Below, piece by piece: positions 1-64,000 of a stretch of DNA of 64,000 nt. A program made the translations under genes and the position numbers. The notes beneath the pieces are model-generated. The model searched no databases. It saw nothing but the letters and a program-made list of their open reading frames with translations, and was not told the DNA's origin. This stretch comes from Trichoplax sp. H2 (Eukaryota): positions 186,001 to 250,000 of the forward strand of contig NOWV01000100.1 in the NCBI GenBank assembly GCA_003344405.1, in the 5' to 3' direction. The first letter of the stretch is position 1; each line of letters opens with the position of its first letter.

Positions 1-3000
1 ATTTAAAGTCTTACTTTATATTGATTAAGGAACACTGTTAAAATTGATTAAGATTAAAAGTAGTAGTCTTTAGAGCTGGAGTATAATTTTGCACCCGTTC
101 TCTTGCCATTAATACTGTTACTGGTAAGCGGACATAAAGTAGTTCAAAGTACAAAATGGGTGAAAGCTCTATCTGTAGCATTACGGAATTGGGAAGTTGG
201 GCGGAACAAATGTTACTTCAGTCATTTAGAGTAAATCTCTTATAATAGGCCTTTAGAAAGTTAAAAAAATCGACGCCATAATTCATTTTAATCATATAAC
301 GATACTTAGTAACTTGGTTCAATTTGTGCCATAGTTAGCGGTATAACAGTGACCGAATTTAGGAGACTGAATGCATTTAAGTAGTTCATAAACTGTCAAA
401 GTAGTTAAAAAGTGTCAAATGAACTGTCATGTTTTATTTGGCATCACCACTTACGTATCTATGCAAAGATAATATAACGCTATCACTTCATGTTTTTAAT
501 CTGGCTTTGCGATAGCTCGCTATACGTTTCTTCTCCCCTCACTGTATATCGTACCATTCTTCTATCCCCACTGAATTGAGAATAGCGTCGCTAGCATTTA
601 CTAATAAAATATAACTGACAATGTCACCCCTAGTCGTTAATCAATTTCCGGTAGCTATCGTGATTAATTACTTAACATTACAATAAAAGAGTCAATTTTT
701 GCGTCAATCTAAGCACTCGTATCCTGATATGATTACCCTATCCGATCACCTAATATTGATACTTTTGCCTATTTTAGGATTGACTTCTACAGAACCACAT
801 CAAGCAGTATAATTAGCGTACCAACTGTCGACTACTGTAACATTTATAGTTGTAGTATTAAAAATGGACAAAATCACACTTAAATCAATGGTAACAACGA
901 AGTATAAAGCAATTTTTGCTACGTGACTGGATAATTGTATTTCTTTTAGTGCGAACCAATTCAATTCTAAATTGCGTATGCTTAAAATATTTACGCAATT
1001 CTAATCTGTCATACCATTATTTTGTTTTGATTATAAGTCGCCATTTTAACCAGCATTTAAATGAATATGTCCGTGTAAATGGAGGTACGCAATTTTGATC
1101 GATGCTTTTCTCTAGGCGGACATTCTGACATTAGAAAAATGAAAAGAGAAATTTCGACAATAGACCTTGTTCATTATTCTATAAATTGTAGACTAAGGAT
1201 GACTAGTAAATCACCCTATTTATTTTAACCTCCAATCTAGCTCTTTACTAATTATTATGAAATTAACAAGTATCCTTGACATAACCATTCTTGCCACTGC
1301 TCCTTTTCTCTACCGGATCTTCAATACCTATATTACTTAAAATAATACAAGATAGCCTGTAAGCTATATGATAAAACTGAAAGCCTTTGATATACTTTGA
1401 AAAAAGGCTACCAACGAGTGTTTGATTTATGGTTCGTCCGGTAAGTTATATTTCCATAACATGAGAATACTAGAAGCCAGCAACCCAGTAAGATATCCAA
1501 AACTTTGGGATAGCTGAAATATTAAATTAAAATAGTTACTCACCAACTATTATATAAAATGAGACAATGGCTTACTTAAAATGAGATAATAGGTCACGAT
1601 AATCACGATATAAATAAATAGATATCACTTTGACATCGCCCATCTGTCAATACTACCCATCTCGTATATGCTAAATAGTGCAGAATATATCAAAGTATGT
1701 AATTGTTCTTGATATTGAAGGATATAAATAATTTATCACCGCTTTTATATTGATGTATGCGTCAATAAATAATCTATCACTGCAATCAATAAAGTAGATT
1801 TTCTAATTATTCCATATTACTATAAAAATCGAATAATGAAATATGTCACGCATAAAGGCTTGCTGGTCTGAATGTTATATTATCCTTTTACAGGTTATAA
1901 GACAATTTAATGTCAGTGAAATGGTTGTTTGACGCTACTATTGAACTATGACGATGTAATATTTCCTTCCTATAAATATAGGCTAATATTATGATTAATT
2001 ACTATTTTGGAACGATTTGTACATTGCCGTGAATACCACATCCTAACTTATATTAAATGAATCATTTTTCTAGTCAAAAAGGTAATGCGCTTACTTGCCT
2101 GTCACGGACTACTCTCCTGTCAAAAGATAAAGTTTAGTATTCTTCTCTTCTAATTTATATAAGTTACTACACTAACACTACCAATGCTATCTTATTCGTG
2201 AAAACTACAAAATCGGTTAACAATGAGCGAATTCCACAATTACGTACAAGTTAATAATATAATTAAAGTTTAGTCAACCTAACCTATGTTGGCAGAAATC
2301 TACTAAAACACAAGTACTTAATCTATAGTACTATTCTTGGTGTATTTGTACCGTGACATTACCAGAAAGATATTTATTACTATCTTCATTTACTGTACAG
2401 TAGACTATTTTTTGAATTAAAGTGAAAATAATCCTCTTACCAAGAAAAATCGAGCGTAAATTGTATATAAACTACTTTCAATGATAACATTTTCAGGAAA
2501 CTTCGAGGTGTTATAGCATTATAACGGCTGTAAATTATTCTCAGCTTTAGAATCCATTACGTTAAAATTTGTGAACACGTCTCAATCAAATAATATTGGA
2601 TTATTATGAAGTTATAGGGAGTACGGTAGTATCTGTAAAAATGTTAATACGATAAACTAATCTGATTAAACTTCTAACTTTCACCTCAAAAATTCGCGCG
2701 CAAGTACCTACCCTTGTAAGCCACAACGACACTACGCAATTGAAAATTTTCTTGCCTACGGCAAACTAATTCCTACAATTAAATATTGGGTCATTTTAAG
2801 AAATCGGATTTGATCATCACAACGAGATTACCTTCCTTGTCAGTTTTTACCAGAGCTAATCTTCTGGCATTTAATTACGAATTCAGCTTTTCCAATATTT
2901 CTTTCTAGTACAATGCAAAATTACTTCCGTAGCATATTATACAATCTTTCAAAGTATTATATATTCTATAATATTATACCTATCGAATAAAATGATCTAA

Positions 3001-6000
3001 AGGTATAATTTTGATAGAACATCACTAATACTACTCTTAACGCTTTTCAGTATTCTTCATTTTTAAATTGTTGACGCAAATCATGATCATTAGCAAAACT
3101 ATCATTTACCAGGTAATTGATGATGTGTCTTATAGAATAAAAGATGTTAGTCAGTCATGTTTCCTTAAGTCAAGAAAATATGAGATAAGAATGATATTCG
3201 TCTGTATTAAGGTTAATTGGGTAAGAAACTGTTGATTCTAAATTGGAGCCTTTCATTCTTAACGGTCAATGAAATTAAGACATGTTAACAATTGACTGCG
3301 ACATAGCACGTGCAATGATCATCTTGTAGACATTCATTTGACAGTAAACAATTTACTACATTCTATAATTGCGTGTCAATTTTACTTGTAATTGTCCACT
3401 GCTCAATTTCATCATGAGTTCGCATTATCAATATTGGTTATTTTTGTTTGTATTTTCTTAATTTTTGATTACAATTAAAACCCACGCATTCTTGACTGAT
3501 TGCGTAGTATTTAAATCTTGCAATATCATCCAAATACAGTAATGAAATGTAGATTTACCGTTTAAATAAGTGATTATTCTATAGTCCATTAGTTTTTAAC
3601 AAAAATATAGTACTATTTCTATCCCTAGTGTGAACTAGTCGCACGATAGTTAGTCACCCAATATAGCGGGTTAAAAAGTGTTTATTACTTAATAAAATTA
3701 TTGTGCAATATTACTGCAATAGAAATAAGTTTAGGTAAATTACACAAAGCTAGCTTTCGGGCTAGCCGTTGAACTCCCTTCTAAAAGAGTCAACCGTTCT
3801 TTTTATCCTCTATCTTTAATTTTTGCCCATTACTGCAACATTTATCTATCTCATGATTTATGATTTAACACAGAAAGTAAAATAAGACAATCCAAAAGTT
3901 ATGTTATTATCAATCAATATCAAGTCGGGCGTAAATAAATACGGACGTTCGCGGTAATATTAAGATATCGACTGATAATGCGGTATAGGCAATCCGATTT
4001 ACTACAACACCAACTCCTAGATGAAGTAACCACTATCACATCGATTTATTTATATGAATAGCATCAGTAATTTTATCATCGGCAATAAAATTCTATTATT
4101 TGTAAAATAACAACAATAAATTATCCAATAATATAATGCGTCAGCGATTACTAATATTTTATTTAAATGCTAGATTTTATTTTATACATTAATTTTGAAA
4201 GGCATGTGTTGTGAAATTGTGTAGGTTAGATTGCACTTTATCTTTTGCAATGCTTTATAGTACAGTAGTATTAAATTTAGACCGGAATTCCTTGCTCTAC
4301 GAGTACTCGTATTTTGTGCCGAAGAACCACCAACATTGGCGGAAGCCTTTGAAAGAGAAGATATAATTTCCTTTTACTTTTCTATTCATTTTAAGTAGCA
4401 GCCCTTGCTTTCAAGCAGTTTCCTCCTACTGTTGTAAGCTAAAATCTTGTATGGCAATGCCAAATGATCATGTAATCATGGTTAAGATTTTATTTGGTCT
4501 ATAAGTGAAAATATTGTTGTAGGGTATAGTTCATCTTTCTCCTATTAACTTCAATACAATAAGATATTAAAACTTTATAATATGACCAATTACTATTCGT
4601 ATTTATTTTCAGTTTTAAAATATCAGTCATTGTCAAAAATATATGGCTAACATCTGATTATCTTAAATTAAAAGTTAATCCAAGAATTACCAAGACAAGG
4701 CTATTGATCCTTGCAAATACTATTAAATCATAAGTGGAAGATTTCATTGGATGTAGCTTATTCATAAATGAAATCGTATTCAAATTTATGACTATATTAC
4801 TGCGTAACACCTTCGTTATTATATATCATAACTAAAACATTGACATTACAATTAGAAGACTTATCATATTAATTCAGATTCATGGCTAATCTAGTAAATT
4901 CTTAAAAGACAAAATGATGTTAAACCAGCATTGAATGTATTTTACTTGCAAAGTTATATCGAATCTACAGCGCTCTATAAACTATAAGAAATGCCCATTT
5001 CTACAGCAACGAAACAGGAAAAAATCTTTTTTTAGACAGTAGGTATAATATTTAGAAGTTTTAATAAAAAGCAATCCCATACTCTTATCCTTAGAAAAAC
5101 ACTACAAAGGAAGTTCACTTTATTTGTAATGATCGTACTTCAAAATAACATTCATAGCAATGTTTTATTTTAAATGTTATTCAACTCTAAGGATAAAAGA
5201 TCTTGATAGGCATAATGCGCACATGCCATAATTTACAGATATTACTAAATCTTGAGAAAATATTTCTAGCTAGAATTGTGGTATTGATACTCTAGCCATG
5301 TATAGCTAATATTTTAAGGTTATAATTCACTAATTGAGACAAAGAAATTGATTATTTTCGACATGAGACTTTGAATCAATTATTATGCACACTAGTACAT
5401 CGATGCAAAATTCAGTACTGTGACAAGGATAATTTGAAAAAGCTTTCTGATCTAGACAACATAACACAAGATAAACTGGAACAGAGACGATGCCTTCCGT
5501 TAGGAAGTTATACTTGTACATATCACGCGAGCTTTATACCTGCGTATTACAGAAATTCACATTAACTTATTGAATAGGCAATCAAGATAAATTTACGAGA
5601 ATAAATTATTTTAATCGTAAATAATATAAAGCACCAAATAACGGAACTATTTTACGTTTATCCTATCACAAATAGTATAAAATAGAAATTATCAATTGAA
5701 TTGCTGAGTTGATTGATTGATCGATAATTATAATTAACTAAATCGATTATAAATTTACTGTGCCCGGTACTAGTTTATCAACGATATTCAAGTCCATGAC
5801 TAGATTATATCTGCGATATCAAGTACATCCTGACTGTTTCCACTAGGAAGAGCTGATAATAGAAGATAATGCGATATGAGTACTTTTAATCATAGCATGT
5901 TCAGTCCACATCAAGGTTAGGTTAGTTTTAATTAGCGCAGACAAATAAATATACAATAGTTGCTAATAGCATTTATGTCTTATTATTCTAAATTTACATT

Positions 6001-8874
6001 TATATATGGCGATTCTTCATCGCTACTACCATTCAGGAATAAAATTGTCTATTACATGTACGAATTAATTACTGATACCTGATTAAAGGTCAATAATTTT
6101 AAAAATGATTTTAGCTTCATGTTGATTTATCTTAAACCAATCTATTTCCTAGTAAAGTCTAAAATCATTTACAAAAAGATAACGCAATCTACAACTGAAT
6201 AGGAATTATATTGTAATCATTCTTAATTGCCCACTGTCATTCTTCATTCTGAAAATAGTACACCCACATCTTAGGTTTAGAATATTCTAGATGCAATCTG
6301 AAAAATAAACTTTTTTGTCTAGGCTATTTTCGACAATCTTTGGTAGCTCCTTCAAGATAGCCAGATCTTGACATGATGTCTAATTTTGTAAAGATCTTTT
6401 TTTATAAGTATGTTACTATATTAAATACAAGGCTGGGATTAATTCCTTAATGAAGTGTTGTTTCTCCAAGTGTAGTAGTGCATTTCTATCTTCTAGTTAT
6501 ATTAATAGCAGACTTTATGTTATTGATAACGAAAGTAATCTGAGACTTTAAGATAATTTATTTGGCAGGAATGCGTGCATGATCCACTTTTACTACCGTA
6601 TATAGGATAAATCAACTGATGAATCAATACCTTTTGCACTCTCATTAATCTCATATTCTTATTGACAATAAGCATTACCATGACATCTTTTCATGCTTGT
6701 ACGGAAATTAAATATGATCTAAGACGAAAACAGATAACCGAATATACTAGTGTCCTTACATTCAATGAGATCAGATTTTATAATAGATGACATTGCTTAT
6801 CAAAATGATCTAAGACACCCACTAAATAAGAATGATAACTTTAAAATATATTTACAGGCCATATGCATGTAACCTAGCATTAAAACTTTATGATTGATAT
6901 CTATTATTTCAATCGTAATAAGTAAATATAGAAAAGTAAATTAATTGAATTCAGAATATACATTAAATTATTGTATGAACATCTCGTTAAACTTGTACAG
7001 TAGTTTTCTATCCTTACGAATATCCTTTAAATACCGCTGGTTTTTAAACACCAAAAATAAACATAAAATAATGCATGGAAAAGATTGAATGCTTTTAAAT
7101 GTAACAGAATGAGCTATATTAAATAAAAAAACGATTACTGCAAGATAAAATAAATATAGATTCAGGAATTTTATTTAGTTCCATCAATACTGAGACGTCA
7201 TCATATTGATAGTCGAACTGCTGATGAAAAACAATACCCAAATCAATGCTGATCGATCTGCTAACGTGAGATGGTTAAATCAGAAAGCAATAATTATTGA
7301 TGATGGTCGCATCAGATCGTTTTATAATGACAACAAAATTTTTAATAATCTTAAATTTATGAATCCCACGGTATGAATCATTTTATGCCAATAAAACGTC
7401 TTGATTATTAATAATTATTAATCGATTATATGCGATGTTACGATCGAACAAAGATAGAGCATTTCAAATCAAATTTTCTACCTTGCTTGTTTGTAAGAAT
7501 TATGCAATTTTATCTTACTCTATTATTATCCAGCTGTGCTTCGTGGAAAAAGGCAGATAAATAGAATAGAGACGATAGCATCGTGGATATCCAGATAATA
7601 ACTGGCATTATTGAGTTAGTTAAAGTTCAACATTGCGTGCGTTTACACGATAAACAACTCTTAAGGAGCATGTCTGTTTTGTAATACTTTACTTCAATAG
7701 TTATTAAGCTAATTTTGATACCTATATATACTTAATCATCTATTATACCATTTTGTGTCTTATTGATATTAAAATAATTTAATTCTTGAATAGATTCATC
7801 GATTTGATATTATCGTCGTCATTTTTTTGTTTAATCAATCAGAGTCAATTTTTTTAAACTGACGTTTTCAAATTATGTAACGGTTGTCCAGGTGTCATAT
7901 TCTGGTAATAAAATGATATTATCGCTGCAAGTTGGAGCTATTTCATGGTATTATATTGTATCATGCTATAGTTATTCAAGTATTGACCAAGTGTTGATAT
8001 TAAAATCAATTATGATTGACGTCAATACATTAATTACGACGAAAATTTTCGTATCAATGGACTAGAAAATTCTGGAAAATTTTTGCGCCAAGCGCTATTT
8101 TGAAAGACAGTTCTTTTGTTTTTTTTTGGCATCATATTATCAACGGAGCAATAACTATTCATATAAAGTATTGCTTAATTTTAAATTAATTAGACAACTG
8201 AAAAAATCAGACTTTATACTAATATTGAGGTATGATTACAAAAGATACACCAAAAATCTGATGATACTTCAAATTGTCATTACAATATTAATTACTTTCA
8301 TCTGAACAACATAAAATAAATGATTATTTATATATATATATATATCTTTCCTAATGCATATATTATTTTAACGGAAAAAGTAATAAAATAATAAAAATTG
8401 AAGAGAGTAACCTTAATGCCAATTCACACCTAATTTTAATTCACATATTATCTATCACAATCTAAATTTAAAACAAGTATTCATTTACTACAACAAGTAT
8501 AGTCATATTTTGAACTTTTGAACTGGAAAAAGAACGTGAAGTACAATCGATAAAATATAATATACTGTAAAGGTAGAAAATAAGGTTAAAATAATTTTCG
8601 AATAATGATGGATGGAATGTACTACAGACGCTATTGATATATTATTGACAAGTATTCTAGAGATATTCAGTACGTTTGAATACCTTGTCAATATTGCATT
8701 ACTTGAATAGATGAGGTATAGAAAAACAATAACAAGCATTATTTTGCATTGTATTAACAATTGTATATAAAGTGCTGTAAAAATTAGAAGTATTGCAGAT
8801 AAATTTGAAAAAATAGTTTGACCATTTTGAATATTTCTGATAGCTATCCAACTCTAGTTTCAACTGATACAATC

Positions 8875-10839
8875 ATGCAAACACTGAGGCCTCTTGATTT
8901 GCATCTGGCTATGCCAATGATATTATTCTTGTTATATCTTACGGCAATGGATATCCAAAGGTTAGATGGAGCTGCAATTTGGAATAACAACACTATTTCT
9001 ACAACCAAATTAAAGCAATTGAAATGGATTGATGCATCACTGGAATGGACACGAAAGAGAAATTGTTCAAATGAATTGAATCAAAAATTGTGTAGGCATA
9101 TCTCTAATCGAGATAAGACACAAATGAATATCTATATGGCTGTATCCAAGCATAAGAAGGACAAATTAAAAATTATACTGTCTGAAAAGATATTTCGCAA
9201 GCAAAAATATGTAGCTGATGCCGTTATCGCTATTGACGTATTCCCTGAGTTAGCATTTGGCCATCCGGTCTACGTTTATGCTGTTAAGCGCTCACAAAAT
9301 CGTGAAAAGTGCCAAGAACGATTAGGTAAATATGTAGATAATGAAGATTGCATATTTGCTGTTAAATTATTCCATCACAAAATCGATTCCATGATTGAAA
9401 CCTTACCCAGAGTATATGCTGGAAGTGATAATTCGTATAAGCAAATGCTAACCTGCCAATCAGAAATGGCTGGCTTTGCTTCGTGTCAATCAAGAATGAA
9501 TTATCACCATAAATGGAACAATGTTGCAAGCGCAATGCAATCATATCCTCCTATCAAATTTAAATCATGTGGGACTAATAAAACTGAATCGATTGCAATC
9601 TTAATCAGTGGTTTTTGGAATAACCAAATGTCCTCTCCACGATATCAGGATAATATCATCAAGCTACGAAATAACCTGTTAAATTTAGGTTACCGAAAAG
9701 ACAACATTATTACATTTTTTGCAGGTAAATCTCTCATTTTTTTTATAATTCTATACGTCATTTGCAACTACCTTTACCTAAACTAGTACATTATAGGGAG
9801 TATAATCGTTATTATATTTAGATTCATGTATCAGTAAATCTACTTAGCAGTTCGTATAGATAATAATCACCTCTCTATATGCAACATTACTTCTTAAAAT
9901 AAAAACTGAGTTTAAAATTAGTATTACTGAATTATGATAATAAATAGAGAATATTTTTATTTATTCTGCTAAGATTGATTTGTAATAAAAATATATTTTA
10001 ATATTGATTTCCCGTCTAAATTGCACATCTATATTCATCCATTATTAAGATTGTGCATATGATATCATCATAATACTATGCTGTACGTATATTGAGCTAT
10101 TATTACAACCGCACAATTAATAATGATTAAAATACCCGAGATACTCAATATAAATAAGTTAGACTGTGACTGACATTCTACCTTATACATTTTCACTTTT
10201 ACTCTCTTTCATAGGTGGAGATAAGCAACTTGATTTTATACCAGCTGTTATGGATTTGCAAATTGTTCGATCTATTCGTGAAGCGTGCAAATGCAGTAGT
10301 CGTTCATTGTTTTTGTATTTAAATAGTCCAACAGTCAATTTCAATAAATTGTTACTATTGGATATTGAAAATAATGGCTTTGCAGAATATTACCAGACTT
10401 TACCCTATAAGCAAATCGTTAATGAACTAAGAAGGTGCTCAGCAAAAAATAAAATTATTGTCGTTGATCAATCTCATAGCAATCAATTCGTGAATAAAAT
10501 TAAGGATCAGCATGTTAAAGGAGCTATTGTAGTTGGATCAGCAGACTTTATGAACTATAGTTACGGCTATAAATTAACCCGGCATTTCATTCAAGCTCAT
10601 TCTAGCCATTGTATAGGGGATATTATAAATGTAAGTACAGTAAATTACGTAGATTTATTAAATAATTGTCAAAAGAAATCCCATTTCCTTTCTATTGATG
10701 GCTTTCCATATATAATAACTTTCAGGAAGCAGCAAATTCTACCAATGGTGTTACTCATATAGCTGAAGACGCTAAGCCCTTCGAGTATAACCTCTACGGA
10801 TCTAATTGCATCACTAAAAGCTTAGAAACAAAAAAATAA
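8875..10839 (+). CDS. Probably secreted ~459-aa protein with a C-terminal clan CD (peptidase C13/legumain-like) domain, predicted catalytically inactive. Exons 8875-9724, 10215-10630, 10726-10839
   Basis: Two long ORFs join through GT-AG introns with consistent phase (GCA G|gtaaat...atag|GT GGA; AAT|gtaagt...ttcag|GAA), ending at TAA 10837-10839. N-terminal hydrophobic stretch (MPMILFLLYLTA). Motifs AILISG..RYQDN..L..LGYRKDNIITFF, LFLYLNSP and IIVVDQSHSNQF follow the order of C13 strands (AVLVAG..R..D, VFIYFTDHG, FYIEACESG). The exon model is firmer than the family call. Confidence 0.7.
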
Positions 10840-13800
10840 AAATTTTCAAATGCTGAAAGATTTCTTTTTATATCAATTGCATAATCATTAAACGATGTAT
10901 CATACTACTAAACCTAATATTGATAAAAATTTTAATATGCATTTGGAACTAACAGAATCTAATATTAAGGGATTAATCTATAGCTACGGCATACTTATGA
11001 CAACAACTATTACGAAACATCAGTAGAAGTGATCTCTGATGATCTAATAATGGTGCAGTGTTAAGAGCAGATGCAAGTTACAAATTGAAATGTATTGTTA
11101 ATTCAAATTTATTCTTACCTATTACATAAAAATTTCAAGTAATTGTTAATTTACTTTACGATTCTCTACTTAAATATCTTACATTATACTGATAAAGCCC
11201 TCAGTGCTGATAATTAGCCTTTTAATATCTTTGTAAAGAATTTGTTTTATCCAATGGAATTTTATAATAGAAACTAGAAACTAATTTATAACTATAGTAA
11301 ACCTATATTGACAGAATAATTTGTAACACGATTTAACATCACACTGTTTTAACATTTTCAATATTTAAGCAATATGTCAACCGACTCGTTCAATCTACAC
11401 CACATTTATTCTATAATTAATAAATAAATTTATATCATGGGCTTGTTGTGGATGATCATTCTAAAGTAAACGTAAAATCCTAAAATCTCTGTTTGCTGTA
11501 TTCAATCACTGAGACAATAAAATTCGATAGAAATGATCATTTCGAACTATTTATTTTTTCGTTTTAAGCAACATCAATTTTGAAGTATTTTAGCGATATT
11601 AGACACTATTTATTTTAGCAGACTTTCAGTTCTTTGTATATAACGTATAAATTGTCTTCGTTTTTGCTATTGTTAAAAATGCCAGCAAAATACCCGACAG
11701 AATATGTCAATATCAACTTCCAATGTAAATCAAGTTATTTTACTTAGCAACGCAAATGATGATAAAATGTATATACACTCGTACATAGGTACTTCATATC
11801 AACATTGAGATTTGTAATAACCAATGTCAAGGTCAGTATTATATCATCTTTAGAATAAAACAATGTTCATTTCGGCATGGGCGCCATTTATGTAAGTGCC
11901 CTCTAGTAGAATACTTATTTCTGCAGCCATGTGACATACAGCAGAGAATTAAATTGTACAGCAACAGTATGATTCTTTACTAAACTATTCCTGAGTCGAA
12001 TTTGTCCAGGAAATAAATTAGATCAAGGTGCACTGATAGAAAATAAATCTAATATGCTTTAAAGGTTTATTATTAATACAAATAGGTTGACAACCTTATG
12101 ATTGGACCGTTAGGTATAAATCAATTTTTAGACTGCTGTATTTGATTTCACTCATTGTAAACGATTAGTTGTCCATTGGAATTGATGGTGACAACAGCAA
12201 AATTATTATCGAAAAATGAAAATAACTTCTACTGTTTTGAAGGGATTATGATGTTCCACATCATTTCAAGTAGACAATCCTAATTGATCAATGAAAATAA
12301 CCAACAATACAATTAAACAATGACCAAGTAATAATTGTCATATATTAATTAGCCTTTCTAGTTACCGTTTAATTAATCTCTAGCAAAAGCAAGTTCATGG
12401 TCACGGATAACACGTCCGCAGCTAGGACAATTCACGGTAACAGACGCTAACATTCGAGACTAAAATGAAAAAATTTAGAGCAATGATATAACCACTACAT
12501 AAGTCTTTAGGTAATAGCAGAAAATTTTAATATAGCAACATATTTATAACTATGCAAGTGAACACCTTGTAATTAGCTTACCTTGATACAATAATAACAG
12601 AAGCGATGACCGCAAGACGCTTGATAGATATTGCAAGGAATTTCACCACAAAATGCACAGTCTGTACTCTTAATAGAACTTTTAGGAGATAATTCACTCC
12701 AAAGTAATTGCTTAAAGAACATTTTAGTTTGATAGATGTTAACTAAAGGCAATACAAATGCTAAAAATTCCTAAAAAAGAGAAATATATATATTGATAAA
12801 AATTGCTTTGATCGTTAAATTTCAAATATTGAGACATTGTACAGCAATGAACGATTAAATTTTGATAAAAAATAATTTATTAAACACTTAACGGTGATTC
12901 CATTCCAAAGTAAAGCCCTATTCATGTATTCGAAACTTATCTGATGCACAAATAGTAATCCACATTAGTGCTAAAAATAGGTGTTTAATCTTACAGCAAG
13001 ATTAGCTATAAAACGTAGAAAGATGTAATACAGTTGTTATTACTTGTCTCAAGGACTGTGGATTAGAATATTCAGGATGTATACTTAATATTCTTTCTAA
13101 TAAATTTTTATACCTATCAAATAGAAACAAGTAATTATTACATATCCACCAAGTACAGTAAATGCTGAAACAATATTGAAAGTCTAGCTATTCAGATTTA
13201 AAGTAAAGGTATATTCTTGAATTAATATACCATTACATTTTGTTCCTATATTATTTACTATCTCATAGGTTATGATATTGTATAGAAAGTATTCTTCCAC
13301 AAAGATACAGAAGTAATAAAGTACTAAAATTGTCCATTTATCTTCAAACTTAAGCGTATAAATGGTAATGTTATCTTTAATGAGTACAATTGTAATCTTT
13401 TATTTAATATTCTTCTATCGCTAAGAAGAATCATTTGTATTACTATAATATGTCGATCTGATACACATACCGTAATATAATGTAATCGTGATCACACGCT
13501 ATCTGTTTTCATAATTTATTAATATTTCCGAAGACGGATACTATTTCAGTAAGTATTTTGAGATAAAGTATATCTGCAAAGACAGCATCAAGGGTGTAAT
13601 GATCGATTTTAAGGTGCATGATGTGCATCTTTGTTTTTCAAATACTGAAATATTCAAGAGTTCATAATGTACTAAAATTATTCAGTTTACCTTCCAGTTT
13701 GCAAAAACGAAAAAAAATTAGCTAATGACCCAATTGTCAAAATATTATCCAATAGTGCGATACCCCTTACAACCTGCCGAATGTTAGTCAAAAAAGAATT

Positions 13801-16800
13801 GAATGATAAATATGCAGCGGACTTATGTATTCAAATTGGGATATTCATTGAATCCTTTACTTGTCGCAATAAATAATTATTCCGAGCGTAGTCACTGAAT
13901 TGACTCAGTCTTTCTTTCAGCCATGGCAGAAAGACTGTTAAGATGCCAAATAGTATCCGTTGAATTCTATTAATTTCGGAATTATCTAAAGTTATTGTAA
14001 AATGAAAAATATTTCCCTGTTATCAATATAATTTCAAGCATACATAATACTAGTCAGATGTATGCCTATTTTACAAAGCATTTCTACATTATTTGCATAA
14101 GTGTCAAGATTACAGAGTGACTACTGCTGTTAGTACAAGAAATGGTACAACATCAATAAAGTATAAACGCTTATTATGCTTTTCAATTAAGATTACTAAT
14201 TAATTAATTTTTTATTTCATTTCGTCACTTTAATGGAAACGTGATAAACCAACAATATATTTAGTAGAAGATGGTTTTCACCTTTATGTCGATAAGCGAT
14301 ATTCAGCATTTGTTGACCTAATGTCGCTCCATTAGATAATACAGAATGCTAAAGTCGAGACGATAAAGTTTAACAATATTTAATTTACAATATTAATTTT
14401 ATGACAGGAAAGCAAATTATCGAATAATATTTATGAGAAGTACAAGTATAAAGTCGTACCTAACGAGACGATATAAAGGGGGAAAATTAATTACCTTCAA
14501 CTACTATAATTACAGATTATATCTACTTTTCTGATAATTATTAATTACGTCTACCATCAATAAGTCTATTACCTTCCATACTAGATATCGTAATGCTAGC
14601 AATAATTCTGGCTCGTACTTCGTCAACAAGCCAGCCTAGATGTTGACAATTCAAATGGTAAATAGTAACTATATGTAATGCGAGTAAGTACTATAAAAGT
14701 TCAAGTTACGTCAATAATATTGATCTAAATAGCAACAAGATAAAATCAATTTTGTATATTATAGACAAATACAGTCGATTTAATCTTACAATCGTTATTG
14801 ATATTGAACGTTGCCAAGGGGCATTATTACCGATCAATCAATAGTATACTTTATTGATTTGGTAACTAGTATAACAGACAGATTCATCAGCGCTATCCTA
14901 AGCACAAATCTCCATGTTTACACATTTATAAGGAGATTGATTGATTCTCTTCCGTTGATGGTTTATAAACCATTAACGCATATTGAAGTGTAACTACATA
15001 CGAGTATAGAAAAGTATTTCATAAACAATGCTTAATATTTATGATTCATTCTCTTCAAACATGCACACCAATCTTTAATATATCCTATGAAGTAAAAAGT
15101 ACCAATACATACAGTATGCGAAGTATAAGGCAGATTCTACGAGTACAATATACGCATTTAGCATGATATATCATTAGCATTTCAAGTGTTATCCAAGTAA
15201 GTATAAAATGTCTACAATTTCTATTAACTAGCAAAACAGGAGTATTAATCGTGATTGTATCCAGGCATGTAAATAGCATTATTGAAACGTCATATTATTA
15301 TCTTGGATCAAAATAACATTAAATGGTTGCTACACAGACCTGGAAGTATTTAATCGCTTCAATTAATTGCGATTTGAAAAGATTAAGAAGTTCGATGTCA
15401 AGCTCTGACGAATCTAGCTAAAAACAAAAAGGAGAAAATGATTTACAGGTAATTACGTAAATCGGTCAATGTAAAGATAATAATCTATTTGTTGAGCATA
15501 GTCCATAACCTGTTGTTTATAAAGATGTCTATTGACGACATTCAATTTTAACAAATTGTAATTGCAATTGATTTTATTGATCAAAATATTGGATGATGAC
15601 GATGTGAGATGTAGCAACATTGATCTAGTTGTAGAAACATCCAACTATAATTCTTTTGCCTACGTCATGTTGATCTTTACTGCATTTCTATCTTTCCCAT
15701 AAAGTCAAGATGATCAACATTGAGTGCGTCAATAAATCACAGCAATTTTTCCTCATTACAAACAAGGTCGAATAGAGCAAATGATGTCGATCTTGTTGTT
15801 GAAATAGTAACAACTACCAAAAGCTCCACATTTTCAATAGCATGTGTTTCAAGAAACTGTTCAAATAAGAAGACATCCATACCGTTGTGTTGAATCCATT
15901 CTTGACTCACTAACATTACTTTCTTTTTACCTTAACCAACCCCGTTTCAAGGCAGTCAACGATAGATGAAATCTAGAATAACAATATACGCTAGATATGA
16001 CCAATGATGAGCAAAAAAATAATGCTCCATTCTAACTATGGCTATCTCTCATACAGTATTTCATTTTCTATCCTAAGTTAAGTAATGATCAACGAAGAAC
16101 ACTAGAGTTCCAATTCTGTTGCTCTATTACGGTCAATAGACTGCCTATCCATGGATAGTTCAATGATAAATAGGGCATTCCCTAGGCTATCAATAATAAT
16201 TCATGTTCTAGAGTTATCGTCGTACTTTTGTGCTATCCTACAGTCGATGCAAGGATTAGCAGTGAGTAAGTATACTTTATCTCATCGATAACGATCATCC
16301 ATATATAGTCCACATCAACATGGATTACGCAAATATGCAGTCGGTTTCTCGTCCAAAATCTGGCTGTATCGATTGTTACAACTACCTTTTGTGGAGTATT
16401 CTAAATTAAATGTTAATATCCACGATGATTTTTTTGATGAGAATTGGTACTTACTCTCCAATCGATAGAAGTAAGAGAAAAAGCTTTTCCTTTTACCTCT
16501 ATGAAATGAAGCTTTTGCACCATGATGATATGTGTTAAGATGAGAATTGAAACTTAATCCTCATCTCTGATATCCATCATGATATTGACAAGGGATTTCT
16601 TAAACTTACTATCGAATTAGAGCCTAGATAATGATCAATCTTGTCGACTATTTGTGATATCAATTCTACGCTTGTATGTAGATTGCTTAATTTTATGCAT
16701 CAATCTTATCCATGTATTAAATGAATTTTCGATAGTTAACACAGATTATTTGCGATTGTCGCATTCATGGATGACTACCTTTCTACAATATTATTTACTT

Positions 16801-16876
16801 ATAGTAATTTTGTTCCTGGGTAGTTGGATCTTGATGAAAGTTTTGAATAGCCATCATGGATATTATATTCCTTCAG

Positions 16877-17354
16877 TATCTACACTCTATCAGCATGTAA
16901 AGTAGTTTTATTTCTGTAGTATTTTTTCTCAAAGATGGAGAATACGAGTAGCTCTTACGCGTTTGGCCTTTGAACTAGATGTGTTTGTTGATCATCAATT
17001 TATTGTAAGCTTTCTGATGTCAGTTTGATCAATCGAAGCTAAAACTATCCTTGTACTAGTTTGTCCCTCTCCAATCCTGACATGGCATTTTATACATTGA
17101 GCAAAAAGAACATTCCTATGCATTTAGTCCTTTAATATCTACACTTTATCAACATGTAAAGTTGCTTTTTTTACAGTATTTTTTCTCAAAGATGGAGAAT
17201 ACGAGTAGCTCTTACGCGTTTGGCCCTTGAACTACATGTGTTGATCATCATTTTGCGGTAAGCTTTCTGATGTCAGTTTGATCAATCGAAGGTAAAACTA
17301 TCCTTGTACTAGTTTGTCCCTCTCCAATCTTGACTTGGCATTTTAGACATTGAG
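16877..17354. repeat. Tandem direct duplication, period ~259 bp, 2 copies
   Basis: TATCTACACT...CTCAAAGATGGAGAATACGAGTAGCTCTTACGCGTTTGGCC...CATTGAGC occurs from 16877 and again from 17136. Confidence 0.9.
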
Positions 17355-18261
17355 CCCTACTTATCCATGTCAATGGAGTGGATCTAGACCTGAATGCAAT
17401 TTTCATCGACTGATTCTGACATCCTTTCTCCAATAGAATCAACATCCAAGTGATTGTCAATGTCGCTGTTTCCTGGGTAGAAAAAATGGAACTTTTTTTC
17501 CCCTCCCCTCGCCCTTGTGATATCCAACAACATTAATTGATAACATAACATGCCCAAGTTGATTAGTCTGACAAGAGAAGATGACATAGGATGAGAAAAA
17601 TAGTCCGCGACATAGCATGAGAAAATAGTTGGCGGTCGTTGTCCTCTTGATGACAATTTGATCATGGCTGTTTATGTGGCAGTTTGTTCTTCTCGCCCAA
17701 TGTCATGGCCATGGGAATTCAATCATCATCGACAATCATACAGCTACCAATGGTTTAAGTTGTTTGCAATACAAGACAAGAATCAAGCAAGCAACTAACC
17801 TGAGTAACTCGAGCAACAGTAGACATGGTCGTTGTGATTTCCTTTTTGCAATTCGTCCACCAAAATATCGTCAACAAAATCAACTAGCCAAGTTCAAGCT
17901 CCTTTTGACACTTCTCAAAATCACCATTGCTTGTCCCTATCCATTTGCATAGGAACAAGGTTATTGCTAGACTACGTTAAAGGTGTTTGGAAGTGGAGAT
18001 ATACCTTCCAAAGTCCAAAGGGAATGAAATTATTGCAACACTAGCGAGGACTTTAGGGGCCCTAATTGCAAGCTGAGTCTGATCCTATTCTACCTTCCCA
18101 TACAGTCTCGCTAGCTATACTGTTGTCTCATCACGAGTAGTATGCGCCAATCACTACAGAAATTGGCAGTCGTAAGCCTAGTTAAGATTCCACATATCTT
18201 GCATTTGTATCGCCAGGTTGGAGAAAGTACTTTTGCAGCTTCCATGGCTATCCTTAACCTT

Positions 18262-18886
18262 AAATCTTCTCTTCTTCCATCTACCCATTGCCCAATTTTT
18301 AGACTTAATCCTTTAATAAAACACCAATGCAGCCCTAAAACAGCAGTATTAGCAGATTAGTCATGCCAAGCTGTTGAAGAAGAAGTACACAAGCGATGGT
18401 TGTCGACATGTTGTGCTGGAGTTCATGATATCGATGATGGAGTAAAAATGCAAATCTTCTCTTCTTCCATCTACCCATTGCCCAATTTTTAGACTTAATC
18501 CTGTAATAAAACACCAATGCAGCCCTAAAACAGCTGTATTAGCAGATTAGTCATGCCAAGCTGTTGAAGAAGAAGTACACTAGCGATGGTTGTCGACATG
18601 TTGTGCTGGAGTTCATGACATCGAGTAAGGAATCCATCCGATCGATGATGGAGTAAAAATGCAAACCTTCTCTTCCACCATCTACCCATTGCCCAATTTT
18701 TAGACTTAATCCTGTAATAAATCACCAATGCAGCCCTAAAACAGCTGTATTAGCAGATTAGTCATGCCAAGCTGTTGAAGAAGAAGTACACAAGCGATGG
18801 TTGCCGACATGTTGTGCTGGAGTTCATGACATCGAGTAAGGAATCCATCCGATCGATGATGGAGTAAAAATGCAAATCTTCTCTTC
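18262..18886. repeat. Tandem array of about three 190-211 bp units
   Basis: Recurrent AAATCTTCTCTTCTTCCATCTACCCATTGCCCAATTTTTAGACTTAATCC...GATGATGGAGTAAAAATGC; produces three near-identical short minus-strand ORFs in the track. Confidence 0.92.
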
Positions 18887-18889
18887 TGG

Positions 18890-19744
18890 ATGCAATCAGG
18901 AGTAAAACCTAGGCTAATCGGCGCCAATCATTACTGGGATGAGGCAGTCTTAAGCCTTATGAAAATGCTGCATTCGTCTAGATAGCTTGGAGAAAATATT
19001 TTTTCAACCTTACGTAGTCAGCATGGTGAGAGTACGGAAGGAGTGCACGATGATTCAATCATGCAGAATCGCAAAATGGAAGATTAGCAATTGCAATTAA
19101 TCCTGCTGTAAACCCCCAATGCAGTCCCTAAAAGCTGATCGAATCCATCGGTAGATTACTGGTGTCAAGACGTTTCCATAAGTTATCGTTGTAAAGGAGT
19201 CAAGTAGAGAGTAGAGTAAATCATCCAGTTTTCTACTTTATTATCCGCGATGCAATCATGAGTAAACATGGACGCATGCAGTTTTCACTAGGACTTGCCT
19301 TCTCTTAAGCCTTGTGAAAATGCTCCATTCGTCTAAATAGCTTACAGAAAGTGTTTTTTCAGGCCTACATAGTCAGCCTGGTGATAGCACTGTCGTAGTA
19401 GCGGCCATTTTATCATGCACAATCGTAAAATACAACATCATAAATGCCTTCTAACCCTGCAATAAATCCCCCAATGCAGTCTGCTAAAAGCAGATCGAAT
19501 CCATCGGTAGATTATTGCTGTAAAGCCATTTTAAAAATCATGAGTAAACATAGACGCATCCAGTCATCACTAAGACTTGCCTTCTCTTAAGCCTTGTGAA
19601 AATGTTCTATCCGTCTAAATAGCTAGCAGAAAGTGTTTTTTCAGGCCTACATAATCAGCCTGGCGATAGTACTGTGGTAGTAGCGGCCATTTTATCATGC
19701 ACAATCGTAAAATATAACATCACAAATAGCATCTAACCCTGCAA
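18890..19744. repeat. Three diverged copies of a ~280-360 bp unit
   Basis: TCTTAAGCCTT(A/G)TGAAAATG..CGTCTA..TAGCT and ATCATGCA.AATCG.AAAAT recur near 18950, 19305 and 19585. Confidence 0.85.
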
Positions 19745-20461
19745 CGTAAAAGCCTGGTATAAGCGATGCTTTTGATCATTTAGGTAGATTGATTTCAGCT
19801 TCGTAGAAAGAGAAATACCGACGATCGATTTTTATTTGCATACCAAGTCCTAGAAGTTGGAGTGATTGATATTCAAGAATTGGGTTTACCATGTTTGTCT
19901 TGCAAAACAAATTTGCAATGATATGGAAGTCGCTGCACGATTTCTGTTAAGTTTGTTGTTGGTAGATGGAGAATTATGGTTGTTGCAACGAGTCTTTCCT
20001 TGTCTACCCAAGCTTGTTCTACGATATCGTAGAATCTCCAATGGATTGAGAATCAGTAATGCAATCTGTTATTGCATATTGATAGTGCCATTGAAATGTG
20101 GAGTAGAGTTAACAGAGCAGTTTTTTGGGGGGGATTGCCTATGGATATCAAAGACTCCCTGAGCATCACTCTACTGCAACTTTGGACTCAAGATGCGTTG
20201 GAATCTCCTATGAAGAATACTTTACTTTGACGATAGCATACTCCAATAAACGCTAATGTTGGAAATGAGTGCTGTGTAGAGTTGTATAAAATAGGAAAGT
20301 ACAAATGGAAGGTAGAATAACAGTTCTGAACAGATCAATAGTTGGGCTAAGGCATGCATACATGTTATAATTTCACTTCTGCGACAAGGTAAAGTCCAGT
20401 AAATGTCTACAAGTAGCTGCCGACTTCAACGCCCTTTTACTTCACGTTCAACACAGCAAAA

Positions 20462-21904
20462 GACTGTCAAGATGCAACTTTTATTAGCAAAGATATATCT
20501 ACAACTTTTTACCACCCCACTCCACTTCAATGTTCCCGTTTATATAGGAACCGTCTAATTTGGAAACGGCAACAGTAGAATTAATTATTCTACCTTACTA
20601 GGAGAAACATCGCGAAGTAAGATGTTCCTTACAACGTTTTTCTATCAGGAAATATTTTGAATCGCTTGCTCAAACTTCATCTTAACTCGTAGGTTGTCTA
20701 ATTCAACTATCATCAACTACAACTTAAATCATCTTACTGCTTAACTATCACATAATAATAATCAATATCAAATATGAACTAAGAAGTTCCTTACATAGCT
20801 TTTCTACCAGGAAATATTTTGAATCGCTTACTCATACTTCATCTTAACTCGTAGATTGTCTAATTCAACTATCATCCACTACAACTTAAATCATCTTAAG
20901 GCTTAACTATCACACAATAATAATCAATATCAAATATGTAATGAACTCTTGCAAGCAACATCCACGTTAAGGCATTACTTGTCTTACCTAGCACTACAAA
21001 TCGGGATATTTCTCCATACTTGCTATTACTGTCCTTAGTAAACTATCCTAACGACAAGGCAACACTCTAACAATACAGTAGTAGTTACACTGTGCTAGCT
21101 TCGTTGATCGTTGTCAAGTAAGCAATGGCGATAATCCTTGATAGAAGAAGAGATATTTCTACATAGGAAAGTCTAGTTGAAAGGACAAGTTGCAAGTCTT
21201 GTAGCTATCATCAATTGGCAATGAACCAACTCAAAATCGATATTGACTTTCGGCACANNNNNNNNNNNNNNNNNNNNGACTGTCAAGATGCAACTTTTAT
21301 TAGCAAAGATACATCTACAACTTTTGACCACCCCACTCCACTTTAATGTTCCCGTTTATATAGGAACCGTCTAATTTGGAAACGGCAACAGTAGAATTCA
21401 TTATTCTACCTTACTAGGAGAAACATCGCGAAGTAAGATGTTCCTTGCAACGCTTTTCTATCAGGAAATTTTATTTTAAATCGCTTACTCAAACTTCATC
21501 TTAACTCGTAGATTGTCTAATTCAACTATCATCCACTACAACTTCAATCATCTTACGGCTTAACTATCACATAATAATAATAATCAATATCAAATATGTA
21601 ATGAACTTCCACATTAAGGCATTACTTGTCTTACCTAGCACTACAAATCGGGATATTTCTCCATACTCGCTATTACTGTCCTAATTAAACTATCCTAACG
21701 ACAAGGCAACACTCTAACAATATTGTAGTAGTTAGACTGTGCTAGCTTCGTTGATCGTTGTCAAGTAAGCGATGGCGTTAATCCTTGATAGAAGAAGAGA
21801 TAGTTCTACATAGGAAAGTCTAGTTGAAAGGACCAGTTGCAAGTCTTGTAGCTATCATCAATTGGCAATGAACCAACTCAAAATCGATATTGACTTTCGG
21901 CACA
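20462..21904. repeat. Near-identical direct duplication (20462-21257 and 21278-21904) flanking a 20-N gap at 21258-21277
   Basis: Both copies start GACTGTCAAGATGCAAC and end GACTTTCGGCACA; the first copy carries an extra internal ~160-bp duplication. Confidence 0.9.
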
Positions 21905-22492
21905 ACCGGCCATGACAACGTCAGATCGTTGCTCTCTGCATGCTATCGCCATACTTTCAAAGCATGCAAGTAAGGCAATGAACTGAAATGACTACAATCA
22001 TATTAGGTTTAGAATGACGAAAAGATTATACTTCGAGTTGCCATGATATCGATCATGTAAGTGCCTATCGTTACTGCTAAGAAAAGGTAACTGATAATCC
22101 ATGGTAAAAGAACTGTTTGACAGTGTGGAACAGAACAAAGTTGAACAAGAAAAATGGAGCCTTGGCATGTTACGAATTATGCTTGGAGGTGAATGGTATG
22201 TCCACTCGTCTATACGGTAATAAATGTAAAAATATCTCACGATGATTCTAGCTAAGCTAGTCTAATTCTTACAAAATAACTATCTCAGGCAGATAGAATC
22301 AAAAAAGTCTTTTAGGGCAGAGCTAAGAATAGTAGAGCAATCATGAACTACAACAAGAATCTAATGGAAAGTATCTTGAGCTTAAAAAAAAGTGTCGTCT
22401 AGTCTAGTGCAAGCTGATCTCTCCAGTTCTTCAACACATTTCTTAACTTCTGAATCAATTTCATTTCTTTCTAATTCTTAACTTCTTAAATT

Positions 22493-22674
22493 CATTTTGT
22501 TCCATCTATGGACGGTAACAAAGTCGCCTACAAACAGACTTGAGTCGTCAAATAGACCACTTTTCCTCAACTAGATCATCAATACATTTTGTTCCATCTA
22601 TGGACGGTAAAAGTCGCCTACAAACAGACTTGAGCCGTCGAATAGACCACTTTTCCTCAACTACATTATCAATA
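22493..22674. repeat. Tandem duplication, period ~92 bp
   Basis: CATTTTGTTCCATCTATGGACGGTAA...CCACTTTTCCTCAACTA at 22493 and 22585. Confidence 0.92.
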
Positions 22675-23235
22675 TGTTTTGCACTACGAATTAATCTATT
22701 TAAAGTTTCATTACTCTAACATGAATGTCTAACACTATAAGTTATTGGCCATCATCACCATGATAGCCCATCAAGTTACATAAATCTTGCACCATAGTTT
22801 ACAAACTGGCTAATACCGTGAGATTGGAAGATAGAGTTTCAAGATCGATTGCAATTGGCAAGAGAGAAAGAAACAGTCCTTGATAGAAGAACTGATCTAC
22901 CAAACAGCGTGCAATTTAGCTAGAGATCAGAGTCTCCATTTTACTTTCAAGGCAAATGTAAATTACCACTGCATACAGAAATATACGTACAGAGTCCTTG
23001 GTAGAAGAATTAATTTATATCAATAACATAAAGTTAATAAGAAGCCGAAGTTTTGTTACATTATTTTGGAGACACTGCATCATAACTCATCTCCCTGTTG
23101 CAGTGTTATGGCTCTGTAGAGTAGAGATTCGAGTAGAAATATTGATATTAGGACAATTTTATTAGCTTGCCCATATTTAATCAGCTTCTAATTTAGACAT
23201 ATTGCATTTTAATATAGTAGTGACTTTTTTGTGAG

Positions 23236-24153
23236 ACTGTGATATATCTATGACAGATATCTATTCTGAAACTGTTAGCTACCTGTTAGATCGGGTAAAT
23301 CGGTCAATTTTTAAAACATAAACGATATTTTTTTCATTGTCGTTCACATCTCATCAACGCGAGGGCCAATGCTTGAAAATTGTTTTTAATTTTATTTACT
23401 TTAATAGGGAGTTAACTGTGATATATCTATGACAGATATCTATTCTGAAACTGCTAGCTACCCACTAGATCGGGTAAATCGGTCAATTTTTGGAAAACAT
23501 AAACGATATTTTTTTCCCGTTGTCGTTCACATCTCATCAACACGAGGGCCAATGCTTGGAAATTGTTTTTAATTTTATTTACTTTAATAGGGAGTTAACT
23601 GTGATATATCTTTGACAGATATCTATTCTGAAACTGTTAGCTACCTGTTAGATCGGGTAAATCGGTCAATTTTTAAAACATAAACGATATTTTTTTCATT
23701 GTCGTTCACATCTCATCAACGCGAGGGCCAATGCTTGAAAATTATTCTTAATTTTATTTACTTTAATAGGGAGTTAACTGTGATATATCTTTGACAGATA
23801 TCTATTCTGAAATTGCTAGCTACCTAGCTACCTACTAGATCGGGTAAATCGGTCAATTTTTGGAAAACATAAACGATATTTTTTCCCCGTTGTCGTTCAC
23901 ATCTCATCAACACGGGGGCCAATGCTAGGAAATTGTTTTTTTAATTTTATTTACTTTAATAGGGAGTTAACTGCGATATACCTTTGACAGATATCTATTC
24001 TGAAATTGCTAGCTACCCACTAGATCGGGTAAATCGGTCAATTTTTTGTAAACATAAACGATATTTTTTTCCCGTTGTCGTTCACATCTCATCAACACGA
24101 GGGCCAATGCTTGGAAATTGCTCTTAATTTTATTTACTTTAATGGGGAGTTAA
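23236..24153. repeat. Satellite-like tandem array, 5 units of 179-193 bp
   Basis: Units start ACTG(T/C)GATATA at 23236, 23415, 23598, 23777 and 23970. Confidence 0.95.
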
Positions 24154-24475
24154 TAACATAATACGAAACTGGCCGAATAAGGCAATCTAGTGATATATTA
24201 GAAGGGAATGGAGAATAATCTATTTATAGTTCCAATCACTGTCATTGTAAGTAACTAAGGAAAGTTCTAGATGAGCTCCAAAAAATATTCCGTATATAAA
24301 CATAATACAATCTCATTACCTTCAAGAATTCATTCGATGTCTATCTTTGTAAATACTGTTGCCTTCATTAGGTAGCAGTAGATGTTACAAATATAAATTT
24401 GTAACAAGGAAAAGTGAAACAAATATAGAAATTTAAATACTCTCTACTGTCAGGTTTGTCCTGCCTGACCTTTAA

Positions 24476-24794
24476 CTACGGTACGACTATAACTACTGAC
24501 AATTTTCCTATCGTTAGGAGAAACAGTCAACACCACTGGTCTCTCCAATCATAATTGAACCCAAACTTTATTGAAAAAGTCAAATCAATTAATCGAAAAT
24601 CGATATCAACTAATATTAACCTATCAGTTTTTAGATAACCTACGGTACAACTACAACTACTGACAATTTTCCTATCGTTAGGAGAAACAGTCAACACCAC
24701 TAGTCTCTCCAATCATAATTTGAACCCAAACTTTATTGAAAAAGTCAATCGAAAATCGACATCCACTAATATTAACCTATCAGTTTTTAGATAA
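24476..24794. repeat. Tandem duplication, period ~164 bp
   Basis: CTACGGTAC...CTGACAATTTTCCTATCGTTAGGAGAAACAGTCAACACCAC...TTTTTAGATAA at 24476 and 24640. Confidence 0.92.
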
Positions 24795-27106
24795 TATTAT
24801 ACAACGATTCAGTTATCTATGAAAAGTATGTACAACATTATAGATAATTTACTAGATAAGTTATTTTTAAAGAGATCATGTTACGGCAGCGAAGCAATAA
24901 TTGAACCCATAGCAGTAGACAAAATGAGTCGCTGATCCATTGGAAGATTTCAAACTGAATAATATCAACACTAGGACACCTAAATTACGGTAAAAGTGTA
25001 TCAAAATGCGCTATGCCGTGTAAGTAAGAAAATACTTCTTAAAATTAGAGTTGAACTTAATCGACGAGGTGTCTAAATCTTTGCTTTGCTCACTAGCACA
25101 GGAAAAATGTTCCCGATAACGCAGATATCATTCCTGATAGGTGATTCAAGAGTGCGACTTAATTATTGATCGTAAATGACCTCGTCTGGCTTTAATGTAA
25201 TAATCCCAGAATCAACTGGGGAAGGAGCTTATTCAACGTCATTAAAATTGATCATTTTTCAATTGCCACTGCAGAGAGAGGAATGTACGTCTATAGTCCT
25301 TAGTTGAAGAATCAAGTTATATACGTGTATGGAATTGCCCCTAGTTAGCCGAAAAGGATGCTATCGTTTTAATACGATTAACTGTACTATAGTTCAACAT
25401 GGATGGTATCATGGTTTATCATTATCGCAAGGAGAATGAGCTTTGCAATTAATACATTTAGCAAGACTATAATCCATCTTCGCCATAGCTTCATGATTCA
25501 AATGATAATTATACGATATTCATTTCTTCCGAGTATATTACTAGCAGAAATCCACATTTGGAACCAACTTCAGTAGAGCTTTATTCTTTATTGATGGTAA
25601 ACTGACAGAAAAACGTTTTCTTGTCTACTTGATTGCGCAGTAGTTCCTTGCTAAAAGCAACTACATTCCCCGTGAATTCTTCACTTTTTCAACGTGTACC
25701 ATATTGACTAGCATGAATACTTGAAAGATGATTCGAATAAAATATCAACTCAATTCTGTAATCAAATCAAGAAGAATCATAATTTATATCATCATTATGG
25801 ATGCTTTCATGGTCACTTTTTGTTCGTCATTTTCTGCAATCACTTGCTATTACACAGTCTGTTATAGTAATTGATGTATCTAATTCTACCATTTTGTTCT
25901 TTAGATGATGTCTTCTCTCTCTTAAGCTATAAATACGAACGATTTCTATCTCAGATTTACTTGCAGCAGTAGCAGTATTACTATTTTTCTACGTTACTCC
26001 ACGATGGCTTACATGCACTGCTCTACAGCAACTATCACATTATATGCAATCCTAATCTATAATAAAGTCTTCATTTTTCTCTTAAAATCTTGTGTAATTC
26101 TCTGCGTGGTAACAAAGTCCACTACTGCTGATATATCCGAACCCTCTATCATAATGATTTTCAAAATTTTCCAGTATTTAGGTATCTTAACCATCTTATA
26201 TTATCGGGACACCTTGTAAATCGCTATAGAATAATCTCACAATAGCACCACAAGGAAAGATATAATGTATAAATTACAACTGGGGCTTCGAAAATAGTTA
26301 TTCCTTGCCAGTAACTGGAATCTCCATATTTAAAACAGACTACAATGGAAAATTTTATTCTTGATAATAAATTGACAGACAAGCGTTTTTCTTGTCTACT
26401 TAATAGCAGTGTAATTCATTGTGATAGTAAATTATGATCTAAGATTGCATGGCATTCATTTAAATCTCACTACCATTAATTACATGGACGATTAATCCAT
26501 TTGTTGTGCTATACTGTATGATATCCAATTGCTTGCTAAAAGCAGCTCAATTTCCATCACACTCTTCATCTTCTGAATGTGTACAATATTGATTAGCGTG
26601 GATAATTAAGAGATCATTCAAATAAAATATCACCTAAATTGTGTAATAAAATAAAAAATAATTTATAACGTTGTAGAAATACCTTCACTCTCATAAAACT
26701 ACTCAAGAATAATCCGATAGGAGTATTCGTATCAATTTTTAGTCAAGCAAATAAAATGGCTCTTTTAAGTTAAATTTAAGTTCATAAAAGAAAAGCGTAG
26801 CTTGAGTTAAAGCTTCAAGTTGGTATTTTACAGATTTTCAAGCTTGTTAGTAATTTCTTTACAGCTATAAATACTATCAACACTTGCTACAAATGCATAA
26901 AGAATTCCGGTAGAATCACGTATTTTAGCTATGTACAAGATAGAATCCTAAATAGTATGCTAAAGTATTATCGTAAAAGATACAAATGACCTCAACAAAA
27001 CATCGGTTATGATACATTTTAGCTTCTTAGAAGCAATTGTAACCACCATTTAAAGATGAAGAGCAATTAAAATCGAGATAAAAGAATACGCTAAAACCGA
27101 TTCATT

Positions 27107-28204
27107 TTAAACTGAATAACTATTATGGCGTGAATAATGGTCGTTATAGCAAAAATCGCGAAATAGTTTAACTTGGTGAACAGCTAATTTATTATTTGTA
27201 TAATTAGATTGACTTAGTTCCATAGAAGAATTTCGTTCACGTCTTGAAAGAAAATTCCTTGCGAAAGAGTCACGAAATGACTGATGAGATCGAGCATAAA
27301 TAATAGGATTAATAGCACCATTAACGTAACTTACAACGTGAGCAAAGGAATAAACAATTCGAAATGTATTAATATTTTGTGAAATTATCCTTGGCGCAAA
27401 GGTAATTAACAAGAAACATGTATAAAGAGGAATCCAACAGATGAACATCAAACCGACAATAATAACTAACATTTTAAATACTTTCTTATTAATTCGATTG
27501 AATGTTTGACGATTTTGACTTGCTTGGCGGCCCTGGCGATCTTTTAAGAAGACACCAACACGCCAATATAATATACTGGTAGTACATAGCGGTAGAATAA
27601 AAATCAGCACAGTTAACGAAATGATGTAGACTTGATCCAATATAGCCCGTAAGGATCGATTCGCATGGAAGACATGCACACATACTTGGACACCATTTAA
27701 TACGTAGTAGTTCACGCTGGCAATAATTGGTAATGCAGTTAATATAGCTGCAATCCATATTACACCGATAATCCAAAAAGTGGTACGGGCAGTAATCTTG
27801 CGTTTATGTGGATGACAAATATAACGATAGCGTTCAATGGCGATAATCATAGCTGTAAAGCCCGATGCAGCTACAAAAGCATTTGGTAAGCCATGAAAGA
27901 TGTGGCATGCTATACGTCCAAAAACCCAATTTCTCTTGGTTATATTACGACTAAAATTAACTGGCATGGTAATTAGTGTAACACATAAATCACAAATTGC
28001 CAAGTTTACAATTAGGATATTCATCGGGATTCTCATACGTCGCCTTTTATCCAATATATAGCAAACTACAACTAAAGAATTGCCAACGGCAGACATTATA
28101 AATATTATGCTGTAAAGTGTACTTAAAATGATAGTATAAGCTAGTGGTTGCTGGAACGTTACTTTCGTTGTTGGATAGATGGTCGTGTAATTGCTAACAG
28201 CCAT
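27107..28204 (-). CDS. Intronless rhodopsin-like (class A) GPCR, peptide-receptor-like, 365 aa
   Basis: Seven hydrophobic segments with GN (TM1), NLAICD (TM2), WVFGRIAC (ECL1/TM3), IERY, TM4 W, FILP (TM5), CWIP (TM6), NPIIY (TM7) and helix-8 FR; N-terminal NYT sequon. Confidence 0.96.
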   Translation of the reverse strand: MAVSNYTTIYPTTKVTFQQPLAYTIILSTLYSIIFIMSAVGNSLVVVCYILDKRRRMRIPMNILIVNLAICDLCVTLITMPVNFSRNITKRNWVFGRIACHIFHGLPNAFVAASGFTAMIIAIERYRYICHPHKRKITARTTFWIIGVIWIAAILTALPIIASVNYYVLNGVQVCVHVFHANRSLRAILDQVYIISLTVLIFILPLCTTSILYWRVGVFLKDRQGRQASQNRQTFNRINKKVFKMLVIIVGLMFICWIPLYTCFLLITFAPRIISQNINTFRIVYSFAHVVSYVNGAINPIIYARSHQSFRDSFARNFLSRRERNSSMELSQSNYTNNKLAVHQVKLFRDFCYNDHYSRHNSYSV

Positions 28205-29632
28205 ATTTTTACCATTGATCTTAATCTGAGCAAATCGGTATCACGGAGAAGAATTTTTTTAATAGGCAGATGAATCAGCAGTTTTGAAGGACCAATTAAT
28301 AATGTATCTGGTCTTGAATCACTTCGTAAAATGAAGAAATCATTGGATCATCATTGCCAAGAGGAATACACACCGCTAGCTAAATTTCTAATCATTTAAT
28401 AGTATATCCCATCAGCAGTATAATCCAATCAAAATCTAGACTAAACCTGGTGTTGTACCCTCGTCGTAAAGAAGGTAAGCTAGTCCGTCAAAATTTCACG
28501 GAATAGCTAAATAGTTTATGCATACGAAAGTAGCAATCTGTTAAGTCAAAATCGATATTTACCTGAGATGGAGATGATATTTAATTGGTTGTGCATTTAT
28601 ATGTCAATATTGCAATACTGTATCCGACCTTCAACTTATTGCTATCATCAATAAGGTCATCAGGATAATCTAGATCATTATCAAAGCGTAGTATTTAGTC
28701 GTAATGGTATCGATGCAGAAAACAAAAGAGGATAGTCTGATTAATTAAAATACGATCATGGAACAAATCAAGCCTAGTATAGAAATAAAGATAGAATGAA
28801 TCCAATGAGGTATTGAAAAGTAGATCTGGGGTTCATATATTATCTAGAAATTTCTCTATTAAATATGATCTGTAGCGATAGGATAATCGTAATCTACTTT
28901 AGCATTAGCTTAACTTGAGTCTTAGCAATGTTGAAGGCGCCAAATTTTAGCATTAATGCAAAATTAACACAATCATATCAAACAAAGTTACACTTATAAA
29001 TGCCCATTTATAAGGTATTCAATAAAATATGAAATCGGAAAATTATCCATCCTTATAGATCATAGCGAATTGATGTATTGATATAGCAAAAAGTCCTTTT
29101 TGCTATGGAACAGACCTAATAAACAATTGACTACAAATAAAAATATTGGCGTAACATAAGACTAGCATATGCCTTTCCTTGTTTTATCAATGTTGTATTT
29201 ACTTAACCGAATTGATACTAAAAATATAAGATTCAAGGCGCAATTAGAATAACAAGAGTTCATTCAAATTGTCCCATTTATTCATCATGATTTATGACGT
29301 TATAAAACGTGGTATACAAGTAGTAATTCAATTTGGTAATGAATAAGCCCACTGCTAAAAACTATGTTATTATACATCCATCAAGCAAATATATTACAAT
29401 TTAATGCTATATCGATTGGCTTAACGTTCCATTTCGCTGTGTTCGAAATTATCTACACATGTGCATGCACAATCCTTGGCCATCTTTCAATCTAATGAAT
29501 ATAATGTTTACAACGTAACAGATGATCCATTATTATTTACTAATATAATCCTATTACTAATGTAGCATCCTAGAATACTAATTCAATCTCGACGTTTTGG
29601 GCTGTACAGCCTTAATAACTATATTGTCATTC

Positions 29633-32600
29633 TTATATTTTGCCAGTGAATTTATAAAACTTAAGATAGTCCGCATGTAATGCTTTCAGCGAATCTTTCA
29701 TAGTTTCCTTGACGCACGAATTCAAGTAAGTAAAATCCGAATCGTGGCAAAATTCAATAATCTGAAATATCCCTTCATGTAGTAGTTGCTGAATAGAAAA
29801 ATAATTGAAAACAGGTTATTACTTTTCTAATCAAATATTGAAGGCGATTAAACATTAGTTAGCTAAAATCAATACGATAAACTTCATATGTGTAACCCAT
29901 TTCATACCTTCAATTTAAATTCGAGGACGCATGGAGATACGTAATAAATGTAATCAGCTACTAGATGAAGGCGGGCCTAGCACCATTGTAAGGCAAAACA
30001 AGTCTCAAAGCCTGTCAAAAAGTTTATGTTGGCTTATAATTTTTTCCTAAATTGTTAGCTTACCTTTCCCGCCAATTCTTTTTGCTTACTAATATCACCA
30101 TATAATCTGATATGCCAAGGGATACAGAAATAAAATTAAATGTAAGTTATTATCTAATGATACTACAAGAAATTGTTTTAATAGCATGTGAGGATTTTAC
30201 AACAAACAAACAAGTACACCAACCTTGTCAAACACAAAATACAATTTCTAATAGACAATGGTGATAATTGATGTAATCCTTCCGGTGAGTAATTGTTTAT
30301 TCTAGAGGTGAAATGAACTAATAGCACTGGAAATGATTAAGGAAGAGCGATCTTAAAGTAGTAAAAGTTAGCTAGTTAATATATTTCTAGACAATAGCAA
30401 CATCATAAAGGATATTTCTAACGCTGGCAACGCAAATTGCCAAGTTTTTATAGGCCAAATTCGGAAAATTGAATGTAATTGCACTTAATATTGCTGAAAT
30501 TGCATCGAATATATCTGGAAAGCTATTGAGACAACATAATTTAAAAGAAGATGTTTGATTCAAAATGCAATCACCTCCATGAAATCCTTTCAACAAAACT
30601 TCCAAATAAATGTGTTTCAAAATATTAACTATGAGCGCAGGTAAGGCACTTACTTGCTGCTTATACAATTCTTTTCATATGGCCATGTGGAGCATATTTG
30701 AAAGGCACTCCTCACTGCATCTCTTGTTAAAGAGTTCTAGTAAACCGAGTAAAATCATTTGTAATGTTGATGAAGCCTTTAGTGAACAGACCTTACAGAT
30801 TACTATAAAGACTGAAAACGTTCGCTAACCTTCCCTTGCGTTAATAGTTGTTTAATCAGTTTCAAAATGAGAAGACAAGTCTCACTATCCAACAACTTAT
30901 TTGACATGCCTTCCAAGTTATATGACATACGAACTAAAGTCAATAGTAACTGAAACGGAATACCACACCGATAAAAGAAATTACGACTCTATTAGCTGCA
31001 TTTAAACCATTCACTAGATCAATATCTATTACACTCACTGTTGAAAATGCATCTTTATACTCTGCCTTCTTTCGCTCTATTGTTAGTTTAGCAATCAATT
31101 CTGTCCATACATACAAGCGCACTTTCAGATTTGATAAGTCCAAAATCAGATTGTCTGAGACCTACAATTGGCAATAAATCAACTCATGAGCTATAATATC
31201 ACGACAAAAGCTGTCTAAAAATATAGGATCGATATTTAAACCCAAATCGTTCTATACAGTATGTCATAAGCAACAGCTCTCTTAACATGTATTATATATA
31301 CTCGTATTATTAACTATACCGTTTTAGTTTCACATAGTAAATTATCAAAAGTTGATGTATTTTCCCTCGAAAATGATTTCACAACCAGCTTGACAATGGC
31401 TTGTTGTAGACAGTTACGAAATTCAGCGACTAAGAGAAAAGTTAAATATGTGGCATTTACTAAATTTCACTCATACTGCCTTCCTAAACTAGATAAGTAC
31501 GCACAACTCGAGGCGAGTAAAGAAAAATTTCAAACATTAAATATTATTTTCAATGAAACCTTCATTAATTTGATGGTTGTCGATTTTAGTAGATGAACTG
31601 TTTCTTAAGCCATTTGATTGCGTCAGCAGTTTTAATAATAATGTTATGAAATTATTGACCGTATTAGACGTTTCCTCATCGTTTGTTTCATAATGATGAT
31701 ACTCCAAGAACGTGGATGTATACATAACGTAAGATGTACATAACGCTGAGTCATTCTAAAAATAAAATAAGTTTCAAAGTAAATTACATACCTACACGCC
31801 ACTTAAAAACGCCAACTAAGCATTAATACTTACAATTAACACCGTATCTTCTAAAAGTGGCACCAAATCACTCGCAAAATTTGACAATTCTTGGAAAGCA
31901 ATTTTATACAAATCGTGTATTTCCTGATTGAAACTGAATTCGACACTGTAACATAGCACATTTAAGATTTTGAGCACTTCTAATTGGAGGAATTATACCG
32001 TAGTACAAAAATTATACTTACTTAGGTTCAACTAACTGTAACAACAATCGAAAAATATCTATCAAGATTCGACAACTCTTAAATATATTAACAACATCTC
32101 CCTTCGCTTCCACTATTCTACCATCTTTACTCTTTATTTTCGATGCTTTGCTTAACTTTAAACGTTTGGCTACAGCAAATATAAGTACAATTATTCCATA
32201 CATGGTACTCTTCAAATGAATTATAATGATTGTATGAAAATTAAAATTAACAACATACTTTTCGGTACTTCATCAGACTGGTACAAGATATGACCACAAA
32301 TTTTAAATAATATGATGAAATTATCTCTTTCTTGGTTAAAAATTGCTACAGCTTCCTGGCTTAACGCAATCTAAAGTCCAAATTATATTGCACAATTGTC
32401 AATAATAAATTTTCTACTTTAATTGAACTACTTTAGCTTTTTAGCTCTAACCTGTTCCAACACCGAAAATATAAATTTCAGAAGGAGACTGTGTTCCAAG
32501 ATAACCTGTTCTATTTCAGAAGTTGAAGAAACCTGCATAATTTCTTGAACGAAATCATCAATCCGTGGCCTCAGCTATGAAACATTAATTCAGAATGAAT

Positions 32601-35600
32601 CTACTAGCATAATACAGTAACTAGCGATTGCTGCTTTCGCAGTTTTATCTATAGAAGGCAAAGAATACCTGTTTTATTAAATTAGAGGCAAATTTAAGTA
32701 ATGTTTTACCACCTAGCCAGTTACGAAAAGCAGAGCTAACGATATCTGTTGTGATTTTGTGCAATTCTTTTGTTTCTTTAGAGCTCACTCGTCGATCAGC
32801 GCTAGCATTTTTCTATCATTGGATTATCACAAAAGATTAATCAATAAATCCTAGTTTCTCAATAGAGATTTACCAATATGAACTATTTACCGAATTTAGC
32901 GATGAAAGATCGGTCAATAAATGATTATCAAGAACCGTGAGAGGATTTAGTCTTTTAAGAAAGCGATGACAGGTATTAATCAATGTTATACGAGGATTCA
33001 AGAGAAGCCACATTATCTGTCGCAATTCCTGTTGAAGGCGATATCTCCAGTCTATTTCCTGTAATAACCCATTGACGAAGTTATCAATGAATATTGTGTT
33101 ATATCACTAACAACTACAAAAGTATCATTGAAGTATATTAACGATAAATTTATATACAAAAATTAACAATATACCGTTTCCAAGGCGCCTGAAATAATCC
33201 AATCCCAACATATAAGAGATAGAAAACATCTGGTATAATTGACTGGGAGTAAACAATCCAAAGGAAGCATATAGAAAATCTAAACATTATTATAAGGCAA
33301 AAGAATTTGAAAAGGTTACTGCTTCTTTTACACAAACTCACAGTAAATTTGTTTAAATCGTATTTCAACTAGTTAGTTAATAAAAATTGATGCAGTACCA
33401 CTGTTTTAATAAATATGTTCAGTATTAAATACAAACCTTGATTAGTCTATGCATATCATTCAACGAGCTAAGTTCCTCAGAATGAAGCGGCTTATGAATG
33501 ATACACCATCTCATTTCACTAGCACCTATAAGCCTTTGAGCATGTTCTATAATATCCCAGGCTTCAGAGTTAACGGATTTACTTGCTTTGTCTTTAGGTA
33601 GTAACCGAGAAAGTTAAGGCACACAAAGATGAATAATAAAACTTCAGTAATAACACAAAGTACCATCTGAGCTAGGGTACAAAGATGAATAATAAAACTT
33701 CTATAATAACAAAAGTACCATCTGAGCTAGGGTAGTGAAGGGCACTCTGCCATTCAAATGATGGCCTAGCCAAATTACCAAGAGCTTCAAAGACTACGCT
33801 TTGCAGATTAAGAGAATTCCTTAATGATTAAAAATTAATCGGGTTACTACAAACTCATAATTATTACCTTATAATGATAAAAAATTATTACCTTATAGGA
33901 TTAAACAGTTGTTTCATTTCATCTAAAATACATGACATTAAGCACGACTGAAAAGGTTGTAAGTCGATCAATGTTGCTTGCATAATAGCTCCATAAGAAA
34001 TCGAATAATAACTGCTATTGCTATATGAATAAATCATAGAGCCAAATTGCTATAAGCTTAAGATTTTCGATATGAAAGTAACTTATAACATAAAATTAAT
34101 TACCGTTTAGTAGTACAACTGTTGGGGCAAGAGTACATCGTCTTAATTAGAGATCGGCATATATCTAATATTTGACTATTATTCAAATAAGCTATGTAAA
34201 ATGGCAACTTGTCCAACAATAATTTCCAAGAATAAAGAGGGAAAGTCTTTTCATTAATTACAAGCATCTAGTATGAAGAATAATCAATTGTTAGTGTACA
34301 TATTGAATTGTACACTGATATTATCCTTTAAGTCTTACCAATGCTACTGGGCTGCTATCTAAGTTCGCATTATCTTCAGAGTTAACATCATTTATCAATA
34401 AATCATTTTTATTAAATGGCAATTCATTGATAAAATATAGATAATCTTCAAAGACAAATGATTGTTCTTCATTCTGAGGCATCAATAACGAATACACCGA
34501 TCTTTGAACGGCATAAATTGTCTGTAAATAAATTGATAAGTCGTTACGAAGCCGATACTGTATAACAACCGCAGTGCAACAATTTACCACCTAAGAATGA
34601 TTAACATTATACGTACCAACAAATATCGAATCTTAAAGTTTTCTAATGCCAAATCACATTGCCTTTGTGACCAATTCACGACCTGAATTCTCTTATCCTT
34701 CCACTGCAGAGAAATTATCGCATTATACATATCTGTAGGTATTTCTTTACCATTACATTGAAAGGCAGTGAAAACTTCCAGCAACGTATAGGACATCAAT
34801 AAAGCCGAAAATTGGACATAGGAAATGAATTCGTAGTCCTGTGTTATCATACAACACAAACAGTGAAGTAAAAATTAATAATTAGAAAATATAAATCATC
34901 CCATGCTATGCCTATCATTAAATTGCAACAACCACCTTTCTAGTCGTTTCTGCCATACATTGTCGTAATGGCATTACAACTTTATGGCAGCAAGATTGAA
35001 GAAAGTCGATTACTGATTTTTTAACAGACAGCGGCAAGTCGCTTTGTGACGTTGTTAAAATTTTTGAATTAAGTAAGCAGCAGCATAACAGTGTTATCGC
35101 GTGTTGCATGCAACTATAGAAGACACCATTGAGTTTTCGCTCTTCGCTATTTTCGCCTAAATTTATAACATTCGCACAGGAAGGTTATCCCAGCTATTAT
35201 CTGTTATTTAAAGAAATAAAATAAAACATTTCTCACTAACCAACGAACTTCGACAAGTAATATTCGCAAATTTCGCCACTAATCAAGTTGCCAACATCGA
35301 TCGCACTAGTCGGAGTTAATTCACGGATGCATTGTTCAAATCTTTGAAATATGTTAAACTCGGGCTTAGTCTACATAATTCGTAAATTTTACAAACATGA
35401 GAATACCTTGAGCTATTATTAAAATTTCCACTACTACGAGTATACCTTGTCAAAAAATTAACAGGTAAATTAAAAACTGTAACCATGTCTGAATTTTCCA
35501 GAATTGTACGAAAACAAGTAAATAGAATAGATAATAATTTGTCCACCTAAGATAAAAAAATTAAACCAAATTGCATTATTTTTCGTCTTATGCATATATT

Positions 35601-38600
35601 TTAGTATGTAATATCCCGGTCATAAATCTCATAAACCAATAATTAAGAAATGCTGCGCCTGATATATTGATATATCGAAAATCATAGTTGGTAATTCACT
35701 TCATTTATCCACACCTGGTGAAGTTTAGAATATGTTGATAGTAACTGAACTAGGAAAATTCCATCTTTGGTGTCTATTACTTCATTAACAGAGTCCTAAA
35801 TCATGGGTAACATTATATGATTATCGTAATGAAGTATTATAGATACCTGTGGATTCATAAAATCTAGCACACTCACATCAGATGTAAACATAAAAGACAA
35901 TATTCGGACCAAGTGTGATTCCATAGATCGATAATTTAACTTAAGAAAGGTTCGCAGACACGACAAGACATCCATATTTATTCTATCAAAAGAAATTCTT
36001 ATTATAGCGGACCAAATATCATGCTAAGGACTAAACTCATTTAATATCAGTGACTATCATCATAAAATAGAGACCTTCCTACTAAATCTTCACATCTATT
36101 TTTCATCCATGTAAGCTGAGTATTACCAGCTACGCTATCAACAGAGGGCTGCAACGCAAAATTATCTTACTAAGATTTTCAATTGAAGAATGAGATGTAA
36201 CTTATTCCATAATTCCAGATATAGGTACTATTTCTATAAATTTACTATACCTGATAGATATCAAACTTTATGACGATATCAGTTAAAGCATTAAATGCAG
36301 ATGCAGTATTTTGACGTATAGTTTGATTTTGATCAAACATTTTCTCTAGTTGAATTAACTTTACCAACTCTACGTAGAAATTGAATTCCGCTGAAGTAAC
36401 AATTTTCTTCATCTCTCTAAATAAAATTTAAGACAGAATTTGAATCTTCTTAGGAATTACATGACTGATGGAGCAAATATGGAAAATATCAACAATGCAC
36501 CTGCTGGATTGCAAATATTGTTCATATATAAAAGGTAAGGAAACCAACGCTGATCTACTGAGGTTAAGATTAAGTTCTAGCTGTTGAAGTTAAATTAAGA
36601 GCTACATTTAATGTCGAATAGGAAATGTAATGACTTTAACAAAGCAAAATTGCGCAATGATTACATTAAAAGATATCTTTCGGCATAATTCTGTATCTTC
36701 ATTTCTAATTAAATTCAATATTCTAAATAAAATTTCATGGTAACTTAAATTCAATTCACGTCCACTGTTGGAGACAGGATGTCTAAAACCCATTTGGTAA
36801 TCTGTTAGATGATCTCTATAAATAATATTAACAGATTGATTAAAATTATTTTTTTTAAAATTGATACTATTCATATTAGAAGTTATACCCATTCATTCAT
36901 TCAGAATTACCTATGAAATAATATCCCAGCCAGAAGTCTTTCTACTGCATTGAGTACATTTTCTAGCAATTTTGTATTATATGGCATCTGAGATGTAAGT
37001 AATTGCTGAAGGCTATATCGAAGGACAATATTGTTTGCCAGTAGCAATTCGCAATATACTACAAAGACCTACGCGAGACGGTGAACACACATGTCATACA
37101 GCTTGCAACAGTAGCTGGAAGTTACAAAAATTTGAGCTATTAGCTAAGCTACGGACCTTTTTTTGATTCGATTGCTGACTAAGCATACGGTTAGTGTATT
37201 GAATAATGCACAGTAATAAATTGAGTATCGTCTCGCTGAACGAGTTTTCATTCTTGGTTGATACAATCCACAGAGCAATAAAGGAAGCAAGAAAGGTCGC
37301 CTATCAATTTTAGCAGTATCTAATTAGTATAGGCTAAGTATAAAGTTACTTTGCAATATAATCAACTCAAATGATATTACTAACAAGTCCTTCGATATTC
37401 AAACTTGCAATATCAATGTTCAAATTGGCTTGTTTATTGAAAAGGCTCCCACAGCAAGATAAAAGTATTTTCATTTCATCTTGAAAACCGGTGTTCTGAT
37501 GGTTATCAGCTTTGATAACCTGCAACATTCTTTCAGCTAATGCCTACAGTAGCAGTTTACAAATTAAAAGATGCATGGCCTATGATTTGGAAGCTCATCA
37601 TCGACAGTACTATTTTACGAAGATTTACAATGGCTGTTCCCGAATTAGTATAAATTGAGCTTTGTCCATAGGCTTAGTAAGCAGTGAAATAATCTTAGAG
37701 GTTGTATAGAATAACACCTTCAGATATGAAGATACGCACTCATCATTAAGTACATACTAGTCCTACACCGTGTCGCGTTGCTGACAAATTACACATGTTG
37801 TATTAAGGAGTATTGCACTGTACAACATTGCAGACACTTTACTTATATTTCCATTTCAATAATACACATTCTAGCCATACTATACTGCAGTTAGTCCTAA
37901 GTTACGAATTTGGTCGCATTACTTGCGTGCAACATTACCTAAATACTAACTAACCTGGAGAATCAGAGCTTTAACTGTACCATGATTAGACATTGTTGGC
38001 AAGATGCTATCAAACAACTCCCATAGCATTTGCGTTGCGGCCCCTCTGTCTTGTGATCTGTGATATTTAAGTTTGAAATTTAATTGTATCTACCACACAC
38101 AAATCACAAATGCATCATCTCCAATATCACATTAACTAGTATTTATAACCTTATTAGCTTCTAGTGAGTTCTAAGTCATTATTCCAGACTGACTATAATA
38201 GGGTCTACAGTTACTATCATGTCACATACGTAAGTACTTGTCAAGAGCTACATCGTCATGTTAATTATCTACTACACTTATTTCTATTAAAATCACAAAT
38301 TAATGAATACCAATTTACAATAATATCTAGCTAGTGAAAATGATAATGTACTACGATACTGCTGTATGAATTAAGCAAACTCGTCTGGTAAAATCTAGTT
38401 TTCAAATGCTTGATTACATGCGTGCAATAGTAAATATGAACTCGCCATGTCCTTGTGCTAGCAGATAAGAAGTCAAGCGCTGATCAGTTCAAGATTTTTC
38501 AACCATTTCCTACAAATATCATTTTGAACTTAATAGGAATCTAGCATTGCAATACCTTCTGCTAATAGTTATCAGCTGATCTACCACCCAATCACAAACA

Positions 38601-38737
38601 ACTTGAAACTTATTCGGTATAAATAATGTTGAATTATCTGGATGCCAAAGTGCCGTCTTAATCCATGCAATTTTATCCTCCAATTTAATGCTCGAATTGC
38701 GTAATTGTGGCGGTACAAATGTCTTCCAGCTCATCAT
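29633..38737 (-). CDS. URB2: Unhealthy ribosome biogenesis protein 2 homolog (URB2/Npa2), many exons
   Basis: N-terminus LEDKIAWIKTALW..FIPNKFQVVCDW resembles the URB2 N-terminal WEDKLKLA..FLPNKEQVLLDW motif. The last exon reads QLLHEGIFQIIEFC...LKALHADYLKFYKFTGKI* (stop 29633-29635), typical of the Urb2 C-terminal domain. Many minus-strand exon fragments lie between; internal exons were only partly traced. Confidence 0.88.
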
Positions 38738-39653
38738 GATGTAGACTATAAATGAGGTATGAAGTTATTATGATTAAAGCAACTCTAAATAAGATCTCAA
38801 CTGCACTTTTATAGTCGAGAATTTCCAAATGGATGCGATTGAGCAGTTCCTGTTCAGCAATTTCCGCTCGCTTATTCAGCTGGCTGCAAGTACCCCCTTA
38901 GCTAAACAGCATGGTTGTAATGCATACTCAGTCACCGTACACTGTACAATTAGTACAGACACACTGGATTATAATGTCCTGTATTGAACAGTAACCTAAC
39001 TTTGATAGTATTGTCTATCTTAACCTTAATTACGTACCGTAGAGTCATACAGTACATTATACTGAACGGAGCAGCGAGCAAGGAGCTGCCTGCTGCAGCT
39101 CATGGAGGCTCCGAGCTATCGACTAGTACGTTTATAGCGATATTGGCGACTATCTTAATGCTTAAAATGCAATAAGTGGACAAGATCTTGAAATTGATGC
39201 TGCTATTATAACGTAGGCTATATCGCATTTCCAATAGTTAACGTTTAAAATCCATGAGATTGATGAGAATAATTCATAGATTGCATTTCGGATTGTGAAC
39301 GTTTAATTAATTAAACCCAATAAATCTACCAAACTGTTGGGAAGATTTTAGTATTCAAGTAGTATGTAGTGTCTGGTAGGTATACAGCATGTTACAATCA
39401 ACTATAATTTCCTAGTTGTTTAAAATTTAATGCAATTTATGCGAAATTTAAAGTACAATCATTCCTCAGCCACCCTTTGTCGTAAAAATACGACCTTAAT
39501 TATTGATAGGAGATTAAGATATCCTAAAATTTATTTAGGGAAAGGCTCCTACAGTGCTATTTAGAAGGAGCAACTAATTCATCAGAATGACTATGCTCTT
39601 ACTAAACAAAATTTGGGAAATTTTAAAAAGTTGCAGCAAATCTTAGATAGAGC

Positions 39654-39757
39654 GAGCTCAGATCAAGTGTAATTGCCATTCATTAGCAGTATATGTCTAT
39701 ACCATAAAAAGTATAGCATACCACTTCGGTCAATTAAGAATTGCTTCATCATAGCTC
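39654..39757 (-). ncRNA. SCARNA9: Box C/D guide RNA domain, mgU2-30-like (3' half of SCARNA9); predicted target U2 snRNA Am30
   Basis: Minus strand: GAGC-U-AUGAUGA (box C 39746-39752) ... UACACUUGAU-CUGA (box D 39658-39661)-GCUC with a terminal stem. The 10-nt guide is complementary to conserved U2 nt 26-35 (AUCAAGUGUA); the D+5 rule gives A30. Confidence 0.85.
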
Positions 39758-40008
39758 AAATTATACAATAAACAGAAGAGAAAAACATACAGTAACATTA
39801 CAGTATTGCGTGAAGACTATTAACAAATATTAAAGAACTATACAATCTATCCTAAAATCACTACTCACGCTTACTCAAAATCTAGATACTACAGTATGTA
39901 TCCAACTGTCATTAAAGTAGCAGCAATGACAACTACCATGTTGTAAATTATCACTACTGCACTATACAATTTACAATAAAACAAAAAAATCAATAATATA
40001 ATTTAATC

Positions 40009-40091
40009 GCTTAAGTAATAGATTCGGCTAGTGTTATCATCATTACGCTTCAAAGCGCTTCAGTATTGGCTAGAGGTCTTCATGAATAAGC
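40009..40091 (-). ncRNA. SCARNA9: Box C/D guide RNA domain, mgU2-19-like (5' half of SCARNA9); predicted target U2 snRNA Gm19
   Basis: Minus strand: box C variant AUGAAGA (40077-40083), guide CUAGCCAAUA, D' CUGA (40060-40063), hairpin GCGC-UUUGAA-GCGU, C' AUGAUGA (40037-40043). Guide pairs with U2 UUGGCUA; D'+5 gives G19. Flanks GCUUA/UAAGC can pair. Box D is non-canonical (CCGA candidate 40024-40027). Confidence 0.72.
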
Positions 40092-41356
40092 TGATTTGAA
40101 GAAAACAATAAAAATAATGGAGAGATGTTAGTGAAGAAGATTTGCACCCAATTATAACACATCATGAATGCTACAGATACTGTACAATGTACGCGTACAT
40201 GTGCAAATCAATTCCTATCATCATTTTAACGAAAATTTTTGCTCATCTTTTTTGCTATATGCTAGCGATATAGCTTATCGATATACACCACACTCTACTA
40301 TAATATATCAGAGTATACTGTACTTGAATAATGCTATCTGCTTGGCATCATTACTCGTACAACCTTGCAACAGTTAGAGCCTCGAATGAAACTACAAGTT
40401 GGTACACTTAAAAATCAGTTCTTGGCAGAATGTTTACAACTTTTTAAGAGCTAGTAATCCACTGTAAAAGCGAATAACTCATACAAGCGTATACATGTAC
40501 TGTACGGTAATATCTTATCGTAAAATAATTTCAGTTTAGGCACATGCTTATAGGTATAATATTTCCATATTCGTGATAACAAATCTTATTAATGCTCCTT
40601 AAATCAGGAATAATGTCGTTGCTTACCTTCAGACCTGAATTTGAATGAAATGAAATCACAGTACAGTACTGTAGTGACTGGTCGCAGACCAAATACAGTA
40701 CAGTATACAGTACTGTAATAAATCGACTTGACACTGTAAAATAAAGGGTACAGACTGCCGCACCGCACAGTAGTCTAGGTAGTATGTACTGTAGTACTGT
40801 ACTCACTATGGAGTACGTAGGACACAGTTAAGTATGACACTATTTTTGCGTTCCCGGTGTTACAACTGTATGTGTCTGTAATGGCTAAGTAGCACTAATT
40901 ATGTCACGTTAAAGATTTGCACAGTTTGACCAACGCAAATTGAGTGTGAATGATTGCGAACCAAAAATGCTATAACAGCGCTCAAAACTACTTTATTTTC
41001 GATCATGGCTGATTAACTAGCTACTGTAGTAGACAGAGCGGTACAGTATTAACATATCAGGTCACAGACAAGTTCATATTGGCTATGAATACCAATAATG
41101 CAATTGCAGTGTGGTTTTGCGCAGGTCACTGGTGCAGAACGGTAGCGCAGATCGCTAGCGAGCAGGGGAGTTTTTGAAGAAAACTTAATCTTAAAAGTCC
41201 TTAATTGCCAGCAGCAATATAGTATAGTACAGTGCAGTAAAGTACTGTAGATGACTGAACCAATAGCCCTTATTTGAAACCATGGACTACTTGTTTAGTA
41301 CTCTATGCTGTCCTAGCAGTAGTCCGTGACCAAAACTTTTGCTTCCTTAAGGCTTC

Positions 41357-41370
41357 GTTACTATGGTAAC
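41357..41370. promoter_or_regulatory. RFX X-box upstream of IQCG
   Basis: GTTACTATGGTAAC is a near-perfect palindromic X-box ~380 bp upstream of the ATG of a motile-cilium gene. Confidence 0.8.
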
Positions 41371-41748
41371 TGATCAACAGCAATCTCAACTTCTTATGCT
41401 ATACAGAAGTATGACACTGCCCAGAATAATATTCAGTCATTAGTTTTTATACGCCAATTACTGTATATCGCACCATAACTACAATACAGTACAGTTATTA
41501 GAAATAAAATCTGTTTCGTAGGTATAGTACGTGTTTATTAACTACGCTCGAATAGGGCTGTCATACTGTAGTATCCGTTTAGAATCTACTCGTATTTCCG
41601 AAATTCTTGGAAAAAAATATTCTTTCAATTCTTCAGCGAGACGAGAGTTTGATCGTTTAAATATATATATTATTACGCGATTGTAATTATTTTACAAGAC
41701 GCCTGTATTACTCTAAATTTTACTCAGTAACCCCAGCGAATTATAATC

Positions 41749-44378
41749 ATGGCTGCAGTCGATGCTATGTCAACGACTGAATCGATAGACGAAGCAAACG
41801 AAAATGTTTCGGCCTTACCTGGCCCGCCTGCAATCAATATCCAAGATCGAATACATATTAACACGGTGTTTCAAGACTCTATCGATCAGTTGGCAGTACT
41901 AGGAACAATTTTACCAATTTCGCTTGAACACAGTGCAAAAGCTGATTATGTTGAAAAGGTAAATAGCTCTACGAATAATATTGCGTTAACATAATTGCTT
42001 TACAGTTAGTCATAGTAGTATCGGAATGTTCTGCTTATGTTATATTCGTTCAATAGTTCTACTTTTATTAAATGATCATAGTAGCAGTTATAAATCGAAT
42101 CATTTCTCTCATAAAGGTTGTTGGTGACGAAATTAGTAAGATAGTTGAAGGACAAAGGCAGCTGGAATCGAAATTCGAGAAGGTCTGTATACACTCACAA
42201 TAATTAACTTAATTGATTCTTTACTGTGTCCTAGAGCTCTACATAATGTAATACTTGCCATAACCCGAATTGATTATGTATTCTAATCATTTATAGCTTA
42301 TTATGGAGAAAGGGGATGGTAGAGACCGTAAAGTTAAACTTGGTGATAATGATGATTATTATGATGTAACGAAATCAATTAAAAGTAGCACACAAGGTTA
42401 GAATGGCACTAGAAATACAATCATCGACATTGCATACTTATTATTTGTATTGATTAACTACTGTAGGTCAGGTTAAATAAAATTTGATTAACATATATTC
42501 AATTATATAAATATATATAGCACTTGGTAGAAGTTTGAAAACTAATCCTCTAGGTACCGATATATTACTGAAAATGCAAGATGACAGGTACCTAGCATAC
42601 GCTATCATGTAGCGCTTTTTAAGATATGTAATGATGCTTACCACCAATACGTATGTTTCTGACTATGAACTTGTACCTTTTTACACAATCATATTAGAGG
42701 GTTTCTACAAGATATAATGGAAGAGGCAATGGCTGAGGTTCACGAACACGGAAGCTTTAGTTGTATGGCGGAATCAGTTAAAACCGAACAAAAAAAGAAG
42801 AGTGACTTATTACAAATTATACAAAAGTAAATTTTTAGTATGCAATTACTATCCATTATCTAGTTCATAAAATCATTGCATCTTATATTGTCATTTTGGG
42901 GGACTTTCAGGGAAGAGGCTGCTCGCAAGAAAGTAAAAACATTACAAAAACAACTCCAAGAAATCAAACGTGACAAAGAAGTTCAAATTCAGGTTAATAA
43001 ATTATGATTAAAGCATTGGTATCCATTTTATATTTAAAAGTAATGCTAGATAAGATATAGGTTTGTTGATGCCGACTTAAACTAGACTATTTCTTTAATC
43101 ATTTATTGCATATAAATAGCAACGAAATGAGATGATTGCACACTTGAAAGATCAACTACAAGAAATGAAGGCAAAGACGAGTATGGAAGGGAAGTATATA
43201 AAGAAAGAAGCTGAAGTAAGAGTATTATGTACTCAAAAGAAATGTCAGCAATCTGAAAGTGAACTGAAAGAAGATTATCAAGTAATAACTACACTTATGC
43301 CTTTAATGACAATTATTTAATCATTTCTCATCGTTGAAATATCCTGTGAATTAATTTAACTTAAATGTGAACTACTGTAGGGATTGCAAAGCAAGATTGA
43401 TGATGAAAACAGAACTAACAATGAAATTGAAACTTATCTACGACAACAACATAAGGTTAGTTCACTAAGTAAAAACTGAAAGCCTAAATTTCATTAGGCT
43501 TGACTGTTATAGCAATAATTCCAATTTTCACAAATGCTAACTATATCACTAAATACTCAAAAGAATTTTATGCTTATCAGACTGTTTAATTAGATTACTA
43601 ATTAATTTCCTTTTTGCTATTTTTATTACGACAGATTCTTGAAGAAAAGGTCGAATATTGGATGGAAAAGCATGAGAAAGAAGTTGAAGCAAAGCAGCGT
43701 GATTTAGATACATTGAAAGTATGAAAAATAACTAGCTACTAAATCATAGTTTGTTTAATTATCTATGATTTGCTAATTTATATTAAACTGTTTCTTCCTT
43801 TCACTATATAGTCGAATCGTGCTAATGACTTAGCAAGACTACAAGAATTGACGCAACTGGTAAAAGCTAACTACTCGTATATCCAACATGCTTGATTTTT
43901 CAATCTATTTTAACATTTACTTTCTTTATCAGTATCAACAATATGAAGAAGTTGTTATAGAAGATAGATTAGAAAAGGAGAAAGCTAAAAAATTAGAAGA
44001 GCAAAAATGGAAAGAAAATAGAGCTGCTATTAAGGTACTTTTTTGACTAATTTTAGCATTAACAGCCCTATATCTATATGAAGTATAGTAGATTTTGAAG
44101 CATCTACCTTATTAATTGAAACCTTATAATTAGTATTGTTTAAATACGGTTAAATTGCAGCATCACTGTTTTCTAAGTAAATAAATGAAATTAATTGCGT
44201 ACAACAGATACAAGCATGGTGGAGAGGAGTAATGGTTCGAAAGCGATTACATAGCAAACGCAAAAAAAGAAAGGGAAAAGGAAAAAAAGGCAAAGGTAAA
44301 GGCAAAGGCAAAGGAAAAGGAAAAGGAAAAGGAAGAGCTAAAGGAATTGGCAAAACACGGCCAATTAAAAGAAAATAA
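41749..44378 (+). CDS. IQCG: IQ domain-containing protein G / dynein regulatory complex subunit 9, multi-exon
   Basis: Coiled-coil exons including RNEMIAHLKDQLQEMKAKTSMEGKYIKK and LEEKVEYWMEKHEKE; IQ motif AAIK|IQAWWRGVMVRK; basic GK-repeat tail ending at TAA 44376-44378; GT-AG introns. Confidence 0.92.
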
Positions 44379-45622
44379 GTCTTTTACCAGTCGGACTGTT
44401 ATCGATCACTGGCAGCAAGACATTTTAATATGTATTAGTTACCAGCGGAAGATTGCTCTTATATCGCTCGAAATCATAAACCAAAAATTGGAATGCATGT
44501 CGAAGTTACTAACATTATACTGCTTAAAGGAATTTTAATTTAAGTAAACAATTTCATTTTTATCGTATTGAGAATTTACTGTTGATTTTTCACGTTAAAT
44601 ATACAATATTTTACGCTTTTCATACCGTCTTAAAGTAAGTGTAATTAATTTTACTGTACAAATCATCATAAACTTTGTAGATAATTAATAAGTATCACAA
44701 TTTCATTTCCATGCTTTGCCTGCCTATTCTATTGGTTAAATACGATTTAATATGAACATTTATATAATAGAGTATCTAGCCTGCCAAAGCAGTGTTATTT
44801 GATTCGCTAGCAATAATTAGCTAATAAACTGCCTGTCGATTCGCCATTTCGTAATAAAAAGAAGAAATTGTAAATTGTGCTTTACTTGCTGTAGGCATTA
44901 CAGTTAACAGCTTAGACGATAAAGTTATTGCTCATAATTTCACTTCATGCGAAAGGTATCTGAGTAAATACGAGTATAGGAAATATCATTTACGCATGAT
45001 AGCAATCAAGACTTGATAACTGACAACTCGCTATTCGTAAAATATATCAGTCGATAGTCCAAGCTACAAGCTTATAGCCCGATGCTAATATCTATCACTA
45101 TACACTTTTTGTATTTTGGGAGTATCCACTGCAATTTTTTCCCCATAATGTTTAAAAAGATCCACCGCATTTAATTAGAAAGGCTAGTTATATTGTGTAT
45201 ATACAGTAGTAACCTGATTAGCAATTCACTAATCCTTCTTACAAAAGCAGACACTAAATCACGAGTGTGCTTGATAAATACATTTGTAACATCTTAAGTT
45301 TACTCCCATACCTACTGAGTAATGGCAGAACAAGTTACAAAAGCAACGCTTTCAAATTTTTAGCTGCCTTAGCATAATCTTTCAGCTAGCACTATAGTTC
45401 TGACTACACTAATATAAAGCCTACTTGATCAACAGCTGACAAGAACTTTAGAACTTCAGTAGCCTCAAGTCATCACTAAATGCCACTAATTGCGGTAGAA
45501 TACGCTCCATTACAATTTTAGGCTACCACTTATAATTATCAGAAACAATAACTTTCACAACCCGAGTGTACACATAGAACTTTACATTTTATTCAGTTTA
45601 GTATACAAACAACTTCCTAAGA

Positions 45623-46818
45623 TTACACTCTGGAAGGATAGAGCATCTAGCAAAAATAGAAGAAAGGATGATCGATTAATACAGTTATTTACAACAACTT
45701 TCCATCTAAAAGATGTCATAATAGCACAACAAGACTTATAACAAGATTGAATCAAGTTAAGTGATAATTAAAAGTTTGTAAGCACCGGATGAGGGTAATC
45801 ACTATATGTTGATTGTGAATGTAAAGTAATGTACATTGCGAAATTGTAGCAACAGTGTCAATTGTAAGTACGTCAAGCATATTTATTCGTACAGTACTAT
45901 AATTCTGGATCTTTATGCTGTAAAATAAATACAGAAGATTAAAGATTTACAGTAAAACTAATGATAACCTAGCGGGATCATCAAAGATACATTGTATTAT
46001 ACTGTAGGAAATAACTAATGGCAAGAATGGTGTCATAGTAAAGGGCACTACATTATCCAGATACTGTAGCGTATGACTAAAATTTTTTGTCAGAATCTGG
46101 TAATACCTTCACACCAGCATGCTAGCAACTGCAGTACTTCAACAACCATAACATAGAGTATCTACAGTAGCGTATAGCACCCAATCTTTCTAATCTTTAC
46201 CTATTGGCAGATGAAATATTTCTGCGACGGAATATCTTTTTTATTACTTGGCAGATTTATATTATAGTACTGTGCTATCAATCAGTGTTTGATTTGCTTT
46301 CAGACTATTATGACAATAATCATTGCTAGGAAAGTACGATCGTTATTTAATTCTAACTGTCAATAACATACCACATGAACAGTTGCACCCATTGATTTAG
46401 GAGGAAGATTGTGTCTAAACTTTGCACGGACTACTCCACTATTACCGTGTGATCTTGTAACCTTGCCCCACATCACTCTAAATTTGGAAGCATTACGCGT
46501 TTTTCGTAAAGTGGCTTTCGTCTTCTTTTGAGCACGGTAAATATATGCGACTCTCTTGCCCAAGTAAAATTCAGTTTCGTTCTTATTATTTACACCTTCG
46601 ATACGAATGAGAGATGTATTCGTATGTTGATTGCGTAAGCCTCGCTTATAGCCAAGTATTAAGCCTTTCGTGTATAGTCTAACGACCAATAATGAAGTGA
46701 AATATTTCATTACATTGGACTATACAAAGACAAGGAGTTTCCTACGTATTGCAATCAACTATGTATATTCTACTAGCATATCGACAAGGTATGGCGCTAA
46801 CCTGGTTGAGTTGGACAT
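45623..46818 (-). CDS. RPL35A: 60S ribosomal protein L35a (eL33), 115 aa. Coding exons 46818-46802, 46678-46372, 45646-45623
   Basis: [24 protein letters not shown]...[10 protein letters not shown]...[40 protein letters not shown]; splice phases consistent. Confidence 0.98.
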
Positions 46819-47142
46819 TGTGATAATATTACGACTCCAAAGCCTATTAATACATCCAAGAAATACTACATTATACATTGCCAATGCAAAAGTTAAACAA
46901 CATTGAGCCTATCCAGTAGAACAAGTAAGGGATATCAAGTCATCAACATGGCGTCTATCCACGCCAACTAGTGACAGTAATAAAATACTGCTACAGCATC
47001 ACTAAACATCCATCGGGTAAAAATCAGTCAATATCCGTTCATAATGGATGATAATACAATTATTTAAGCTTAAAGAATTATCATCAAGATATTTTCTAGG
47101 TAGAAAAAATGAAAAATTTTACGGCACATCTAAAATGCTCAC

Positions 47143-47178
47143 CCAGTCCGACAGCAACAATTCGAGAAGAAGGAAGAG
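47143..47178 (-). promoter_or_regulatory. Non-coding first exon of RPL35A starting at a TCT/5'TOP pyrimidine tract
   Basis: Minus strand CTCTTCCTTCTTCTC (47178-47164), then donor GG|GTGAG at 47142; matching acceptor TTAATAG| at 46844, 25 nt before the ATG. Confidence 0.75.
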
Positions 47179-47909
47179 ATTGTGGCAGCGAGGTAATTTT
47201 GCGACTGCGCAATTTAAATACCATCATGACGCATGCTTCCTTTTTCAAGGTACTTCGGACGTTCGGACGATCGGCCTCAATAACGCCTTAAAAGGTGCGT
47301 TCACACGATGAACTTTTTCCAGGGTAAGGGTACTAGCCGCAAGTTTCAGACGGGCGGACTTTCAGACCACGTAAGGCCGAAAATATCGAGACTATTTCAA
47401 TAGTACCAAACTTCTGTGTCTGTTTTCTTATGCACTATTTTAATTTTAATTTAGAAATGATTGATGAAGTTATATAACTGCTTTCAAGCAAAAACTTAGT
47501 CCAATAGAATAGAGCTCAATGAAATATTACTTATTCAATTAGAAAAAATAAGTCAAACATGGAATCGAGCATCACCATACTGCCGACTAGAAAACGAATA
47601 CAAGTGTTTGGAACAGACAGACAGGCAATACTGTTCAGTCAGTGTTCACTCACTGTTGTGTTTTTTAAGTGGTTGAAGTCTCTCATAGGCAGAAAGAGAC
47701 GGGACAGACAGCAAACGGTTGTTCACAATAGTCATCATGTGGAGGCTGGCTCTTTTGTTGGTCATTTCAAGTGTATCGCATGTCTGTAACGATACACTAT
47801 ACTGTCAGCGATTGACATCCAAATTAGCCTGCTAAGTTGATTTTGTGCAGTATGTTATACTGTATACTTTGATTGGTCCAGCTTGTATTTCCCACGGATG
47901 TAAGCAATG

Positions 47910-48485
47910 TTCTATACAGTACAGTACTGTACCATAGCAATCAAGATGCCGACCGCCTGTACTCCACTACAGTACTGTGCATTAGCCCTGTCAAGAACAT
48001 GTCTCTTCATTCTTCAATTCTTTGCTGGAATTCTTCAACTTTCATGTCAGCAAAAGAATTTAAGGAGTGGAGACGTAATGTGCCGTGTACAGTGTACAGT
48101 GTACAAAAGTCTACAGTTTACAGTACTTTACATTGTACTGTCTTAGCAAGTACAGTACAGTACAGTACTACACCACTGAGAGTGTACTGAATACAGTAGG
48201 ACGTCAATGGTACAATGTACAGTACTGTACGTACTTACTTGTGACTGAAGTTGTGAGTTCAAGTACAGTGTACAGTGTACAGTACTGTACCGCATTCTTG
48301 ATGTACTGTACAGGACAGTACAGTACTGTACTGTACAGGACATTGTACAATAGTCTACAGTTTACAGTACTTTACACTGTATTGTATTAACAAGTACAGT
48401 ACGGCACCACTGAGTGTGTACTGAATAGGACGTCAATGGTACGATGGACGTACAGTACTTACTTGCGACTGAAGTGGTGAGTTGT
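47910..48485. repeat. TACAGTA/TACTGTA-rich low-complexity tract with an internal ~140-bp direct duplication
   Basis: Dense ACAGTACTGT-type palindromes; AGTCTACAGTTTACAGTACTTTACA...GACTGAAGT.GTGAGTT at ~48108 and ~48352. Confidence 0.85.
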
Positions 48486-48607
48486 GATTCCAATTTTGCT
48501 TTTTCTTTGTTCTGTTTCGTTGGTCACATGACATCTGCTCAACCAACCCGTAGCCAGGCTTGAACTAGTGCCTGGGGTAGATTTAAATCGCATCTTCATG
48601 ATCGCTG

Positions 48608-48640
48608 ATTGGCCAACTTAGCCTAAGCGTCAACTTTGAA
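48608..48640 (+). promoter_or_regulatory. Putative G2/M promoter of cyclin B3: inverted CCAAT box plus CHR
   Basis: ATTGG at 48608-48612 and TTTGAA at 48635-48640 in a CpG-richer patch upstream of the cyclin B3 CDS; TGACGTCA at 48695-48702. Confidence 0.55.
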
Positions 48641-49390
48641 AATAACCGCATCCTTCTACAACATCGACATCATCGCGACGCTTGACACACTGACTGACGT
48701 CAGGCTGATTTACCAAACAAGCGTTTCGACTGGAGGACGTGAAGTAGGTTGAAGCTTGATCGTGTCACCCCACTCGGTTGACCACGTCTGTGTACATCAG
48801 TCTCGGCAACTGCTTGACGTTGCCATTGTTATTCTTGACCTGCCAAGTCAATTTCAGCTTATCCCATACAAATTGCTACAAGCAAGACAGAAACTTCACC
48901 AGCGTTGATTTTCTTCATTTTCAGCCTTCACTGAGGGTAAAATTCATTGAAAAATGGCTCAACTGATTGATAAATTGAATTTAATGGTCAATAGTAAAGG
49001 CCTTCAGGTAAATCGATCGATCCTAGATTGAAATTTTATGTCGTGGAGTAGCCGGTAGATGTCAACTCGCTCTTTGTCAGTTTTGCCATTTTTGTGTACA
49101 CAGTATCAAACCTTCAATGAACAACATGACTGTCATTCTATCCTATCCCTAAATATCATTTCAGCCTTGAATTTTCAATAGATTCATTCTGTCTAGTCCA
49201 TTGAAATCATGACTAATCTTGTTATGACAGTTTATAAAAGATAATTATATCAAGAGGATTCAAATCTTGCATGACATTGAATCATTTTGCTCTTTCTCTC
49301 TCTGACTCTCTCTTTCTCTTGCTGCACTTTTCAAACGTTTTTTTCTCCTTGTATTTTTTCCTCTTTTCAACCGTACACGCCCCCCTCTCT

Positions 49391-52300
49391 ATGGTCAAGC
49401 ATCCCAAAGCCAATTTAGTAACGGCTGCCAAGAAAAGAACGATCGAAGAATCATCCGATGATTATCCATTAACCAGTAAGAAAAGAGCTGTACTAGAAGA
49501 TTTAACGAATGTAAGTACATCAAGAATTGAATCCTTTAATCGTCATGTTTGCAATTTTTATCTCTCTCTTTCTCTTCCATGCATATTGCTAATCAGATCA
49601 TAGTGTATGGGTAATAACGACAAATGGATAAGAATGGAAAACAAACTTGAAATTTTCCATCTTACTTTACAGTCGACAACTTGATTCTACATTTCATTCT
49701 ATTAATTACTCGTGGATTACGTAATGTATCCAGATATCCTCTAGACCGTAGACGTTTCATGATGTAACATTTTAAGCATTATGTATTGTAACACGATACC
49801 ATGGCAAAGGAAAGAATCGTAAATTATGTGTACTGTACTTTAAATGATGGTACCTCCTCCATCAATCTCAACTTTCTTACATGATCAAAATCGAAAAAGG
49901 ACCAATTTTTGACACGTTTCATGACAGGATCTTTCCCGTAAGATGTTTACAATATGTATAACCAACCATATCCAGACACGTAGACTTTGATTTAGGTTCA
50001 ATTGAACCAAAAAAATGACAAGTTTATTCACAACGAGAATATATAATCATTATACTGCGTATAAAATGTTGTTAGTGGATAAATTCATTTAGCAAGAACG
50101 ATATCGTCAATAGGAACTGGTTTTTCAATTGGTCATAATTTGTAGTAGATACTACATGGAATAGATAGAATTAAAGATAGAAATACATTTTTCGTCAAAT
50201 ATAAATTATAAATCAAAAGCTACTTTCAATCCCGAAACAGTTGTATTTTCAGAATAGAACGTAATATTCAAGAGAACAGTGTCAATGGATATTACAATTA
50301 TCAGAGTGGTATCGAAATGGTAAACTATGCTCAATAAGGAGAGAAGTAGTATAATAAATAGAGGATAATAGGTCGATTAAAAATACGTGACGAGTTGATA
50401 TACTATCGTAATCCTGTCCATGTATACCAACAAGAACTATACTAATTACAATCCACTGATGTAAACCGTCACTTGAGTACAGTGTATAATGTGCTACTTT
50501 ACCTCACCATATTGCAACAATTTATGAAGGCGTTCCGATTGTAAAGTTATACTGTGTATGACTAATTTTATCGACTGTATAATCCGTGTCAAACACGAAT
50601 TCTCCGCAATAATTACTATTGTTGAAGAAATCAGCTTTGTTGACTCTACATAACAAATATTTTTCCTGACATGGTGTCATTACTGTAGAGAGTGTAAGTT
50701 TAGCAGTGAGTTACCTAAGAAATAATGGATCAATTTACTTACATGTTAATTAAAATAATGGCTCAGTAACATGATTTAAATTGACAACGGGTCATACATG
50801 CATAGAATGAAATGCTAGTGCTAGCAATACAACAGATGTTTATTATCTACCAAAGAATAATGAAAAGACAACATTTTTGACAGCTTGTGATCGAGGAGTG
50901 GGAAAATCCGTATTCGCTTCTTTGCTATTGGCTAATCAAGTATCTCAAAGTATACATATACCATGAATATTATTGTGAAACTACAGTCCAAACAATAGCT
51001 GCTGATGATTCATTACAAACAAAGTTATCATAACTTCAGCCCATTCAAACGATTTATGCTTTAAAGTCGTATTCTAATTAATAAATGCCATGTTGAAAAC
51101 GATATGAATTCAGTTAAAGAAAATTAAAAAGAATTTTCAGCAGACATAGGCTCTTAAAGTTTAATATCCGCAAAAAGTAATTCTAGATCTACTGGATTAC
51201 ATTGCGTGAAACTACAGTGTAAAAGAATTGACCTATTGAATAGTTGACTAAGCTACCGTAAATTATAGCTTCATAAATGCAAGTATTAAATTAATGTATT
51301 GATTTTCTAGGCTAGCCAAGACACCTTATTAAAATGGCATAATCTAAAGAAGCAACAAACGAATAAGAACAACGTCGAGCAAGTGCAACAACAAAATGAA
51401 GTTAAAGATCATGAGAGTGATTTAGGTCGAATTAAAACTAATATACATGAATTCCTCAAATGCGATGAAGATGATGTCGTCAATGGTAAAAGGTATTACA
51501 AACTTGTATGATATGTGTGTTTTTGAACCTGAAAATTTCAAATTTGAAAGGATATAAATTTATTCTGAAAGCAGTATATTTACACGATAAATTACATTTG
51601 CCTAATATTGCATAAAAATTTTATAACTTATCAGAATACTTTATTTTTTTAGCAGCTGTAATGAAAATGAAGAATCTAAAATTTCAACAGCACACCTTTC
51701 AACGATACTCAGTGAGGTAAAATAACTAATATCTTTACTTACAATGTTACGACGCATTAGTTTGAACTACATTTAACTTACATTTCGATTACAGTGTAAA
51801 CCCTGATCTACTATTACTACATAATAATATGATATATAAGGGTTTCACTCGTTACCAACATCACTTTGCGAGTACTTTAATTTAATTTCTTAGAAACTAA
51901 TGTAGCAAGCGTAGTAATACCTGATAGTGAACTGAGCGAATAATTAATTATTGTACAATAGCAATGAAACTTATTTTTGTGCTTCCTGATAACATAAAAG
52001 ATCTACGTTATCTTCTTTTGGACTCGCATTTAAACATCTTCAAATATTATTTTGATCATTATGCCAAACTTTATCATTTTAACAGGAGGTGCAGCGCGTA
52101 CTGACATTACCCAACGATGTCGCGGACATTGACGAAGCTGATTTAACTGACCCTTTCCGTGTTGCTGATTACGCTCCAATAATATTTGAAAACATGAAAC
52201 AAAGAGAAGTAAATATACACGCTTACACTATCGATTATAAACTTTTAATTCGAATGATGTAGCTACATTAGCAATTAATCTACTATTATGACTAGCAAGA

Positions 52301-53649
52301 CTTTTTATTAGATCAGTTTCTATATTAAAACGCTTTAGTAATTATCTAATTAATAATTTGTAACAGTTGTTGTACAGAAATGTTTTAATCGATCTATGTA
52401 AATTTGTAGGCGCAACTAGTCGTCAATGATTATTTAGAACGTCAAAATGATATTACAGAGCAAATGAGAATGATACTTATTGACTGGCTTTGTGAAGTAC
52501 AACAAAATTTCGAGTTATTTCACGAAACATTATATCTAGCTGTTAAAATTGTCGACCGATTTCTATCAGCTCGTGTCGTCTCAAGAGACGCTCTACAGCT
52601 TATAGGAGCTACGGCTATGCTGATGTCATCTAAAATTGAAGTAAGCCTACTCTACCATATATTTGCTTGTCATTTTCAAATTGTATTACAGTATTATTTC
52701 TTCATTTTTTTTGCTGAAGATTGATTACTTATAAACTCTAAATAATTATAGGAAAGATATCCGCCATTAGTGGATGATTTTGTATATATTTGCGATGACG
52801 CCTATAGTCGACAGGCTGTTTTGGACATGGAAAGAGATATTTGCTACGCTTTAGATTTTGATTTAAATATTCCTATACCTTATAGATTTTTAAGAAGATA
52901 CGGAAAGGTTAGAAATTTCTATATAGTGAAAGCACTGTACTTTCTTGTGTCATTGTAATAGCGCTATTACTCATACATCATCCTCATCAGTATATCAAAG
53001 TTTGCACCAGATCTAAGAATTTGATCACCATCTGTCAATAGGTAGCATCCCTCAGCATGGAAAATTTAACGTTAGCTCGATATATATTAGAGCTAACTTT
53101 ACAAGAATATCAATTTGTAACTTTTAAACCATCTATGTTGGCAGCTGGATGCCTATGTCTCGCTTTGAAAATGAAAAATTGCGGTGAATGGGTATGTATT
53201 TGCCAACATGAACTAAAATACCTTTACAATACTTAATAATTCTGGAAGTGGAATATTATGTTTAGCGTCATATACAGCATATCTAGCATATGATAGAATG
53301 ATATCATGCAATTATGGAAGTAGTTGGAATATTTTGGTATAGTATTAATTTTTTATCTTATCAGACTCAAACTCTAGTTCATTATTCTGGATATGAAGAA
53401 TCTGAACTAAATGAATTAGTACAGAAATTAAACGCTATGATAGCTAAACCGGCACCAGAAAATTGCAAAGTTGTAAAGACAAAATATTCTCACACGTAAG
53501 GAAATAGATAGCGTTTAAATACATATTTCAAGTAGAAATAAATACTAAATATCATCAGTTGTAATTAATTTTTTCGTTTATTAATTGCTTTTAGGGTCTT
53601 TTATCAAGTTGCTAATATAGCACCCTTACAACTTGAAACGGATGTATGA
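49391..53649 (+). CDS. CCNB3: G2/mitotic-specific cyclin B3, about 9 exons; start codon uncertain
   Basis: D-box KKRAVLEDLTN; cyclin box MRMILIDWLCEVQQNFELFHETLYLAVKIVDRFL (B3-type HETLYLAVK); ERYPPLVDDFVYICDDAY; IPIPYRFLRRYGK; KTKYSH..FYQVA; stop TGA 53647-53649. Confidence 0.93.
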
Positions 53650-56451
53650 AAATATCGACAAATTATGTCTTCTATTCTTTGATTCTATCCTGATTATAGA
53701 ATAGACGTCATAAGTTCTTATAGTGTGTTTATCGTCTGACTGATATCAGCTCTTTTAATTTATGCCATTAAAGGGCGATGTCTTGATTGTCATATGCCCT
53801 AAATGATATTGATACTTTCTATCTGGTTCATTTGTTTTACACAATTGAGCCTACTCAACGCGTGGAGAAGTCTCCATGTTTCAAATTATACATTATGTTA
53901 TAGAAACACATCACTTTATTATTTTGCATCTATTACATATGATTCTCATATACTACTATCACAATTATATAAACAATTTTCTTTACGCACCAACGTTCTA
54001 CTACCTTTCACCATAAGAAGATAATGTACAATTTATTGACACGTTCACCAAATAATTTTGCAATCTATATATTTCTTTCCATTGATTGAGCTACTGAAAT
54101 ACTACAGCTTTGCTTTTCTGAAGTACATATATATTAGCAAATACCTACTGCTATGTTTTGATTGGTTTTATAGATCATTTTCTGAATATTTTATTCGATT
54201 GTAAAGCATATTATTCTTTCTAAATAGCATTAATGCAAATCTATGCCAGGGAATAGATATAGTAAATCTTTTAGATATCCCTATACTTAGAATACGCATT
54301 TAAATATTTAAACAGTGTTAAGGTCACGTTATGTTATGACTTTTTCAATAATATCATGGCCTAATACTAGAACAGCTCTTTGCCCTAGCTCTGTGTATAC
54401 AACCATCGTACATGTACATAGCGATACGTTAGCGCAAATTCCTAGTACCGCTCTAATCTGAAATGTTATCTTCACTATATAATACACATTTTCTACAGTC
54501 CTCAAGTTGCAGCTCAATTTTGGATGTGCTGTGAAATGCATCATCAATTTTTTTGGAGCACTTAATAAAATGATTGATGGTAAAATAAAATTTAGTGTAT
54601 AAATCGTGTAAAAGTAATGCATAATGATTTATATGTGAATGAAATGAAGCTTAATTAATGAGATTAACGTTACTTGAGTTAACAATCCTATTTAATTACG
54701 CTGTTATTTTATTAATGTCATTTGAGCATAATAATTATTGATGCAGCAATATTAAAATGCTGCTAACCGAGGAATAATCGCAGCTCTACACGAATTGATT
54801 CTAAACGTTGAAATTCTGTATTCACGTAACGAGGCGTAGAACATCACCTTATTATCATGATTAGAGGAATGTACCTTTCAATGTAAATATCAGGTGAAGA
54901 TTAACTCTCTCAATGACAACCCATCAATAAATATGATAAAAGACCAGTTGATTATTATTTTGTTAAACATAGTTTACTACTACAGGGCGAATTGAAGATC
55001 TCCACAGCCTATCATTGTTAAAGTTGAATTAAATTTACTTCCTCTTGTTGCTATTAAAACTAGTGTACTGATTTCTAGCTTCTAAGTGTCCCAAATCAAC
55101 TAGACGTTTATGATACGGTGAATATTAATTAGAGTAATATTATCATGCTAGAGCATTTATTAGATATGTTTTTGCGCATCGAATAGATTGATACGTGGAT
55201 ACATTTGAGCCTGTCAATTTTTTAGCAACTCGATTTCATATCATGTATCAGGTAATGCTTTAAATTAACTCTTCATCGAATAATCTCAACAGGAAGGAAC
55301 GAACACTCTCAATTTTCGAAGAGGCGTTGGCAGTTGTATACTCGACAATAAGTGCTAATAAATCTAATACACAACATGCATATGTAAGTTGAGACAACGT
55401 GCTAAGTTATAGCAACCTCTTGTCGTAATTTTCACAATTTTAAGCCTAACACGGAGTTTATGGCATAAAGATCCTTTCCTTCTAAATATATTCATACTCC
55501 ACGGTAACATTCTCCAGAAAACATTATTCGGTGTTATTATTTTCAGTTTCGTTCCACATCCAGCACAACTGTATGGACTTTATGATGAAGAAAACATTCG
55601 AATTATTGCTATGTCTATATTCCTTTATACCAAGAAAATAACTTTGACAATCCAGAGTCAACAATTTTCTTCGAAATCAATAGATTGTTATTTTAACTCA
55701 TGCTATTGATTGATAATATTTGTAGCTTGGATAATTTCAAATTTTCAATACTAATCTTGACATTTGAGTACTTGTAATTAATCGGCCGACGAATAACTAA
55801 TTCAACATGAAGTTATTATTGATCTAATCGATCAAGATAAGCAAACAACAACCAGAGAATAAACAAAACAATCCATCATCAACTAATGACGAACGGTAGT
55901 TAAAAATCCGCCATAGAATCCCACATTAATTTAGATTGCTCTATTATAACTCATCTTGAGAATAATAAAAAATTCTAAAGTTAAAAATGAATAATCTAAT
56001 TTACTTCCTTACTCGCTAATCGTGGTGATAAAAGTAGAAAGGGTCTTCATGTGGATACTGACTCTTTGAATATAAAAAATATCTGAAAATCCCTTCATTC
56101 CATTTGGGTTGTATTTATTCAGAGGTTAGAGCCATATCCTTACTGAAGGTTAATAACAATCATCAGTCGAAAATATTTACCCTATCAAAGCAACAATTTC
56201 AACGTAGTTTATAGAGATGGCAGGAAAACAAGTTGATTATTCTTATATTTGGCAGAAACAGTGATGACTATAATTAGAGCGTAACAAAACTGGATGACGA
56301 AAGTTTCTGTAATATGAGCACAGTCGGTAGTAAATCTATTCGATGAACGGCTAGAAATTGTCAACAGATAAGCTATCTTGCCCTATCTGGATACCAACTT
56401 TAGATACAATTCTACCATCAACTTACTCACAAACAATAACAGTTGCTACAC

Positions 56452-56654
56452 TATAAATTGGGTTCCTTTTCCATGAAAATTTATTCCATTGCTACGATTA
56501 CACGAAAACGTGAAGTTCCAAGCTATACTACGAAGGAAATTTAATTGCTTTACGACATATCTATTCTAGAAGGAAAGGTAACGGATAGAAGTCCTCTGAA
56601 TTTAAAGATTATGATAAAGACTCACTTTCTTATTTTATCCGTACGTTGATTTAG
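56452..56654 (+). promoter_or_regulatory. TATA box, non-coding first exon and 5'UTR intron (56578-56654) of the insulin-like gene
   Basis: TATAAA 56452-56457; donor AAG|GTAACG at 56578; acceptor GATTTAG| immediately before ATG 56655. Confidence 0.6.
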
Positions 56655-57531
56655 ATGAAAGCGTTTACTCTTTTTGCCGTATCTTTGACCGTATTTCTTC
56701 TGGTAAATATTACTACCACATCAGCATGCATTGGTGGAATTCCCAAGGAGCAATTATGTGTTCCAGCAGCTTTCGATTGGCTTATCGATAATTGTCCAAC
56801 TAGAAGTGTTCGATGTAAGTTTTTCATCCTACATCTTATCCTTTGAAAGATAGAAGTAATTTAAAAGCTTTAAATCGCTGACTACTGAAGACCGTTAGAC
56901 AATTAGATAAATCTTCAGGAAATAGCAATATGTGCACTGTAATGTAAACAGATCTTTTAAAGCTTCGTATTCATTATTACGAATCATAATTAAATCGAGC
57001 TATTTGAAGTATAAATACTTGTAATTTATAATTTTTCATCATATTATTAATTACTCTAAGTTTTAAATATCAGTTGTTTAGAAATAGACATGCATAAGAG
57101 TAAGGATTTGAAACCTAATACTACTAGCCGCAATATTTGTAAAGTAGTTTGCCAGAATAGGACTGTTTCATTTAATAAAATAACTTCAAATTCTCTTCTT
57201 GATTACTAAAATTATACAATTCTAACCCAAAACTTAGTCGTAAGTCGAAGTTGCAATATTTGTGAAGTAGTTAGATAGAATAGAAGTTTCTTTTCAAATT
57301 CTCCTTTTGACTACTGAAATGATACAATTCTTACTAAGCGCTAGTTGATAAAGTCGAAATGACGCCAAAGAATAATGATCAAACAATTCAAGAAGTTTTT
57401 CATCTTTTCAATTAGGGGATCGTTTCCATCATTATCATGCTGCTCGACATTCGGTATATCTGCGCAATTTGCATAATGAATGCTGCACTCCCGAAGGATG
57501 TTGTCCTGAATACGCAATGCAATATTGTTGA
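56655..57531 (+). CDS. Insulin-like peptide precursor, 91 aa. Exons 56655-56814 and 57416-57531
   Basis: Spliced product MKAFTLFAVSLTVFLLVNITTTSA CIGGIPKEQLCVPAAFDWLIDNC PTRSVRWDRFHHYHAARHSVYLR NLHNECCTPEGCCPEYAMQYC*: signal peptide, B-chain C-x11-C, A-chain CC-x4-C-x8-C-stop, phase-1 intron in the connecting peptide. Confidence 0.9.
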
Positions 57532-60129
57532 AGGATTTCTATAATCGCCATCGTATAGATTTAATAATTTAATAAGTAATTATGACAACAATTAAGATGA
57601 TTTAAATTAGATGCTAACCAACACCAATAGAAGAATGGTTTAGCAACTGGATCATTTTTGGTTTGCTTACAAAATGGATCGATCATAAATTAACTCTGTA
57701 GTACAGTAAATATAGACGAATTAGAATTGGCTATCTATCATATTTCAATTATTAGACATTTTGGTGAGGATAAATAAATGCAGTTTAACAGCTGACCTGA
57801 AATTATTATTGCTTTGATATTTGGTGCTTGTCTAACCGATGTGCAGCAGAAGAGTTTTAGATTGCCGTTCAATTTTTGTCATTAATATACAAAGTAACAG
57901 TATGTGAATTATAAGTGTACTCGTAGTATTATACTTACTGATCTGAATACGATTTTGTGGCGTAGTGCCTATACCGATCAATTTTTAGAGGTGATAGTTT
58001 TCAAAGCATGAAATGAAACACAGAACGCTAATATCGTCTTAGTAGAAAAGCAGTATTTAGTTTAAGCGCTATTTTATACTACCTATTCCATTTCCATTTC
58101 TGTTTCCACATTTGAGTATATCTAATAGGCTGATATTTATAACTTTTAATCAATGGAAATCAAACCCATGCATTGGCATTTCCATAATTAAAATAGTCTT
58201 ATTCAATGTGATTGATAGCTTACGCGGTAGAAAGGTACAATAGAAGTATTATCAGTTAAGTTAAAGAACGCATGGTGAAAAGTCCCCATTGAAGATATTA
58301 ACAGATTGAGTATCAAACAGTTTTAATCTAAAGGCGATTTCTTTTCATAATTCTTTCTGTCAACAGTCTCTGTAATGGTAATTCAGACATTTCCTATAAA
58401 AATTAATATCAAGAATTTCTCGTCGAGAAACGATAATATTAAAAATTGCACAAATGAAATGCTCTAAAAGCTAGTAAAAATTGCAGATTCAACACTCCAA
58501 AAGTATATGAACTATAATTATCTCATTGGTTAGATTATATTATATAAACATGTCAGCATTATGCAGTAATTGATTTAATATAATTAATTAATAATGATAT
58601 GGTATATGACTTTGAAGTCGCAATATCAACTAGCTTTTAGGGTATTTTAGATGTACAAGTACTAACACTGTATTTCTTCGATTAGAAATGGTTAATGTCC
58701 ATTTCTTGGATAATACTGTACTAAAGTACTATTCTTCTAGCTGAATGCAAAGTTCTAGATCTGACAATGCTATCAGATACAGTCCTTTCGCCTTTATCTG
58801 AAGTGCGATTTATGTTTTTATTGTTCGATAGATTGGATTACGTATAAAATCGATTATATCAAAGATAATATATTACATGATTGCCAAGAGCTCAAATTAC
58901 AATGCCGATGAACGTAAGAGTATTTTATTGGCAGAACTGTTAGTATTGCAGCTTGTCGATTGCAAATTATTACATCTCAACTTATTAGAAAGCCTTGAGG
59001 TTGCATCTTGCAAGCTCGATGCAGATTCTGTACCATTATAGAGTTAAACTAGAGTAACAACATTGACTATTTTAGAATACTTTGTCAGCAGAATCGCTAT
59101 TACTCGCATTGCCATTTCTCTACTAGAAAAGGCTGATGCCAATTTATTCGAAAAAAATGAGTAGATCTACAAGCCAAAAGTAGGCTCCATATCAAGCACT
59201 GCTAGCTGATACCATACTTTAGCCTTATCTAATGCTTGATTCTTACTATTGTTCAATATGTTAGATTACATTATAAGCTCATTAGCATGATCATGTGGTC
59301 ATCGATTGTACTGCTATTAACAGTCTAGTAGAGGACTGTATAAGCTTCGAATCATAATACTATATAGTGCTGCAGTACTATGACCTTGCTCATAGCATTC
59401 TTATGATAATGATCTGCATACTCCGATCATCTTGAATTAATATAGGTGGATAGTTGGAATTCTCGACATCCATGCTCGTCTTTTAACACCTCAATTAAGA
59501 GCTATCCGCCCTGCTGGTTAGTGTAATCATCACACTAATTTAATGTGACCAACCTCCAACAGAACTCAAGGCCAATGCTATCGTAGTTTACTATCATTCT
59601 TAACGGCTTAATTGACTATTTCGTATGATCAAAGAGCAAAGAAATAGGTGCCATTTTTATTGCAACCCAATTCTTAATTAGACAAGGATTGGTTAAAACT
59701 CTCTATTAGATTGGCGATTCCATAGCATTTAAGCCTTTCCTGATTCTTAAACAGAGTCATCTCGATAATTTGACCTAGTTCTATATTATTCACGAATTAT
59801 TCATTCTCCATTATAATATGATGGCCACTTTTTCATCCAGTCAATCACATAAAGATGATGAGGTAAGTGAATAAAGAATAAGATATTCTATTCTCGAATT
59901 AGTGATCAAGTCCTTTGAACTCATTCCATTAATAAGTAGCTAAGATGCTATGTATACCTTTACACTAAATAGCAAAACAGTTTATGTGGTGCCTATCTTA
60001 AACCGTACGTGATCGTATCTAAATGTCGTCCAACCAAACACCGGTACAGCTAACTTCTTGGCCAAAATGTAGCCAGACCATTAGAGATTGTGACTGTTGC
60101 AAATTATCTACCTTTTTCTATTAAAATGT

Positions 60130-60952
60130 AGTACGGCCAGTATATCATAATAAAGTGAATTTTTAGCTTACCACATATAATATAGTACCGGTTAGCCATA
60201 AAATCGTTAGGTTTGCAAGTATGACTATCGGAAGTACGGCCATTACATCATAATAAACTGAATGTTTAACGTACTACGCATAATATGATACCGCTTCGCC
60301 TTAAAATAACCAAATTTACAAGCATTACTATTTAAAGTACGGCCATTACATCAAGGTAAAATGAATTTTTAACTTATCCTGCATACAGTAGTATGGTGTC
60401 GCTTTGCCTATAAAATCACCAACTTTGCAATTATTATTATTTAAAGAGCGGCCATGACATCATAATAAAAGTGAATTTTTACCTTATTTCGTATAGTATG
60501 GCGTCTCTTAAATCATAAAATCGCCAGGTTTACAAGTACTATTATCGGAAGTAAGGCTATTACATCATAATAAAGTGAATTTTTAACGTGCCACTCATAA
60601 TATGGTGCCGCGTAGCCATAAAATCATCAAGTTTGCAAGTATTATTGAAAGTGCGGCCATTACATCATAATAAAGTGAATTTTTAACTTATTTCGTATAG
60701 TATGGGTCTCTTAAGCCATAAAATCGCCAGGTTTACAAGTACTATTATCGAAAGTAAGGCTACTACATCATAATAAAGTGAATTTTTAACGTACCACGCA
60801 TAATATGGTGCCGCTTAGCCATAAAATCATCAAGTTTGCAAGCATCATTATTGAAAGTGTGGCCGGCCATTACATCATAGTAAAGTGAATTTTAACTTAT
60901 AACGTATAATTTGGTACCGTTTAGCCATGAAATCACTAAATTCATGAGTATT
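60130..60952. repeat. Tandem array of 8 units of 100-109 bp
   Basis: Core TACATCATAATAAAGTGAATTTTTA (or close variant) at 60141, 60244, 60347, 60456, 60561, 60661, 60764 and 60871. Confidence 0.93.
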
Positions 60953-61338
60953 AATATTGTCAAACTACAACTGTCGAATTGATAATATCTTGTAATTATG
61001 AGTAACGGCAAACCTTATTTAATTATGTGATAACGATCGATAATTGATTATCAAAGTCCATAAAAAAAGTCAATAGATAATTAAGTCCTGTTGATTACAG
61101 TGCTTAAAGATAAAAATAATTTAAAAACAACTACCGCACGGATTCATTCTTCTTTCGGGTATTATGGAGTTCAATACTATAATCATATACTGTAGTAAGT
61201 ATTTAATTAAAGATGTTAATGTGCCTGATCGTAAATCTATGCTGTGAAATAATCTTGCCTACTATTCCGTATTATGGACAAGCTATTTAAGCCATGTCAT
61301 TCTACAATAAATTTTTGTCTTTTATCAGTTTACTTGCG

Positions 61339-63731
61339 ATGAGTAAACCAATTCAGAAAGAACTTAAAATTCATATCCATGACAGTAACAATAGAGCAAG
61401 GAATTGACTAGCAAACTCTTGTAATTACAACTATAATTATTTATATTTGTTATAGGAACACGAAGATCAAATTCAAATAACAAGTCGTCAATCATCGAGT
61501 ACTTCTCGAAATGCTTTTATTACTAATGAATATGACGACATTATGAATGGAAATAGCCTCGATAACGATGAGACGGTTAGCAATAGATGGTGTCTCCATT
61601 TACCTTGTTATGATTTTAATATATAAAATTTAAAATCGAAACACTTTATTGATTGCAATAGCTTACTCTTGTCCGGTAGTAATTAATGTTGTGCAGTGTA
61701 TATTAGTAATAATTCTACAAGATAATCATTATGCTCATATTTAACCCCACCTATACGGTACTAAGACTTTATTGATTATTAGGTAATAGTCTCGCATAAT
61801 AGTGCATCAGGATATATTGGTGGATATCCTACATCCATTGCTTTAGATCGTTGCAAGCGGCATGTACTAGCGCCTTATCTGAGGTTTATTTCTTTTGTAA
61901 GTTAGACACTATTTTAAACAATAATAATCCAACCTCAGCCAAAAAGAAGAAATATCGCAGCATGACTGAAACTGCATTCTTCAATATTGTACTCAATAAC
62001 CAGTTTAATTTGGGAGACTGTTAACTTTCTCAATCATTATTGAAATGTACTTTATTGCAGTTGGGCTGGTTGCCAATATTTCGAGTTGGCCCATCTAATC
62101 AATCTTTTTGCGAAAGCGCCATCAATTTCGTCTATCCTGTGCTGGTCATCTGTTTTATATTTGGGGCTTACACGATTCAGTGTTTTACCTGCTTTCGCCG
62201 AGACACGGTATATCCAAATTACAAGCTGCTGCCACAATAAAATGTCCTAGTTACAGCTATAAAAGCAACTTTAGTACTCATTCCTAAAATAATCGATACA
62301 GTGAGGTTCTATCTGCTATAAAATTATGCAACCAGTAATCATTATAAATCCTAGACAGTAACATCTAATTCAGTTTTATTGGTGATGATCAATCATTTAG
62401 TTCTAGCAAAATAGTCTGATCATCGTTGTAAATAGAGTAATTTCTTCTATTACTTGAACACGTCTTCTAGGATTAATTTAATAGTGTTAGTAATTCCCTT
62501 TTTAGTTTATTCAATTTAACATATTCTATCTCCTCCTTTATTGCAGCCCTTCATTAAAACTATCAATGGAAGCGTCCACTGTTCTGATAGTATCATTTCG
62601 CAATATATTATCCCAGATATATTGCATTCTGTTGCCTACTTTTATTGCTTTTACTTATATCGATTTGCTGGATCTGAACATTTACAGACAAATATGCAAA
62701 GGGTAAGCCATTTTACAATGAAATAAGGTGTAACTGCTACAGCATCATGCATGTCTAATATCGCCATAGTAGAAATGATTAAAGCGTGAAATATTACTTA
62801 CCTGTAGACGTTCCTGCAAGCAAGGCCCACGGATTTCGGAGAAAATTCGCAAAAAAAATTAATCAGAATATTAAGGTTTAATATACATATTGCTCCAAGT
62901 TTCGTATAGCTTCTTTCATCTTAATTTTGTGTATTGTTATATCTAAAAAAGTAATTCTTTTGGAGCTAATATATTGACTACTACTATACGATAGTATGTA
63001 TTAGGATTCGTAAAACGAAGAGGAGAAATAATTTTTTATAAATTTAGGACCATCTTTTCCTGTGAAATTACTATTTGTAGCCGCATCCTTCTTATACGAT
63101 TTCATTGCTTATTTTTGGCATAAATTTAGAGTTTTCCTTTACTCCGGAATTGCCATCGTAGGTGCATCTTTCTTAATCCAACTTTTCCACTTAATTATCA
63201 GAATTAATCGTGATCAAGGATTAGCTCTGTTATGGCATCCAATGATCAAGTAAGCTTTAACTGTGTTATACTAGAATAGTTAACTTTTAAACTAAAATTT
63301 CGTTAACTTTAGTTTGAAGAATCTTGATTCTATATCTCGTATGCGGTATGGATATTCATAGTTTTCAAGATCTATTGTAAATTTGAAATCATAACTATTT
63401 ATGCTATTTTTAATAATTTAAATTTTTTGTAAGTACGAGAAAATTAAATGAATTTTACACTGTAATAAACAAGTACTCCTTTCTCCCCTTCTATGCGAAT
63501 CCTTGCCTTTTTCTCCAAATTAAACTTTGTGCGAAAATTCATTCAAGAATACACGATTCTCGACTTATTGTCTTGGGATTCTTTCTGTTAGCTGGTTTTA
63601 TAATGCTTGATAGCGTTTATATAGCGCTAGTTATTAATTATGCAAGCCATTGCCAACTCTTAATAGTTTATATAAGAGGATTAAAGCAAAAGATCATAGA
63701 ACGGACGTGTAATTTAGAAAACGCTATGAAG
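61339..63731 (+). CDS. 5' portion of a multi-pass membrane protein, probably gustatory receptor-like (GrlHz / 7TM ion channel superfamily); continues beyond the window
   Basis: In-phase GT-AG exons (61456-61575, 61783-61896, 62061-62207, 62547-62702, ~62808-62875, ~63130-63249, ~63548-63731) give LDRCKRHVLAPYLRFISF|LGWLP..NFVYPVLV..TCFRRD|..C..IISQYIIPDILHSVAY..EHLQTNMQR|TFLQ..SQKKLIRILR|..DSVYIALVINYASHCQLLIVYIRGL..LENAMK. About 4 TM helices are visible, with no signal peptide. The first exon and start are uncertain, and the family call is from motif recall. Confidence 0.7.
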
Positions 63732-64000
63732 GTTAGTCATTACTGTATGGTATTACCATATTATTCCCTTTCGCTCTTTGATGATCGTAAATCATACGTA
63801 GATATAAAATTTAGAATTTCAATTAAACACGTATCAGAATAATTCTTTCCATACCTTTTTTACTAAAGTAAAAGAAATTGATCCCGGTCAAGCTAATTTA
63901 GAAATTACAGTAGCACACGAATATACAGTATATGCTGTTGTAAATAATAGTAAAAATTATTTTTTAATTATAATTACTTACTAGTAGATAGTGTTGCTTA

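What the first reader, a model, noticed from the sequence alone, without database searches (positions are those of the whole stretch)
56452..57531. Four-disulfide insulin-like peptide with a short His-rich connecting peptide and vertebrate-type gene structure
Seen: only after splicing does the 63-aa ORF become a 91-aa prepropeptide with the six canonical insulin cysteines plus one extra Cys at the B-chain start and one in the A chain (CCTPEGCC). The B chain lacks the usual Cys-Gly. The ~23-aa linker has no KR/RR pair but has RSVR and RWDR (R-x-x-R) and HHYH..H. Layout is TATA, non-coding exon, intron just before the ATG, then a phase-1 intron in the C region. Established: that intron layout is the insulin-family pattern, and extra A-B disulfides occur in molluscan and nematode beta-type ILPs. 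Inference: a fourth disulfide, possible single-chain or furin-only processing, and possible metal binding by the His cluster.
Basis: partly seen in the sequence, partly recalled or inferred. Interest (0 to 1): 0.75.

Follow-up and report, generated by a model that had tools for sequence, protein, structure and literature searches.

The report
Overlooked eight-cysteine insulin-like hormone gene
A nerveless marine animal (a placozoan) carries a real, spliced gene for a small insulin-like hormone that probably has one extra disulfide bond in an unusual place; it is a member of a well-known hormone family and may already have been predicted once.

Summary
The gene is real. Both introns (56578-56654, 56815-57415) are spliced in RNA contigs of 3 of 4 runs laid, from two studies. 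The spliced frame gives a 91-aa secreted precursor with 8 Cys: B-type C-x11-C, A-type CC-x4-C-x8-C, plus C25 and C83. Each exon alone retrieves insulin-family clusters in the ESM Atlas (scores 0.86, 0.82; leads only); Pfam hits neither exon. Neighbours RPL35A and cyclin B3 point to a placozoan locus apart from the published insulin-labelled cluster, and the protein is missing from the protein collections searched. Corrections: the phase-1 C-region intron is family-wide, not vertebrate-type; both R-x-x-R motifs lie on the B side; a lone Arg70 sits at the usual C/A cut register, so two-chain processing is at least as likely as single-chain. The fourth disulfide is inferred and needs signal cleavage before C25; metal binding has no support. 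It may be one of four Trichoplax insulins predicted in 2015 (paper not held).

The parts
56452..56457 (+). TATAAA box
   Evidence: Sequence; the X19 RNA contig begins 30 nt downstream at 56482, but contigs cannot prove a start and the X18 contig runs further upstream
56482..56577 (+). Non-coding exon 1 (5' end approximate; no ATG inside)
   Evidence: RNA contigs X18, X19, X20; no ATG
56578..56654 (+). Intron 1, 77 nt, GT..AG, ending directly before the ATG
   Evidence: Joint in 3 of 4 runs laid; ends checked
56655..56726 (+). Signal peptide, residues 1-24 (cut after Ala24 inferred; cuts after 21-23, 25, 27, 28 also pass the -3/-1 rule)
   Evidence: Hydropathy peak 2.7 at residues 7-17; rule listing; no SignalP available
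56727..56813 (+). B domain, residues 25-53: extra Cys25, CysB7 (C35), CysB19 (C47), R-x-x-R at 50-53
   Evidence: Translation and register; Atlas lead to insulin clusters for exon 2; helix at residues 38-45 in a low-confidence model
56815..57415 (+). Intron 2, 601 nt, phase 1, GT..AG, splits codon 54
   Evidence: Joint 56814/57416 in X18, X19, X20
57416..57465 (+). Rest of the connecting region, residues 54-70: Arg56, His58/59/61/65, Arg64, Arg70 (putative monobasic C/A cut)
   Evidence: Translation; register; cleavage inferred
57466..57531 (+). A domain, residues 71-91 (21 aa): CC-x4-C-C-x7-C, i.e. CC-x4-C-x8-C plus extra Cys83; stop codon
   Evidence: Translation; Atlas lead, 10 of 10 best family-bearing hits in the insulin clan; helix 85-90 in a low-confidence model
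57532..57791 (+). 3' UTR with AATAAA at 57773-57778
   Evidence: Hexamer; RNA contigs of X18 and X19 stop at 57789 and 57791 (weak hint)

Best explanation
A three-exon placozoan gene for a secreted insulin-like peptide. SHOWN: transcription and both splices; reading frame; cysteine pattern. INFERRED from family knowledge: the signal peptide is cut after Ala24; the propeptide folds with the three canonical bonds (C76-C82, C35-C77, C47-C91); the N-terminal arm of the B chain loops back along the A10-A12 segment so that C25 bonds to C83 as a fourth, A-B bridge (about 65%). The basic (+4) connecting region is then most likely cut at the R-x-x-R site(s) on the B side and at the lone Arg70 on the A side, giving a 21-residue A chain, a roughly 28-residue B chain and a 13-16-residue His-rich C-peptide (about 50%; B-side cut only about 25%; uncut about 25%). 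The peptide would be released from a peptidergic cell type and act as a paracrine growth or feeding signal, more likely on the placozoan insulin receptor tyrosine kinase (about 55%) than on a relaxin-type LGR (about 35%). The His cluster is probably not part of the mature hormone. The confidence given is for the core claim: a secreted insulin-family peptide with a C25-C83 fourth disulfide.
For: Splicing in 3 of 4 runs, two studies. Eight Cys with C-x11-C and CC-x4-C-x8-C spacing; CC-4X-C-8X-C is the signature reported for placozoan insulins (PMC12702675, passage). Phase-1 C-domain intron is the family mark (PMC8286064, passage). Both exons separately retrieve insulin-clan clusters. In register, Leu at B6 and B15, Arg at B22, Glu at A5 and Tyr at A19 match human insulin (human residues recalled). 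The A-chain start matches starfish multinsulin-1 at 9 of 12 aligned columns by eye (best of 20 rows shown). B2-B4 pair with A10-A12 in a four-disulfide insulin analogue, so the B arm passes the position of C83 (PMC7012051, passage). Placozoans have an insulin-receptor orthogroup in four species, IRS, and PCSK5/6- and PCSK7-labelled genes (PMC10580291 supplement rows); peptidergic cells express a prohormone convertase and carboxypeptidases.
Against: Pfam Insulin is not hit by either exon at E<=10; PDB sequence searches give only chance hits; Atlas scores are under 0.9 and so leads only. No homologue was found, so conservation of C25, C83, Arg70 and the His cluster is unknown. Six of seven candidate signal cuts are not the one assumed, and three of the seven (after 25, 27, 28) remove C25. 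Receptor-contact residues of vertebrate insulin are replaced (Asn A1, His A3, Val B8, Ala A16, no aromatic B24-B25 pair, canonical residues recalled). No peptide from this precursor among six motifs searched in the published placozoan peptidomics table, which used annotated proteomes for most searches.
Confidence: 0.6

Rival explanations
1. Single-chain or singly clipped IGF-like ligand: the 23-residue linker stays attached (wholly, or as an N-terminal extension of the A chain after a furin-type cut at R-x-x-R), so the His cluster stays in the hormone and could bind Zn/Cu or act as a pH switch.
For: No dibasic pair anywhere; no R-x-x-R or even-spaced basic pair ending at Arg64 or Arg70. Short-linker ILPs such as DILP6 and several nematode INS are considered single-chain (PMC12702675, passages). 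Four His in 21 residues has binomial p about 0.001 at an assumed 2.3% background, chosen after the fact.
Against: Arg70 lies in the usual C/A cut register; no D or E domain follows the last Cys; metal binding rests on composition only.
Confidence: 0.4
2. Three-disulfide ILP with a spare thiol: signal peptidase removes C25 (cut after 25, 27 or 28), leaving seven Cys; C83 is free or joins two molecules into a covalent dimer, or C82-C83 form a vicinal bond.
For: Three of seven rule-compliant signal cuts remove C25; insulin-like precursors with odd Cys counts are reported in cone snails (PMC12343078, passage).
Against: Ala at -1 and Thr at -3 make the cut after residue 24 the textbook choice (recalled rule); an even count of eight Cys suits pairing.
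Confidence: 0.25
3. Relaxin/dilp7-type ligand of an LGR G-protein-coupled receptor instead of the receptor tyrosine kinase.
For: A-chain start resembles dilp7-related multinsulins; second Atlas hit for exon 3 is a 'Relaxin' cluster (0.83); 46 LGRs are reported in T. adhaerens (PMC9545775, abstract passage); insulin-receptor contact residues are divergent.
Against: [quoted passage not shown]
Confidence: 0.35
4. Not an insulin-family member: an unrelated secreted Cys-rich peptide (defensive or metal-binding) whose spacing resembles insulin by chance.
For: No Pfam, PDB or homologue hit; fragment fold searches return no insulin.
Against: Signal peptide, both Cys spacings, intron phase and position, A-chain register and two separate Atlas leads all agree.
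Confidence: 0.07

Closest known systems
Trichoplax adhaerens insulins 1-4 (Nikitin 2015, as cited in PMC12702675) and the insulin-labelled H2 genes TrispH2_004495-004497 (PMC10580291 Table S5)
   Same: Placozoan locus by synteny; A-chain signature CC-4X-C-8X-C; signal peptide
   Different: Lies after cyclin B3 (TrispH2_008519), far in numbering from 004495-004497 and from the relaxin-labelled 008345, 010965/6, 011168; not in the protein collection; does not end in the CPIH-amide of TrIns3. Identity with Nikitin's Ins1 or Ins4 could not be checked (paper not held).
Molluscan insulin-related peptides and MIP-like conoinsulins
   Same: Eight Cys, three A-B bridges, extra Cys on an N-terminally extended B chain (PMC12343078, PMC7012051 passages)
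   Different: Their extra A-chain Cys is at A4, before the CC; here it follows CysA11 (A12). No dibasic sites here.
Ambulacrarian octinsulin and four-disulfide multinsulins (PMC8286064)
   Same: Eight Cys; single phase-1 coding intron (octinsulin); similar A-chain start and cut register (multinsulins)
   Different: Octinsulin's extra Cys are after CysB19 and after CysA20 (2 of 30 rows seen); the three eight-Cys multinsulins among 20 rows seen carry both extra Cys on the B side; most have KR sites and CC-x3-C.
Caenorhabditis elegans beta-type INS peptides (Pfam Ins_beta)
   Same: Four disulfides, short or absent C-peptide; Ins_beta clusters appear among Atlas hits
   Different: Extra bond joins the C-terminal ends of B and A (recalled, not checked here); here it would join the B N-terminus to mid A chain.
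Engineered A10-B4 four-disulfide human insulin (described in PMC7012051)
   Same: Extra bridge between the B N-terminal arm and the A10-A12 strand
   Different: Artificial; A10 rather than A12; B4 rather than ten residues before CysB7.

Membership tests
Insulin/IGF/relaxin superfamily | N-terminal signal peptide followed by B, C, A domains in that order | tested here: met
   Hydrophobic residues 4-17, then C-x11-C, basic linker, CC-containing domain; SignalP not available
Insulin/IGF/relaxin superfamily | B-chain C-x11-C | tested here: met
   C35 and C47; spacing of the family recalled and seen in most rows
Insulin/IGF/relaxin superfamily | A-chain signature CC-3X-C-8X-C (CC-4X-C-8X-C in placozoans) | tested here: met
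   C76, C77, C82, C91 give the 4X form reported for placozoan insulins
Insulin/IGF/relaxin superfamily | Phase-1 intron in the C domain | tested here: met
   Intron 56815-57415 spliced in RNA contigs; family mark per PMC8286064
Insulin/IGF/relaxin superfamily | Match to Pfam PF00049 profile | tested here: inconclusive
   No hit for either exon alone at E<=10; the spliced precursor could not be scanned; Atlas feature search leads to PF00049 clusters for both exons
Insulin/IGF/relaxin superfamily | Three-helix fold with three canonical disulfides | tested here: inconclusive
   Single-sequence models of each exon piece (pLDDT 61) place helices at 38-45, 66-75 and 85-90, near the expected positions; fold searches with the exon-3 piece list no insulin; no model of both chains together
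Vertebrate-type two-chain insulins | Dibasic convertase sites on both sides of the C-peptide | tested here: not met
   No KR/RR/KK/RK pair
Vertebrate-type two-chain insulins | Gly A1, Val A3, Gly B8, Gly B20, His B10, aromatic B24-B26 (recalled list) | tested here: not met
   Asn, His, Val, Pro, Ala, Val-Arg-Trp at these positions
IGFs | D and E domains after the last A-chain Cys | tested here: not met
   Stop codon directly after C91
Molluscan-type four-disulfide insulins | Extra A-chain Cys at A4 paired with extended B N-terminus | tested here: not met
   A4 is Asn; extra Cys is at A12
Octinsulin | Extra Cys after CysB19 and after CysA20 | tested here: not met
   Compared with 2 of 30 octinsulin rows
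Vertebrate relaxins | [quoted passage not shown] | tested here: not met
   No Arg in B1-B21
Published Trichoplax insulins 1-4 | Sequence identity with one of the four precursors | not testable with these tools
   Paper not held; TrIns3 excluded by its C-terminus; 'Insulin2' is mapped to TrispH2_004497
Insulin-receptor ligands | Binds and activates the receptor tyrosine kinase | not testable with these tools
   Receptor gene present in placozoans; no assay

The most novel reading that the evidence does not exclude
An uncatalogued placozoan insulin that carries a fourth, natural B-arm-to-A12 disulfide in a position not seen in the molluscan, octinsulin or multinsulin patterns compared here, and that is matured without any dibasic site (R-x-x-R plus a lone Arg), releasing a His-rich C-peptide that may itself bind metal or signal. 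It would show that insulin ligand diversification, the C-domain intron and C-peptide excision were in place in a neuron-less lineage, and give a natural template for an extra stabilising bridge next to the engineered A10-B4 site.
Probability: 0.25. Interest if true: 0.62.

Novelty: new member of a known kind. Interest (0 to 1): 0.42.

Why it matters
Placozoan insulins are the deepest well-supported members of the family and none has been characterised biochemically in the papers seen. A gene that is absent from the deposited protein sets is invisible to gene-model-based single-cell counts and database peptide searches, so adding it makes cell-type expression and processing directly testable on existing data. 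If C25-C83 is a real bond, it adds another independent position for a fourth insulin disulfide. It does not change how the pathway is thought to work.

Tried and rejected
Pfam on each exon: only weak unrelated hits. Word-indexed protein search: exon-2 ORF against 34-111 aa (no candidate) and 112-2000 aa (24 candidates, none E<=10); exon 3 against 73-2000 aa (no candidate); phmmer of exon 3 over 1.84 billion representatives: 0 at E<=0.001. Positive control: the window's intronless GPCR is in that collection. PDB sequence searches: chance hits only, one to a His-tag. Metagenome scan: 1 of 416 pattern matches passed (L001) and was rejected as a chance match in a frame opposite a prokaryote-like gene. 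Fold searches with the 37-residue exon-3 model: Foldseek none, VIA-align best Z 2.9 to bHLH proteins; uninformative for so small a piece. The two-chain complex predictor was not available, so no model of B with A exists. No whole genome was held, so paralogues elsewhere were not searched; none in the window. Alternative splice pairs: 7 GT-AG pairs keep the frame; RNA supports only 56814/57416. Bacterial promoter scan is not applicable. Motif searches in print: 0 papers for three motifs in main texts; 0 in 5 supplement files of PMC10580291 (one cut), in 12 of 31 files of PMC11087051 and in 6 files of PMC6425005 (two cut). bioRxiv supplements (Varoqueaux 2018, Tables S1-S2) and Nikitin 2015 could not be seen and may hold this sequence. 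The idea that this gene is TrispH2_008520/OG_1150 (next number after cyclin B3) was judged unlikely because the protein is not in a collection that holds a neighbouring gene's product, and another multi-exon coding region lies at 61.4-64 kb; not proven.

Full report
Observation. An AG precedes the ATG at 56655, a GT donor lies at 56815 and an AG acceptor ends at 57415; the joined frame is 276 nt, 91 residues and a stop, with Cys at 25, 35, 47, 76, 77, 82, 83 and 91. The unspliced ORF is 63 residues. The A-chain pattern followed by a stop occurs once in the window, against 0.035 per window in 200 simulated windows; this ignores the signal peptide and B-chain pattern, which make chance less likely still.

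Expression. Twenty-four runs were listed for the locus, 20 holding part of it; four were laid. Contigs of X19 and X20 (on record as RNA, study P2) and X18 (RNA by guess, study P7) skip both 56578-56654 and 56815-57415 with GT..AG ends. X17 gave six unspliced pieces, including intron sequence, and looks like DNA or pre-mRNA. The X19 contig begins 30 nt after the TATAAA box, but the X18 contig reaches at least 301 nt upstream of 56300, so a longer leader or read-through also exists, and contigs cannot fix a start. X18 and X19 contigs stop 11-13 nt after an AATAAA. Two allelic differences were seen: 57467 changes residue 71 from Asn to Ser (X18, X20) and 57501 is silent in the C82 codon (X20, depth under 5).

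Where it comes from. The window holds an RPL35A gene on the minus strand at 46.4 kb and a cyclin gene on the plus strand at 49-53.5 kb. In the orthology table of PMC10580291 (supplement rows) RPL35A and cyclin B3 carry consecutive numbers in three of four placozoan species listed (the T. adhaerens identifiers are not comparable in this way). An earlier scan note also calls this genome Trichoplax. I take the locus as placozoan, probably Trichoplax; the cyclin's B3 identity is recalled from its motifs. The insulin-labelled H2 genes in that paper are TrispH2_004495-004497 and relaxin-labelled ones 008345, 010965/6 and 011168, whereas cyclin B3 is 008519. The next number, 008520, is an unnamed four-species orthogroup; it is more likely the coding region at 61.4-64 kb, because neither exon of the peptide is found in the protein collection while the window's GPCR is there from NCBI and EukProt. 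This is an inference, not a proof.

Family membership. Signal peptide, B-C-A order, C-x11-C, CC-x4-C-x8-C and a phase-1 C-domain intron are all present. The 4X form of the A signature is the one reported for placozoan insulins (PMC12702675, passage), and the intron is described as common to all insulin-family genes studied in ambulacrarians (PMC8286064, passage), so 'vertebrate-type' should read 'family-type'. The ESM Atlas, queried with each exon alone, returned insulin clusters first (exon 3: 0.86, 182 of 256 features, PF00049 on 41% of members; exon 2: 0.82, 168 features, PF00049 on 23%); in both, 10 of the 10 best family-bearing hits were in one clan. These scores are leads by the tool's own calibration. 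Against: Pfam hits neither exon, PDB sequence searches give nothing, and fragment models are low-confidence (pLDDT 61; helices at 38-45, 66-75, 85-90) with uninformative fold searches. The full precursor could not be scanned or folded. I put membership of the superfamily at about 0.93.

The extra cysteines. In register, C25 lies ten residues before CysB7 and C83 directly after CysA11. The molluscan-type extra bond uses A4 (PMC7012051, PMC12343078, passages); octinsulin's extra Cys follow CysB19 and CysA20 (2 of 30 rows seen); three of 20 multinsulin rows seen (of 55) have both extra Cys on the B side; the nematode beta-type bond is C-terminal (recalled). None of these matches. A bond from the B arm to A12 is geometrically plausible because B2-B4 pair with A10-A12 in the engineered A10-B4 analogue, and the arm here has two Gly and a Pro to turn back. 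But C25 is at the signal cut: seven positions pass a simple -3/-1 rule and three of them remove it. The fourth disulfide is about 65% likely.

Processing. There is no dibasic pair; both R-x-x-R motifs (50-53, 53-56) are on the B side. On the A side Arg70 is followed by exactly five residues and then CC, which gives a 21-residue A chain. The same register holds a KR in 9 of 20 and a lone Arg in 2 of 20 predicted echinoderm multinsulin precursors shown (counted by eye; none is shown to be cut), and the A-chain start matches starfish multinsulin-1 at 9 of 12 columns. His65 is at P6 of Arg70, which fits a recalled rule for monobasic cuts. Placozoan peptidergic cells express a prohormone convertase and carboxypeptidases, and fragments of another placozoan insulin-like precursor were detected by mass spectrometry, one ending before an Arg. 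Two-chain maturation is thus at least as likely as the single-chain reading. If so, four of five His leave with the C-peptide. B10 is Ala, so the vertebrate zinc-hexamer site (recalled) is absent. Nothing here supports or excludes metal binding.

Receptor. Placozoans have an insulin/IGF receptor orthogroup and IRS in four species, and many relaxin-receptor-labelled genes (46 LGRs in PMC9545775). The peptide lacks the vertebrate relaxin cassette and most vertebrate insulin contact residues, keeping Tyr A19, Leu B6, Leu B15 and Arg B22 (reference residues recalled). I favour the tyrosine kinase modestly.

Is it new? Four Trichoplax insulins were predicted in 2015 by genome and transcript mining; that paper is not held. 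TrIns3 ends in CPIH-amide (10.1101/360925, passages) and 'Insulin2' maps elsewhere, which leaves Ins1 and Ins4; the shared 4X signature makes identity plausible, about even odds. Motif searches found nothing in main texts or in the supplements reached. Papers seen: passages of PMC9545775, PMC12702675, 10.1101/360925, PMC6737977, PMC10580291, PMC12796670, PMC12343078, PMC8286064, PMC7012051, PMC6425005, PMC13174244, PMC11521371; a term search with no hit in PMC5612019; supplement rows of PMC10580291, PMC8286064, PMC11087051, PMC6425005; Nikitin 2015 not seen. The scan's own index held no note of this peptide.

Verdict. A real, expressed, divergent placozoan insulin-like gene missing from the protein sets searched. 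New member of a known kind, possibly already predicted; a new variant only if the C25-C83 bond is confirmed. Interest 0.42.

Noticed in passing
window 57129-57334: Intron 2 holds a degenerate tandem duplication of about 110-120 nt (copies start near 57129 and 57252; 81-87% identity in pieces).
   Followed up: partly
window 55999-56481: The X18 RNA contig extends at least 301 nt upstream of 56300 while being spliced at both introns: a longer leader, upstream start or read-through; if unspliced it would hold seven upstream ATGs.
   Followed up: partly
window 8809-10762 (+): Two long frames (325 and 199 aa) of a probably secreted orphan protein; by eye the second half recalls a legumain/caspase-like fold with the catalytic His and Cys positions replaced (recalled motif). 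Pfam and PDB sequence searches gave no support.
   Followed up: partly
window 27107-28240 (-): Intronless rhodopsin-family GPCR (7tm_1, E 3e-50), 365 aa from the first Met, present in the protein collection.
   Followed up: partly
window 46360-53500: RPL35A (-) and a multi-exon cyclin (+, with an N-terminal destruction-box-like motif) arranged head to head; consecutive gene numbers in published placozoan annotations.
   Followed up: yes
window 61400-64000 (+): Several hydrophobic exon-like frames of an unnamed multi-pass membrane protein running off the window; no Pfam hit below E 0.05; possibly the unnamed orthogroup OG_1150.
   Followed up: partly
window 18262-18886, 20614-20938, 22489-22681, 23236-24153, 60130-60936: Tandem arrays with periods 211, 162, 90, 179 and 103 nt; not examined further.
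   Followed up: no
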